Shown here: piece by piece, positions 1 through 64,000 of the stretch
How positions within the stretch are numbered: position 1 is the first letter of the stretch
How the letters are laid out: the number at the start of each line of letters is the position of its first letter
Assembly (NCBI RefSeq): GCF_026210795.1
Contig: NC_089433.1
Location: forward strand, 1,116,001-1,180,000
Reading direction: 5' to 3'
Length of the DNA: 64,000 nucleotides
DNA from: Rhizophagus irregularis
Lineage: Eukaryota
Made by a program: the position numbers and the translations under genes
The notes under the pieces: generated by a model
What the model was told of the DNA's origin: nothing
The model's database searches: none
What the model saw: the letters and a program-made list of their open reading frames with translations, nothing else

Positions 1-114
1 TATGAAGGAGAGGATTATAAAAAACTGATTAATAAATACAAAAATAATGGAGTAATCAAAGAATTTAGACATGAAACTTATAAGAACGTAGTAAATATGG
101 ACATTAAGATATGA
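1..114 (+). CDS. 3' end of an F-box/RNI-like LRR protein gene (partial, begins upstream of the window)
   Basis: Frame 1 reads YEGEDYKKLINKYKNNGVIKEFRHETYKNVVNMDIKI*, almost identical to the C-terminus of the 1233-2726 ORF. Confidence 0.9.
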   Translation, partial: YEGEDYKKLINKYKNNGVIKEFRHETYKNVVNMDIKI

Positions 115-1232
115 GTAATATTTTAATAATATCACATTTTGGAATCAAATGAATGTATTAATATATAACAACTATCATATTAAGACCAAGTATTATTAAA
201 CGATTTTAACCTTCAAAATTTTCATTTAATATACGTTGCACTTGTGGGTTTAACGTTGTCAATTTTATCAAATTCCATATTTAAACATTTTTGCTTAAGC
301 TAATTAGTTGTACTTTGAAGCATTATTTATGGTCGCACAGAACAATCTAATTTGGCCAGAGTTTGGTTCAGTTGTTTAGGAATAATTAATTTATTTATTA
401 TCTTTTTAAAAAAAAAATAAATTGTTCAATATCATAAATATCATACAAATGTTGTATTTGATAGCATTTCCTGTCGCATTGTTAAGTTTATGTTTCATAA
501 CTAATGCCATTAAATCACCATATGCTTCACTTGAGTGATTAACATTAATTTCTGGTTGGATTCTAGGTATAAAATAAAGATTAATTTAGAACTGGTTTCA
601 CTATTTCTGTAAAAAGAATGTTTAAATATTCTTTGAAGTACAATCAAAATCTCTCTTTTCATGTCTAATGTGTATACATATTGTAAATATTTAAGTATTA
701 TAACCTTCAAAAATTTTGTAGATTTAATTACGAAATTTAATATTTACTTCATTTCACAAATGTAAAAATTTTGTCTATAAATAATCTTAACTCTCATTTT
801 TTTTAATGCTTTATTTCTGTTATCCAACGACTCCTAATAATAATTCATGATTTTTTTCTTGATATTCTCACAAATAATATTTATTTAAAAGATGGATAAA
901 AAGTTTGTCAATATTGGATAAAAAAATCTATCAATGTTATAATAAGTCTATCATTATTTAGTTTAAAAAGGTACAATATGTTTGGAACGCGTGATACACT
1001 GATACACATGAAGTATTTGACGTAATTGTTTTTGTTCTGTGAAACATTGTTTGATCATCAATTATCTTGTGCTCCTAATTTGGTTAATTAGCCGGAATTT
1101 AATTCCGTCGATATTTTATTTAATTGGAACTTATTCAATAATTTTCCTTGCCGATTAATATTTCAATACTTTGAAAGAATATATTTACTAATATCCCATT
1201 AAAAAAGATTTTTTTATTTTTTTAGACAAAGA

Positions 1233-2726
1233 ATGTTCAAACTTAATAAAGATATTCTTTTTCTAATATTTGAAGAATTGCAAGATGATTCGAAATCTCT
1301 CTTTTCATTCCTAATGGTCAATAGACTTTGGTGTGAAACAGTTATTCCGATTTTATGGAGGAATCCTTGGTGCTATGATATTGATTACAGTAATAAAAAT
1401 TATTTATTTATAATCGTTGCTTCTTATTTGTCTAATAATATTAAAGAATCCCTAACTAGACAAGGAATTCAATTACTGTCAGTTGAATATCAACCACTTT
1501 TGTTTGATTATTTATCTTTCTGTAGAAGTATTAATGTAAATACTTTAAATACTATATCTTCTATTGGATCATCTTTAGCTTATAATCAATTTCTTTTGCA
1601 ACAAGAATTTTATGGTCTCTTTATGAAGAAATTTTCAGAATTAAAGTATTTGGATATGAGATCAATTAGACATCAAATATTTTATTTTCCAGAAGCTAAG
1701 TTTCGCTTCGAATCACTTTGTGAATTAAAATGTGATACATCAGTTGATTCTTCGTATTTTTATGGATTGGCGCATTTATGTCAATATATACAGAGACTCG
1801 TCATTGTTAATACAGACCCAAGTGATTATTATGGGGTTTCTAAATTAATTGAAGTCCAGAAAAATTTAAAATATTTTGGATGGAAGGATGTCCATTCTAT
1901 ATATCGTCTATATCAGCCTGGGTATATTATAGAATCTTACAAACAGATTCTTCTTGCATTAGAAAAAAGTGCGAATATTATCAATCATTTAAATTTAAAC
2001 TTTATGTCTATTGATCGCACATTGCAAAGGGTACTCCCAAAATTTCATAAATTAAAAACATTGGCATATAATTTTAATAATTTCAGTGAAGAACAAATAA
2101 AAATGTGTGTTTATCGTGATCTTGAGATCCTTAAAATAGATCATTACGCTTTAAAAGCGGCCTCTATTATGATTGAAAATAACGGAGGATGTCTAAAGAA
2201 AATCTTATTGGAACCTTATGATTTTGATAAGCATGAAGTTGTTAACTTTAATGAGGATTCTCTTATTTTTATACGTAATATTCATAAAAATTGTCCTTCA
2301 ATTGAATATTTGTGTCTTATATTTTCACCATCAAATGAGCATTTTGCCGAACTTGAAAAATTATTAAAAAATTGCCAAAATTTGAAATCATTATTATTAG
2401 CTATGTTTGATTATACATATTATAAAGAATTGACTCATGAAGAAATTTTAGAATATGGAGAAAATTTATTAAGAATACTATTTAGTTCAGCACCGACCAA
2501 TATAAAAGAATTTAGATTTTGTGGTGATTTTGAATTCTCTTTAGAAGTTTTAGAAAAATTCTTAGAAACATGGGAGGGTTGTACACTTTCCATACTTACT
2601 TCAAATTATACTTATGAAGGAGAGGATTATAAAAAACTGATTAATAAATATAAATATAATGGAGTAATCAAAGAATTTAGATATGAAACTTATAAGAATA
2701 TGGTAAATATGGACATTAAGATATGA
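1233..2726 (+). CDS. F-box domain / RNI-like LRR protein, 497 aa, intronless
   Basis: N-terminal F-box-like motif LNKDILFLIFEEL...SLFSFLMVNRLWCETVIPILW, then degenerate leucine-rich repeats (CPSIEYLCL, CQNLKSLLL). Typical of the expanded Glomeromycota family. Confidence 0.85.
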   Translation: MFKLNKDILFLIFEELQDDSKSLFSFLMVNRLWCETVIPILWRNPWCYDIDYSNKNYLFIIVASYLSNNIKESLTRQGIQLLSVEYQPLLFDYLSFCRSINVNTLNTISSIGSSLAYNQFLLQQEFYGLFMKKFSELKYLDMRSIRHQIFYFPEAKFRFESLCELKCDTSVDSSYFYGLAHLCQYIQRLVIVNTDPSDYYGVSKLIEVQKNLKYFGWKDVHSIYRLYQPGYIIESYKQILLALEKSANIINHLNLNFMSIDRTLQRVLPKFHKLKTLAYNFNNFSEEQIKMCVYRDLEILKIDHYALKAASIMIENNGGCLKKILLEPYDFDKHEVVNFNEDSLIFIRNIHKNCPSIEYLCLIFSPSNEHFAELEKLLKNCQNLKSLLLAMFDYTYYKELTHEEILEYGENLLRILFSSAPTNIKEFRFCGDFEFSLEVLEKFLETWEGCTLSILTSNYTYEGEDYKKLINKYKYNGVIKEFRYETYKNMVNMDIKI

Positions 2727-3611
2727 ATAGTATTTCACATTTTGGAATCAATGTAATTAATATATAAATATTATAATATTACTAAGACCAAGTATTTAAT
2801 AAACGATTTAAACTTTCAAAATTTTCATTTAATATACGTTGAACTTAAGTTTTTGTTGTCAGTTTTATCAGTCCATATTTAGATTGAATATAACAAATTA
2901 TTTATGGTAGCACAGAACAATCTAATTTGATCGGTGTTTTGGTTCAATTGTTTAGGGATAATTTATTTATTTATTTATTTTAAAAAAAAAATTAGATTAC
3001 TCCATACCGTACAAATGTTGTATTTGATTAATTTAGAACGGTTTTCACTATTCTGGATAAAGAATGTCCAAATTCAATAAAGGTATTTTTTGAAGTACAA
3101 TCTAAATCCTTCTTTTCATGTCTAATATATACCTCATATTGTAAGTATTATAATAGATTATAACATTCAAAAATTTTGTAGATTTAAATTATAGAATGTA
3201 ATATTTATTTCGTTTATTATCTAATTTATCACAAATGTAAAAATTTTGTCTGTAAATAACACATTTTTTTTAATGCTTTATTTACTATTATCCCATGGTT
3301 TCTAATAATAATTCATGGTTTTTCTTTCTTTCGAATGATATATTAAAAAGATGGATAAAAAGTTTGTCAATATTTAGTTTGGAGTAATAAGAATAATAAG
3401 TCTATCGTTATTAGGTATATAAAAAGTTTTATGGTTGGAACCGTAAGTTATTTTTCCGTAAAATAATTATTACTTATTAAACTATAATTCACTTTTTTCA
3501 AGTTCACCGGTACGATATCAAAGAATTGTAAATCTATTCAGTAAAGTCAATTTTATAATTATGTGTGATAATATTTAAATAGAGGAAGTTGGGAAGATTG
3601 TAATTAAAATT

Positions 3612-4133
3612 GGTTATGGTACGTTCGCCAAGGCCATTTCGCTGAAGGGAAGTTTCGCTGAAGGGATTATTTCGTCGAATAGACGTTTTATCGAATAAAC
3701 ATTTCGCAATCCTTTTCCCCGAATCGTTCATTTCGTCGAAGGACATTACGCTGAAAATATTAATGATTAACATAATTGCTTAATCAATACAAAGAAAATA
3801 AAAAATGGTTCGGAAATTGATGATAAAATTGATTTTTTCCTTTACTGTAATTAAAATAAAATAAACAAATGCAACTTGTAATATGTGTGTAAATAATTCG
3901 TTTGTCTTATAAAAAAGAAAAGGAAATTGAAAATTCCATATCTTCGATCAAATGTCCCTTCGCCGAATTGGCTTCGGCAAAATGTCCTTCTGTAAAATGG
4001 TCATTCGGTAAAATATTTATTCGGGAAAATGGCATTTCAGCAAAATTGCACTTTGGTGAAACATCCCTTTGACGGAACTGCTTCGGTGAAATTGGTTTCG
4101 GTGAAATGGACTTTGGTGAAAAGTCCGGATACC
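3612..4133. mobile_element. Mutator-like MITE with ~15-bp subterminal repeats
   Basis: GGT...ACC ends; perfect 9-bp TSD ATTAAAATT (3603-3611 and 4134-4142); TTCGnnGAA/GGTGAAA repeat arrays in opposite orientation at the two ends; absent from the homologous spacer upstream of 1233. Confidence 0.75.
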
Positions 4134-4426
4134 ATTAAAATTATAATTAGTAGCGAGTAATAAATTTAGTTTCGGAGTGTCGACAGTGTCGTACACGAAG
4201 TATTGACGTAATTGTTACGTTTTTCATTGTGATCATCATCTATATAGTATTCCTAATTTGGTTAATTCTTCTGGAATTTTAATTCCGTCGATATTTTATT
4301 TAATTGGAACTTATTCAATAAACTTCCTTTTGCCGATTAATTTTTTAATACCTTGAAAGAATATATTTTCTAATATCCCTATTAAAAAGATTTTTTTAGA
4401 AATATTTTTAATTTTTTAGACAAAAA

Positions 4427-5899
4427 ATGTTCAAATTTAATAAAGATATTCTTTTTCTAATATTTGAAGAATTACAAGATGATTCGAAATCCCTCTTTTC
4501 ATATCTAATGGTCAATAGACTTTGGTGTAAAACAGTTACTCCGATTTTATGGAAGAATCCTTGGTGCTATGATATTGATTACAGTAATAAAAATTATTTA
4601 TTTATAATCATTGCTTCTTACTTGTCTGAAGATATTAAAGAATCCCTGACAAGAGAAGGAATTCAATTACCGCCAGTTACATATCAACCACTTTTATTTG
4701 ATTATATATCTTATTGTAGAAGTATTAATGTAAATACTTTGAATACTATAGCTTCTATTGGATCATCTTTAGCTTATAATCAATTTATTTTACAACAAGA
4801 ATTTTATGGTATCTTTATGAATAAATTTCCAGAATTAAAGTATTTGGATATGAGATCAATTAGACATCAAATATTTTATTTTCCAGGAGCTAGGGTTCGT
4901 TTCGAATCACTTTGTGAATTAAAATGTGATACATCAGTTAATTCATCATATTTTTATGGATTGGCGTATTTATGTCAATATATACAGAGACTCGTCATTG
5001 TTAATACAGACCCAAGTGATTATCATGGGGCTTCTAAATTAATTGAAGTCCAGAAAAATTTAAAGTATTTTGAATGGAAGGATGATCATGATATATATGC
5101 TCCTGGGCCAGATGGGGATTCTTATAAAGAGGTGCTTTTTGCATTAGAAGAAAGTGCGAATACTATCAACCATTTAGTTCTAGACTTTAAGTTTACTGAT
5201 CATACATCGCCAAAGGTAATCCCAAAACTTCATAAACTAAAAACATTGATAAATATTTTCAGTGATTTCAAAGAACAACAATTAAAAATGTGTGTTTATC
5301 ATGATCTTGAGATCTTTAAAATAGACTATTACAATTTAAAAGCGGCTTCCATTATAATTGAAAATAGCGGGGGATATTTAAAGAAAATCTTATTGGAACC
5401 TTATTATTTTAACAATTATGTTAATGATTTCAATGAAGATTCTCTTATTTTAATACGCAATATTCATAAATATTGTCCTACAATTGAATGTTTGTCTCTT
5501 ATATTTTCACCTTCAAATGAGCATTTTACCGAACTTGAAAAATTGCTAAAAAATTGCCAAAATTTGAAATCATTATTATTAGTTATGTTTGATCATGCAC
5601 AATCAACTCATGAAAACATTTTAGAATATGGAAAAAGTTTATTAGAAATATTAATTAGTTCAACACCAACCAATATGAAAGAAATTAGAATTTGTGGCGA
5701 GTTTGAATTCTCTTTAGAAGATTTAGAAGAATTCTTAGAATCATGGGACGGTTGCGCACTTTCCATACTTACTTCCGAATTTACTTATGAAAAAGAGGAT
5801 TATCAAGATCTAATTAATAAATATAAAAATAATGGAGTAATCAAAAATTTTATACGCGAATCTTATGAAAATGTAATAAATATTAATTTTAAGATGTGA
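4427..5899 (+). CDS. F-box domain / RNI-like LRR protein, 490 aa
   Basis: Close paralog of 1233-2726 along its whole length. Confidence 0.85.
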   Translation: MFKFNKDILFLIFEELQDDSKSLFSYLMVNRLWCKTVTPILWKNPWCYDIDYSNKNYLFIIIASYLSEDIKESLTREGIQLPPVTYQPLLFDYISYCRSINVNTLNTIASIGSSLAYNQFILQQEFYGIFMNKFPELKYLDMRSIRHQIFYFPGARVRFESLCELKCDTSVNSSYFYGLAYLCQYIQRLVIVNTDPSDYHGASKLIEVQKNLKYFEWKDDHDIYAPGPDGDSYKEVLFALEESANTINHLVLDFKFTDHTSPKVIPKLHKLKTLINIFSDFKEQQLKMCVYHDLEIFKIDYYNLKAASIIIENSGGYLKKILLEPYYFNNYVNDFNEDSLILIRNIHKYCPTIECLSLIFSPSNEHFTELEKLLKNCQNLKSLLLVMFDHAQSTHENILEYGKSLLEILISSTPTNMKEIRICGEFEFSLEDLEEFLESWDGCALSILTSEFTYEKEDYQDLINKYKNNGVIKNFIRESYENVININFKM

Positions 5900-6193
5900 T
5901 TACTATGCTACCATATTTTGTTATTATGATAGAAATTTTAAAATTATTTGTTGATTATATATTTATCAATTTATGGCGGGATTTATTTCATTTAACTGTT
6001 GAAAGTAGAAATTGTCAAAACCTTTTTAAACCTACTAGTTTAAAAATTATATAAATTATTTGTCATATAGTCACATGGTCGCACAGAAGATTTTTTATAT
6101 TTTGAAAGTTATTTCGCCTTTGTGTAAAATTATATTTAAAGTTATCTCTTGAAAAATATTTTAAAATCGTTTCTTGTTACTTTTAAATAAAGA

Positions 6194-6670
6194 ATGTTAA
6201 ACTCAATAAAGATATTCTTTTCTTAATATTCTTGGTGCTATGATATCATGATAAAAATTATTTATTTCTTATTTTTATAAATTGGAATTTCTTTTTCGAA
6301 AAAACTATTCGGTACATATTTTCGTTATTGTTTATTCTACGTTAAGTATCATCACACGATAATATACTATCATTTTGCTTTTTGACGTACATACTGTGAT
6401 ATTAATAGTTAAAAAAAGGCTTATATCAAATAAGAATTAAAAAGTTAGTTGGTTTTTTTCTATTTTACTAGCCAGATGCCCACGTGAATACATATGTATA
6501 ATTATATATATACAGTATATAATAAGGATTAAGGAATTCAATTACCATTAAATCACTTTCGTTTGATTATTCATCTTTTTGCAAAATTATTTATATGAAA
6601 ACGATAACTTCTATTGGATCATTTTTAGCTTATAACAACAAGATATTTATGGCCTATAACTCAGTTATTG
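6194..6670 (+). pseudogene. Deletion-riddled remnant of an F-box/LRR paralog
   Basis: ATGTTAAACTCAATAAAGATATTCTTTTCTTAATATT followed by collinear fragments (CTTGGTGCTATGATAT, GGAATTCAATTACC, CTTCTATTGGATCAT...GCTTATAA) matching the intact genes. Confidence 0.7.
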
Positions 6671-7248
6671 GATGAGAGATCAGTCTTTGACCGATATCTC
6701 TATTCCCCATCCAATAACTATTTAATATTACCTAAGATCTAAATGACTACCATTCAAACCAAATTATTGAGGGGAACCTGATTATGTCGATTTTATTTCT
6801 AATCTGGCAAGAAAATGAGGAGAATAAAGTTAGAAAAACATTAACAGTATAATTAATATGTAAAGTTAGATTAAACACACGTTATTAATACAGAATGTGG
6901 CGAGCAAAAACCTGTATATTTTTTATAATTTTTTTCATGGCTTTAAAATGAACAACTGCCAAATTTTTAATGGAACGTATACCATAGTTAAATCGCTTTC
7001 TTGAATTGCGGGCTAAAAAAACTGTCAATATACCTGAATATATTTTTTTTTGTTTAATCGCTCAGATTAATTAAAATTTTTCATAATAGTATGCACGTAT
7101 GATATTACCAAAATTATTTATTAACAAGCTTGTTCAAGTGAAAAAAATTAGACAATAAGGAGTTTAATTGCATAAATTATAAAATAAAGCACGTTTATTA
7201 TTTTAACTATAAAAACTTATAATCAATACTATTTAAATGAAATACATT

Positions 7249-9038
7249 TTAAAATGTTAACACATTATTAACAAATATGATAACATAATATTTAAATCTT
7301 AAATCAATATTAATTATATTAATAAAAGAATCACATCTAAAATCTTTAATTACTCCATTATTTTTATATTTATTAATCATTCTTTTATAATCTTTTATTT
7401 CATAAATATTTTCATAAATATAGTCGGGTGTAAGTATAGAAAGTTTCGATCCCTCCATTTTTCTAAAAATTCATCCAATGCTTCCAAAGAAAATTTAATA
7501 TAATGAAGAAATCTAATTTCTCTTAAATTAGTTGGTGCTGATTCAATTAATATTTTCAATAGTTCTTCACCATTTTCAAAATATTATTCTTCTAGTATTT
7601 CATCATTCGTATGTATCTCTAAAAGTAATGACTTTAAATTTTGACAAATTTTTAGTAATTTTTAATTTCATTAAAATGCTGCTTTAATGGTGGAAATACA
7701 AGAGACAAATATTCAATTGAAGGACAATTTTCATGAACCTTACGAATATAAATGAGAGAATCGTCATTAAAGTTTTTATATATTCATCAATATCATAAGA
7801 TGATCTAAATAAAATTATCTTTAGATGTTCTCCACTATTTTCAATTATAATAAAAGCTTTTTTTAATTCATAATGATTAATTTCAAAAATCTCAAGGTCA
7901 TGATAAACGCACATTTTTAATTGTTCTTCGTTAATAGACCAAAAATCCATTATCAACATTTTTAATTTATGAAATTTTGGGAGTATTTTTTGTAATATGC
8001 GATCTTTATATCGATAATTGAATAATAATTTCAAATAATTCATAATTGATATTATCCACCTTTTTTCCCAATGCAAGGAGAATCTCTTCATAAGGTTCTA
8101 ATTTAATAGTAGAAACCCCATTATCATCTTCCATTCACAATACTTTAAATTTTCTGAACTCCAATTATATTAGTTAATCCCATAATAATCATTCAGATTT
8201 ACATTTACAATGATGAGACTCTGTATATATTGACATAGCCAGCCCATAAATATGAAGAATCTATTGATTGATGTGTCACATGTTAATTCACAAAGTGATT
8301 CAAAACGAAACTTAGCTTCTGGAAAATAAAATATTTAATGCTTAATAGATTTCATATCAAAATACCTTAACTCTGAAAATTTTTTCATGAAGAGACCATA
8401 AAATTCTTTTTGTAAAAGAAATTGATTATAAGATCCAATAGAAGTTATAATTTTTATAGTATTTACACTAATACTTTAACAAAAGTAATTGATGTGAAAC
8501 ATCACGGCGGATTTATGAAATACCCTAAATTTGTCCGTCATGTCAAAGAAAATAAATATTTGACAGTCTTTTAGTCGCCAAATTTCCCAAATTTATTAGT
8601 GAACAGTCAAAAATGAGCCCTAAAAAATTTTTTTGTACCCCAAATCTTGCGTTTGACCAATTTTTCCAGTGTTAAAGGTGCGTCATATTTGACATTTTTT
8701 AGGAAAAAAGCTTAATGTTTCTGTAAGTCAATTTTAATTCCCCGAGGGCGAAGCAGGGTTTTTGCCAAATTTCATAAATCCGCCGCAATGACTAATGGTA
8801 ATTGAATTCCTTGTTTCGTTAAAGATTCTTTAATATCATCATAAAAAATAAGAAATAATTATAAATAAATAATTTTTATTATTATAATTAATATCATAAC
8901 ACCATGGATTTTCCATAATATTGGAATCACGATTTCACACCAAAGTCTATTGGTCATTAGGCATGAAAATAGGGATTTTGAATCATCTTTTAATTCTTCA
9001 AATATTAAGAAAAGAATATCTTTATTGAGTTTCGACAT
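7249..9038 (-). pseudogene. Inverted F-box/LRR paralog, frameshifted and interrupted by a MITE
   Basis: ATG at 9038 (MSKLNKDILFLIFEELKDDSKSLFSCLM...). ORF fragments 7684-8091 and 7249-7458 match the middle and C-terminus. Several frameshifts/stops and an insertion at 8500-8790. Confidence 0.85.
8500..8790. mobile_element. MITE with 22-bp TIR
   Basis: CATCACGGCGGATTTATGAAAT at the left end and ATTTCATAAATCCGCCGCAATG at the right (20/22 inverted match). No clear TSD. Confidence 0.7.
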
Positions 9039-9050
9039 TTTTTTATCCCA

Positions 9051-11310
9051 ACTTTGGATATTATTTTACGAAATGTTAAATTAATTTTTTTTTTAAAAAA
9101 AAAAATTAATAAATTAAATTGTGCAACAATAATGATGATCAAATAATGTTTCACATGACATTACGTAATCAATAACTTAAAATAATTCCTTATTAAAGTC
9201 TAAATATTATTTTCCAGTTTATTTCCTAGAACATCAATTTACTTCAATTAATTGAACAATCATTACATACAATAATTAACTTAATAACATCGCTAACAAT
9301 TCTTATTTAATATTGGCAATGGTAGCTCATCGGATGATCATTAATTGACGTACATCATACAGTCCATACATACTAATCGAACTCCGAACTCTTGGCGGTT
9401 TCCGGAATTTTTCTTCGGGCTTTATTGTACTCGTGACTTTATTTGTAAAATGTACGGATGTTATCAAATAAGTCTCTTCTTGTAGATATTTACATTAAAG
9501 TAATAATGAATTATCAGTTTTATTGAAATAAGCATAGCTTTACAGAAATTTGTATATCTAAAAAATATGTCAAAAGAAATACAAATGTGATATGTCTATC
9601 ATATTTTTAAGTCTATTGTAACTCGATAATAACAACTGGATCCGTTAATCCGGATATCAGATTTTGAGGTTATCCGTTCAATCCGAATAAACGGATAATT
9701 TTTATCCGAATTATCCGGATATCGAGGCCAATTTATAATTCCGGCCAGAATTGTCATTCGTGAAGTCTAACATTTTGATAGCCGCCCACAAAAAATAGAG
9801 ACATTGTGTAACATGAATTCCTCGAAGAATCTAGAGTTATGGACGTGTAATTCGATACAAAGAACCCTTCGGTTTTTGCCTCAAATTCGTTACAAGATTA
9901 TAGCTAAGGAATTAAAGTATTTAATTGGCTGATTCGTTATACCGTAACAAGGAATTTTTCCTTTGGCGAGATGAATTCGGTGAAATGAGTTTTGGCAAAA
10001 TAGATTTCAGTGAAACGTACTGTAACCGCCTTTATACTATATGATAATAATATGAGAATTGAGAAAACTTGAAAAGGATAATTAATCAGATCTCAGAAAA
10101 ATTAGATCTAATTGTGTTGAATTTTATACATTATTGGTTGATGAGAATAACATCAAATTACATATTATATTGAGTATGAAAGTAGAGCTGCGACCTGTTA
10201 TCTGTTTACCCGGATACAATCTGGGTATACTCAGGTATTTATGAATATCTGGGCTATGGAATAGCAAACGGGTAAAAGTGAGTAATACCCACTTTGTATC
10301 TGTTTTTATGTTAATGCATATATACCCATAGGTAATTACTCCAACTGAAAATGAAATGTTGCCAGAGTTAAGACGTTAACTCTGGCCAGAATGTTTATAT
10401 TGGTTTAATTTTTGGCCGAATGAAATGTTATTTAATCTGGTAAAATTAAAACTTTCAGCCAGAATTGAGGTGTGCTGACGGTATATCATAATTGAGTTTT
10501 GACGTTTTTTGATCCAAAGATAAATCTTCTATAATTGAAATTTTTGAAAGAAGACAATTTTGCAATTGAAATTCTTGTAATTAGTCAACTTTGGATACTA
10601 TTTTACGAAATACTAAATTAATTTTTTTTTAAATGGTGCAACCAAAATTGTAATCAAATAATGTTTCACATGAAATTATGTAATCAATAACTTAAAAGTC
10701 GGGAAATAAACGAAAATAATAGACACTTAAAAAACTTTAATAAGGAATTATTTTAAGAACATCAATTATTTCAATGAATTGAACAAATCTAATACAATCA
10801 TTACATACACTCATTAACTTAATAACATCGCTAACAATTCTTATTTAATATTGGCAAGGGTATTATAATTAATCGAGTTTGGTACGAAATCTCGAAGCTT
10901 AGAATCCCGAAGGTTACAATATCCGACACTTAAATCCCAAAAAATAAAAATAACGAAATGTTATAATTCCGACATTTCATAAGCCTGACTTCATAAGCTC
11001 GAAATTCAAAATACCGAAATGAAAAATCTTGAAATTTCATTAATAAAAGAAAGAAAATCGGTAGAAGTGTCGGGATTATAAAATTTCGAGCTTCGGGATT
11101 TTAGATGGATCCCCATTAATCGACATACACCATACAGTTACATACTAATCGAGCTCCGAACTCTCAGCAGTTCCAGGACTTTTCTCCGGGTTATTTTTTC
11201 TTCTTTGTTGTACTCGCGACTTTATTCGTAAAATGTACAAAATACTATCCCTTCCTGCTGATATGTGCATTAAAATAATAATGAATTATCAGTTTATTGA
11301 AGTAAGCATA
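9051..11310. repeat. Direct duplication of the pseudogene's upstream region (about 9051-9535 and 10588-11310)
   Basis: Shared blocks ACTTTGGATA.TATTTTACGAAAT, TTAACTTAATAACATCGCTAACAATTCTTATTTAATATTGGCAA, CATACTAATCGA.CTCCGAACTCT and AATAATGAATTATCAGTTT. Confidence 0.75.
10877..11114. mobile_element. Mutator-like MITE
   Basis: 9-bp TSD ATTAATCGA (10868-10876 and 11115-11123); internal CCGA/CGAAA 15-bp-type repeats; absent from the duplicate copy near 9340. Confidence 0.65.
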
Positions 11311-12362
11311 GAATAATATAATTGAATCTGTAAATCTATAAATATAAACTATTGATGAATTTGTGATAAAATATTTTTGAAAGACAAGCTTATATACTGT
11401 ATTTTGACTAATATATGCAACTAATACAAGTAATTTTTTTATTATACATTTCTGCTAATTTAATAGTCAGTAAGACATAAAACCTTTGCATTTCTTTATA
11501 GTGATCAATTATAAATATGTTAATAACGATATGAAGTTTCTGTTTAAAATTTATTAAATTACATTTTCCAATAATAACTTTAATAATCGAATTAAATCAA
11601 GATATACATATAAATTTACTAATATGATATTAAATCGATTATAATTATCACGTAGACTTTAGCGCTACTTGATTTTGAACTATTGTGGGATAAAATTCGA
11701 TTATAATTATTAACTTGAAAAAGACACGACAAAAAAATAGATAAATCATACATATCGACAGAATAAGCGTAGTGTACACTATCATACTAATCCTAATAAT
11801 GATGGACCGCAGCACAACCCAAGCACCACTTAATATTTGAATGGTTCATTTAAATAAATTCAATATTAGTATATTGATTTATGTGTATAATACGTTAAAT
11901 TAGTTTTTGTGGATTTTTTTCTTCAAGGTATTTATATAAAGAAATTCATTTGAATATTTTTTTATTCGCGATGTAATATTATTATTATTGACGAAAGCGA
12001 AAGGAACTTACTATAATGAAATTTCCACGAGTAATTTAATATGTCGCTTTAATATTCGGAAACTAGTGATATTTTATTATTAAAAAATGAAATGACCTGA
12101 AATGATGAATAGCACAATTACACAATATAATTTAACTGCGGAGAAAACGACCCTTCATGCCGGTTACATGTGATTTTGGATAATCATTTCAATTACGTCA
12201 GATTATCGATTTAAAATCAAATATTTATGTTTTCTTTTTTCTTCGCTATAATTTTTTTATAAACTCATTTAAAAGAAGAATAACTTAATAAACACAATCG
12301 ATATTTATAATTAAAAAATGTTCGTTCAAATTTTAAGTCATTAGAAAAATGAAAAGATATTA

Positions 12363-12791
12363 CAGTCGGACCTCTATGTACCGATACTGTTGTTTTTGGG
12401 AAAATATATTAGTATATCAAATTATCGTTACATAACCGTCATCAGTGAATCATAATGCGGGCCAAAATCCAATTCTTGCCAGCATTATGTAAACTCCGGA
12501 TAGCTAATATATTAAAATGTCATGTGATTTGGATGGAACCTTTATGTTAACTCCGGCCAAATTCATAGTGTTGACCCGAATTAATACCAGTGTAACCTAA
12601 AGTATCGGTACATCTTACTATGTATTAATTATAAAGGGGTAAAGAAAAGTATCGGTACATGTTACATCGTGAAACCATATATAATATCGGTACAACGAGA
12701 TTTTTTTATTAATTGTGAAACGGGACATAGAAAATTTATCGGTACAGGCAATTATCGGTACATAGGATATCGGTACATAGAGGTCTGACTG
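12363..12791. mobile_element. Tc1/mariner-type MITE
   Basis: TIR CAGTCGGACCTCTATGTACCGATA / TATCGGTACATAGAGGTCTGACTG, TA on both sides, repeated ATCGGTACA subterminal motif. Confidence 0.85.
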
Positions 12792-13495
12792 TATAGTGCT
12801 AAAATCATCAAACTATGTCAAGAATCCGTGAGGGCTTTAATAAGAATGCAATGCATTAGAATAATTATATTAGAAACATAAAGAAACATAAAGTTAAAAT
12901 ATTGTACATCGCAGTATATTATTCAAAACTACAACTATAAAATTTCTATTCGTAAAAAATCTTAATAACCTTAAAGTTCGATAATTTATTATCCGAAATC
13001 ACGTGTAACCGACAAATAAATCCGGCTACCGTCGTTCTGCGGAGAAAGTATGATCACATGTCTGGCGTGTCATTAAAATCGTCTAAAAAACTACGTGATA
13101 TACATAATCACTGATAAAATAAGCTTTAACTATATATATAATTACACTTCCTAACTAAGCTACTTCGTACAAAAAGGATAGGTAAGAATCGGGAGGGAAC
13201 GTGACTAAGCTTGTCCTACGTTATTAATTAAACGCATACCGTAAATCATAAATTTCATGATTTTTTGGTATGATCATCATAAAAAAATATTCTTAATTTG
13301 GTCTGTCCGGAATTTAATTCCGGTGGTTTTATTGTAATGAGCTTTTTTAGTTTTCAAAGTTTTTAAACTTTTTTCTTTGTAATAAAATATTTCAATATTG
13401 CTAAAAACAATACTAAAATAATAACTCGATTGTGAAAAAGTTTTTTTAACCCATTTTTCCATTTTCATCGTTTTTTTTTTAACAACTGATAAAGT

Positions 13496-14986
13496 ATGTC
13501 CAAACTCAATAAAGATATACTTTTCTTAATATTTGAGGAATTGCAGGATGATTCAAAATCCCTCTTTTCATGCTTAATGGTAAACAAGCATTGGTGTGAA
13601 ACTGTTATCCCAATTTTATGGAAGAACCCTTGGAATTATAATATTAATTATCGTAACAAAAGTTATTTATTTGCCATTATTACTTTCTATTTATCCGATG
13701 ATATTAAAGAATTTCTAACAAGACAAGAAATCCAATTACATTCAATCTCATCCAAATCACTTTTTTTTGATTATTTATCATTTTGCAGAAGTATTAATGT
13801 AAATATTATCAATGCTTTAATATCTACTGGAACCTCTTTAGCTTATAATCAATTTCTTTTACAACAAGAATTTTACAGTCTATTTATGAAAAAATGTCCG
13901 GAGTTAAAGTATTTGGATATGAAATCAATTAAACACCAAATATTTTATTTCCCAGAAGCTAATTCTCGTCTTGAATCACTCTTTGAATTAGAATGTGATA
14001 CATCTATTGATTCTTTATTCTTTTATGGATTAGCACGTTTTTGTCGATATATACAAAGAATCATAATTGTTAATGTTGACCCAAATCCAAATCATCATGG
14101 AATTGTTAAATTGATTGAAGTTCAGAAAAATTTAAGGTATTTTGAATGGATTGATGATTTTGATTATGAAAAAGAATGTTTCACAGATGATTTTTATAAA
14201 GAAATTTTTCTTGAATTAAAAAATAAGGCAGATACACTAAATCATTTTAAATTATTTTATAATGATGATGAAGTTTATGGACGTGAAATTCTACAAGAGA
14301 TACTTCAAGTACTTCATAAACTGAAGACATTAATAATTAATGATTTGGGCACAATTAGTGAATATTTATTGAAGACGTTAATTTATAATGATCTTGAAAT
14401 CCTCAATATAAATTATATTACAATAAACGAGGCTTCTATTATAATTGAAAATAGTGGAGGACAACTTAAAGTGGTTTTATCAAAACCTTATTACCGTTTA
14501 TATAACGATGATTTTGATGAAGGTTCTCTCATGTTTATTCGTAAAGTTTATGAAAATTGTCCTTTAATTGAAGTTTTATCACTTGCATTTTCATCATCAA
14601 AGAAACATTTCGCTGAATTTGAGATATTATTAAACGTTTGTCAGAATTTGAAATCATTATTGTTGATTATAAGAAGTACTGATATAATTGAAACTGGAGA
14701 AAAAATTTTAGAAAATGGAGAAGAATTATTAAAAGTATTGATTAGAGCAGCACCAAAAAATTTAAGAGAACTCAGGTTTTTCAATAATTTTAAATTTTCT
14801 TTAGAAGCCTTGGATGAATTCTTAGGAAAATGGAAAGGATGTGCACTCTCCATTCTTACATCTGATATTATTTATGAAGAAGAAAATTATAAAAAATTAA
14901 TTAATAAATATAAAAATAAGGGAGTAATTAAAAGCTTTAGATGTGAATCTTTTATGAATGTAGAAGATATGAATTTTAAGATATGA
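13496..14986 (+). CDS. F-box domain / RNI-like LRR protein, 496 aa
   Basis: Same F-box N-terminus (MSKLNKDILFLIFEELQDDSKSLFSCLMVNKHWC) and C-terminal NKGVIK motif as the other paralogs. Confidence 0.85.
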   Translation: MSKLNKDILFLIFEELQDDSKSLFSCLMVNKHWCETVIPILWKNPWNYNINYRNKSYLFAIITFYLSDDIKEFLTRQEIQLHSISSKSLFFDYLSFCRSINVNIINALISTGTSLAYNQFLLQQEFYSLFMKKCPELKYLDMKSIKHQIFYFPEANSRLESLFELECDTSIDSLFFYGLARFCRYIQRIIIVNVDPNPNHHGIVKLIEVQKNLRYFEWIDDFDYEKECFTDDFYKEIFLELKNKADTLNHFKLFYNDDEVYGREILQEILQVLHKLKTLIINDLGTISEYLLKTLIYNDLEILNINYITINEASIIIENSGGQLKVVLSKPYYRLYNDDFDEGSLMFIRKVYENCPLIEVLSLAFSSSKKHFAEFEILLNVCQNLKSLLLIIRSTDIIETGEKILENGEELLKVLIRAAPKNLRELRFFNNFKFSLEALDEFLGKWKGCALSILTSDIIYEEENYKKLINKYKNKGVIKSFRCESFMNVEDMNFKI

Positions 14987-15639
14987 TCAGATATGACAGT
15001 GTATTGTCATATTTTCCCGTTTTTAACATTTTAAATATGTAGAATATTAGGTTAATTGAAAGATTTTAGCCAACAAATGCTTGATTGTTCGGCTGAGACT
15101 GTGTTATTATTGGTCAAAGTTAGTGGACTAATGGTTTTATTCACTGGTGGTTTTTTTTATTAATGATTACATAGCATTATATTTTATAGTATAAGGTGGG
15201 TATTTATAGTACTACGCGGGTAATAAAAAATTATGAATCCATCTGATAGATCCGTCAATTGTAAAATTATGGGTTAATTAATGGAAGTTTCATTATTTTA
15301 TTTCGCATACAGTATATAAATAGTTTGCAAATTTTTGGTCATATATATATGTTGTGCGTCAGATAACAATTTGAGCTGACGTGCATCAGATGTAGATTGA
15401 TATCTGAGCGCGTTGTTATAATTAAGTTATATTTAAATTTTTTTTATTAAATAAGTTTATTAATTATATTGAAAAATATGTAATTCTAAAACATTAAATT
15501 GATTAGACTCAAACTCGTTGGAAAAGTACTTTATTCAAAAGTATTAATAAATTACAGGCAGATCTTATAACATACATTATGAAAATATTATACTTATTTA
15601 ATTTATGTAAAATATATGTTTATATGTACAGTAGTATAT

Positions 15640-18600
15640 ATAACCGTTCACAAGACATAAGCAAAAGTTATGATCAAGTAAACCGTCCCTTCTCAAACTA
15701 TCCCTTAAACGCCTGCACATCCCGGCTAACATTATAACAATCCTTATTAATCTTTTTACTAATCGTTTTAACCAAATAATTTTACAAGATAAACTTAGTA
15801 CATCTTTCAAAGTACTACAAGGAATCGACTAAGGTGAAGTAGTTAGTCCAATTTTATGGATATGATATTACGATCTGATGTTCACCAAAATTAAAGAATC
15901 AAGAGATCAAACATCTCCAAACTACGGCCAACAAAATTAATCTGATCATCAACTAACCTTTAACGCAGCGGCGGTGGGCTACCTGGACAACACTAGCTGC
16001 AACTAGCCTAAAAAATTTAGAACACAATCTACAAACCACAAAAGAATTCTATGAATTCGCTAATATAAGGCCACACAAATTCAATTTTTCGGTTCACGTA
16101 ACATTGAAATTTAAAATCAACCCGGGGACCCGGGGTTTATTGTTTATTAGTAAAAAAAGTTTATATATAAAATCGTGACATTTGATTGGTTGACTTTTAA
16201 AAGGGAGGAATTTATTTTCGCTCTAGAAGTTCTCAGCCGCGTGATAAACTTACCCGCTAATAAAATTACGTCCTGATCAAATGATAAATTTTTTATATAT
16301 AAACTTTTTTTTATTGAAATTTGAAAAAGTGACCCGGCCGGGTGAAGTGAACCGAAAATTCGAATTTGTGTGGCCTAACCATAAACCACGACAAATACGA
16401 AATCTTAACTAACGACTCAACAGTTAGTAGGTCATCTAGTAATGAACCCTAGGAATCTATATTAACGCTTTTCACACGGAAGGCCCATCGATTAAAAAAA
16501 TGCGTCAAATAGTTATAATGAAAAACAAAAAAATCACACATGAACATTTGTTTTATGTTATCAACAAAGTCATAATACCTAAATTAGAATATACAAATCA
16601 ATTCGTTATTTAACAGAAAGTCAATGTAATATTATTTTGTCAACCCCTAAAAACCTTTTTTAAACGCCATCCATAACAACATCATTAACAACAAACTATT
16701 TCACAACATTAATAACTTTTACTACAACCAATTTTATGCACATTGTGCTATTACTAATGTTCTTTTTAATTCGAGATAATTTAAAGTAATAGGGCTACAG
16801 AAAATTTTACATACACAATACGAATATTGGTTACCTAACTTCCCTACACCAGAAGACCTAACGTCTTTACCAAAAGGCAAATCATCTTTATTGATCAAAG
16901 AAGTTAGTATTATATAACAAATTTCACATCACCTTTCTTCCGCACAATGATGTAACCATCGTAGGAGGAAATACTCCCATCATCCATCACATACCTAACC
17001 TACAACCTAATGGCTTAACATCTTTACATAGATGGCGGATATTTGGAAATCATGGAAATACTTACGCACCTTACTGACAATAATTTTAAAGAACGTAAAC
17101 CAAACTGGTTCCAAAATTGGAAACAGACGGAACTTTATCCAACTACAACAGAAGACTGATTTCACCACTTACTTCCTCTTCGATTAACAAATTATACTGC
17201 AAAACCCCTAAAATCCTTTCATCTTACTATTATAGACCTAACAACGAGACCAAAACTTGGGATCCGACTAACAATAACGAAATATACGGCAAAACGGTGG
17301 AACAGGTTAACAACCAGTTGGCTCAATTACATATAGAGAACATTACATACCTCACATCGACACCGACGAATCTTTATCGACTTTGACACCTCGTATACAT
17401 ACGCCAATATTACGCCCATGTAAGGGCTGTCGATTACACTCGCCGTATTAAAGACCTAAATGCGTCGTGATGACGTGCACAGAGCAAGTGAATGAAGTGA
17501 TTAAATTTTCAATTCATGCAAAACAATAAAAGCCAAAAGTGAACATGAAACCACTAAAAATAGTGTATTCCCCATTTCTAGTCTAATCAATTTGAGAACT
17601 TTCATACAAACCTACTCAGTCACGTGACTCATCTACACCTCCGGACCAAACTGACTCCGGACAAAATCAGTTCCCAAGATAATTAACTAACACAATTCAA
17701 CAAATTAAGAATAGCTTGATCGGAGATCAAGATAGCATTTTATTACTTATCAATCTAGCATCTCAATTACAACACCAAACAAATTTAACTTTTTATACTG
17801 ATGGATCGTTACGTACGCGTTCGCCTACACAACCTAATACCTTCTTGGGTGGAAGGCTTACCGCCATAACTTACAAAGGCAGAACTACATTCACCCCATC
17901 GCCGAGCAAGGCAGAAGGAATTGCCATTCTTACAGCAATACTTATTTGCTCGTCTAATAGTACGGTTGACATTTACACAGATTCACAAAACGCCATCTCT
18001 ACATACTATCGTATTTCAAACAAATTAACTTCAGAACGAAGGATTTTAAAAATTAGCAATCATCTCATTTGGAGACTCATTCACCATCTCATAACGTTCA
18101 ATAACATTCAACTCACCTTTCATAAAGTAAAAGCACACTCAGAAATTCACTTTAACGAACTAGCTGATACCTTAACGAAAGAAGATCAAGATATAAACCC
18201 TTCATTATTAACCCGAAAGTTTTACCTACTCCCTGATGACGCCTATATGGGATTCCATAGGTAGGATCTATTGATAGGGACATTAGAAAATTTGGATTTA
18301 GAATCACAGAAGCGTACACACTCAAAACACTTTCTTACACAACAAACCCTTGCAACTACTATTTAATGAACATCGCCTTACAGATATTTAAGAGAGCATG
18401 GCAGAATAACAATGATACCACCGACATCTGCAGCGCCAACTAAAGCAAGAAAACGCTTTCAAAATTAAATGTTTGAACCTATATTACCGTGTAGAAACAT
18501 ATTACAAAAACATTATCCTCTTACCTTGTCTATTATGCAAGACACACAACGACACTAACCAACACCTAGTTTTCTGTCCTCCCTTAATACCACAAATCGA

Positions 18601-19420
18601 ACAGATTTTTAAAGAACAATCAATCCACCTAAGAACGCTCATGTTACCTCACATTAGCGATAATACCTTAACTTATTTTCTCAACTATTACAGATACGTC
18701 ACATCTAATTTATTTGGTGATTCACCAAATAGTCCCTCAAGAAATTGTAGACACCATTCAACGCTACGTGTCTAAATTCAGTCTATTCTTATAGACTTTT
18801 TTACAATCTTTCATACGTCTCTAAAGTCATTGGTAGCATCATTAGTTGCTCAATACCCTAAAGAGATTTTTATGCAGGTTACCTTACAGAATTAAATACG
18901 CGATTATACAAACTCATTTGTCTGACCCGTAGTGAAGCTCTCATTATTTGGGAACGGGCCAATGATATCACACCAAAGAAAAAAAAATTATAGAAAGAAA
19001 TTTAAACACAAGAAACGACGTTCAACTAACAGACACGAGCCACCATCTTTATTATTAAATCGCAATATTTCTGATGAACATTTTATTCCGAGATGTGTCG
19101 TATTGATAACTTCAAATTATTTACACTCGGGTGGATGGTCATCGTTTATACCTGTTTATGGGAATGGATTGAATTTTTTAGAAAACATTCTAATTTTTTT
19201 TCTTTTTTTACTGGGTTTTCTTCTTTTTTACTATAGATAGTTTTATTCTCGTTCTTTTTATAATACGGGTGGAGAACTGGTTACGCCTTAAGTTGGAGTC
19301 AATATGAGGCGAGACGACTCTCATTTTGTGGGGTTGGAATATAACTTGTCTAAGTTTAGTTTAGTCTGGTATTTGTAATACTTGTAATGACCAATTCTGT
19401 TATTTCCCTACTAAAAAAAT
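15640..19420 (+). mobile_element. Degenerate non-LTR retrotransposon (RT + RNase H + C-terminal zinc finger)
   Basis: RT fragments (VLQGID*GEVVSPILW; GYLDNT in place of YxDD), RNase H ORF 17716-18264 (FYTDGS, KAEG, IYTDSQ, HKVKAHS, NELAD), CxxC-H-C motif in 18473-18775, A/C-skewed strand, many frameshifts. Boundaries approximate. Confidence 0.85.
16069..16375. mobile_element. PIF/Harbinger (Tourist-like) MITE nested in the LINE RT
   Basis: TIR GGCCACACAAATTC..TTTTCGGTTCAC / GTGAACCGAAAA..GAATTTGTGTGGCC; TAA TSD; removing it restores FYEFANITINHDKYEIL. Confidence 0.85.
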
Positions 19421-19675
19421 AAATGTCACATACAAGTTTACTTATGGAATAGCGGATTTTTGACAAGCAAACTAATTGATAGGCGCTTATCCAGTGATCT
19501 ATACATTTATACCAAAAAAGGATAGTCTAGGTGTCCCAACTGTGTCATGTGTATCGATTGAAAATCAGTTGGGAGAGCGATTCAGGTGACGCATGTCAGC
19601 TGCATCTGATGCAAATCGCACAACTTATATATATACACTTTCTTTGCTTTCTTTGAAGGGTTATTTATTAACTAA

Positions 19676-19857
19676 CCCTATAAAAATTTCTATCTGAATA
19701 TTTCCATTATTTCTTCGTGGATTTCGTAAAATTCCGTGAAAATTCACGGATATCCGTGTTAGAGAGATGAAAAATTTCCATGATTTTAGGTTCCATGAAA
19801 ATAGTACATTCACGGAAAAAACGTGGAAATATAAAACACGGATCAATATTCACAGGG
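19676..19857. mobile_element. CCC...GGG-ended MITE, copy 1 (homologous to 24274-24472)
   Basis: CCCTATAAAAA...CACAGGG with internal sequence nearly identical to 24274-24472; flanks TAA/AAA. Confidence 0.75.
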
Positions 19858-20832
19858 AAATTACAATGAATTGATTTGTAGACGATATTAAGGTAAGAAG
19901 TACAATGTGTCAAATTCAATTTATCAAATATTATAAATTTTGTAAATCTATTATTACTATCACATGTATATAAACTGATTAAAATATAAATTAAAACTAT
20001 TTTATAACTTTTCAAATTTTGTATGTTTAATGAATATTTAATTATGTAATATTTTATTTCGTTTCATCATATCTTGTTCTTCGCAAATGTAAAAATTTTA
20101 TTTAAAAATGATCTTAACTCCTATTTTTTTTTTCTCTAATTCTATATTACTAACCATTATTCAAACTTTCATGCTTGTTTGATAATTTGATACTAGTGAT
20201 TAGCTGAACTACTAAGTACGTTCGGTTCACTTTTTAGAATCATTCATTTCACGGACAATCAATTCACCGAAAACACGCGGTGTGATGTATAAACATAATG
20301 GCCGGAGTTATGACATAATGTGGGCCAGGTGTTTAATTGTCACATAATATCGGTGAATTGATTTTCGTTAATACGTCTGTCGGTAAAATGAAATGCATAT
20401 TATTTAGGGGTCAATCCGGACGATTCAAAGAATAGTAAATTAATTCGGTGAATAAGAAATCGAATAGAATGGTAAAATTATTCAATGAATAAGGAGACCA
20501 AAATTGTTTTTTGGGGGAAAGGGGGTCGGACCAATTCAAAATTGTAAAATTTGGAGAAAATTGAAAGGTTTTTATATTAAAACTACAATTAAATCTTGGC
20601 AAAAAACTTCCGTGATCACGTGATATAGTATTGTTCTGTGAAACATTGTTTGATCTACAAATTAATTATGTTCCTAATTTGGTTAATTCTGCCGGGAACA
20701 TAATTCCGCCGATGTTTTATTTGATTAAAAGTTTTTCCGCGATAATATTCTTCAATTATAAAAGATCTTGTAGAAAAACATTTGTAGAAAAATATTTATG
20801 AGTTTTTTTTTCCATTTTTTTATTGACTAAGA

Positions 20833-22332
20833 ATGTTTAAACTTAACGAAGATATCCTTTTCTTAGTAATTGAAAAATTAAAAGATGATTCAAAATCCCT
20901 CTTTTCATGTTTAATGGTAAATAAACTTTGGTGTGAAAATACCATTCCGATCTTATGGAGAAATCCTTGGAGTTATGATATTGATTATTATAATGATAAT
21001 AATTATTTATTTACCATTATTATTTCTTATTTATCCGATGATATTAAAGAATTTCTAATTAGACAAGGAATTCAATTACCATCTCCATCAATTTCACCCC
21101 AATCGCTTTCATTTGATTATTTATCGTTCTGTAAAAGTATAAATATAATTATTATAAATATTATAATTTCAATTAAAACTTCTTTAATTTATAATCAATT
21201 TCTTTTACAACAAGAATTTTATAAATTATTTATGAAAAAATGTTCAGAGTTAATATATTTGAATATGAAATCTATTAAGCATCAAATATATTATTTTCCA
21301 GATGCTAATAATCGCCTTGAAACATTATATGAATTAGAATGTGATACATCAATTGATTCCTCATATTATTATGGATTGGCACGTATTTGTAAATGTATAC
21401 AAAGAATCATCATTTTTAATGTAAATCCAAAAGATAATCATGGAATTGCTAAATTAATTGAAGTTCAAAAGAATTTAAAGTATTTTGAATGGAATGATGA
21501 TTTTAAAAATATAGATTTTACATATGATCCTTATGAAGAAATCCTTTTTGAATTAGAAAAAAAGACAAATATTCTTAAACATTTAAAAATATTCTTACAT
21601 TATGTTGATAATTTTGAACGTTCATTATTATTATTACAAAATGTACTTATGAAACTTAATGGATTAAAAACATTAATGGGTGATTTTAGTATTTTTGGAG
21701 AACATGAAATGAAAATGTTATACTTTAATAATCTTGAAATCCTTCACATTGATTGTATTACATTAATTGAAGCTTCAATCATAATTGAAAATAGTGGAGG
21801 AAAACTTAAGGAAGTTTCAATAAAACCTTATGATTTTGTATATTATGAAGATAATTTTAGTGAAGACACTTTGATTTTTATTCGTAAGATTTATCAAAAA
21901 TGTCCTTTAATTGAAGTTTTATCACTTGCTTTTTCACTTTCAAAAGATCATTTTATTGAATTCGAAAATTTATTAAAAATTTGTCAAAATTTAAAATCTT
22001 TATTATTATTCACATCAAATTTTCATATACGTGAGACTGAAGAAAAAATTTTAGAAAGTGGTGAAGAAATTTTAAAAATATTAATTAGTTCTGCATCAAA
22101 TAATTTAAGAGAAATTAGATTTTTTAATAATTTCAAATTTTCTTTGGGAACTTTGGAAAATTTCTTAGAAAATTGGAGAGGTCGACCTGCACTTTCTATA
22201 CTTACTTCTAGTACTATTTATGAAGAGGAAGATTATAAAAATTTGATTGATGATTATAAAAATGATGGAGTGATTAAAACTTTTAAATATGAATCTGTTA
22301 TAAATGTAGAAAATATGAACTTTAGGATATGA
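20833..22332 (+). CDS. F-box domain / RNI-like LRR protein, 499 aa
   Basis: Paralog most similar by eye to 13496-14986 (YELECDTSIDS, CPLIEVLSLAFS). Confidence 0.85.
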   Translation: MFKLNEDILFLVIEKLKDDSKSLFSCLMVNKLWCENTIPILWRNPWSYDIDYYNDNNYLFTIIISYLSDDIKEFLIRQGIQLPSPSISPQSLSFDYLSFCKSINIIIINIIISIKTSLIYNQFLLQQEFYKLFMKKCSELIYLNMKSIKHQIYYFPDANNRLETLYELECDTSIDSSYYYGLARICKCIQRIIIFNVNPKDNHGIAKLIEVQKNLKYFEWNDDFKNIDFTYDPYEEILFELEKKTNILKHLKIFLHYVDNFERSLLLLQNVLMKLNGLKTLMGDFSIFGEHEMKMLYFNNLEILHIDCITLIEASIIIENSGGKLKEVSIKPYDFVYYEDNFSEDTLIFIRKIYQKCPLIEVLSLAFSLSKDHFIEFENLLKICQNLKSLLLFTSNFHIRETEEKILESGEEILKILISSASNNLREIRFFNNFKFSLGTLENFLENWRGRPALSILTSSTIYEEEDYKNLIDDYKNDGVIKTFKYESVINVENMNFRI

Positions 22333-22492
22333 ATTTTTAATATGTTGTCACATTTTAAGTATATGTAGAAAATATGAACTTTATGAATTTTAATATGTAT
22401 TTTAAGTATATTGTAAGATTTAACAATGTAGAAAATATGAACTTTAAGATATGAATTTTATTATGTATTTTAAGTATATAGTAAGATTTAGC
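22304..22492 (+). repeat. Three ~60-bp tandem copies spanning the F-box stop codon
   Basis: ATGTAGAAAATATGAACTTTA at about 22304, 22363 and 22426. Confidence 0.8.
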
Positions 22493-23114
22493 AATCAAAA
22501 AAACTTTTTTTTTAAATTAAAATATTTATAATAAGAAATTAATAAAATATAAGAATATAATTTGCTTTAAAATAATCTGAAAATTTTTTTGATGAAAATG
22601 TGTAGAAACTTAACATGAGCCAAGATATCATCCAATAATATGTCATTATAATGAGATGTCATTATAACGGCGTGTACTTGTATATTGAAATATTTTTACG
22701 TTTGGATCTTTTACCAGCTTTAACAGTAATATCATAACATTTATCATTTTCCAAAACTTCTATGTAATCTTAATTTGACCTTCAAAGAAGATCATTTGTA
22801 TATTTCTTTTATTAAATTATTAAATGCAAAAAAAGGTGCAAAAAGAACTAATATTGAACAAATTAAATGACGTCAACATATAATTACGTAAAATTTATTT
22901 GATTGGGTGGTTTATATCAGTTCGAAAAGATTAATTCCCCGTAATAAATTTATTGCCTGCGATGTTGATATTGATGAAAGTTCCTTAACGTAATTTATTA
23001 TGAAATTGGAGGTATTTTTTCCTTTGAAATTTGTTTGTTATAATTTATCATTATTGCAGAATGCACTATAGTGAACTCCTTGTTAATTATTCCTAGAGAT
23101 ACTTATCACGTCAA

Positions 23115-23520
23115 CTATCCACTGCGATCATCAGGTAGGTATTCACCCTCACCCGACAGATCAGTTCCATAGCTGGCATAGCAGGATTCGTTCAAACGGG
23201 TCATCAAGCTCAGGAATCACCGAACAGATCAGCAGGTGAAGTCATCGGGTATTCTCTGCCGCGATCATCACCGACAGATCCGTTCCATAGCAGGATTTGT
23301 TCACAAGCTCTGGAATCGCAGAACAGATCAGCAGGTAAGGTCATCAGGTATTCTCTGCCACGATCATCAGTAGGTCATTGACAGATCCGTTCCATAGCAG
23401 AATTCATTCAAACGGTAACAATCTCAGGAACCGCAGAACAGAACAGCAGGTAAGGTCTCGGGGATAATCCGCCGCGATCATCAGGTTCCACCCGACAGAT
23501 CCCAAACGGGTCAGCGAGTC
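23115..23520. repeat. GC-rich minisatellite, ~110-135-bp unit, about 3.5 copies
   Basis: Repeated CGATCATCA...GACAGATC.GTTCCATAGC...GAACAGATCAGCAGGT. Confidence 0.8.
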
Positions 23521-23640
23521 CAAATTATTTAATAAGTTTATAAACCAAATCAATTAAAGATTTTGTTAATTATATTATAAATTCATATTGAATTTAATTA
23601 GTTAAAATTTTTAATAGATGTTGTTTTACATTATTGTGTT

Positions 23641-24937
23641 ATTGTCCGAAGCGTTAGCGAAGGACTAAATTTGTTTTAACCCCGTTTTTATCCCTGTCAC
23701 AATCGACAATTTTATTTCCTTTTTTTGAATATGTATCACGATTTATGTCACACTACTTATTTGACCCCTGAAATATGCCAAATAAATAAGTTTCCGTTTT
23801 CCTAGTATAGTACAAAACGCACCTCATTTAAATATTTGTTTGTGATTCATTTAACCTTTTTAAAGCAAATTACAGGGTCATTTTTATGATATTCTTTTGC
23901 AAATTATTTTTATTTATATTTCTAAATCTATCTACCCATTCAAAGAAATCCATCAATATTCGTTTACTATTTCTTACATTATATATTATATCTTGTATAA
24001 ACTTATTGATATCATGATTTTTAAAAGTTTATTGCAATACAAATAATTTTGTTTACTGTATTTACTGTATTGGTATTTTTATATGAGATATTTAGTTTGT
24101 TAAATTGGTATTTCATTGGTTATTTATAAAACTTATTATTTTTATTTTATTTTTTTTATTTTTTTTTTAGTTTTAGAATGAATTTGTCATTAGGAAATTT
24201 TTTAGGCGTAACCATGCGACGGGTGTAGGTTTTTGTAAATTTCTCATAAAAATTTACGTGAACTTGTGTAAACCCCTATAAAAAATTTTTATCCGAATAT
24301 TTCCATTATTTCTCCGTGTCTTCCGTAAAAATTCCGTGAAAATGATACATTCACGGATATCCGTGTTAGCGAGATGAAAATTTCCATGATTTAAGGTTAT
24401 TAATTCCATGAAAATGATACATTCACTGAAAAAACATGGAAAGATAAAACACGGATCAGATTTTTTACAGGGAACTTAATTCCCATTAGGAATAACTACT
24501 AAGATACTGTAATTTGGATGGTTTTCGAAAATTTACTAAAAATAATGGTTAACCAGATAGAAACCTCTTATTTTTGGGCCATATATTTCATTTTACATTG
24601 TGCAACATGTAAATTTTATACTTGTATTACCTTTCTATCGCTATATTTAGGTTAATTTAATAATAGGAAATAAATAAAAATAAAGAATATATTCTTAAAA
24701 ATTCTTGAACGGTTTCCTTTCCTAGTTATTGTACTGTACATAATTATTGATTTTAAAAAAATATTTTAAGTCCTTCGCGTTGCATAACTCACAGATGTTA
24801 CGATTGTTACGTGACCTACGTGTCATTTATTATTTATTTGGCATATTTCAGGGGTCAAATAAGTAGTGTTACATAAATAAAAGGAAATAAAATTGTCGAT
24901 TGTGATAGGGGGTTAAACAAATTTTGCTTCGGACAAT
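23641..24937. mobile_element. Non-autonomous foldback element with long (>100 bp) inverted ends
   Basis: 23642-23789 (TTGTCCGAAGC...CACTACTTATTTGACCCCTGAAATATGCCAAATAAATAA) is inverted at 24830-24937. A related end motif occurs at 50091-50118. Confidence 0.7.
24274..24472. mobile_element. CCC...GGG-ended MITE, copy 2
   Basis: CCCTATAAAAAA / TTTTTTACAGGG with 3-bp TSD AAC. Confidence 0.8.
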
Positions 24938-24968
24938 TATTTCTAATTACATACATGACAATCGTGGC

Positions 24969-25494
24969 TAGGGATGCTCATGGCTCGAACCAAACCGGTT
25001 CGGTTCATTGGCGGTTCGGCTCGGTTCAGTTCGTGAGTGAACCGGGTGAACCATCGACTCACGGCTAAATTCTGTAATTCTGGCCGGAGTTAACTAATGT
25101 CACGTGATGTTGCACTAATTTCCATATCTTACAAAAACTGAAAATGTGTTACACGGCATTCCAAAAATGGAATGTCACGTGATTTCCAGATAATTTCGGC
25201 CAGTTTCGGTAGCTTTGGCCAAGTTTCGGAAGTTTCGGCTAAGTTTTGGTAATTTCGGCCAGTTTCGGAAGTTTCGACCAGAGTTCAGCCAACTGGTTTT
25301 AGTTTTGGAAATCCAAAATTAGCTTTGGTAAGCAATATTAAAATTTAACTATCATTAATTAGATGATCTAAAATGCTATAAAAAATCAATTGAGTCAATG
25401 GTTCACCCAGTTCACTCACGAACCAAACTGAACCGAACCGCCTATGAACCAGCTCAGGTTTGAGTCATCAGTTAGTGAACCGTGATCATCCTTA
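24969..25494. mobile_element. hAT-type MITE
   Basis: TIR TAGGGATGCTCA / TGATCATCCTTA; perfect 8-bp TSD ATCGTGGC; GGTTC/GAACC subterminal repeats. Confidence 0.85.
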
Positions 25495-26364
25495 ATCGTG
25501 GCACATAAAACATAAACTAAATACAAAATCTAATTGGTCAAAAGTAAATGGTACCTATGCTACTCTTATTATTTAAAATTTTATTAACATATCCGCCGAT
25601 CTGCGGAATTAACAAAATTCATCTAAATTAAGGAATTTGACAATAATTTAATAAAAATTAGGTAAATTAAGTTTCGCAAAAATGATCCCACTTGTGCTAC
25701 ATGATCATATGACGGATATCAAGAAATTACTTCAACAAAAAAAGTAGCATTAAAAAATTTTCTTCTTTCGTAAACTCCCTATTAAACTCCCCATCAACTC
25801 CCCCATAAACTTTTCAACCAGTTTTTACATCAAGTAAGTTGAGAATTTCTGCAAGTATATTAATTATTTTATATTAGATACAACTTGGAGCTGTTTTTTT
25901 ATTTTTATTTTATAGTTTATAGAAAAAATTTATTTAGAAAGCAAAATTATTCAAAAAAAATCTCTCAATAAATAAATAACTCTAAATATTAATAATGATG
26001 TTTTAGTGAATTTAGATTATGTATTGATTAGCTGTTTAATTAAAATCTATTTGATATTTATTATTAATTATTTTTCAGTTAATTTTTTTTCGTTAAATCA
26101 TTAAATATTCTGGATTTTGTAAAGTTTTTCTTCTTTTTTTTTTTAATAAACTAACTTTATAATATTTTTTTCCTTTTTTTCCTAGAAACTCCTTCTATTG
26201 GTTTCAGTTTTAAGAGGTAAATATTTTGGGAGAGGTCTTAAAAGTTTTTTTTATATATTTTTTGACATTTTTTCTTACGTAGGAACAGGTTTTGCGCCAT
26301 ATAACTGATGATCGGCAAATTCTACAAATCGGTGTATATGATATAGCTTAAAATACATTGGAAT

Positions 26365-26880
26365 GGGTTACGTTTAATTCACTAACAATTACTTCACTGA
26401 CAACCATTTCACTAACAAATGTTTCACCGATATATATACAAAATTAAATATAAAATTTTATAAATATATCTTTATATGGAATAGGGGATTTTTTTTGTTA
26501 GTAACACGTATTTCTTTGTTAGATTTAATAAAATACAGAAAAACTACTACTATATATTTCCTTAGGGGAATAGCACATACTTTTTACAATTGTTTTGTTG
26601 TGATGATCAAAACAAAAAAGTTTATATATATATATATTTGTTAGTAACGCGCATTACTTTTATTATTTTAATGAAATTTATAATAACATATATAAAAAAA
26701 ATAAAAAAAAATACAATAGATATAACTATATGATATCCTATTTACTAACCCGTCTAAGATGGAAATAAGTATCAATTAGATCTAAACTAAATATCCAAAA
26801 AGTTTTTATAATAAAATATCTCATATTCAATATTTATTTTTTATGTCAGTGAAATGATTGTCAGTGAAATGAACCAAACC
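26365..26880. mobile_element. Mutator-like MITE
   Basis: GG...CC ends, TTCACT.ACAA repeats inverted at the far end (GTCAGTGAAATG), near-perfect 9-bp TSD CATTGGAAT/AATTGGAAT. Confidence 0.7.
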
Positions 26881-27379
26881 AATTGGAATTTGTATAAAGG
26901 TCATGTTTATAAATTTATAAAATTTGTTGAAGGAAGTTTGAGAAGTATGAAAATTTAATTTTTTAAATATTTTAAAAGTGCAAGAAGTGAAAATTTTTGC
27001 AATTAAAATTTTTCTAAGATAAATGTTACGCAAAAAAGCAAATGAGGCTGATGCACCACAAAAAATCACATGGGAGTAGAAAAGTGATGGTGATACTGGG
27101 GTAAATTTGAATTTTCAGCATCGGTAAACTGTATAACTGAAACTGACTGGTAATTACCAATTACTGATACTGATTTACTTACTCTTGATGTTTTATGTTT
27201 ATTTTATTACAAAAAACTATATTAAAAAATAAAAACTATATATATATCACCATTTAATAATAACCTATCTAAATTTTATTATAAAATCTTAATTTTTTAA
27301 TACACAAAAAAAGATTTTCATATAGACCTATACTATTAATCTAAAATACCTAAACAATACCAATGCTTTAAACACATAA

Positions 27380-29280
27380 TAGCAATTGTTTCTGGTGCTC
27401 TATCTGATGTTACTACATTGAAAATATCCTTTCTGAAAGTACATTTGTGGCTAAAATATAAATGATTAAAAATAATACTAAATGATAATAAAATAGAACA
27501 GAAAATATACCTGGGATTCCTAAATAATCCTTTGCCTTGTGTCGCTATTAAATATTAATAAAACATAATAATATTTTAATTTTAAATAAATAAATGATAG
27601 TGTTTAAAATATTTTTTACCTTCCACCAATGGTATATGATCACCTTTGATAAATATATCAAACTCATTTGATTTTTCAATATGTTGTCATTTGGAATATG
27701 AGTAATAAGATCCTCATCAGATGAATCATATTCATTGCTAATGATGTTAATTTCTATTGGTGCATATTTTCCTTGTAAATTTCAAGCACCTATCAAAATA
27801 AAAAGTATAATTAAAATAAAATAAAATTTAAAATATAAAAAAAAAAAAATTAATACTTTTTTCTTTGCTGATTTAATCCATCATTTATCCCATTTTTGAT
27901 CTTTCATGTATTAAATTTTAAGTCATGGTTCTAGAACTATTGAAAAATAAAAATATAAGTTTAAAATTAAATTCAAACTTTAATGATTTACAAACTATCG
28001 AAAATTAATAACTTACCTAAAGAAATAGTGTATATAGATGTATCAGTTTTATCATAATATTCTAACAGTTTACTAATTGCATTACTTGCTGCTTCCTATA
28101 TATAATTTAATATAAGAATTTAAAATTTGAAATCAAATATAATTTAAACTCACCTTTCCCTCTTTTGAAACATTCAGGTGAATTCCAAAAATCTTCTAAT
28201 TTACTTATATTTTTTTTAGGGTTTTTTTAAAGTAGCAAAGCAAATATGTGCTGAAACTTATCAAACAATAGCATATTGTAATATTTGATAAGTTATAAAT
28301 TATAAATAAATGTTAAATATTAAAAATACTTTCAGTTTTTTAAATTTACCTTTAACATTAGCTCAATTTCTGCAAGACATTCCCATCTGTTTCATTCAGT
28401 GTAAAAGGATGGAGATTTGTATCACTATTGCTTAATGTATTTATTAATGGCTGTAGTAATAAGTTAATTTAATTCTTATTTTATTATAATAAATAAAATT
28501 TGAATACAATAATTAATTTTACTTCTTTTAATTCTCTTGCTCTAAACAGCATTTCAAAAGTGGAATTCCAATGAGTCCTTACATTTAATATGATCATTTT
28601 ATCAGGAACAACTGCAACTTTACATTAAGCACTAAATTTTTCTCTTTTTTGTGGGGAAGCTCTTATTTACAAATAAGAGTACGTAGCTATATTTATAATT
28701 TATTTAAATATTATTAAATATTATTAATTAAGTTATCAAATAATATTAACAATTAAATAAAAAATTATTTACTTTGCATAAATACTTCCAACTACTCCAA
28801 CTTGATTATTAATATTTTGCATATTTTCATGTTGTTTCAAAAAATTCATCTTCATTTGTATTCACAGTTGCTTTAAGTGATTTAAGTGACTCTTGAGCAG
28901 CAAGGTTGCCAAATAATGAACATGTTGATTAACATTATCCAATTCTATATTTTTTTCTGCAAGTTCATGCGAAACTTCTTCAAGAAAGGTATTGTTGTTA
29001 CTGGCATTATCAGTTGTAATACCAAGTATCTATAAAAAAGTATTTATTTGATTATTCTGTTATAACTTATAATTTACTTATAAAATCATTTAAATTAATT
29101 ATTTATAAAAACTAACCTTAATTATTTATAAAAAAAACTAACCTTAGTCATAATACCAAATCTTTCTTTTAAGAAATTATTCTTTAATATTTTTTCCAAA
29201 ATGTGATCCTTCAAGTTTAACAAAATCTAACAAAATATTTTTCAATTTCCATTCATTTGAGATCTAATGGGCAGTGCTTA
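27380..29280 (-). pseudogene. Intron-containing hAT transposase relic
   Basis: Minus-strand fragments AH*ISNEWKLKNILLDFVKLEGSH, ILGITTDNASNN, LNVRTHWNSTFEML and dimerisation-domain DYLGIP|ATNVLSERIFS, separated by AT-rich GT-AG introns; contains stops and frameshifts. Confidence 0.8.
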
Positions 29281-29922
29281 AATTTGAATAAAAGTAGTCC
29301 ATTTTATGTTCAAAACCTTTTTTTGAAAGTCACATATAAAAAATGTTGTTTTTTTAGTTCAAAAGTAAATTTATTTTTAATCTGAAATAAAATTTGATGT
29401 TACTTATTTTTCCTAAATTTAATTTGATTAGTCAATTTTTTATCATTTTTTTATATTTTTATTAAAAGATTTTAAATATATGGATACCTTTTGTAGTCTC
29501 TAACTCTATACTGAAAAGTTAATAATATATTATTTTGGATAATAGTATCCAATTGTAATAAGTTTAAAATACAAATTTTTATACCTGTTTAAGTTTTATA
29601 TATTAGTAATAATTTCATAATATTATAATTTAATCAATTAATATTTAGTATTTTGATTATTTTCAGAAAATAGGAATACAAAAAGACTTGATCAATAATA
29701 ATTATTCATTATTTCAAGGCAGATATTAGGTGTAATGGTATCTCTAAGGTTAAGTCAAAAATTTTTTTTAAATATTTGAAGTATGGATTTGGATATTGAA
29801 CATAAATATTCTAAGCAAATTGCAAATAAACATTGTTTCAATAATTATCATTACTTGTATTTAATACTGTAAATACTGTAAAAGTATATATAATAATAAT
29901 GATTTCGTATATACAGTTAGAA

Positions 29923-32246
29923 TTAATAATCTTCAATCATACAATCAAACCCTTGAGACTCTACTTGAACTAAAATTTCAGTAAGTTTGCGACTTGTAAA
30001 ATGTGCTTGTGGATGAGATTGGATAATAGAAGTGTTTACTTGTTTTTGCACTAAAGATTTATTTGCTTCTACAAATTCAAGCATATCATTTGTTAACTGA
30101 TCATCAATATTAAGTAATCTATATTTATAATTTTCATCCCTGTTTACTTCATAATATTTATTAATACATCTAATCCATTCAGATATAATATTTTCAAGCA
30201 TTATTATAGTTGGTCTATTGGAAGGATTTAAATCCCAACATTTCTTCATTAAATTTGTATAACATTTTGGAGTATTTTTCGTAATTTTAGGACGTTTCCC
30301 TTCATAAACACTCAAGATAAAGTGATGATCATGTGCTTCATAGTTAAATGGAGGGATACCTGATGTAAATTCCCACATTATCATTGAAAGGCTATAAATA
30401 TCACTTGCTGAAGAGTATGGTTTTTTTCTTAATATTTCAGGCGCCATATAAGGTAAAACTCCATAAATTTCATTAATTTTTTTATCAGAATCTTGTAAAT
30501 CACTTATAGGTTTGCTAATCCTAAATCAATAATAAATAACTCATTGTAATTATCTGACATTAAAATATTACCATCATGAAAATCACCATGAGTTAAATTT
30601 GATTCATGTATTACTTTAAGTCCTAATATAATTTTTTTCAATAATCGTAACTTATCTTGCCATTTGAATTTAACTATATCAGGTAAACATTTTCTCAAAC
30701 TACCTTTTTTTGCATAACTCATTACTATTATATAATTTAAGTTATTTGGATCTTGGGTGAATCCAAAGAACTGTATAAATTTTGAAAATGATTTTTTCTG
30801 ACAATTATAATGATATTTCCACTATGTAAATAACAAAAATTATTAAACTTTTGTACAAAGAAATAAAATATGCTACTAAATATAAATACTATACCTCATT
30901 CAGAAATTCATTATTTAAACTTGATGAATTATTAAGTGATTTAAGAATAACCTCATAATATGTTTGCCTATTCCATTGTTGTTTATCAAAATTCCAACTA
31001 AAAATAGGTCCATCTGACCAGATAGCTTTATTAATTTCACTAAATCCTCCTTTAGCATAATAATCAATACTTGATAAATTATTGTAAGGTATCCACTCTA
31101 AAATTTCATAACTATTTTTAGCATTTAGCTGTGCTTCTTGAACAAATTCATCAATAAATTTATTTTTACTAGTCCACTTGAAAAATCTTGTTGAAATTGC
31201 TTAGTATTACATTGTTGGCACCATTGGTAATCAGTATTTAGTTGCTTGCATTCATTACAAAATTCATTTTTAGAACTTGTTTTGTTACTTTCTATTGCTA
31301 TTTGGTACCAATAAAAGGCCCTTTCTAAATTCCTTTTTGTTCCTTCTCCATTTCTATAACATGCAACTAAATTAAAAATTGCATCAATATGACTTTTTTT
31401 TGCTGCTTTTTGATACCAATGAAAGGCTTTTTCTAAATTCTTTTCTGTTCCTTTTCCATTTTTATAAAAATTGGCTAAATCAAACATTGCAATAATATGA
31501 TCTTTTTCTGCTGCTTTTTGATACCAATAAAAGGCTTTTTCAAAATTCTTTTCTGTTCTTTCTCCATTTCTATAAAATATGGCTAACTTAAACATTACAT
31601 TAATTTGACCTTTTTCTGCTGCTTTTTGACACCAATGAAAAGCTTTTTCTAAATTCTTTTTTGTTCCTTTTCCATAATAATAGTGAATGACTAAATTAAA
31701 CATTGCAATAATATGCTCTTTTTCTGCTGCTTTTTGATACCAATGAAAGGCTTTTTCAAAATTCTTTTCTATTCCTTCTCCATGTTTATAACGCACAGCT
31801 AAACTATACATTGCATCAATTTGACCTTTTTCTGCTGCTTTTTGACACCAATAAAAGGCTTTTTCAAAATTCTTTTCTATTCCTTCTCCATGTTTATAAT
31901 GCACAGCTAAATTATACATTGCATTAATTTGACCTTTTTCTGCTGCTTTTTGACACCAATAAAAGGCTTTTTCTAAACTTTTTTCTGTTCCTTCTCCATT
32001 TCTATAACATGTAGATAAATATAACATTGCATTAATATGATCATTTGCTGCTGTTTTTTGATACAAATAAAAGGCCTTTTCTAAATTCTTTTCTGTTCCT
32101 TTTCCATTCTTATAACAGTTCGCTAAACTAAACATTGCTTTTTTATCACCATTTTCTGCTAATTTTTCTAAAGAATCAATACATTCTTTACACCAAAGTT
32201 CTTCAGTAAAGGGCCTATTGCAATATAAACAATTTTTGGTGTTCAT
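29923..32246 (-). pseudogene. Sel1-repeat (8x) + tyrosine-kinase-like protein kinase with two 1-nt frameshifts (pseudogene or assembly indels)
   Basis: Eight 36-aa Sel1 repeats between two CxxC...WCxxC motifs; kinase motifs GGFS, VILK, HGDFHDGN, DLG, MAPE, DIYS; intron 30822-30894 (FLNE|WKYH); frameshifts near 31180 and 30515. Confidence 0.85.
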
Positions 32247-32678
32247 TGTATCAGTATCTTTATCTGGTTATTTTAGAAGTTTGTTTTACTGAAAAAAAAA
32301 TTTTTTCTAGACAAAATTTTTTAAAACAAATAATATTCATGAATGAATCAAAGTAGAAAAGAATAATTGTTTCGGGCCGTATTTCCCGATGCACTCAATG
32401 AACTGATCTTCATTGAGAAATTCCAACTATGGGGTCGTCTAAAACGGGTAGTTTTGTCCAACATTACAATTTGACAACCGTGATGTAGATCAATGCATCA
32501 GAAAAGATATATCCCAAAAACGAGTTTACCACACTAAATTGTGTGAGTTGTGTATCTTATATATAAAACAAAATAAAGTTAAATAAAAATAAAATAATTT
32601 TTAAGAGAAACTTTGAAAAATATCCTCCGCGTAGCGCCAAAAAGATAGGAAAACTACGAAGTAGAAATAAGTAGATCG

Positions 32679-32897
32679 GGACCCAGAAATATATATATAG
32701 GGGTCAGGTGATGAAGAAAATTTTTTACTATGAGCTGACGCATTATTTCAGGGCCGGAATTATGATAATGTCAGTCGGTTACTATAATGGGAAATAAAAT
32801 TCTGACTGGAATTATCAAAAATTATCTAAAAAAAGTGATTTTTATATTTCAAAATACGCAAACTCAAACCTGACCCTTTTATATATATTTATGGGTC
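32679..32897. mobile_element. MITE, inverted copy of 62196-62428
   Basis: GGACCCAGAAATATATATATAGGGGTCAGGT...ACCTGACCCTTTTATATATATTTATGGGTC; the interior is the reverse complement of the 62 kb copy. Confidence 0.8.
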
Positions 32898-33499
32898 AAA
32901 AATCGCGTCATCAATAGATTTTTAATAAAAAAATTTTTTTCTGCAAGAGATAACTCATGATGATTATTGATTATATGATCATGTGATCATGCGCATGTGC
33001 ATAATATCAAGATGACGTTTGTACACATACCAAAACCTCCGTTTCATGAAAAAAACGTTGAAACGCGATTTGCATATTATAAATATTATCATTATACAGC
33101 GGTATGGTTTTTATTTTATTTTAACCTTTACGATAAGTGTATTAAAATTTTCTGATAATTATAACATTTTTTTTTGTGTCGTGATAATATCACGTGATAG
33201 AATATTACATAATGTGTTGTGTTTACGTAATTTTTTTTTTTGGAAAATAAAATATAAAGGTTAACGTTAGGCAGAACGAAAAAAAAAAGTTTTTATCACA
33301 TAATTATTACATCACGGGACTAGCACTAGCTAATGAGTAATCACGTAATTGGCGTAATCGGCGTAAATAACTTATTGTATAACATGATATCAAATAAATA
33401 CATCGACTTTTTGACGACTTAATACGTAGAAAAAAAAATGAACCACCAATTTGATGGACTTCTCCTACTAACAATAATTGCGGTGTACCTATAAAATAT

Positions 33500-35120
33500 G
33501 AAACTCTCGCCAATAAGTGCAAGTGGTTCTAAAAATCATGAAAGTTTAACTAATGACTTTATAAATTATGAAATTCCTGATAAATTCTCCTTTAATAATC
33601 GACAAGTAAATGGTGATAATGGTTCTTGTCAGATTATTTCTGAACCAGATCATACGTTTCTTAAAAGTAATGATTTTGAAAACAAATATTTGGAAATTTC
33701 TAATTATATTCTTATTGAATCAAAACAAGGAAGAATACCTCGATGGTACACGTTTCTCAAAGACAAAATCACTCTCCAATCTCTCCAATCCAATACTGGA
33801 CGCCTCAACATTGATCTAGGCCACAACTTAATTCAAAATTCACGGGTCCAGCGTCCCCGTCCTCCGCCTGTACAATCTGATCATATTACGCACAAAGGAA
33901 AAGCGAGTGGTTTGCAACCTGGGCCAACTCTACTTCAGACGCTATATATCAAACTATTAACTTCAACACACTTTGCCAACACTGCTCCCGTTATGTATCT
34001 TGAACATTGGATACCGGTTCCTGGAATCAATACTTCTAATAATAACAATCTTACACCTAGATCTCCCAATATCATTTCCCCTATTATATTGGCAACCAAA
34101 CTCCGAAATGCATCTTCTTGAAAATGACGCATCAAGCAGTTATTCAAGATTCTCCCGTATCGACCGCTTACGTAATGATCTCCAAACCTTACCGAAAAAT
34201 ATTCAAATATTAAATCATCATCACACACATTATAGAATTTTAACATATAATGACTACCTTATTCAACGTAATCTAACACCGTTACCTCAAATACTTCACC
34301 ACACACCTGTTAACTCACAACTCATAACAGCTCAGAACCACGCTTTGATTAATAGATTGATCAACGAACGTGAAGTAGAGAACAACTTTGCGCAGCTACT
34401 AAAATAATTTCAATTCCGTAGAATTAATTCTACATAGATGGTTCGTTTCAAAAGGATATATCCGCCAACGAATTTCACATGGGATACGGTTGGACCACAT
34501 CGAATCTTTATAATTTCGATGTCACTTATAATTTATAAAGGTGCTATTGAATTCCTCTTCCTCGACAAAAGCCGAAATTATGGCCATTTTAACCGCACTC
34601 ATGGTCTATACACCCGCTGCTACAGTAATTATACACACTGACTTACAAGCTGCGATAGATGGATATAACAAATCATCTACAGAGTATCTCACCACGACGC
34701 TTTAACAAAATTAATAACACATCCTTATGGGCAGCCATACATTTTATAATTAAAACCTTACACTCACCTTCACTTTCGACAAAATCTAAGCTCATTCTGA
34801 CATTACGTTCAATAATATTACTAACACTTTAGCAAAAACGGGGCGCTTTGAATCCACACCCTCCTCTATCATACACAATTACATACCAACGCAGACGGTT
34901 ACAGTGATCTGGGATAAGATTGTTATTGGTGACCTTTTTCTTTCACCGTCTGTCCTGGCTTGATCGGAGTCCAGGATAGTTTTTTCTTTTTTTTCTATTT
35001 CCAGTAAGGGTCCGCTCCAGAGATTTCATATTGTTGGTTTGGGTAAAGTTTTATAATGGTTTCCGATACTTTTATTCGTGATGTGATTTTCATTGTAATT
35101 CTCTTTACTATACATAAAAT
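33500..35120 (+). mobile_element. Second non-LTR retrotransposon relic (RNase H region)
   Basis: FYIDGS (~34428), KAEIMAILTAL (~34568), TDLQAAIDG and FDKI*AHS in shifting frames; same C/A-rich composition as the 15.6-19.4 kb element. Confidence 0.7.
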
Positions 35121-36029
35121 AAATAAATATAACACTTCAGACGATCCAAATAATTTAAATGATGAAATTATTTATTATAAAATTTTCTTATATAATTTTA
35201 TATCTTTATCACAATAAAAATTCAATTGATACTAATCTCTCATCTCAACCACAATTAAATTATCATGATCCTGAAATTATATTAATTACGAAATTAATTA
35301 TAAATATTCATATTTTTCATTACAGAACCTTGTATACAAAAATCATCAGAAATTCAGAATGGAAATTGCTTATTCTTGAAATAGCTATAACTTCAAGATC
35401 AAGATAATTAACAGTATTTCAAAGCATTACAAGAAATTTAGGATGGTCAAATTACTTTAAATACTTGGAATTTCTCATATCAAAAAGCCACAACATTTGA
35501 ACAACAATAAATAGTTTTTTTTTTTCTGGAAGAGACCAAGTCCTCCTAGAGTCCAGATTACCCTTTTTAGGCTTTTTTATTATTTCATTTTCATTTTATT
35601 TTATTTTCACTTTCATTTTATTTCATTTTTTTTCGTTTTCATTTTATTTTTTTTTCACCCTCATTTTTATTTTTTTCATTTTCATTTTATTCTTTTTATT
35701 TTATCTTATTTCTTTTTAACTTTAAGGAATCGGTATAATCAAAATTTTTAAAATTTAATGATAAACATGGATATTAGTTAACCCATTAAATTAGAGTAAA
35801 TCATCAATATTGCCAATAAGATTATCCAGGGACGAAGTTTCTAGTGTTAAACGTATTTCCAGTTATAATAATAATAAATATTATGTCTAGGGGAATGAAA
35901 TCCCCCAAAATCACGTAGTTATATAGGTGATCATCATTTTTTTTCCGTATTTCACTCATTTTATTGAAACCTGTCACCATTTCAAGACATTTTGCCGACA
36001 TGATCGACATAATATTGACGTTCTGTATG

Positions 36030-37345
36030 CTTTTACAATTTAGCACGAAATAATTTGTAAGGAGTGAGGCGCAGCTAATAAATTTTTCGGTGAAATGGTA
36101 AGTCGGGTAATTTTACTTCCCGGTGAAATGGAGTAGAAGTAGGTAAATTTTTCATGTCGGTAAAATGAAAGTCAGCAAAATGGCGTCGGTTAAATTTCAT
36201 GTCAGTAAAATGAATCTATAAATTGTACTGTACATTCATTTTACCATTTGTTTTCTGTATTTTTTAACTATCTTATTTTTTTGCTTTTACAATTTAGCAC
36301 AAAATAATTTGTAAGGAGTGAGGCGAAGCTAATAAATTTTTCGGTGAAATGGTAAGTCGGGTAATTTTACTTCTCGGTAAAATGACATTTCGGTGAAATG
36401 GAGTGGGAGTAGGTAAATTTTCATGTCGGTAAAATGAAAGTCAGCAAAACGGCGTCGGTTAAATTTCATGTCAGTGAAATGAATCTATAAATTGTACTGT
36501 GCCCTCATTTTTTCCATTTTTTTTCTGTATTTTTTAACTATTTTATTTTTTTGCTTTTACAATTTAGCACGAAATAATTTGTAAGGAGTGAGGCGCAGCT
36601 AATAAATTTTTTCGGTGAAATGGTAAGTCGGGTAATTTTACTTCTCAGTAAAATGAAAGTCAGCAAAATGGCGTCGGTTAAATTTCATGTCAGTGAAATG
36701 AGTCTATAAATTGTACTGTACATTCATTTTTATCATTTGTTTTCTGTATTTTTTATTTATTTTTTTGCTTTTACAATTTAGCACGAAATAATTTGTAAGG
36801 AGTGAGGCGCAGCTAATAAATTTTTTCGGTGAAATGGTAAGTCGGGTAATTTTACTTCTCAGTAAAATGAAAGTCAGCAAAATGGCGTCGGTTAAATTTC
36901 ATGTCAGTGAAATGAGTCTATAAATTGTACTGTACATTCATTTTTATCATTTGTTTTCTGTATTTTTTATTTTATTTTTTTGCTTTTACAATTTAGCACA
37001 AAATAATTTTAAAGTAATAAATTTTTCGGTGAAATTTGGTAAGTGAGGCGAAGCTAATAAATTTTTCGGTGAAATGGTAAGTCGGGTAATTTTACTTCTC
37101 GGTAAAATGACATTTCGGTGAAATGGAGTGGGAGTAGGTAAATTTTCATGTCGGTAAAATGAAAGTCAGCAAAATGGCGTCGGCTAAATTTCATGTCAGT
37201 GAAATGAATCTATAAATTGTACTGTGCCCTCATTTTTTCCATTTGTTTTCTGTATTTTTTAACTATTTTATTTTTTTGCTTTTACAATTTAGCACGAAAG
37301 AATTTGTAAGGAGTGAGGCGCAGCTAATAAATTTTTCGGTAAAAG
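36030..37345. repeat. Tandem satellite of ~210-290-bp units (about 5.5 copies)
   Basis: Repeated GCTTTTACAATTTAGCAC.AAATAATTTGTAAGGAGTGAGGCG.AGCTAATAAATTTTTCGGTGAAATGG. Confidence 0.9.
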
Positions 37346-37349
37346 GGTA

Positions 37350-38227
37350 ATCTACAACAACTCTATGTTTTGAATGAATAAAGTTAAATTGACGTTGTTG
37401 ATGATTAAAAGGATTTTTAAAAAGAGTAATAAAAAAAGAAGAGATTGGATACGCTAAATCACCTAACACATATATAATCATCTCCTTCAATATATTTTGC
37501 TTTATTAAGAAAAAATCTGAATTAGCATAGACTATTGCATCATGCACTGACCCTGGCCATCCTATTATATAATTAATAAAAATTCCTTTAATATCAACGA
37601 TTCCTTGACAATGAATTGCATATCTTTTTTATTCTTGTAAAAAATGCTGTTTGATCTTGTGCAGGTGCCTCATTTAAAATAAAATGAGTCCCATTATCCC
37701 ATCTATTGCTCCAATAACATTCTGAAACCCCAATAGCTTGAAAAAATCCTGCATGAATAATAGCACGATTATTATTCTTAGGCCATTGAACAAACTCCAA
37801 TTTTTTAAGAATTACAGTACCTTTAAATATTCCAAATCAAGAACAAATACTTAAAATATCATCTTTAGAACCTAAAAACCTAAGAAATATTACTAATTGA
37901 AATTCAACTGGTGCCTGTGGCTTATTTCCTTTGTTTTGAAAACTGTATCATTCCGTAATAATTGCACTAGCTTGTTAAATTGTTGTTTTTCCATTCGTAA
38001 AACTTTTTTAAACAATATATCATCATATAATGGTAAGATTTCATGATACCAATGTTGAGACTTAGGAACATGGTTTCGTGAGAACAAGATAATGTAAAGA
38101 GGATAAGCAAGAAGTATTTCTTCTTATTATTATTATCTAATTCATCATCATTAAAAGAGTCAAAAGAGTCATTTAAATCCTGTGTTGTTAATAACATTAA
38201 AGCATATTCAATATCCTTTATAGACAT
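37350..38227 (-). pseudogene. PIF/Harbinger (HARBI1-like, DDE_Tnp_4) transposase relic, 3'-truncated
   Basis: Motifs FVQWP, VIGAIDG, GWPGSVHDA, LGDLAYP and FNFIHSKHRVVV spread over frameshifted ORFs. Confidence 0.85.
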
Positions 38228-38463
38228 AATTATAAAAAGAAAAATATTGGGACAGAATGGAATAGATAATCACGTGGATTTTTCTGCTCAATTTACGCTG
38301 TTTTTTGATTGGTCAAAAAAAATTCTGTGAAAATCGGATCAAATCGGAATGGAACAGGGCTAGTGATTGTGCGGTATAAGAAATCCACGCTACATTTTTT
38401 TATGTTAAAATTAAAAATAAAAAGAGATATTTTTTATTTTTTTTTGTTTTATTTTTTTTTTAT

Positions 38464-41400
38464 GGGTGAATTTATTCCTCACCCCGGGTGAGATTTAATA
38501 TTCTTCACCCCTAAAAATTTTTTTATTTTTTGTTATGTATTTATATGCGTTTTATAATATATTATATATAAAAAAAAATAAAGTTATATTTATTGTATGC
38601 CAAATATATACATATCGTTGATCAATCTTTATTGTTTGATTTCGCCAAATAAACGTAACAATTGAATTGTATCGCACTACTACTAAACAAAATACAAAAT
38701 AATCTTCGCTATAAACATGTGATTATGTAAAGTTCATTATTGTTTTGAACAAGTATTACGATAATGACCGTTTTCTCCACATAAACCACACTTACGACCT
38801 TTATCACCAGAAATTGCTTGTTCACTCCCATTTTTGACTTTATTTGAACCTGATTTTTCAAAAGATGATTTTAACCGCTTCGTTGCGGGTCTACCCTTTG
38901 GTTGATGCTTTAACGGATCCATTATTTGATTAGAATCAACCAATACTCCCCTTGTATTATGAAAAACTCGATTATCATTTGCAATCATTTTTCTTCTTAC
39001 TAAATCTTCTTGTTGTCTAATTGATTCCGCTTGAATTAATTGAGCTTCCCTTCTTTTGTTATATTCTCTTATAAACTGAATTAGTTCTTCATCATCATCT
39101 TGAATCGCAAATTGAATTGCCTTTTTGGCTTCACCCATTAAAGTACCAAATTTCAATTGTTTTTGTGATATTTGCCTGGAATAGCTCTCTGAAAGATCAT
39201 TTACAGTATATTTTCGCGTAAATTCTAAAGTGATTTGTGTATTATTTTGATCATTTTGGCAACTATTCATTATTATTTCACTAGAAGAGATATCACTTGA
39301 AGTGATATATTCATCTTTATACCAACGCTTGGGAATCAACACCAAATGAAAATATGCTTTAGGAGTTTCAACAAACACTTTAAAAAAATGTCTGCATATA
39401 ATACCATGCGTTACAAGCATGAAACAAGTGCATAAATATTCTCCGGTATTAAGCAAAATCACATGTTGATAACACTTCGGAAAATTATACCGAGAGACCT
39501 TCCAAATTTCTAAAATATCGTCTGAGTTAACCATTGAAATCAAGGATTTTAAGTCAAGTTCCCGATCCTCATCAGCTTCAATAGGTGTTTCAATAGAATC
39601 ATCTACTTCTTTATCAAAAAAAGGTTCAAATGAATCGTCATCTGATGCTGAAATTTCGGAAAATGGTACTTGATGTGTACGATAACATACAGATTGGCAC
39701 ATCTGCTTATAATGTGCATCATGAATTGGTTGAGTGAGATACTTTTTCATGGTAATATCAATGTCTTTAAAAAACGTTTGAATAACAAAGGGTTGTGTAT
39801 ACTGTAATGTTGAGGATTTCCAAATTGAATAACGATTGTTAATCAACTCAAATTCTAGCCGATTTTCAATTGATTCTTGAACTTGTGAAAGAAAAAAACT
39901 TGACTGTACAGCCTTCTGTATCAACGCATTTTCTGATTCTACGCGTTGTGTGGATTGTGTTCCCGCCGTGAAATGCCTTGATGTAAAACACTTTACCCAC
40001 GTATGTTTTCTATTTAGTAGCATTGTAGTTATATATTTTTTCCCTGCTTCATATTTTTCAACTATACCTGCAGACCGGCGTTCAAATACACTTTCACAAT
40101 GAGAACGTTGGATTGCCCTAAAATCTTTGAGAAACTCTTGATAAAGAGGTGATCCTAAGCATGAACGAAGATTTTTTGGAAGATTTTGGTAAAGATGGTA
40201 TAAACATTGCATATGATGAGTTTCTGGAAATACTGTAGAAATGGCTGCAATCATGGCAGGATCGGCATCAGTAACAAATGTCAATGGAGGAATTTCACAT
40301 GCTTCAAGACAACATCGAAGCAACCATTCATAAGATTCTTGTTTTTCATCTTGTATGAAGGCTTGGGCCGCCAACCTGCTCTTGTTATAATTATCAATTA
40401 AAATAAAGAGGCTTAATGGGTAGTTATACTTGTTAGTTCGCGCAGTATTGTCATGGATAATAATGTCATAAAATTTAGACCATCTTTCACGTTGTTCTGG
40501 TGACATCCAGAAAATACCAATTAGCCGGTTACTTGTATCATCTATTAATGGCTTTACAAACCATGCAGGATCATCTGCTTGCAATTCAAGAAGTCTCATT
40601 AATAAAGATGCTGCATCTCCTAAATTATTAAGGCCTTTTTCTTGTTTGATCTTTTGAATTGCATTTCCCAAGTCTTGGGTAAGAAATACACGATCAGGAT
40701 ACTTTGGTTGAAGAAGATTCCTAATTGTTCCTGCATCACATCGGCCATGCACAACATAAAATTCTATCTGTTCCATAATTTCTTCAGTAAAATTTTTGTA
40801 ACAAGTGGAGAATTTTATGGTATCGGTGAGAATCTCATGATTGTGTTCGTTATTAAATAACGTTACAGTTACTATGGGTGAATTTATTCGTCTATTAACA
40901 TTCATTTGCCACATACAGCCCTGTTTTTTGGTTCCTTTACTTTTTTCTTTACCTAATGTTGGCCTTAAAAGCTTCTCAGTATACCTTCCTCCTAAATCAC
41001 ACTTAAATACCCTTTTTCTACAAGTACCATCCGGAAATTTTTCACTTTTATGCTTAAAGACAGCAAAATTATTCTGAAGAGCGTACTGTTCTATAAAATG
41101 TACTGCAATTTCCATGGAATGAAACCTTGTTCCATTCTCAATCTCGATTAGAGTATTAATTAACGGAAAGCCACCAACATAATCTTTAAGTTCGGCACCT
41201 AATACACTTTTAACAACATATTCCTCACTATTATCATCATGATTGGTGGGTTCTGTAAAAGGTGAAACCTCATATAACATGATTAACCAAGCACAAAAAG
41301 CAAAGAACATGCAAGAGCAAATACTATTACGGTGCGTATTATGTAGCATGCATGTGAAAAACGCGTGACTGTGGCTTATAATTTATACTGTTTATTTTAT

Positions 41401-41516
41401 AATACAAACGCGTAGGTTCCAATCAAATTTATTATAGTTTATTACACAAGCACGTGAATAAATACTAATAATATATAGGGGGTGAGTAATCACCCGGGTG
41501 AGGAATAAATTTTCTC
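38464..41516 (-). mobile_element. Complete Mutator-like element (MULE)
   Basis: Imperfect TIRs (AATTTATTCCTCACCCCGGGTGA / TCACCCGGGTGAGGAATAAATT) and 9-bp TSD TTTTTTTAT on both sides (low complexity), enclosing one transposase ORF. Confidence 0.85.
38737..41349 (-). CDS. MULE transposase, FAR1-related, 870 aa ORF
   Basis: FAR1-type DNA-binding region, DDE core (IIHDNT, FVTDAD, TQRVES), SWIM finger (CTC...GIICRH), C-terminal zinc knuckle CGLCGENGHYRNTC; uninterrupted. True start codon uncertain. Confidence 0.92.
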   Translation of the reverse strand: MLHNTHRNSICSCMFFAFCAWLIMLYEVSPFTEPTNHDDNSEEYVVKSVLGAELKDYVGGFPLINTLIEIENGTRFHSMEIAVHFIEQYALQNNFAVFKHKSEKFPDGTCRKRVFKCDLGGRYTEKLLRPTLGKEKSKGTKKQGCMWQMNVNRRINSPIVTVTLFNNEHNHEILTDTIKFSTCYKNFTEEIMEQIEFYVVHGRCDAGTIRNLLQPKYPDRVFLTQDLGNAIQKIKQEKGLNNLGDAASLLMRLLELQADDPAWFVKPLIDDTSNRLIGIFWMSPEQRERWSKFYDIIIHDNTARTNKYNYPLSLFILIDNYNKSRLAAQAFIQDEKQESYEWLLRCCLEACEIPPLTFVTDADPAMIAAISTVFPETHHMQCLYHLYQNLPKNLRSCLGSPLYQEFLKDFRAIQRSHCESVFERRSAGIVEKYEAGKKYITTMLLNRKHTWVKCFTSRHFTAGTQSTQRVESENALIQKAVQSSFFLSQVQESIENRLEFELINNRYSIWKSSTLQYTQPFVIQTFFKDIDITMKKYLTQPIHDAHYKQMCQSVCYRTHQVPFSEISASDDDSFEPFFDKEVDDSIETPIEADEDRELDLKSLISMVNSDDILEIWKVSRYNFPKCYQHVILLNTGEYLCTCFMLVTHGIICRHFFKVFVETPKAYFHLVLIPKRWYKDEYITSSDISSSEIIMNSCQNDQNNTQITLEFTRKYTVNDLSESYSRQISQKQLKFGTLMGEAKKAIQFAIQDDDEELIQFIREYNKRREAQLIQAESIRQQEDLVRRKMIANDNRVFHNTRGVLVDSNQIMDPLKHQPKGRPATKRLKSSFEKSGSNKVKNGSEQAISGDKGRKCGLCGENGHYRNTCSKQ

Positions 41517-44024
41517 TTTTTTTATTTATATTTTTTTTTGTAAATTTCAAATTTCATTTAAACATATTTCTTTTGGACACAATCCTAAAAATCATAAACC
41601 CGAAACCACATTATCCCTGACACTTATTATCCTTTTTTAAGATTTTTTTTTAAAAATTTAGTAATGAGATAACATTAAACATTTTTAATTAATTTGATAA
41701 TGATCAACAAATGATCGGAAAATTTCGATAAATACCCGTTGCAAATGAGTTTGTTTAAATAGAAAAATTTAGTATTATAATGTAATACTAAGTAAATTAA
41801 AGATGGTTATAGTAGTTTTTTTGTTTCCATTTAATAAAGTGAATATTTTTAAAAATTATTTATCTATATTATTAATATCATATTTCATTAAATTATCCGG
41901 TTTTTAATATCAGGTGACTCGGTTAGGTTGACTCGTACTGTTTTTTTTTATTAAACAAATAAAAATCTTTTTTTTTTAATAAAAACGAAAAACAACTGAT
42001 TTTTTTTACTAAATTATAAAAAAATCAGTTTCTTTCTTTTCATTTTAATAATCGTTCTTTTTTTTTATTAAAAAAATACTAAATTTTTTTATAAACTAAT
42101 TACGGAAATATGGTTACTCACGGAAGCTAAATATTTATTGTAGAAAAAAATATGTAACGTAATTTTAATTAAACAAATATAATTTTATATACTTAAGCCA
42201 AATATAAATTTGGTTCTTAATAGAGAATTGTTTGTAAAAAAGTTTGATCCTGTAGATAAAGGAGGTTTAGTTTTCTATGAAAATTATTTGCAAAATGATA
42301 TCGAAAATTATCCGATTTTTTTGATTTTCTTTATTACTAAATAAGTCATACATTTTGTTAATTTATTTCATTTATTCAAAAGATTATAATCCATTTCTTA
42401 AACGAAATAATACTTTAATGGCAATAGTAAACATTATATGACTTGAAGAGATATGCAATGGTCATCCGCCATTAAAAAAATCCGGCGCTGAGGCGTTGGG
42501 TCCACAAAGCGCTTGAATTTTAAATATTTCTCGCGATTATCCATTAAAGCTAGAGAAAATTTCAAATATAAAAGATCTTAAGTTTTCGACCTTCTTACTT
42601 TTATTTGTAATCGAAAGAGCTATTTTAAACAACATATAAAAAATTGACTCAGATATTTATTCTCTTTTTATTAAATTTTTCATTATTAAATAGTTATTGG
42701 ATACTAGATATCGGTCGAACACTGGTCGAACACAATACTGCGGTGACCAATAGGAATTAATGCTACTAATAACGATTTAATATAATCCCGCATATTCCTA
42801 ATCGACTGAACAACAACAAAATATTATTAAATTTCCTACCCAAGTTGAAAATATTATAAACCATTTTTTTAATGTTTCTTAATTTATTAAAATTTTAATT
42901 CTAGTAAATATGATATGACAGAATTTAGCAATAGCTAAATTTTAATATGCCTACATTTCATTACTATTTGATATTCGAATGATAAACATTTGTTTGTCAA
43001 AGTTAACCTTTATTATTACGATCGTACAAGTTTAGGTGTTATGCATAAATGTATATGATATACATGCATAAACTTTATTTTTACTAGTATCTACTCTTAG
43101 CGCTCTAGTATGTTCGTGGAGAACGAGGCATATTTACTCAAGTATGAAGAATAAGACTAATTAAAAATTGTAATATAATTAAGAAAAATCGTTATTATTA
43201 GTTTATAATAAAAAAAAAATCACACTGGTCCTATCAAATTCACAATAACTGCGCAATTCCTAAAAATAATTTAAAAAATCAAAATTAATATTTAATATTT
43301 TACCGCTAAACTATTTTGGTATATTTACGTAGTAATAGTCGTACGAAAAGAAGTAAAGAAGCCCGCGTCCTTTTTCATGATACATTATTAAGTAATATAT
43401 TTATAATCCATTTTATTATTTTATTGAAAGAAAAAAATAGATTATATAATTAAATGCAATGAAAAATACAAAGACTACTTGCGATTGATTAAGCATCATA
43501 TGATTTGAAGCGTAATACTTTCTTAACCACTGTTTAAATAACACGTACATACTAGGACAAATTAGGAAATAAAGGCACATATGACTTGTACTATCAATAA
43601 ACATTTGTAATTAATGCTTTTGTTGAAGATCCTTTAAAAAAGGGGAACTTTCTCCGATTTGATAATCTTGATTTAATCATCTGACTGACTGGTTTTTGTC
43701 TCTTAATTTAGTATAAAAAAATTTTTATTGTTTTGTTTCCAACTTTGTTACTTTTTTTTTCTTTCTCTTAAAAAAAATGTATATATGATTTTCATTATCA
43801 TTACCTATCAAATATATCAAATATGTAAATATTTACGTTTAAAAAAAAAAGTTCTACCAAGTCGTTTCATATTAAAGTTTTTAGTATGATCGACAAAAGT
43901 AGTAAATAGATTAGAGATAACGTTCATTTATGAAATTAATTATATAAACCTCACTTTTATCAAAAAATGTTAATTTTTGGCATGACCCTTTTATCCTATT
44001 TTAAATTATATTATTGAAATATTA

Positions 44025-47000
44025 ATGAAAACACTCGTTCGTCCTTCATATAGTAAGGATTTTTTAGACCGCGGGACATTAAACGGGGGATATTTTCACA
44101 ATATTGGAAATATTAATAATATCCAACGACACGATGATAGATATTCGATTAAGGCTGAAAGCTTAGATATGGGCGTTTATTTACAAGAAGATACTTTTGT
44201 CTCTGAAATTAAATATACTAAATTAGTTTATTTCATCATTGATTATCAAAAACGTAATATAAAGGTAGAATTTGATGTTCATGGTAAATTATATTCATTA
44301 GAAAATGAATTCAATAATATTGAAGGTGAAATTTATGTTGAACAACAAAGACCTTATTGGTCTATTACCATCGCAAACAAATTTCCGCCAAGGTATTCAA
44401 TACGTGATGATAACAAACGTTCTTTTAAACGAATGACGAGAATACAAAGTTTAAGAAAAAGTAATGAACCACTTCAACCACATATGTCTGATAATAGTGA
44501 ACAATTAGGCAAATGGGTAGTTTTTAGAATATCCTTTAACAATCAAGCTAATAATCAATTTTATCGTTTTATAAATATGATTGATAAAGCTAGAGATTAT
44601 TCATTAGTATCTAAATTTAATAAACCATTAAAAATAGTAGCTGGGTCAACTTTAAACAAATATGTGAACCGTTCAAATTTAGATTTTGACATCCTATATA
44701 TGATCGAATGTAACCTTTCTTTTAATTACATTCACGATTATAATTTAAATGAAGATTTTTTTTCCTTTTTATCCGTTCAACCAAAAGACGCTGTAATTTA
44801 TGTTTTGGAAAAAATATTTGAAGAGAAAAATCGTATATACGATCCTTTATTATATTTACGTTCAGAGATCAAGAAACGTATTAATGTTTCTGTCAAATTT
44901 AATGAAGTACCTAATCATTGTGCAATGATGCGTAAGGTAGTAGTAACTCCTACTACTATGTATATGTTACCTCCAACTATGGAAACTTCTAATCGAGTGA
45001 TTCGTAATTATGAATATAAAAAAGATAATTTCTTACGAGTACATTTTTCTGATGAAGCATCAAATCCAATCGGTTCATCAAGTGGAAATTTTAATGATAC
45101 TTTTAATGATGCTTTATATAATAGGATTTATTATACATTAAATAATGGTATTAAAATTGGAAATGTACATTATGAATTTTTGGCCTTTTCTTCAAGTCAA
45201 TTGAGAGATCATTCTTGTTGGTTTTTCGCATCAACTGAGGATTTAACCGCAAATAATATAAGAAAGTGGATGGGTGATTTCTCGGATATCAAAACTGTTG
45301 CAAAATATGCTGCACGTATGGGTCAATGTTTTTCAAGTACTAGAGTGATTCAATATGTTCCAGTTAGTGATATTAAAGAAATTCCCGATATAATTAGAAA
45401 TGGGTATACATTTTCTGATGGTATAGGAAAAATATCTTTTTCATTAGCAGAAGTAATTGCAAAAGAATTAGATTTAAAAAGAATTCCAAGTGCTTTTCAA
45501 TTTAGAATGGCGGGATATAAAGGAGTTTTATGTCAATCACGTTATTTGAGAGCAAATCAAGTTCAAGTTCGTCCAAGTCAACATAAATTTAAATCAAATC
45601 ATAATATATTGGAAATTGTTAGATGTTCATCTTACCTTCCATCTTATCTTAATAGGCAAGCCATTACATTATTATCAGCATTAGGAATACCAGATGATGT
45701 ATTCATTCGAATGAAGGATCAACAAGTCAGTGAATTGAGTAGAATTTTTGAAAGTGATCTTTTAGCGTTAAATGTTTTACAACAAAATATTGATGAATAT
45801 GAAACTTCACAATCACTTATAGAATTAGTAAAAGCTGGATTCCTACAATCAAAAGATCCTTACTTAATTAATTTAATTTCTTTATTTCGTATCAAGATGT
45901 TACAAGATCTTAAAAAGAAAGCAAAAATTCGTGTGGGTAGAGGAGCATTTTTAATGGGTGTATTAGATGAAACGAAAACTTTAAAAGATAATGAAGTGTA
46001 TTGTTGTATATCTGATCCTTGTAATCCATCTAAAAGAAAAGTAATTACTGGAACTTGTATTGTATACCGTAACCCTTGTTTTCATCCTGGAGACATACGA
46101 ATCGTTAAAGCTGTATATTGTAATACTTTGAGCAATCTGATGGATGTATTGGTATTTCCTTCAGTTGGATATCGTGATATTCCAAATCAATGTAGTGGTG
46201 GTGATCTAGACGGTGATGATTTTACGTATGTACAATAATTAAACTATGTTAAATTTATATTAATTATTAAAAACAAAATCTAACTATTCCTCTTTTTAGA
46301 ATAATTTATGACGAACATCTAATCCCAAGTGAAGCGCATGAACCCATGAATTATAAATCTAAAAAACCAAAACCGGTCGATCATGTAACTATGGAAAGCA
46401 TTAAAGCATTTTTTGTAAATTATGTATTTTCTGATCAACTTGGTAAGATCGCCAATGCTCATTTGGCAAAAGCGGATTCTTTTCCAAATGGCGCACTCCA
46501 TGGACAATGTAAAGCTCTCGCTCATTTACACTCGGATGCTGTAGATTTTCCAAAAACGGGAATACCGGCAATAGTTCCACAGGAACTTCGTGTAGAACGC
46601 TTTCCAGATTTTATGGAAAAACATGATAAACTAAGTTACGAATCTGAAAAAGTTCTGGGTATTTTATATCGTTCTATTAAAGTAGTAGACTATGAACGAT
46701 ATACTAGTTTGAATTTCGATAAAAGGTTATTATATGTTGAAGGATATGAAAAATATTTAAATAATGCATTAAGACTTAAACGTGCATATGATGCAGAGAT
46801 AAAAGGGGTCATGAATCAATTTGGAATTATGACCGAATTTGAAGTAGTTAGTGGATACATTATTAATACAATTACCAAAATTGATAAGAAAAAACCAAGA
46901 AATGTAATAAAATCTGTAATGGATACAATAATTCCAATTAGAAAAAGTTACCGAAAAAAATTTGAGGAAGAGTTTTATGAAGAAGGAACTAAAATTATTC

Positions 47001-47146
47001 CATCAACAGCTTCTGATCAAATGAAATCAAAAGCCGTTGCTTGGTACTGTGTAACGTATGGATTGAAGGATGAAGATATGATATCTTTTCCTTGGATTGT
47101 GTACGACATTTTATGTGAAATTGTTAAAAATAGTAAGATTAAATGA
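44025..47146 (+). CDS. Eukaryotic RNAi-type RNA-dependent RNA polymerase (exons 44025-46225 and 46300-47146, about 1015 aa)
   Basis: Motifs KYAARMGQCFS, FSDGIG, AFQFRMAGYKG, RNPCFHPGD, catalytic DLDGD, AVDFPKTG. A 74-nt intron 46226-46299 (GTATGT...CTAAC...TAG) joins DGDDFT|IIYDEHL in frame. Confidence 0.95.
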
Positions 47147-47273
47147 TTATTCAACCTAATTTTTTTTTAGGTCAAATTATTATATTTTATATATTCATAT
47201 TTAAGGTTATTATTATTGATATTTATTCATTTTATTATTTTAGTATGTATGTTATTGTAACAAATTAAGTAAA

Positions 47274-47420
47274 TTATAATTTGTGCCATGTCGCCATTGC
47301 GCTGGTATTAAATTTGGTGTTAGTTTAGGATGGTTATTATTAGAATTTTGGATGTTTTACTATTGAATGTCACACCATTATATCATACCAGCGCTGTGGC
47401 GCCATGGCATTAAATTATAA
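47274..47420. mobile_element. Small hairpin/MITE just downstream of the RdRP
   Basis: TTATAATTTGTGCCATGTCGCCATTGCGCTGGTAT is inverted as ATACCAGCGCTGTGGCGCCATGGCATTAAATTATAA. Confidence 0.7.
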
Positions 47421-48107
47421 AATTCATTAAATAAATATATTATTTTTTTATGATTATTATTTTATTTATTGTGCGTTTTTTTTTAAAAAAAAAATTATCT
47501 GATTATAATTTTATAAGATAAAAACAGGTAATCTAAAAATTGTATTTAACTATTTACTATTTTAATTTATTTAGCCTCGCTCTTGTTAACCATTTAAAAA
47601 ATTTTATTAATAATCGTAAAATATTATCCAAGAAAAGTAATTTAATTAAGCCGAAAATTGCATGATTTATTCAGGATAATTTCTTAACGAGACTTCCGGG
47701 AAATGTTAGCACGTGATTCTCATTCACGCGAATCAAAATTCTTAGAAATTTCAAACATATTATATATTGAAGGATATTTTTTAGTAATTTAAGGGAGAAA
47801 AAATTTTTTTTCAAAAGTTCCCGAAGAATTCTCACGCAACATGTAGAAAAATTCTAGCATATCATAAATAAAAATTAATTTTTTTTATGTAAAGTTCATA
47901 ATTTAAGTAAGAATTCTCATTGCATCTGTCTGTTTGCATCATATTTAAATTTTACTTACAAATCTTCATCTCTAGGAATCATGAGAAAATTAAAATGCGA
48001 TTATAAATATATCTTGAATTCGGAGTTTTCCTAGCCCTCTTAATTTCATCAAGGACAAAAATGTACAAATCAAATTTTTCTATAAACATTACGGTTATTA
48101 AAACAAG

Positions 48108-48608
48108 ATGTCTCTAATTAGCAATAATTGGATGGATTCTGTTAGTAGAATCTTCGATGATCTTATTAAAGATTTGAACGTCGCTAAACGTGGCAACACT
48201 CGCACTCGCCGCTTTCCTGCGTTGGAAGTTCATGAAACTGAGAAAGAATATATAGTCTATGCAGAATTGCAGTATATAATTGATTTTTTTTCATTATATT
48301 TACGTATTCTTTGAATCAAATAATGAAACATTATTATTTTATAGGGATTTAGTAAGGATCAAATTAACGCTGATGTTCGTGACAACGTTCTTGTCATCTC
48401 CGGTGAATTCAAGAATGACCAAAAATTTCAAGACGGAAAACTCTTGTCAAAGAACGTCGTTATGACAACTTTCCTCGTAGTATTTCGATACCTCCAAATA
48501 TAAAAACTGAAGAGGTTACGGCCAAATTTGAAAATGGTGTTTTACGAAATGAGACTTCCCAAGTCAGCCCCGCAAGAAAATCGATATCAAATAAAAAGAC
48601 AGCACTAG
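48108..48608 (+). pseudogene. Small heat-shock protein (HSP20/alpha-crystallin), frameshifted
   Basis: FPALEVHETEKEYIVYAEL | intron 48272-48344 | GFSKDQINADVRDNVLVISGE ... ERRYDNFPRSISIPPNIKTEEVTAKFENGVL; needs frame corrections at about 48270 and 48440. Confidence 0.85.
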
Positions 48609-49173
48609 TAGCAATAGTCTTTGTAAATTTCAATGTTTTAAACAATAATATAATTGTTATAAATAATAAATCATTATTTTTTCCATCAACAAATGGAAGT
48701 TATAAAAACTAAAATATGTAATGTGAGCGCCAAATATTTTTATTCTGTTAATTTAATTAATTTAACACCTAATACGCTGTTTACGTTTCTAGTAAATATG
48801 TAAACAAAATTGAAGAACATTAACTTATTAAAGTTTTTGAGACAATGTGATTATTAATAATACGTAATTCGCGTCAATAATTTCGAAATTTTTTTACCGA
48901 AAATTTAATTTTTAAATCTTGAGGCTCAAGGTCTAACCGTCTTGAAAAAATATTTCTAAAATTTTATTATTAACTACAGGGCTAACTTACATGATTATGA
49001 TCTGATTATACTGCTAATTCTGGCCAATTATAAGCAAACTCTGGGCAAAATCTAGCATATTTCTAGCTATACTTTTCCCAACTTTCTGTATAAAACCGGT
49101 TGATGGAAAAGGCGATATAATAAATATAAAATTTTCAATTTTTTATTTCAAAATTTATAGAGGTTGGAACTAA

Positions 49174-49374
49174 GGGGATGGCCAGAAATAATTTAAATTT
49201 TAGGATTTTTGTCTTTTTGACCCCCCTCCCTATGTCATAATTCATTTTAGGAAATGTAAAATTAAAACATAATTCTGGCTAGAATTATGTTAATTACAAG
49301 TGTCTAAAAATGGAAGATGTGTAACATCATCATGGTCTTAACCTTAGGAAATGACGTCATTTCTGGCCATCCCC
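49174..49374. mobile_element. PIF/Harbinger (Tourist-like) MITE
   Basis: TIR GGGGATGGCCAGAAAT / ATTTCTGGCCATCCCC; TAA TSD. Confidence 0.85.
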
Positions 49375-49427
49375 TAACCGATTAACAATCGATTAACCAG
49401 CTACCGTGATCAAATAATAATAATCAG

Positions 49428-49761
49428 TTAATTTTTGCAAATGTACGAATTTAAATAATAGAGGGGACAATTGAATCACGTGTGCTAACGATCAATTTAT
49501 TAATTGCAGCAAGATATTCTGAGTAAAAGATGCAAAAAACATATAATAATCAGTAAAGTCTATTTAATTTAAGCCGTTTAGTAAATAGGTGGGTAAATAA
49601 AGTTAATACTAAAATATTAACAAATTAGAATACAATAATTAAAGTTGATATACAATATAATGTAGAGTGAACAATAATTAAGGGTGCACTACGTGATCTA
49701 TTGTCCCTCTATTATTAATTTTTAAATGTATTTCATAAATTCGTACATTTGCTAAAATTAA
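49428..49761. mobile_element. Small foldback element
   Basis: GCAAATGTACGAATTT...TAATAGAGGGGACAAT is inverted as ATTGTCCCTCTATTA...AAATTCGTACATTTGC. Confidence 0.6.
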
Positions 49762-50659
49762 TATCATAACAAGAGGTCATTTTCATGGGGGAGCTTGACA
49801 TGCTTTTAAAAGATCTTTTAAGTGAATGTTATTGTAAAAAAAAATGACTTTTAATTTATAAATATACAAATTGTTGATCTCTCCTTTATAAATAAGCTTT
49901 GTTAAAACTAGGAAACGGGGAACCGTTGTAAGTCCGGAGCGAGGTATCATAATAATAATAAATAATAAATAATAATAAAGATGTTAACATATATCAAGAA
50001 TGGTAGCGATTTCCTACTAATTAGCAGCATAACGCCTTGGAATTCCGTGACACGTGATCGATCATTTTTCATAGTGCGTAGACATATATAGTCCTTCGCA
50101 TTCGCTCTAGACAATAAATAAATTTTTTAAATTTAGCTTTTTCTTAAATAAAATGAATAAACAAATGATTTTTTCTATTTATAATGAGTAAATTTAATAT
50201 AGAGAAATGGCAGATTTCGGTTTATTATAAGTTAAATAGTAAAATAGTAAAAATTTAAGAGAATTGCTAAATGTGTCCTGGGTAATTGTCGCCTGGAGGT
50301 TTTTTTCCAAGTATGTCACATGATGTACAATATATAGAGTAAATTTATTAATCGGCTGACAGCTGATTTTTTTAATTTAGCTAATTTTTGATCGGCTAAA
50401 CTTAAAATTTTATTGCAAAAGATATTTTAAAAAAACAATTTGCAAACATATTTATTCAAAATAATCTTATCTAATGAAATTTTATTTGCAAATATTAAAA
50501 TTTTAGTCACACATTTACGATTTTAAAGAAAAAAATTACCGTATTTTTAATGAAGTGATACAAATAAAAGAAACAATAGCAATAAATAAAAAGATAAGTA
50601 AATTACAATGATCAAGAAGAAAGATGCTAATAAAAAATGAAATAACAATGAAGTAATGG

Positions 50660-50940
50660 AAAGTAATAGAAGATGAAAGGGAGTAAAAGACGAGTAGTGA
50701 GAAGTGATAGGAAACAAAAAGGAGAAATATGGCATGATGGTAGATGAAGAGGAGTGTTGGGGAGGGAGACGAAAAGGAATGATAGGAGACGAAAAGGAGT
50801 GATAGGAGACGAAAAAGAGTGATGGGAGATGAAAAGGAGTGACGGAAAGATGAAGAGGAGTGATGGGAGACGAAAAGAAGTGATGGAAAGATGAAGAGGA
50901 GTGATGGGAGACGAAAGGGAGCGATGAGAGACAAAAAGAA
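50660..50940. repeat. Purine-rich ~20-bp minisatellite
   Basis: GGAGTGAT(A/G)GGAGA(C/T)GAAAA units. Confidence 0.85.
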
Positions 50941-51645
50941 TTCGGCCGATCATTTATCCAATCCTAGTAAAATTTTACTTATTTCTAATTAGCCAGGAGA
51001 TAAGTAATACTTACATATTCTCTTTTCTCATTTAAATTCTTTTTATCATAAGATTAAATATGAATATTATCATCCATTTCTATCAACTTGGTGACTTGGA
51101 CTATAATAAATGTTCTTAAATAAAGATAAACATTAAACTATCCATACCTAAACTTTTTTTTTCCGTAAAAATCAGCTTAAAGGTTTTTTGTACTTCTATA
51201 TAATTAAAATTGTTAAGAAGATTAGTTTTCACTCCAAGGATGTTTAATTTTTTTTTGTGAGATTGGGATTGGCTCTGAATTATATATGGACTCTTGTTAG
51301 TAGTGTGCATCTTGCTCTTGACCTTAGATACAAATACCTTTAGTATAACTGTCCCTTTAACCTTTGATGTATCCTACCATTGATTTTTGAGTGTATTCTA
51401 TTTTAAGCTTTGAGCATTTTTTCTTAATCTCACTCTTAAATTGATTGCATTTCTTTATTAATTCTTTTATTGTTATTTGGTAAAAAAGTATTACGTTAAA
51501 AATTGTAAATCACATGTATTACTATTTACATTAGTATAGCAGATTGTTTATTTAATTATTTAAATACTGTATCATGTGCGTGATATACGTGATATACATT
51601 AATTCATCATTTTTACTAAGAATTCAATTAATATCATCATCTCAC

Positions 51646-52963
51646 CCCTATGAAAAAAAATCATCCAATTTTTGTACAATATTTGTTCAAGTCCGTGTGG
51701 AAATTGTACAATTATTGCAGATTTTTGGATAAAAATAGCTATGAAGTTTTTCAAAGCATATTAAAAGATATAGAAAATGTTCAATTTTTGTGTGATTTTT
51801 ATACAACTTAAATTTAGGATACAGAAAGCAATTTTTGGGTAATCCTACTATACTACTTTCCATCTTACCTGTATGGTTACATTTGACCACTTTTAGGGTC
51901 AAATAGACCACTTTTAACCATTACAAATAGATTTTCCTAAGTAAAGTGATTTATGCAGTAAGGTTACATAAAATTCAACTGCATATTTGCTTATAAATGG
52001 GCATTTTCTGGACCCATTGGTGAAATTTTTGTATCATCTTGTAACTAAAAAAAAGTCAAAAACTTTTTATTAGGTTACACAATTAGTTCTGACCGGAATT
52101 ATAATTTTGCCAGAATTATGCGGTAAAAATCAACTCTTAAAATTATATATGTTGATCACGTGATCTGATCGTCAAAATAAATATGACGACGCGAAATGTT
52201 TTTGTTTATGTTTTTTTAACCTTTTAACTTTTCTTCAACTTTCTTTTAAAATATCAGGTAAGAAAAACTTGTGTTCTTTATCTTTTTATTTTCCTAACTT
52301 TTTACATTTTAATGTTACTAACTTGCTTTCTTCACTAACTTCATACTTTTTTTTATTACTAATACTAATAATTTACTTTTTAACATTACTAATTTGCTTT
52401 CTTCACTAACTTCATACTTTTTTATTACTAACACTAATAATTTAGTACTTTTTAACACTACTAATTTGCTTTCTTCACTAACTTCATACTTTTTTATTTA
52501 ATACTAATAATTTACTTACACTAATAATTTACTTTCTTCTTTGATAATACTAATTTACTTTCATGTTACTAACATACTTTATTTTATTTTATTTTCTTAC
52601 AAATTTTTATATTTATGATTATATCAAATTTAGTATTTTATTTATGAAATATTGTGTATATTTTTTATATTTTAAGTCAATAAAAAAAATTCATAATTTC
52701 ACTTTATAAATTGCCTGTTATTACTGTAAAATTTAACCTATAATTCCTAAAATATGGCCTAAAAAAATTTGGCTCAAAAATCACACAATAATTGTATAAA
52801 TTCAGGTCAAAAATAGGATAATTATTGAATGAATTACCATGCAATAATTGTGTGATTTATTGCAATTTTTAGCACAATTATTGTATGGTCAAATATACGG
52901 AAATCGTAGTGAATTTAATTGAATGATTTTTCAACAAAAATCACACAGACTTTTTTCATAGGG
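51646..52963. mobile_element. CCC...GGG-ended non-autonomous DNA transposon with an internal ~70-bp tandem repeat (52310-52560)
   Basis: CCCTATGAAAAAA / TTTTTTCATAGGG; 3-bp TSD CAC. Confidence 0.75.
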
Positions 52964-54165
52964 CACGATTTACAAATCTTAATAGAAATAGTGATACTAA
53001 ATTAGTTTATGCTGGAACAGCCCCAGTGCGAAGCAGCAAGTGATTGAAAATTTATTATTTCAATATTTACAAAATATTTGGCATTTTCTTTAATAGGATT
53101 ATTAACTGAAATGAAAGTAGAGTATGACTCATATGGTCATCAGGTACACTAAACCTGTTCGAAGTAACATACAGGTAGTATTGCAGAATAGCCATACGGA
53201 TAAAGGGTCAGTTATATGCTTAATATTTACCTTCAATATTAGCAATGAAGTGATTCCTTATATAATGAGTTTTGAAAAACAAATTTAATAAATTTAACGA
53301 TAAATCCAATACTACATTTTTTTAAAAATTACGTGAAAATTACTCAGCTGAGATCCTTTTAATGGAAGATGGAAGAGAAGATCCTATTTTCTAGAACATA
53401 AGTTTGGTTGGAATTCTGAACCAGAAGAATGACCATCCATTTGTTTGAATTGATAATAGATAAAATATGCAATTCGTTTATGTGATGATTTATAACCGCA
53501 AATATTCAAATTCACATAGACTAATAAGAAAATGAGATATATACTGTATATACAGCATATATAATTATCAGGTTAATTACCTAGTTTTTTTTTAATTAAT
53601 GTACAGTACAAAAAGATTCTTATATGCTGAAATCAGGGTGGAAATTTTATTATGTTCTTTAATACCTTTTTTTTTTAAAAAAAAAAAACCGTAACGCATC
53701 TCTTTATTAAGAATAGATATCCTATAACGAAATACCTAGAACCGCACATGCAAACACGATACGGCTATTACACGTAAAAAAGGATACCAATAATAAATAA
53801 AAACAAAATTGTATTCAACACAAATTTTTTAGATTAGATATTACTAACTTTATTTTGTAGGGTATAGGGAAGAAGGGTGGAATACACCTAAGTGCGAGTT
53901 GATGGACTCGTCTAATTAGTTAGCGTTAGACTTAGAGTTATTTCTATTTCTTTTTTTTCCCTACATAAATTAGGTTAATTTAGTTAGGTTTCATCAAAAT
54001 TAAATAGTGTATGGTCTTTCAGGTATAGTATTTATGGGATAAATTATTAGTAACGTATCATTTTGTTCGATTACTCTGTTATAGGGTTGTCACGTGATTT
54101 GCATGGTCGGCTCTAAGTATCTTGTCACTTGGGATACAAATCCTAATAAAGATGCGTTACAGTTT

Positions 54166-54326
54166 CCCAGTAGATAGTTTTTGTATAAATTTGTACCAAA
54201 TGGGCTCATCCATATATAATTGGCTCTATATTGGCTTAAATTTGGATTATTTTTTGCATAAATTTGAGCTAATTTCGAGCCAATGAGCCCGTTTGGTATA
54301 AATTTATACAAAAACTATTTACTGGG
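54166..54326. mobile_element. CCC...GGG-ended palindromic MITE
   Basis: ~44-bp TIR CCCAGTAGATAGTTTTTGTATAAATTTGTACCAAATGGGCTCAT / ATGAGCCCGTTTGGTATAAATTTATACAAAAACTATTTACTGGG; TTT flanks. Confidence 0.8.
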
Positions 54327-56002
54327 TTTAAAAAAAAAAACAAACAAACAAACAAACAAACACGATACGGCTCTATAACAGAGTGCAATCTATCCTAAAA
54401 CAAATAAAACTAAACTGCACCTAACTAAAATACTATCTACTAGTGATTACTATGCAGGGAAAAAAAACGCGAGAGAAAATTTGTTATAAAACTGAAAATT
54501 CAGACGGAGCCCAACAGCCCCACGTCCATTAGCAATTATCCCAACTTCTTCCCCCATCAAGTTTATCCCTATAAAAAAAAAGAAAAAATTAGTTATAGTA
54601 TGCTAACCCTATCTAGATTCTATAATATTATTTCGTTTGCATCTAAAAAATTTTTTATCGGTAAATTTTTTAACGTGAAATCACGTGACTTCGATTTTAA
54701 GATGCAAAAATCCGTCATTTAATATCCGTCCTCGCCTCAATTTATCCTTGCTTCTTCACTTTCTTTGTTACTTCTTCCTTCTTCACTTCTCTCTTCTGTG
54801 GTGACTCCAAGATTGGTCGTTTCTCTCCGATTTCTTTTTCGCCTGTCTTGCGATTTTCGTCCTTTAGTCTTTTTTTGAAATCATCATTAAGTGTGGTGTG
54901 TTCTTTAATACTTATTGTTTCTTTACTTCTATTGTTATTATAATTATATACTTACATTATATTTTCAATTTACTAGAAAAAATTTTTTGTTAGTTCAACA
55001 TCTTTTGTTTTATTATTATTAGTTGTTACTTGATACATTATTTGTTTTATCCCTATTTCTAGAAAAAGTCTAATAAATAATTATTTTTATGGGTATTATT
55101 CCAAAAAACTTGTATATATGATCAACTAGTAATAAAAATTTTTATTGGATACAAATTAAAAAATCAATTATCAAATGTGAGGTATTAAGATTGTTAAGAA
55201 GATTATTTACAAGACAAAGATAACCTTCTGAATTGAATGGACAAATGTAAAATTAATTGCTTTTTTGTCACTTAGATATGCTGGATATTTTCCATATACA
55301 TCTTTTGAAAAAAAGAAATTCATGATAAACTCGTAAATGACTACTGAAATAATTTTACAAATGCTGTAAACAAAAAAGTTCTAAAAAATATTTTACGATT
55401 TGACTATTGGACTGCCTGTTAGTGCCTATTATAAAGTTAAAATAATTATGTATAATTATATATAATGTAGTCTTAATAATATAATTTCTTAAATGTATAA
55501 ATGATATTTTTTTTAATTAATATTAAGAATAAAATTAACAATATAAATAAAATACAATTAGCCATTGAAGTGAATATAAAAAATTTTACATTATTTATTT
55601 TAATTTTTTATTTTGATAATTTATACTTAACATTTGGAAAAGTTAAAAAAAAAAGATTTATTTAAATTACAAACTAAGAAATTTGTAAAGTATTTACTAC
55701 TCTAGTCTTAATGTTTAAATAATTCTAAAAAAAGAGAATACATATGAATAAAATATAAAAAAAACGGAATTATTTAAATTACAAACTAAGAATATTGTAA
55801 AATATTTTACTAGTACTCTAGCCTTGGTGTTTAAATAAATCTAAACAACAATTTCTGTTAAATGCATGATATCAAATATCACATAAAAAAACTATAAATT
55901 CTTATAAAAACACGATTATTTTTTATCTGTTTTAAATAATTAAATAAATAAAATTAATTTCACATAAATAATTTGCAAAATTAATTCTTTTTATATACTA
56001 TA

Positions 56003-59000
56003 TTACATACCTAATGACTTCAAATTAACTATACAATCATCCAAATCTTTACTTACTAGCATTTCATTCACTTTTACACTATCTTGTGATTCTTCATTTT
56101 CTTCATTCACTTTTCCACTAGTAGATTGACTTCTACTTTTAAGAATTTCATTTAACTGTTTACTAGTAAAATCATGTAAACGACTTGTATAATATGCATG
56201 TGGATGAGATTCAGTAGCAAGATTATTGTTTTGCCCAACTGGTGCATTTATAAATTCCATAATGTTGCTTTTTAATTCTTCACTGACTTCATAAGGACGG
56301 AAAATCCAATTCCTAATAATTTTTAATACTTCTCTAGAAGATGGCCTTTTTAATGGGTTTTCATCCCAACACCTTTTCATCAAATCTACATAACATTGTG
56401 GAATATTTTCAATAATTTCAGGACGTTCATCTTCACAAATGCCTAAACTAAGTTGAAGATCATGTGCTCTATTATTAAATGGTGGTATTCCAGATGTAAA
56501 TTCCCACATAATCATAGAAAAACTATATATATCACTAGCTGGAGTATAAGGTTTGCCTCTTAAAACTTCAGGAGCCATAAATGGTATGACACCATGAATA
56601 TCATACTTTTTCAAAAACGATTTTACAGATTGACATAATCCTAAATCACTAATATAAATCTTATAGACATCCACACCATAATCATGATTTAAAATATTAC
56701 CATCATGAAAATCACAATGAATAAGATTTTTTTCATGTATCTTATCAAGTCCAGAAATAATTTCGTACAACATATATAATTTTTGATTCCAATTATTTTT
56801 GGCTATACTTATTAAATTTTCTCTTAAATTACCTTTATTTGCATGATCCATTACTACCATATATTTTGAAGTATTTGGATCTTTTGTAAATCCATAAAAA
56901 TCTATAATATTGAAATCAGATACAACACTTGCATGATGTTTCCACTATAAAAAGTAATAATAGTTTATTAATATAAATAAATTTAATTTAAATTAAAAAT
57001 AGAAAATAATATACTATCATACTTCTTTCAAAAATTCATTTAAATTTTCATTTAAATTCTTGTGACATTTAAAAATTACTTCAACCTCTTCATCTTTATC
57101 TCTGTTATTCCTTAACCAAATAGCACTGTATATAGTACCAAATCCTCCTTCATTAAGATATTCAACATTTTTAAATTTGTCATAAGGAATCCATCTTAAT
57201 CCTTCTTTAATAATAAAATCATCTATAATTGCATTTCCACTTTTCCCAAATCTATAAATTTAAATAATTAAAATTATATTATAGATTGTATTGTAATTTA
57301 TACAAAATAAATTATTACTTACTCTAAAATTTAAATTAGGGATTTAATGAAATATAAGTCTTAATTTTTAGATAAATACATATAATAACCTATGATTTAC
57401 AACTTACCAACTAAAGTAACAGATATTGATATTTTTCAAATAAAAGAATTCAGTTAACAAATAAATATTATATAAAACATATAACAATAGAGATACTTAC
57501 AAACTAGATCATAAATAATTTTTAAATAAAGAGATTAGATAATTTAAATTATATCATTATATGTAAATATTATAACAATAAGTAACAATAGAATTAAATA
57601 AATAACTTACTCTCTATATTATTTAATAATTTTTTAAATAAAGAAATTAGATAGTTTAAATTATATGTAAATATTAAAACAATAAGTAACAATAGAATTA
57701 AATAAATAACTTACCATCTATAAAATAATTTTTTAAATAAAGAAATTAGATAGTTTAAATTATATGTAAATATTATAACATTAAGTAATAATAGAATTAA
57801 ATAAATAACTTACACCCTATATCATTTAATAATTTTTTAAATAAAGAAATTAGATAGTTTAAATTATATGTAAATATTATAACAATAAGTGACATTAGAA
57901 TTAAATAAATAACTTACCATCTATAAAATAATTTTTTAAATAAAGAAATTAGATAGTTTAAATTATATGTAAATATTATAACAATAAGTAATAATAGAAT
58001 TAAATAAATAACTTACACCCTATATCATTTAATAATTTTTTAAATAAAGAAATTAGATAGTTTAAATTATATGTAAATATTATAACAATAAGTAATAATA
58101 GAATTAAATAAATAACTTACACCCTATATCATTTAATAATTTTTTAAATAAAGAAATTAAATAATTTAAATTATATGTAAATATTATAACAATAAGTAAT
58201 AATAGAATTAAATAAATAACTTACTCTCTATATTAATTTAATAAATAAAGAAATTAGATAGTTTAAATTATATGTAAATATTATAACAATAAGTAATAAT
58301 AGAATTAAATAAATAAATCATGACTTACCAACTAAATTAAATTACAAAATAATTTTTTAAATAAAGAAATTAGATAGTTTAAATTATATGTAAATATTAA
58401 AACAATAAGTAACAATAGAATTAAATAAATAACTTACCATCTATAAAATAATTTTTTAAATAAAGAAATTAGATAGTTTAAATTATATGTAAATATTATA
58501 ACAATAAGTAATAATAGAATTAAATAAATAACTTACACCCTATATCATTTAATAATTTTTTAAATAAAGAAATTAGATAGTTTAAATTATATGTAAATAT
58601 TATAACAATAAGTAATAATAGAATTAAATAAATAACTTACACCCTATATCATTTAATAATTTTTTAAATAAAGAAATTAAATAATTTAAATTATATGTAA
58701 ATATTATAACAATAAGTAATAATAGAATTAAATAAATAACTTACTCTCTATATTAATTTAATAAATAAAGAAATTAGATAGTTTAAATTATATGTAAATA
58801 TTATAACAATAAGTAATAATAGAATTAAATAAATAACTTACTATCTATAAATAATTTAATAAATAAAGAAATTAGATAGTTTAAATTATATGTAAATATT
58901 ATAACAATAAGTAATAATAGAATTAAATAAATAACTTACTCTCTATATTAATTTAATAAATAAAGAAATTAGATAGTTTAAATTATATGTAAATATTATA

Positions 59001-60157
59001 ACAATAAGTAATAATAGAATTAAATAAATAAATCATGACTTACCAACTAAATTAAATTACAAAATAATTTTTTAAATAAAGAAATTAGATAGTTTAAATT
59101 ATATAAATTATATGTAAATATTATAACAATAAGTAATAATAGAATTAAATAAATAACTTACACCCTATATCATTTAATAATTTTTTAAATAAAGAAATTA
59201 GATAGTTTAAATTATATGTAAACATGAATATTATAACAATAAGTAATAATAGAATTAAATAAATAACTTACCATCTATTTAAATAAAGAATTTAGTTAGT
59301 TTAAATTATATGTAAATATTATAACAATAAGTAATAATAGAATTAAAATAAATAACTTACTATCTATAAATAATTTTTTAAATAAAGAATTTAGTTAGTT
59401 TAAATTATATAAATAATAATAAAAAAACTAGATATCTATAACTTACACCCTAGTGTTGTTAATTAATTATTAGTTAAGTATAAATATAATATAAAATTAT
59501 TTACTGTAAATTAAATATATCACTTACAAACTAGTTGTTTAAATTAAGAATATAATTAGTTGAGTTATATAAAATATTAAACAAATAAATATGATATTAT
59601 AACTTACCTTCTGTAATACAATAATTATTAAATAGTTAATTAAATAAAGAATTTAGTTATTTGAATATTATGTAAAATAAACAAAGTAAAGAATTAAAAT
59701 TTAAATAACTAATAACTTACTGACTATAGTATTATTAATCATTAAATGAATTATTTAATTACATAAAATGTAATAAAAATGATAAGTAAATCCATTATTA
59801 TTCAATTATAAGATAACCTATTAACTTACAATCTATATTTGTATATTATATAAGGTGTAATTATAGATAGTATTTAAATGCATTTACAAATAAAAATTTA
59901 ATATTTTAGCATGTTTAATATACCTATAGATTCCTTGGTACAACTTTTTTCAAATTCTTCAAAGCCACTTTCTTTGAATTCCTCGAATTCCTCAGAGCCA
60001 CTTCCTTCAAATTCTTCAGTACTGCTTCCTTCAAGTTCAATATTACCAGAAACTAGTTTTATTATATTATAAATTTGTTTAAAATATTAGAATTCTAATT
60101 GTATTAAATGTTTATATTATATATATGATTATTACCCTTATCATTATTAAGAGCCAT
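56003..60157 (-). CDS. Tyrosine-kinase-like protein kinase with a micro-exon-encoded N-terminal segment (30 exons, 465 aa predicted)
   Basis: Exons 60157-60136 (MALNNDK), 60052-59924 (acidic), 25 three-nt exons, a 1-nt exon at 57323, 57251-57023 (FGKSGNAIIDDFI...WIPY...EGGFG...VIFK) and 56944-56003 (HCDFHDGN, DLG, MAPE, DIYS). Total 1398 nt, open throughout. The kinase exons are certain; the 5' model is inferred from splice signals. Confidence 0.8.
57323..59832 (-). repeat. Tandem intron + micro-exon array (units about 80-118 bp)
   Basis: Exons in transcript order (lowest coordinate given): ATT 59830, TCA 59721, AAG 59608, TTT 59528, GGT 59447, ATA 59361, ATG 59272, GGT 59162, TTG 59044, AGA 58940, ATA 58842, AGA 58745, GGT 58641, GGT 58537, ATG 58438, TTG 58329, AGA 58225, GGT 58121, GGT 58017, ATG 57918, GGT 57814, ATG 57715, AGA 57611, TTT 57501, TTG 57408, A 57323. 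Each is YAG-exon-GTAAGT. Confidence 0.88.
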
Positions 60158-60664
60158 TACTATATAATTATATTAAAATTCTTTCTTACTGGAAAAAAGA
60201 ATGATAATGTAAATATCTTTTTTATTATTAAACGCCTTTATTAATATAGGTATATATGGTGATAATATTTATGCAAAATGCATTATGCATGTATAACAAA
60301 CAAATTTTGCACATATATCTCAATCATTGTTGCACAGCAAAATCATAAAGCAAAGAAAAATTTCTTAATACATACTAGTTATAAAATCAGTTTTCATATT
60401 CTGGCCAGGTCAGTAAATTACAAATTCAAAAATTTTTTATAATTTTAATTTTTTTTTATATTAAGATAATTGGCCAATAAAAATAGTTTATATTTTATAA
60501 TATCATAATAACATGAAATCAATATCATCAATATCATAATAAATTGAGGCGGATAAATATTGCTTTAAAGAAAATTTCTTATTCGGATAAATGGAAAAAA
60601 AAAAATGTTAGCAATTTTATTTATTTTATTTTGTTAATTTTTATTTTAGAAAGTTTTTACTTCA

Positions 60665-60785
60665 AATCACCGGGAGTGATCATCACCGTTGGCCAGAATT
60701 ATCAATTTTTACCGGCACTATATTCATTGTAATGCTGGTCAATCGTCATAATTTCAGTCACCGGTGATCATCACCTCCCGATGAT
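60665..60785. mobile_element. Small hairpin/MITE upstream of the micro-exon kinase
   Basis: ATCACCGGGAGTGATCATCACCG is imperfectly inverted as CGGTGATCATCACCTCCCGATGAT. Confidence 0.55.
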
Positions 60786-62195
60786 AGTTAGTAAAATTCT
60801 TTCAGATAATCATTATTATTAAAGGTCATAATATTAACTTCCAAATCGGTATCCTAATATAATTTATTCTTTTAGGACATAAATTGAATATAAATAAATG
60901 ATTAAATTTTGAATTTAAAAAAAGAATAATGATTAATTTACAAAATTAATTTATTTAAAAACGATTTCTGATGAATAAAAAGATTTAAGATCTCAAGTAA
61001 TTAATATGCACTTTGTTTATTATAATTTTTGTATATTTCTTAATCCATTAATCATTTACGCGTTTATTCTGTTTTATTTCTTTGTATAAGATATTATTTA
61101 TATTTAAGATAAGTATACTAGAAACTGGAAAAGTATATTAACAAAATTTATTTAATAATATTAAAATATAGTATTAAATAATGTATATCACCTTTTACAA
61201 AATTTTACTATGAATATTAACTTGTAAGAAATATTGGTGCGCAAATTTTTCAAAAATTAAGAGTAAACTGATCTTCTAACAGTGGTCGTAATTCTATCGA
61301 GGGATACAGTACCTTAAATCAATAAAGTTGCATATTTCAAGTTTTACATCAAAATCGACAGATATTTTACATTGTTTTTGTTTTTGATCGGGTATAACTA
61401 AACCTTGTTATATTTATATTTTAACAATTTCAACTTGCTACTAACATTTTATAATTTTTTGCGTACTATCTATCACATGACATAATTAATATTCTGAAAT
61501 ATATTTAATTACAAGAAATATTTATAAATAGCGTTAAAATTTTATTAGTTCAATATATATAAAGCTCTTCTCGGACTTAGAAGATAATTTTAATTTTTTT
61601 TATTTGTTGCTGCTGACTACTAGTTATTGATTCCAAAATGATGACATTTTCGAAATTGTAGTGGAAGACGCAACCTTTGATGACCCAAATAAAGATTCAA
61701 TACCTTCAACATTCTTATAGCCAATATATCATCATTCAGTTTGTTATCATCTATGTTAAATAGTCATTTTTAATAAGTTTTATTTAAATAAGATCAATTT
61801 AAATTATTTTTATTTTTTTTACGTAAATATATTAATAATAAAAATGTTTGTGAAACTGTTATATTTGTAATTCAACTAAATTTGTTAAAACTTTATCAAA
61901 ATATAATTATCTGTTCTGAAATGCATTTTTAACCGATTAAATTGATTAATTAATTAAATGAGATACCTTAATTGGTTAACCAACTTAATCGATTAATTAA
62001 TCGATTAATCTCCAACTTCTAAAAATTTAATCAATGTGTTCTATCACAAAAGTAAAGTTGCAAAATAAAAAAATTAAAACGAGTTTTATTAGTTTTATTA
62101 AGAATTTATCTGTAAAATTTTGAAACTTAAAAACAAATAATTGTTCTATTATAATATAATGTAATTTTCTTTGTTTTGTTAAGTGAACATGTACC

Positions 62196-62428
62196 AGGAC
62201 CCAGAAATATATATAAAAGGGTCAGGTTTGAGTTTGCGTATTTTGAACTAAAAAAATCATGAAAATCTTTCCTTTTTTAGATAATTTTTGATAATGCCAG
62301 TCAGAATTTTATTCCCTATTATAGTAACTGACTGGCATTATCATAATTCCGGCACTGAAAAAATGCGTACAGCTCATAGTAAAAAATTTTTTCATCACCT
62401 GACCCCTATATATATATTTCTGGGTCCT
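62196..62428. mobile_element. MITE with 8-bp TSD (hAT-like TSD length)
   Basis: TIR AGGACCCAGAAATATATATA...GGGTCAGGT / ACCTGACCCC..TATATATATTTCTGGGTCCT; TSD CATGTACC. Confidence 0.85.
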
Positions 62429-64000
62429 CATGTACCACTGCAAGTTAAAACTTTTTAACCATGTTTTATTGTAAGTACCATAGTTCAACCTCTTCACAAA
62501 ATACCATAACTTTTATAAAAGCCCAAGAAGCTGCAACGCAGTGTTTCAATTTGTTTATCCGCAATCCGTATTCGTGGACGGATATCCACCATTTACGGTG
62601 TAATGCCGAAATTTACCTAATGAATTTATTAAATGTGGGGCGTAGTATTATATTTAGTTTAAATGTGTAATGAATATATAGGTAGCATGACAACTGATAC
62701 ATTTTCGATTCGGTTTACAGTAATTCAAATATGAATTGTTGTTACTGTTGTACATCAATAACGTCATCACATGTTCACTTTCTAATAAAATAAAGTAACA
62801 AAGGAAATGTAGATCAGATAATACAAGAATTACGTAATTATGTACTGTACATTGCGATAATAGTTAAGGATTTATGGAGTAATATCAATAATGAAAAGAT
62901 AATCTTCAGAATTATGAATTTTGTATAGAAATAATGAAAGAAAAGTTTAGAATATTTTTTTAAAAAGGAAATTAATTATAACAGGATGAAATTAACTTAG
63001 CCCAAAATATCTAAATTGAATAAATTAAGACACAGATCAAAATGAAACTTTAAAAATTTTAAAAGGGATTAATTTTGGAATTAAAAAGGGTAAATATTAG
63101 TAAGCGGGAAAATTGAATTATTTTATTAAGGATTTTGTTTTATTCTGATAGTATTTATTAATGTATTAATAAGCATAAAATGAGAAATATAACTATCAAA
63201 GTTTGACATTTGAAATTTAGGAAGTTGGGATTTTATTAATGATTTAGAATTTTGAATAAGAGATTATAAATGTCTACGCATTATGAAAAATGCTCAATCA
63301 CGTGAGTTTCTCTGTCCCTCATGTGACATCATCCAATGAAATCGCAAATGCGAGGTTTATCTTTTTAATCGCACTGGACTTCATTTCCTAGTTTATCAGT
63401 AGTTAAAAATTGTATAGTCTTTATTGATAATCATAGCGGAACCATCAATGATATCTACTTCCCTATGAAATAACTAACATTCCTATCAAAGTTGATAAGC
63501 ACAAATCAATCAAATCATAGATAAAATTACGTAAGTAAAAAAGTATAAATTTAATAATTACATAAGCTAATTCTAATTATAATATTATAAGCAACCTTTA
63601 TTATTGTTAAATAGGATAAATACAGTTATTACAGTTTATCTTACAGCCAAATAGGATTAATTAATATTGATGTTTTCTCATACTAAATAATATGTAAAAG
63701 TTAAAAGGACCTGTCATGTTAACATATACAATTATTATTGGTTATATTGTGGAACTGTAGAGTTTTACGCTTGCTTAAATAATTCACAATCTCGAATTGG
63801 TAAAATTTAAAAAATCCGCTGCAAAAATTTTTAAAAGAAAAAAAATATTTTTATACAAAATGTCAGAATTTTTTTTTTTTTTGAGATCAGAGTATCGTAG
63901 CGGCCCATTTCGGATATTTAACAGAACAATAGGGAAAACTTCACGAGAACTATAATGTATATTTATAAATAAAGTAAAAAATTATTTAAATTACAAACTA

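Follow-up and report, generated by a model that had tools for sequence, protein, structure and literature searches.

The closest described precedent for an array of codon-sized exons comes from Tuber melanosporum, in which nank (NACHT-ankyrin) genes contain tens of such microexons (Iotti et al. 2012, as presented in parts of PMC4986451 and PMC3689799), and the same parts report alternative splicing among them that gives many peptides per gene. The micro-exon genes (MEGs) of Schistosoma also join many tiny exons into a variable polypeptide; according to passages of PMC10526429, their exons measure 3–81 bp, their introns reach 5 kb, and their products are secreted. In plants, APC11 and VPS55 contain 1-nt microexons with a GTRAGT donor that were missed by annotation and fix the reading frame, and the introns flanking plant microexons are removed consecutively (passages of PMC8831610). 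In the model mycorrhizal fungus Rhizophagus irregularis, no gene family is more expanded than that of the TKL kinases. This expansion is described in PMC6123716 and PMC4219462, the former of which presents the family as large and repeat-rich, and the passages of both that deal with TKL kinases mention no micro-exon array. The accessible portion of a long-read annotation preprint (10.1101/2022.10.19.511543) likewise mentions no such exons, and a literature search, which covered mainly papers outside subscription journals, returned no report of such arrays in kinases of mycorrhizal fungi.

Here, we describe a TKL kinase gene of R. irregularis in a 64-kb stretch of DNA (the whole of which we call the window) that carries 25 consecutive units, each composed of a splice acceptor, three bases, and a splice donor. 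An earlier interpretation made from the letters alone (the sequence-only reading) took these units for exons and offered Schistosoma as the known precedent; its novelty was overstated, because the codon-sized microexons of T. melanosporum, as described in the parts cited above, are closer. A fungal precedent for the design therefore exists and limits the novelty. The kinase gene works like the nank arrays, yet it is no nank gene. Both belong to expanded fungal gene families and contain codon-sized exons by the tens, but here the array stands before the kinase domain of a glomeromycotan TKL kinase, and a predicted 1-nt exon comes last. Pfam searches with the family members P0001 and P0052 matched kinase families only, and the introns of an array of the NACHT-ankyrin type found elsewhere (L019) have no similarity to those of this array. 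Unlike Schistosoma MEGs, this gene has exons of 3 nt (one of 1 nt), introns that are short tandem copies, and a kinase product whose predicted N-terminus is acidic with the kinase domain further on. The 1-nt exons of APC11 and VPS55 are isolated, whereas here the single base ends a run of 25 three-base exons.

With minisatellite or satellite DNA the array shares a 104-bp period, 16.6 copies (TRF, 57556–59410), and signs of unequal crossover. It differs in that variation sits at the acceptor end and in the three exon bases, splice signals persist where the repeat has decayed, and the units are ordered in keeping with one frame, whereas a neutral satellite would diverge evenly and be blind to the reading frame. 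We consider it very likely that the splicing architecture is as drawn in table 1. If so, the gene is an extreme case in which 27 introns are removed for the sake of 76 bases and one exon is a single base.

Table 1. Features of the kinase gene (positions within the window) and loci with related arrays
Feature	Position	Strand	Description
Predicted exon 1, ATG, 22 nt	60136..60157	−	Ends in phase 1; same N-terminus starts paralog models P0052, P0039, and P0032
Predicted exon 2, 129 nt, phase 1-1	59924..60052	−	Acidic Glu/Ser/Gly-rich repeat
Predicted micro-exon array	57252..59923	−	27 introns (71–115 nt) enclosing 25 exons of three bases and one of a single base
3-nt exons, first (highest) base	59832, 59723, 59610, 59530, 59449, 59363, 59274, 59164, 59046, 58942, 58844, 58747, 58643, 58539, 58440, 58331, 58227, 58123, 58019, 57920, 57816, 57717, 57613, 57503, 57410	−	
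Outer 5′ units 1–7	59272..59923	−	Intron bodies partly or fully diverged (identity matrix); splice signals intact
Homogenized core, units 8–24 (apparent 104-bp satellite)	57501..59271	−	Five triplet types in units 8–23; block duplications
Last 3-nt exon, TTG	57408..57410	−	Neighboring introns diverged
Predicted 1-nt exon, A	57323..57323	−	Between TAG and GTAAGT; turns phase 1 into phase 2
First exon of public model P0001/P0122	57815..57895	−	Maps at 100%; read-through of array intron 21 from a chance ATG; probable annotation artifact
Kinase exon 1 (glycine loop, catalytic lysine region)	57023..57251	−	Identical to P0001/P0122; paralog RNA is spliced at either end
Kinase exon 2	56011..56944	−	100% identity to P0001 over 312 aa; Pfam PF07714, E 1.3e-39
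Last coding exon and stop codon	55916..55926	−	Agrees with P0122 C-terminus
L003			17 units, before TKL kinase exon
L053			15 units, before TKL kinase exon
L014			4 units, before TKL kinase exon
L094			13 units, before kinase-like remnant without Pfam match
L036			Before kinase of another type (weak match)
L046, L055, L007			Arrays with no kinase identified beside them
L019			At least 28 units, after hydrolase, NACHT, and weak ankyrin match
L174			ZU5 gene beside the same array design

Array Structure and Splice Signals

Between 59832 and 57408, the minus strand contains 25 consecutive units spaced 80–118 bp apart; 25 of 25 have the form YAG, three bases, GTAAGT, so that the donor is complete in every unit. 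Elsewhere in the window this pattern has only two more matches, and block-shuffled windows contain it 1.04 times on average and four times at most (100 shuffles). A two-unit version of the pattern matches 17 times in the window as opposed to 0 times in 100 shuffles, and at the composition of the introns the chance of the motif is approximately 2e-5 per 100-nt unit. The scan thus returns all the 25 consecutive units that the sequence-only reading had described, and the nine triplets that it had listed are the nine kinds present among the 25 exons. Its statement that CTAAT or CTAAC mostly precedes the acceptor also holds, as 19 of 25 introns have one of these motifs no more than 70 nt from the acceptor (TTAAY in five, neither in one). 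What it overlooked is that the array is not composed of 3-nt exons only, because a separate predicted 1-nt exon (A, 57323) follows them. No Rfam family matched within 55000–62000, and on neither strand is the array spanned by a stop-free frame of more than 40 codons. In recursive splicing, the acceptor and donor of a ratchet point are directly adjacent and zero exon bases remain; in every unit of this array three variable bases (once, one base) stand between them.

Within the core, introns 10 and 17, 13 and 18, 14 and 19, and 15 and 20 are identical pairs (offsets of 7 and 5 units), and therefore blocks of units were duplicated. Mean diversity in the core is 0.066 in the intron columns compared with 0.51–0.70 at the three exon positions; variation clusters around the exon and the acceptor end before it, each triplet being paired with its own acceptor-end variant. 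The outer introns 1, 2, 5, 25, 26, and 27 have 48–64% identity to the other introns, which places them at the shuffled baseline of 58 ± 4%. Splice signals outlast the full divergence of intron bodies, in agreement with the earlier remark that units keep their signals although their introns are no longer alike. The G content is 35% in exons versus 3% in intron bodies.

Gene Model and Reading Frame

Joining all predicted exons results in a 31-exon model that encodes a 466-aa TKL protein without an internal stop and equals P0122 from the kinase exon onward. The stop-free spliced product proposed from the letters was recovered in this reconstruction, as was the placement of the array in the gap between an ATG-bearing pair of phase-1 exons (60157–59924) and the first kinase exon (57251). 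Exons 1 and 2 end in phase 1 and kinase exon 1 (57251–57023) opens in phase 2; because the 25 triplets by themselves leave the kinase out of frame, with a stop eight codons into the kinase exon, the single A is required. The 76-nt insert calculated earlier is correct as a figure and silently contains this base. The notion of about one residue per exon needs correction, since the exons are in phase 1 and each codon is split 1+2 over neighboring exons. The predicted peptide has 26 residues, of which 10 are aromatic.

In their real order the 25 triplets create no stop, whereas a stop arises in 97.3% of 10,000 random orders, and in 88.7% of random orders of the core triplets alone; the units are related by duplication and the permutations are non-independent trials, so that these values overstate independence. 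The five core cassettes can encode 12 residues and one stop, and the only stop-making pair among the five core types, GGT followed by AGA, never occurs.

Exon 2 has 66–76% identity to the N-termini of the kinases P0052, P0032, and P0039. Among 273 retrieved proteins, 37 contain a homolog of this exon; in 16 it is joined to a kinase via short unrelated segments, and the other 21 are without a kinase, as expected if gene predictors were unable to cross a hidden array. The predicted peptide was not found by eye in the retrieved proteins (419 in all), and protein searches returned no transcript-derived protein containing it.

The large kinase exon corresponds to entry P0001 of R. irregularis DAOM 181602 (100% identity), a predicted kinase whose PF07714 domain has the glycine loop, lysine, and catalytic aspartate. 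Public models of this gene miss the array. Among the aligned core introns, only intron 21 contains the ATG used by the first exon of P0001 and P0122, and this exon is probably an annotation artifact. At the position of the array, models of paralogs are shortened, broken in two, or extended by translated intron sequence. P0001, P0122, and P0124 begin inside or after the array, which would also be seen if this copy were an unspliced intronic satellite or a silent gene, any protein of which would begin within or beyond the array. We judge this highly improbable, since it is opposed by the exact motifs in diverged units, by stop avoidance that is specific to one frame, by the intact frame of 466 codons, and by the conservation of the upstream exons. 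Splicing of the arrays, if it occurs, would mean that some TKL genes are misannotated at their most variable segment and that stretches masked as satellite are coding.

Transcripts of Paralogs

Four of 24 listed runs were aligned to 55900–57550. One of them (X1) behaves like DNA, with high depth in introns and no loose end listed at 57251; the others are two poly(A) runs from one study (X21 and X22) and one probable RNA run from another (X24). In these three runs, 188, 248, and 37 reads, respectively, leave the aligned sequence at exactly 57251, and read depth is above 200 in the kinase exon (about 60 in X24) and 1–3 at 57300–57355. The consensus of the loose ends starts with TCAAAA on the plus strand in all three runs, which is the predicted A, TTG, and TT; agreement with this gene amounts to six letters, and the seventh differs (CTT for TTT). 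In all three consensuses TTG adjoins a single A, which in the paralog reads separates it from the kinase exon and which may belong to a genomic exon of another size in those paralogs. The loose ends resemble neither the intron nor exon 2; therefore the predominant product of the expressed paralogs neither retains the intron nor skips the whole array. When the consensus triplets are read by eye in register, 25 of 27 are types present in the genomic arrays, a level of agreement to be read with the caveat that any coding sequence in that frame would favor T at the same position.

In paralog RNA, the kinase exon is thus joined at 57251 to the last small exons of the prediction. Reads at least 99% alike to this copy number 5 of 1598, 9 of 1828, and 14 of 988 in X21, X22, and X24, and at 56802 all 198 of 198 reads show the other base. 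Because the runs contained almost only paralog reads, the RNA stands for the paralogs rather than for this copy, and it covers the 3′ side of the array. The absence of the copy's own allele from the three RNA runs agrees with a silent gene, whereas splicing of paralog reads at 57251 does not. The micro-exon reading advanced earlier is thus sustained by frame-specific stop avoidance, by kinase-linked arrays elsewhere, and by paralog RNA at 57251, and for this copy it is predicted.

Agreement within the loose-end consensuses is 0.58–0.65, and these mix paralogs, whose last exons could differ in size. Low agreement in RNA is also what would be found if the exons were real and diversity came mainly from alternative splicing, with any subset of 3-nt exons skippable in frame, as alternative splicing in the Tuber nank genes would lead one to expect (parts of PMC4986451 and PMC3689799). 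Every 3-nt exon is frame-neutral, the frame remains open if all 25 are skipped and the 1-nt exon is kept, and simulated skipping of 10% per exon left 70% of products open and gave 3368 distinct peptides in 20,000 draws. Mixed paralogs, however, explain the low agreement equally well, stops are created by 24 of 300 skip junctions and by 4 of 25 single skips, and full GTAAGT donors in 25 of 25 units together with a stop-avoiding genomic order fit the inclusion of most exons. We regard alternative splicing as an unlikely main source of diversity; it is compatible with recombination among units, and both can operate together.

Related Arrays at Other Loci

Metagenome contigs were scanned for two linked units, resulting in at least 102 loci, a set that is selected for arrays and gives no frequency. 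A filter for arrays (at least four units, at least three triplet types, and no covering frame) was passed by 18 of 102 loci among the matches listed and rejected the remaining 84, which are mostly short simple repeats or coding repeats. L019 and L020, both among the 18, are on one contig, and L007, which has three units and is below the minimum, was retained for the frame test. L052 and L084 passed the filter, yet they look like ordinary short repeats. Conservation of the donor in the pooled loci is built into the search pattern and was not counted as evidence.

Among the matches listed, eight AT-rich loci resemble this array. Their introns have an identity of 0.62–0.66 to those of this array compared with 0.57–0.60 for shuffles, and of 0.67–0.90 within each locus. 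Composition and kinase similarity suggest placing the eight arrays in Glomeromycota, and judging by sequence the same layout is present before related kinase genes. The kinases behind the arrays have only about 45–55% mutual identity. This array and the eight AT-rich ones contain 0 stops in 84 junctions read in phase 1, the frame set by the flanking exons, and 18 stops in phase 2 (18.7 expected); the phase-1 expectation with permuted order is only 2.9 stops for the nine arrays, 2.0 of which come from this array, and five L046 pairs in the count probably span missed units. At four of four loci checked, phase 1 is also the phase in which the following kinase exon begins. Furthermore, the annotated N-termini of P0048/P0169, P0025, P0038/P0164, and P0003 are read-throughs of homologous array introns. 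These four clusters score 45–61 bits, whereas 50 shuffles reach at most 35; a 40-bit cut was used because at a loose E-value the 13 protein-to-intron matches were within the shuffled range of 5–14.

In a control set of 80 loci from prokaryote assemblies, four passed the filter, all on eukaryotic-looking contigs, and ordinary repeats with the same motif in these assemblies have one to three triplet types or are located inside open frames. That repeats with the motif mostly fail the filter in these assemblies also speaks against an unspliced satellite. Viral contigs contributed 13 pattern loci, 0 of which passed, and a search for relatives of the kinase in prokaryote genomes found none.

The exons could also be real but a tolerated by-product, in which a unit of intron plus codon expands and contracts in a dispensable linker and is merely kept in frame and free of stops. 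Unequal crossover expands tandem units without any benefit, and the kinase family is large and repeat-rich (passages of PMC6123716); the lack of an obvious common motif, by eye, among peptides predicted at different loci would be expected as well. Signals are nevertheless kept through full intron divergence and across kinases that are about 45–55% identical, and the same design occurs beside the NACHT-ankyrin gene of L019 and the ZU5 gene of L174, domains often linked to recognition. Ten aromatic residues of 26 are, in addition, unusual for a linker. We find the by-product explanation quite unlikely, somewhat less probable than alternative splicing as the main source of diversity.

Proposed Mechanism and the Kinase Family

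On balance we favor, with moderate confidence, a mechanism in which the array is spliced to a 26-residue peptide before the TKL domain and is reshuffled by unequal recombination between introns, producing a predicted variable patch for binding or sensing that is diversified mainly in DNA. The short introns would be removed one after another, each tiny exon growing onto the already joined exon, a stepwise order modeled on the consecutive removal of introns that flank plant microexons (passages of PMC8831610). The intron of approximately 100 bp would supply each codon-sized unit with homology for crossover or conversion. Because the intron columns are near-uniform and every triplet keeps its particular variant of the acceptor end, we propose that crossovers in the uniform intron body would reorder cassettes of acceptor plus triplet. 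With every codon divided 1+2 between neighboring exons, rearranged units would place new residues at the junctions. Selection would then remove orders that create a stop. The case for such reshuffling within the species comes from one array. If spliced, the array would offer a concrete diversification mechanism for TKL kinases.

As a tentative conjecture, which we consider rather unlikely, arrays of codon-sized exons may serve recognition proteins throughout the eukaryotes as a codon-shuffling cassette that recurs. Arbuscular mycorrhizal fungi would have them in place of the usual cysteine or Sel1 module on many TKL kinases, recombination and exon skipping together would supply every isolate or nucleus with a hidden set of sensor peptides peculiar to it, and the same device would stand before fungal NLR-type and animal-type ZU5 genes.

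In the preferred mechanism, the peptide would take the place of the four-cysteine motif or the Sel1 repeats of other family members and would vary the binding of the kinase. A search for the family returned 1642 matches among 2338 candidates, and Rhizophagus accounts for nearly all of the 120 listed. A four-cysteine motif is present just upstream of the kinase in 28 of 47 kinases of the wider family compared with 1 of 43 in the close set, and another kinase of the same type within the window has eight Sel1 repeats and a four-cysteine motif in the slot before the kinase. The closest solved structures to the kinase are those of EGFR, CTR1, and MLT/ZAK.

Putative Codon-Sized Exon Arrays in Other Assemblies

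Pattern scans of metagenome contigs and prokaryote assemblies identified loci (L-numbers) with arrays of the same general form as that of the window kinase gene, in which an acceptor, three variable bases (the triplet), and the donor GTAAGT are repeated in tandem. One array comprises at least 82 such units and lies on a 12.9-kb contig (G001:C1) from a bacterial assembly bin. Read in phase 1, one of the two frames that split codons across neighboring exons, none of its 80 junctions creates a stop; phase 2 gives 16 stops. The three-base array is followed by an exon encoding a ZU5 domain. The gene is probably eukaryotic and perhaps from an animal, which would extend such arrays beyond fungi. A later exon on this contig appeared death-domain-like; it had no match in Pfam, and its PDB matches were not significant.

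At L019 the three-base units are spaced 83 bp apart and number at least 28, and the array comes after a NACHT gene; its phases 0 and 2 are free of stops, and phase 1 contains them. This gene looks like one of the nank type, the NACHT-ankyrin genes with codon-sized microexons in Tuber melanosporum, from another ascomycete.

Three AT-rich arrays with many triplet types (L151, L160, and L193) have a spacing of 33 bp, corresponding to 30-nt introns, and one in-register stop triplet occurs in L160. Their contigs are short and belong to a Mycoplasma bin; they probably come from a eukaryote whose introns are very short. In a Glomeribacter assembly, three units with diverged spacers lie on each of two very small AT-rich contigs (L176 and L183). 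These two contigs may represent fungal host DNA, in which case the arrays are present in another mycorrhizal lineage.

Other Genes in the Window

The window also encodes another kinase of the family and further features (see table). Of the 495–507-aa frames in the plus-strand cluster, a single one was scanned and had no match in Pfam; the frames of this cluster begin with what we take to be an F-box-like segment.

Arrays and genes identified in the scanned loci and in the window
Feature	Location	Strand	Details
Acceptor-3 nt-GTAAGT array	G001:C1:62-8800 (L182, L174) and L197:587-2246		Spacing ~102 bp
Hydrolase, NACHT, winged helix, and weak ankyrin gene, then three-base array	L019:2307-8061		L020 is the same contig
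Variable-triplet array	L056:5944-7000		Spacing 56 bp
Variable-triplet array	L067:250-1985		Spacing 56 bp
Variable-triplet arrays	L063, L083, L088, L092, L078, L028, L085		Spacing about 75-115 bp
Kinase of the same family as the array-bearing kinase	Window 29923-32267	-	Eight Sel1 repeats and cysteine motifs 5' of kinase exon
Cluster of four similar frames (495-507 aa) and one fragment	Window 1203-22332	+	
RNA-dependent RNA polymerase gene	Window 43986-47146	+	PF05183
MULE/FAR1 transposase frame	Window 38737-41382	-	881 aa

Follow-up and report, generated by a model that had tools for sequence, protein, structure and literature searches.

Exons of a single nucleotide have been described in Arabidopsis APC11 (PMC4674806), plant VPS55 (PMC8831610), Fusarium CYP621A (PMC12940212), and Coprinopsis (PMC12230235), as far as the available text of these reports goes. 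In Coprinopsis cinerea, the accessible part of the report gives 13 exons of 1 nt, 57 of 2 nt, and 27 of 3 nt in 26 genes (PMC12230235). With 13 such exons in one fungus, the initial annotation of the locus studied here, which called one-nucleotide exons very rare, was overstated on this point. Exons of one codon are also described, and the nank genes of Tuber melanosporum are reported to contain tens of alternatively spliced codon-sized microexons (PMC10197012, PMC4986451, PMC3689799, citing Iotti 2012, PMID 22289772, in the excerpts available). For Rhizophagus and related fungi, no report of a micro-exon feature was found among the matches listed, by title or abstract start and mainly in openly accessible papers. 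The main text of the 2022 assembly preprint gave 0 matches for “micro” and for “kinase.”

The locus described here lies on the minus strand of a 64-kb window of Rhizophagus irregularis DNA (the whole stretch analysed, 64,000 nt), which is AT-rich eukaryotic DNA. In a gene for a PF07714 kinase, 25 units of the form YAG-NNN-GTAAGT are followed by a terminal unit, TTTTAG-A-GTAAGT. We consider it probable, at about 0.85, that the A at 57323 is a real, family-wide, and constitutively spliced one-nucleotide exon, which joins a phase-1 array of predicted triplet exons to a phase-2 kinase exon.

The kinase gene and its probable one-base exon

The kinase part of the gene (56003-57251, minus strand) is 100% identical to the R. 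irregularis protein P0001 (GET57824.1), which matches PF07714 with 136.5 bits against a cut-off of 23.1 (E 1.3e-39); kinase activity is predicted from this Pfam match. Upstream, exon 2 is 66-76% identical to the N-termini of the kinases P0050, P0032, and P0039, at weak E-values of 0.025-0.94, and these matches to annotated paralog N-termini tie it to this kinase family. No signal peptide is evident by eye on the kinase product. The initial annotation held that the one-base exon lends support to the whole gene model (Table 1), and the model has since gained from outside the locus, since exons 1 and 2 match annotated paralog N-termini and both paralog RNA and a second record keep the unit. At the other end of the gene, a donor-like GTATGT site stands at 56005-56012 (minus strand), just before the stop, and the proteins P0121 and P0123 end in other residues; a last small intron and exon near 56010 are possible.

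Table 1. Features of the kinase locus, by position in the window
Feature	Position	Strand	Basis and remarks
Exon 1 (ATG, 22 nt, ends in phase 1)	60136..60157	-	Sequence; N-terminus matches P0050, P0039
Exon 2 (129 nt, acidic Glu/Ser/Gly low-complexity, ends in phase 1)	59924..60052	-	Sequence
Array of 25 predicted 3-nt exons (YAG-NNN-GTAAGT)	57408..59832	-	Motif scan; introns 77-115 nt
TTG, the last 3-nt exon	57408..57410	-	TTG also directly before A in paralog read consensus
84-nt intron, upstream side of 1-nt exon	57324..57407	-	Sequence; kept in a few paralog reads
CTAAT candidate branch motif	57335..57339	-	Sequence; differs among paralogs
Single-nucleotide exon A	57323..57323	-	Sequence; paralog RNA; metagenome match L001
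71-nt intron, 1-nt exon to kinase exon	57252..57322	-	Sequence; RNA depth drop at 57251
First kinase exon (229 nt, phase 2 entry)	57023..57251	-	Gly-rich loop and beta-3 Lys by eye
In-frame alternative acceptor (AG 57224-57223)	57222..57224	-	Within kinase exon; fits phase 1; unused in read rows shown
Second kinase exon	56003..56944	-	Catalytic loop, DLG, APE

At 57323, an AG acceptor and a GT donor flank a single base between two introns of ordinary length. The acceptor TTTTAG ends at 57324 and the donor GTAAGT begins at 57322 on the minus strand, so the unit, both intron lengths, and the presence of CTAAT are as the initial annotation gave them. In the 64-kb window, YAG-N-GTAAGT occurs twice against 0.49 expected, and at least two occurrences were reached in 9 of 100 shuffles. 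This count is unremarkable, so the one-base unit is telling by its place alone, the expectation within the 156-nt gap that holds 57323 being 0.0005. The other occurrence, at 52520, adjoins a tandem repeat without an open reading frame and was set aside as chance. The CTAAT, at 57339-57335, is where it had been proposed as a branch motif, but it is altered in the metagenome match L001 and coincides with variant rows at 57335-57341 in the data set X15; the altered L001 sequence rules it out as a conserved branch motif.

The base has a role in the reading frame. Exon 1 leaves the frame in phase 1, exon 2 and the 25 triplets preserve that phase, and the kinase exon at 57251 must be entered in phase 2. 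The A converts one into the other as the middle base of a Glu codon, giving a frame of 465 amino acids when included and a stop at amino acid 84 when skipped. Retention of either flanking intron leads to an early stop, which for the 84-nt intron comes at the fourth codon. The frame arithmetic thus bears out the phase role first assigned to the base. To call it obligatory, as the only way of keeping the frame, was too strong, because acceptors at 57222, 57204, and 57201 each fit phase 1 and leave the kinase frame open as well. Inclusion is favoured because of the reads and not because of the arithmetic.

The window holds other genes and fragments. On the minus strand at 29923-32267, an open reading frame with eight Sel1 repeats adjoins a PF07714 kinase frame, the two probably forming one gene, in which a variable module of another type would stand at the N-terminus of a related kinase. 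Four similar plus-strand frames of about 500 amino acids lie at 1203-2726, 4412-5899, 13493-14986, and 20827-22332; the one that was scanned had no Pfam match, and their N-termini are presumably F-box-like, as judged by eye. Also present are a MULE transposase with a FAR1 domain (38737-41382, minus), an RNA-dependent RNA polymerase (PF05183) in two frames, the Pfam scan being of the first (43986-47146, plus), and an RNase H domain fragment, probably of retroelement origin (17683-18264, plus).

RNA reads and relatives at the junction

Three poly(A) raw-read runs (X22, X23, and X24), from two samples of one study and matched to R. irregularis at the level of the species label and not the strain, were aligned to 55900-57550, and X23 and X24 again to 57195-57430; about one-fourth of each run was covered. 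On the shorter stretch, 218 of 278 reads in X23 and 268 of 360 in X24 part from the genome precisely behind 57251, with TTG-A directly ahead of the kinase exon in their consensus. Another 20 (X23) and 34 (X24) reads do so behind 57250 and have TTG-A-G, which is likewise in frame. The longer alignment gives the same start of the kinase exon in 188 (X22), 248 (X23), and 288 (X24) reads, and RNA depth across 57251 falls from about 260-330 to 1-2. Two X12 contigs, which come from a separate study and whose RNA status is a guess, agree with the TTG-A junction (agreement 0.98).

An mRNA that skips the base after TTG is expected to match the G of the acceptor and so to end at 57252. No such form is among the rows listed, the smallest of which have 6 reads in X23 and 7 in X24; 23 further rows fall outside this listing. 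Judging by the depth of the bin 57251-57258, skip reads can number no more than about 5 (X23) or 10 (X24). Bin depth and smallest row together bound skipping after TTG at about 2-3% of junction reads in these two runs. Because the loose-end consensus is drawn from many paralogs at once (agreement 0.58-0.59), it would hide minor forms, among them a 5-nt exon with its donor GT at 57318 and skipping after triplets whose last base is not G. A skipped mRNA could also be lost to nonsense-mediated decay.

The source of the reads matters for what they say. Reads at least 99% alike to the 57323 copy number 2 of 278 (X23) and 3 of 360 (X24) on 57195-57430, and 5 of 1598, 9 of 1828, and 12 of 1971 (X22, X23, X24) on 55900-57550. 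By subtraction, the gene's own bases at 57205 and 57211 are carried by 0 reads in X23 and 2 in X24. With so few matches, the junction evidence comes almost entirely from paralog reads. Set as included against skipped forms, the way in which the initial annotation framed the question, the reads make inclusion near-universal in the paralogs (the 218 and 268 reads above), and the junction of the 57323 copy itself is not seen in any read. This copy would be spliced like its paralogs.

A few partly spliced reads bear on the order of events. Two X23 reads join 57251 through AG-A to the upstream intron, which places the donor after A in use, and in two X24 reads a triplet is joined to A while the sequence on either side is still unspliced. 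Each of these pairs may represent one fragment, and the X24 pair could derive from a paralog with a 4-nt exon. In X23, the 84-nt intron is covered by up to 11 reads and the 71-nt intron by 1, and 6 reads begin in spliced sequence and continue through TTG into an 84-nt intron that was retained. These reads fit a stepwise removal of the introns, of the kind proposed for APC11 (PMC4674806, in the text available). By intron definition, the two short introns would be removed sequentially, the downstream 71-nt intron probably first more often to judge from these few reads, and the A would thereby come to head a long exon while the 84-nt intron is still in place. The same three runs show opposite-strand joints at 56440-56632 and 56601-56684 (6-32 reads each), which are probably paralog or library effects.

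Relatives of the locus keep the unit at the level of DNA as well. The sole metagenome match, L001 (1 of 1), carries TTTTAG-A-GTAAGT letter for letter beside an intron of similar length, with 161 of 178 alignment columns invariant; upstream of the kinase exon it extends for about 120 nt and thus covers the one-base unit and not the array. Two X15 contigs, aligned at 57342, have a paralogous AG-G-GTAAGT, in which the one-base exon is G; this version would turn the Glu codon into Gly. A look for the AG-N-GT unit in relatives, which the initial annotation had proposed for paralogous kinases, has found it with A in L001 and with G in two X15 contigs.

Annotated homologs hold more indirect traces. 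The survey took in 192 proteins from the best 120 matches of each search, 79 of which reach the start of the kinase exon. In 7 of the 79, from R. irregularis and R. clarus, the annotated sequence ahead of the kinase exon ends in N-L-E or I-L-E, as expected of a predictor that reads through into the donor after A. It ends there in S-K or S-N in 21 of the 79, which is consistent with a misread AG-A-GTAA unit, and 7 of these 21 (including R. diaphanus) have leaders that are rich in Gly, Ile, Leu, and Met by eye, as the triplets would be in phase 0. The remaining homologs fall into those assigned to read-through of the last intron (7 of 79), partial sequences (8 of 79), and others (36 of 79). The identical unit in L001, the G variant in X15, and these annotation traces point together to conservation of the one-nucleotide exon, and from the protein sequences the exon architecture looks subfamily-wide and mis-modelled. 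None of the 79 annotated homologs (best 120 matches per search) has the N-terminal junction backed by the reads, so the subfamily appears mis-annotated and its variable region overlooked.

The predicted array of codon-sized exons

Inside the window, YAG-NNN-GTAAGT occurs 27 times, 25 of them in the array, against 0.57 expected, a count reached in 0 of 100 shuffles. All 25 units have both splice motifs intact around exactly 3 nt. The two isolated occurrences, at 16248-16259 and 34641-34652 (minus), stand beside the chance expectation of 0.57, and the window also has a 2-nt unit at 22207 and a 0-nt unit at 28016. Paralog reads continue from the kinase exon into intron-free sequence ending in the TTG unit. 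The predicted array of 25 codon-sized exons is more unusual than the one-nucleotide exon that closes it.

The core of the array is a tandem repeat with a period of about 104 bp. Unit identity goes up to 100%, with four identical unit pairs, three of them spaced 520 nt apart. The last 15 intron bases are 91% identical in 29 pairs of units with the same triplet and 60% identical in 124 other pairs. Triplets thus travel together with their own acceptor region, and this, along with the identical pairs, argues for block duplication and the reshuffling of a few unit types.

Every codon in the array takes its first base from the end of one triplet and its other two from the start of the following one. 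The array and its junction codons encode 26 residues, 10 of them aromatic, between the acidic spacer and a conserved pre-kinase segment. A stop-free triplet order in the phase used came up in 2.7% of 20,000 shuffles, which is weakly unusual, the units not being independent; in phase 0 no stop is possible. Since every exon of the array equals one codon in phase 1, the frame would not shift when a unit is gained, lost, or moved. The one-nucleotide exon would then be a fixed phase adaptor and the array the variable part. Units of about 100 bp would be gained, lost, and reordered by unequal crossover or conversion, rewriting the peptide in front of the kinase, and skipping of triplets by alternative splicing, if it occurs, would rewrite it likewise. 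By analogy, the array segment may have a role in recognition.

Alternative readings and comparison with known systems

The initial annotation saw in the base a potential on/off switch for the kinase, skipped in some conditions to give a truncated, decay-prone mRNA. The stops that follow skipping and intron retention would suit such a switch, some paralog reads do keep the 84-nt intron, and in plant VPS55 the one-nucleotide exon is present in some forms and absent from others (PMC8831610, in the accessible text). In the two samples of one study, few conditions for a regulated event, X23 and X24 list no skip row and the bound of about 2-3% leaves no substantial, condition-dependent skipping of the kind a poison exon would show; the switch is without support here and we hold it improbable. 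A reading in which the frame is restored without the A, through the acceptor at 57222 (or 57204 or 57201) or through a GAG acceptor within an AGA unit, has in its favour that these downstream AGs leave the kinase frame open, that four AGA units contain a second AG, and that the annotations P0035 and P0070 read as though the equivalent of 57222 were the acceptor. Read depth changes little between 57219 and 57250 (271 to 259 in X23, 356 to 329 in X24), with no step at 57222, and no loose-end row near 57222 is among those shown, though about 90-95% of the reads retain that AG. A frame restored in this way is very improbable, and the cDNA use of another frame-restoring acceptor, which the initial annotation had named as evidence against itself, did not appear in those rows.

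Several predictions have the triplets in phase 0 and the last unit as a 5-nt exon with the donor GT at 57318. The S-K and S-N ends with their Gly-, Ile-, Leu-, and Met-rich leaders and the stop-free phase 0 speak for this, but exon 2 ends in phase 1, and in the read consensus a single base, instead of five, separates TTG from the kinase exon, which contradicts it as the main form; there is hardly any chance that it holds. An assembly error, such as slippage that took two bases from an AGA triplet, is the faintest prospect of all. AGA triplets do occur in the array, and no exact DNA piece bridges 57323 among the 8 X15 pieces shown, but L001 has the same letters, X15 lists neither another letter at 57304-57334 nor an indel at 57304-57336 (variants below 1% of summed depth go unlisted), and a triplet at 57323 would break the frame. 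Somewhat more room, though still a good deal short of likely, should be given to the idea that the family splices as described but that the 57323 copy is silent or decaying, the size of its array reflecting repeat slippage or assembly and not function. The few reads at least 99% alike and the matching of the runs by species label are in keeping with it, as are array units of up to 100% identity; 25 intact units, an open frame of 465 amino acids, and the kinase motifs are not, and the one-nucleotide exon at the level of the family would be unaffected.

Beyond the constitutive one-nucleotide exon, the preferred reading, there is a wider proposal that we offer tentatively and would expect to fail rather than hold as it stands. 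Arbuscular mycorrhizal fungi may own a residue-by-residue diversity generator, in which reshuffled and combinatorially spliced arrays produce a hypervariable, aromatic-rich recognition segment across a kinase subfamily. It would be locked in frame by the conserved one-nucleotide exon, independent of truffle nank, and hidden by mis-modelled predictions. Rhizophagus has a large kinase expansion, with 1156 matches among 1924 candidates. If the triplets are also skipped combinatorially, this would be a nank-like diversification device on a kinase in a model mycorrhizal fungus, and, if true, a role of the array in partner or non-self recognition becomes testable. In addition, a one-nucleotide exon conserved in many paralogs, with partly spliced reads, offers a natural series on the splicing order of 1-3-nt exons.

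Among the single exons, the one in CYP621A is alike in being a fungal one-nucleotide middle codon base that links a phase-1 end to a phase-2 start and is conserved, missed by annotation, and backed by reads, whereas it is a lone exon within a conserved P450 motif of orthologs and the Rhizophagus one ends a tandem array in paralogs as A or G (PMC12940212, as far as its text is available). APC11 likewise has a constitutive A required for the frame, with sequential removal of two introns proposed, and its exon is proven by mutation, whereas the Rhizophagus exon is known from sequence and paralog reads (PMC4674806). In the available parts of their reports, APC11 and VPS55 are one- or two-copy genes for which no array is described (PMC4674806, PMC8831610). 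Coprinopsis has similar fungal exons of 1-3 nt, and the 25 predicted 3-nt exons of one Rhizophagus gene come close to the total of 3-nt exons in that whole annotated genome, as given in the accessible text (PMC12230235). The micro-exon genes (MEG) of Schistosoma share the many tiny exons, the variable proteins, and the host-associated organism, but most of their exons measure 15 bp, their introns reach 5 kb, and their products are secreted, according to the text at hand (PMC10526429), against 3 nt, about 100 nt, and a kinase in Rhizophagus.

The rarer feature of the locus is the codon-sized array, and its precedent, as far as the nank reports are available, is in Tuber. Both belong to an expanded gene family of a mycorrhizal fungus with tens of tandem 3-bp exons, described in Tuber as a diversification device, and here there are 25 predicted units, with read-throughs and phase-0 traces in paralogs. 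The present case differs in coming from an arbuscular mycorrhizal fungus, in a PF07714 kinase instead of an NLR, in the N-terminal place of the array, and in the closing one-nucleotide exon. Splicing of the nank exons is alternative by report, whereas the Rhizophagus array is known here from predicted exons. Pfam matches in P0001 are to kinase families only, with no NACHT or ankyrin domain found, so the protein may work like nank and is not a member. What sets this locus apart is a probable one-nucleotide exon together with a predicted array of 25 codon-sized exons, on an expanded kinase subfamily.

Follow-up and report, generated by a model that had tools for sequence, protein, structure and literature searches.

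An array of 25 three-base exons ahead of a kinase domain in Rhizophagus irregularis, probably reshuffled at the DNA level

The minus strand of the window (the whole stretch of 64,000 nucleotides that we analysed) carries a kinase gene in which 25 exons of three bases, followed by a single 1-base exon, form an array (59832-57323) between two N-terminal exons and the kinase domain. In transcript order, its parts are the following.

60136..60157, minus strand: first coding exon with the start codon, 22 nt, phase 1 at its end
59924..60052, minus strand: 129-nt second coding exon with acidic repeats rich in E/G/S/F, phase 1 at its end
59361..59832, minus strand: 5' outer portion of the array, with six exons of three bases (59830-32, 59721-23, 59608-10, 59528-30, 59447-49, 59361-63) with diverged introns
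57611..59274, minus strand: array core, 17 three-base exons in a minisatellite of about 100 bp with near-identical introns (lowest bases 59272, 59162, 59044, 58940, 58842, 58745, 58641, 58537, 58438, 58329, 58225, 58121, 58017, 57918, 57814, 57715, 57611)
57408..57503, minus strand: two final three-base exons (57501-03 and 57408-10) with diverged introns
57323..57323, minus strand: one-base exon that takes the reading frame out of phase 1 and into phase 2
57023..57251, minus strand: first large kinase exon, with the juxta-kinase segment and the start of the N-lobe
56003..56944, minus strand: last exon, with the remaining Tyr/Ser-Thr (TKL-like) kinase domain and the C-terminal tail

If all units are included, these exons give a single 465-aa frame composed of an acidic N-terminus, 26 array-coded residues, many of them aromatic or charged, and the kinase; the array contributes 76 of the 1398 coding bases. 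The kinase matches PF07714 at E 1.3e-39 (136.5 bits against a curated cut-off of 23.1) and its nearest solved chains are EGFR, CTR1, MLTK and RIPK1. On inspection of the sequence, the catalytic residues (Lys, catalytic-loop Asp, DLG) are present. The last exon is 100% identical to P0001, the N-terminus of the first coding exon is also annotated in paralogs P0032, P0039, P0050 and P0055, and a Pfam search left the second coding exon without a family. Matching proteins in the database number at least 1,117 at E <= 1e-30. In public protein models the array is either skipped or read in phase 0. The array-coded segment is present in 0 of the 5 annotated proteins in the gene's cluster, and no transcript-derived model with the true N-terminus turned up in protein searches.

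Every three-base unit reads YAG-NNN-GTAAGT. The array introns, 71-115 nt long, start with GTAAGT in 26 of 27 cases and end with YAG in all 27, and a branch-point-like CTAAY lies 25-42 nt ahead of the AG in 17 of the 19 core introns. On the minus strand of the 64-kb window YAG-N3-GTRAG occurs at 27 sites, 25 of them inside the array, and on the plus strand at 5, while controls with other spacer lengths from 0 to 7 gave 0-5 sites per strand. A first-pass annotation had already named eight of these exons (57918, 58017, 58121 and 58225, and the same again 520 bp further on). All eight positions are three-base units, exon candidates on the minus strand, and the array extends beyond what was claimed, from the triplet at 59832 to that at 57408, followed by the 1-base exon. 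The near-identity of the central units and the divergence of the outer ones were borne out, as were the signatures specific to each triplet (GGT 6/7, ATG 3/4, AGA 4/4, TTG 2/3, the misses being outermost units).

Because the three-base exons sit in phase 1, every codon draws its bases from two neighbouring units. Read in this way, the repeated RWY peptide of the first-pass annotation does occur, in frame with the flanking exons, and it is lost in the other phases. We rejected reading the array in phase 0 with a last exon of 5 bases, as several public models do (P0010, P0014, P0045, P0284, P0293, P0295, P0297), because this breaks the frame from exon 2 and paralog RNA shows the 1-base exon. Whole-residue change without frameshift, as had been proposed, holds in so far as units are frame-neutral; in phase 1, however, one residue is added and the neighbouring codon may alter.

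The RNA evidence for splicing comes from paralogs, because reads at least 99% alike to the window gene numbered only 5 of 244, 9 of 294 and 14 of 180, and a later set had just 2 among 64 and 2 among 85, with no alignments from its run X15; in the runs examined, no read shows splicing of the array in the window copy. RNA depth ends exactly at 57251. In run X21 59 of 64 aligned reads, and in run X22 77 of 85, part from the genomic sequence at the acceptor 57250/57251, and the intron shows no depth. These paralog reads continue with a 1-base exon and then a TTG unit, which stands at the place of the last three-base exons. Thus, in paralog RNA, the last triplet and the 1-base exon are spliced onto the kinase exon, and in run X2 one contig joins 57251 to 57323. 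The loose ends show 30 letters, among which the join to exon 2 was not seen. Over 55900-57550, in three RNA runs and one contig set, paralog reads dominate, and the matches listed held no informative joint on the array side. Triplet-like letters in paralog reads could stem from longer exons. The match of RNA-derived triplets to the genomic triplet vocabulary was discarded as evidence, as other phases fit equally. We suggest that the short introns are removed singly and the triplets joined serially, as seen in the paralogs and as would apply by extension to the window copy.

The array could instead be an alternative-splicing device of the kind cited for Tuber nank (PMC4986451), in which triplets are skipped, new codons arise and many isoforms result, with DNA duplication supplying the units. 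What we see in the one paralog with a clean signal does not favour this: ten stop-free codons in the kinase frame are carried by 19 and 13 reads, whose agreement among themselves over 30 letters (about ten units) is 0.93 and 0.83 and which match a contig from another study, and this points to one main serial isoform. Moreover, stops are avoided between genomic neighbours, which is the expectation under full inclusion. Nonetheless, any subset of units keeps the frame, no stop arises in 21 of 25 single-unit skips or in 276 of 300 pairings (24 of 300 give a stop), and two partly spliced forms occur in paralog RNA. In mixed reads, where genes and isoforms are not separable, the loose-end consensus agreement of 0.62-0.63 might conceal further isoforms. 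All in all, we regard alternative splicing as a rather unlikely explanation.

The layout is common to an expanded paralog family. It was found upstream of the first kinase exon in 26 of 51 parsed metagenome kinase loci, with at least two units in 17, and several paralogs appear in RNA. In 80 loci the splice motif occurs 65 times on the coding strand and twice on the opposite one, with 64 of the sites upstream of the first kinase exon and 0 downstream. Where the kinase exon is in phase 2 the last micro-exon has 1 or 4 nt (8/8 loci), and where it is in phase 1 the last micro-exon has 3 nt (16/16 loci, 15 distinct); for this count the acceptor of L024 was set manually and L049 and L061 were excluded as ambiguous. 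A final 1- or 4-base exon would accordingly be what sets the phase of the kinase exon. Junction codons contain no stops, neither outside the window (0/54, 2.5 expected, P 0.04) nor with the window array included (0/79, 4.7 expected, P 0.002), while a phase-2 control gave 15 stops against 15.8 expected. Selection might purge those orders of units that create a stop.

Selection on frame and absent stops only would also be expected of a tolerant linker, spliced and translated, that grows and shrinks like a minisatellite. Triplets vary freely between loci (23 types among 56 in other loci, in one common codon phase) with no conserved peptide, the window copy is weakly covered by RNA, and block duplication is ordinary minisatellite behaviour. 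Yet a costly layout has been retained in kinases that are only 42-72% identical, and in two subfamilies. Judging from sequence comparison, the array segment stands at the same place as the conserved CxxC..CxxC motif of sister kinases, for which it would stand in: the motif is missing in 25 of 26 array loci and the array in 12 of 13 motif loci. Furthermore, Tyr is the most frequent residue (15 of 79 junction codons), and similar arrays recur next to recognition or death-signalling domains. A mere linker therefore seems somewhat unlikely to us.

We consider it very unlikely that the window copy is a non-coding repeat within one long intron, or a silent paralog, in which splice-like motifs were passively multiplied. 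The array does qualify as a minisatellite by its head-to-tail units of about 100 bp (tandem period 104, 16.6 copies); repeats copy any motif, annotations skip the array and no gene-specific spliced read was found. Against this, the fixed phase and the absence of stops across the family do not fit a minisatellite free of coding constraint. Splice sites are perfect in all 26 units, including eight with diverged introns, whereas the triplet varies more than any other part of the unit and still follows an order without stops (P 0.028 by shuffling). The frame of the kinase is intact, and it would be shifted if exon 2 (phase 1) were joined directly to the kinase exon (phase 2).

The 520-bp duplication within the array has the following parts.

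57828-58389 against 58348-58684 plus 58880-59104, minus strand: five-unit 520-bp repeat in two copies, 562 bp with 3 differences
58685..58879, minus strand: 195-bp insert of two units in the upper copy, with lags 195 and 715 (520 + 195)

The 520-bp duplication noted in the first pass is present in the sequence, with a longest exact match of 421 bp at lag 520 (57896-58316) and, once the 195-bp insert is removed from the upper copy, 3 differences over 562 bp. The AGA-GGT-GGT-ATG block recurs as described, although the repeated unit comprises five exons, TTG included, and its copy number is two. Overlapping block duplications occur at lags 520, 715, 723, 195 and 203. Block ends fall in introns, but introns make up 97% of the array. 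That the 520-bp duplication is an assembly artefact in a real but shorter array appears highly improbable on this evidence: the 421 identical bp would suit it, but the copies do differ, the insert holds a unit type missing from the other copy, and the lag-723 and lag-203 duplications carry their own marker bases.

The acceptor end predicts the triplet that follows (P < 1/20000) and the intron body does not (P 0.25), P values that overstate the association because the 18 introns tested are related by duplication. Triplet and acceptor end thus move together, independently of the intron body, and since TTG units have their own donor end too, the cassette consists of half-intron, exon and half-intron, and not of intron plus triplet as first supposed. 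Intron bodies from some different loci are 0.80-0.89 alike, the same as within one locus, and homogenisation is therefore not restricted to one gene. The array is a mosaic of overlapping block duplications, which DNA-level reshuffling fits. The mosaic agrees with the unequal crossover invoked earlier, but a single haplotype does not allow crossover to be distinguished from gene conversion or slippage; as a whole, the first interpretation is partly supported. Exchanges in the shared intron body might copy, delete or move cassettes, singly or in blocks, and point changes in the triplet or acceptor end could make new cassette types.

Taken together, the evidence makes it likely that this array of 25 one-codon-sized units is serially spliced and reshuffled, and that it would encode a fast-changing stretch that probably tunes sensing or binding by the kinase. 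It is possible, though short of probable, that in the signalling of danger or non-self the segment serves as a bait or as a variable determinant of specificity; its role in non-self sensing is one that we infer. A large kinase family of a model mycorrhizal fungus contains a hidden variable segment that public gene models miss or misphase. The array is a legible record of change (block duplications, marker bases, cassette boundaries) and a short, typeable locus for isolate and nucleus variation, with a bearing on what kinases do in arbuscular mycorrhizal (AM) fungi and on self/non-self recognition. Additionally, 25 serial three-base exons and a one-base exon offer a test case for the ordered splicing of abutting short introns.

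The layout is known from truffle genes. Codon-sized mini-exons have been described for the NACHT-ankyrin genes (nank) of Tuber melanosporum (Iotti et al. 2012, as cited in Dyrka et al. 2014, PMC4986451). Going by that citation, both cases involve an expanded signalling family in a mycorrhizal fungus and several codon-sized exons read as diversification, and the window has such a run (25 units, joined serially in paralog RNA). Here the layout is found in a different domain and phylum, probably with shuffling at the DNA level. It is carried by a TKL-like kinase of Glomeromycotina, in which Pfam found kinase families only, and not by an NLR-type NACHT-ANK protein. Our data speak for blocks of homologous intron units duplicated at the DNA level and, from a paralog, for one main serial isoform, whereas the Tuber citation speaks of alternative splicing, to which a DNA-level route would be added.

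Schistosome MEGs (PMC10526429) have exons mostly of 15 bp (6-81), introns of 100-5000 bp and secreted proteins. The array resembles them in that small exons follow one another in large number, have lengths divisible by three in most cases (25 of 26), have expanded by duplication and give variable products. It differs in its 3-nt exons, its homologous introns of 71-115 nt, and a kinase whose acidic N-terminus showed no hydrophobic stretch on inspection, without a predictor. The HYP effectors of potato cyst nematodes (PMC11228951) likewise undergo in-frame, DNA-level shuffling of module number and order, with higher-order combinations. Their motifs of 5-6 residues lie within one exon, however, while the modules of the array are single codons separated by introns that provide the homology for exchange; HYP genes have been shown to vary between alleles or somatically, and the array is known from one haplotype. 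Isolated 3-nt micro-exons of animals and dinoflagellates can be spliced too, but they are singles in otherwise ordinary genes (PMC12584245). For R. irregularis itself, 2,533 kinases are given as an expanded AM-fungal repertoire (PMC10234402), and a word search of that paper found no mention of micro-exons. We found no description of such arrays in AM fungi, an absence that is weakly tested given that the same search missed the Tuber precedent.

More broadly, arrays of one-codon exons might be a recurrent eukaryotic diversifier for non-self signalling, with homologous introns as recombination handles around single codons; we hold this to be doubtful. If true, a sensing segment would be rewritten one residue at a time with no shift of frame, and the kinase family of AM fungi would carry, where a zinc-binding motif otherwise stands, a hypervariable sensor that varies among isolates or even among the nuclei of a single mycelium. 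The device would then have arisen apart in truffle NLRs, in an animal ZU5/death-type gene and in a small-intron protist. A similar array of 87 units occurs in an animal-type ZU5 gene (contig G001). Its last exon matches Pfam Death at E 0.089 only, and no Death domain was found, but the control likewise gave no signal. A motif scan of viral contigs returned 13 stretches, none a convincing array. In the prokaryote collection, 74 of 81 hits among the matches listed were, judged by eye, repeats with fixed or few triplets.

In this AT-rich window of fungal DNA, the minus-strand open frame 56006-56944 is 100% identical to an R. irregularis protein named kinase-like by its source. It contains PK_Tyr_Ser-Thr (Pfam, E 1.3e-39), and the closest solved chains are EGFR, CTR1, MLTK and RIPK1. 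Upstream of the kinase lies a tandem repeat (57556-59278, period ~104, 16.6 copies) in which each minus-strand unit consists of an intron end YAG, three bases and the next intron start GTAAGT. The small exons of the gene are:

60157-60136, minus strand, start exon, ending in phase 1
60052-59924, minus strand, acidic exon, ending in phase 1
59832 to 57408, minus strand, 25 three-base units with YAG and GTAAGT borders
57323, minus strand, single-base exon, the last micro-exon of the array

Joined to two large exons, they form one frame of 465 residues, 26 of them encoded by the array, with aromatic and charged types abundant and an RWY repeat included. Paralog annotations have the same start and acidic exons. 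The 27 introns measure 71-115 nt; GTAAGT opens 26 of them, YAG closes all, and CTAAY lies 25-42 nt upstream of the AG in 17 of 19 core introns, with TTAAT in the remaining two. Across the whole window, 25 of the 27 minus-strand YAG-N3-GTRAG sites fall inside the array, and the plus strand holds five in total. Each array codon straddles two units, and only 2.8% of 200,000 shuffles of the window's triplet order are free of stops; stops are created by 4 of 25 single-unit skips and 24 of 300 unit pairings. The array-coded segment is absent from all five proteins of the gene's cluster, and the start of P0001, a database protein matching the kinase frame, falls within intron 21 (by eye). Several public paralog models assign phase 0 to the triplets and five bases to the last exon.

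The arrangement recurs across the kinase family. Scanning metagenomes yielded 355 pattern matches; 179 relatives were confirmed and 80 loci, mainly on short contigs, were retained, 51 of which allowed the first kinase exon to be located. A micro-exon motif stands immediately upstream of that exon in 26 of the 51, with two to eight units in 17. Counted in the full set of 80, the motif appears 65 times on the coding strand and twice on the opposite one; of the 65, 64 precede the first kinase exon, none follows it, and one belongs to an unparsed locus. Triplets are varied, with 23 types among 56 outside the window, and phase is kept: a kinase exon starting in phase 2 is preceded by a last micro-exon of one or four bases (8/8 loci, the window likewise), and one starting in phase 1 by a last micro-exon of three (16/16, 15 distinct), with the acceptor of L024 assigned by hand and L049 and L061 excluded as ambiguous. 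Phase-1 junction codons avoid stops, with none among 54 outside the window (2.5 expected, P 0.04) and none among 79 when it is included (4.7 expected, P 0.002); read in phase 2 they hold 15, with 15.8 expected. This count left out L033, L049, L061 and micro-exon gaps >130 nt. Intron bodies are alike at 0.65-0.95 within loci, 0.68 on average between loci (up to 0.89 for some loci of one subfamily) and 0.58 when shuffled. In L061 (75-135), an inverted unit lies upstream of the kinase array, and the donor of the last one-base exon appears damaged.

The array joins where sister kinases carry a CxxC..CxxC motif; the motif is present in 13 of the 51 loci, and only L049 has both. There (100-480) the CxxC..CxxC exon of a kinase is intact and a three-base exon lies upstream, and L049 is possibly an intermediate between the two kinase types. 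Within the window, a Sel1-repeat kinase (29923-32267, minus strand; eight Sel1 stretches, 108-bp repeat) carries CxxC..CxxC but lacks a micro-exon array. Because the segment replaces a Cys motif, and given the kinds of genes that bear such arrays, we would tentatively entertain a role in sensing or specificity.

RNA reads at least 99% like the window copy number 5 of 244, 9 of 294 and 14 of 180 in three runs, and coverage of this copy is scant. Over 57196-57425, reads depart from the genome at 57250/57251, the kinase acceptor, in 59 of 64 cases (X21) and 77 of 85 (X22; both polyA data sets of one study), and intron depth is 0; a further run, X15, gave no matching reads there. These are paralog reads, only two in each set being at least 99% alike. 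Their unmatched letters start with the single base and a TTG unit, as modelled, rather than with letters of the intron or of exon 2. In one paralog, a clean string (only 30 letters displayed) translates to ten codons without a stop in the frame of the kinase; it is backed by 19 reads and 13 reads, with agreement of 0.93 and 0.83, and by one contig of X2, which comes from another study. A contig of X2 also joins 57251 to 57323-57332, with the last intron removed, the single base kept and the preceding intron retained. Three X22 reads (agreement 0.8) likewise retain the intron before the single base and show, upstream, a further five triplets followed by the end of an intron. Such partly spliced forms fit removal of introns one by one. 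The terminal array units are spliced in paralogs, and the window copy is probably spliced as well. Between window 57252-57407 and L001:1-124, the introns flanking the one-base exon are close in sequence, with paralog kinases only ~72% identical; the upstream intron of this pair is the one retained in RNA.

How does such an array change? The first-pass annotation had described a 520-bp higher-order repeat; its coordinates are all correct, and the exact match at lag 520 covers 421 bp. Once a 195-bp two-unit insert is removed from the upper copy, the copies match over 562 bp with three differences, and therefore a five-unit block is present twice. An assembly artefact is an unlikely source of this duplication, since the copies differ from each other. 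The annotation's triplet-specific signatures hold on the acceptor side for most units (GGT 6/7, ATG 3/4, AGA 4/4, TTG 2/3), the remaining units being without them. For the 18 core introns we compared three parts, the donor end, the body and the acceptor end, with the neighbouring triplets. Acceptor ends go with the triplet that follows (P < 1/20000) and donor ends with the one that precedes (P 0.002, owing to TTG units), both P values being overstated as the units are related; among these related units, the intron body has no predictive value for the following triplet (P 0.25). Twelve exact blocks of at least 105 bp overlap at lags 520, 715, 723, 195, 203 and others, and all end in introns, as is partly expected with introns making up 97% of the array. 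The proposed intron-plus-triplet cassette is thus borne out in linking triplets to intron ends, but these ends and the block pattern indicate that the moving piece is half-intron/exon/half-intron. Judging from the sequence, the simplest history would combine a duplication of five units, the later insertion of two, and more exchanges sited in the shared intron body. Unequal crossover, the mechanism originally put forward, would fit this one haplotype no better than conversion or slippage; that the order arose by DNA-level reshuffling of some kind we consider likely.

Our literature search found no report of such arrays in AM fungi, and a word search of the consulted parts of the paper on long-read annotation in R. 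irregularis (PMC10234402) met no mention of micro-exons. In Tuber melanosporum, alternative splicing of codon-sized exons diversifies an expanded NACHT-ankyrin family (Iotti et al. 2012, cited in Dyrka et al. 2014, PMC4986451). As far as the excerpts describe them, those arrays have a layout like ours, but the window gene, a kinase without NACHT or ankyrin, falls outside that family. The array also departs from the MEG definition, in the portion consulted (PMC10526429), in intron size, exon size and, by inspection, secretion, and it differs from nematode HYP domains, whose motifs, according to the passages available, are shuffled within one exon (PMC11228951).

A motif scan of a prokaryote collection was intended as a negative control; its list has 81 stretches, mostly repeats with one fixed triplet. 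Seven loci in three records have variable triplets and the look of eukaryotic contaminants. L141 and L148, very small contigs assigned to Ca. Glomeribacter gigasporarum, a Gigaspora endobacterium, have candidate three-base units ~102 nt apart at 14-20% GC and are probably host Gigaspora DNA, in which case the arrays reach another AM-fungal order. L116, L125 and L158, filed in a Mycoplasma MAG, are AT-rich (GC 17-20%) with 31-38 variable candidate triplets and 30-nt introns, and their phase 0 reading holds one TGA in 106; two of them share Cys-containing ends around a variable middle. L116 has a RING-like frame downstream, and L125 ends in three GGGGATT repeats, which we take to resemble a rumen-ciliate telomere. 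These three are probably from a small-intron protist. A contig of 12.9 kb placed in a Rhodobacterales MAG (L147:67-8794, L139:2400-3056, L187:732-1046) holds 87 candidate three-base units of 102-nt period, in phase 0 and M/E/R/P-rich, upstream of a ZU5 exon (Pfam E 6.7e-7); a later exon is weakly like a death domain (Pfam E 0.089). Its closest Atlas clusters are animal, and it appears to be DNA of an animal host binned with bacteria.

Elsewhere in the window, at least four paralogous plus-strand frames of ~500 aa with an F-box-like start (1203, 4412, 13493, 20827) occupy 1203-22332, with a minus-strand fragment at 7684-8097. Two long plus-strand frames with a DLDGD motif (43986-47146) are presumably RNA-dependent RNA polymerases, and an 881-aa minus-strand frame with a SWIM-like motif (38737-41382) is, we assume, a MULE/FAR1-type transposase. 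Closely spaced inverted repeats (44 and 32 nt, 93-94% complementarity) give 54166-54326 and 62196-62428 a MITE-like appearance, and tandem repeats of 270 and 214 bp (36121-37009; 94-95% alike) each contain a plus-strand GTAAGT.
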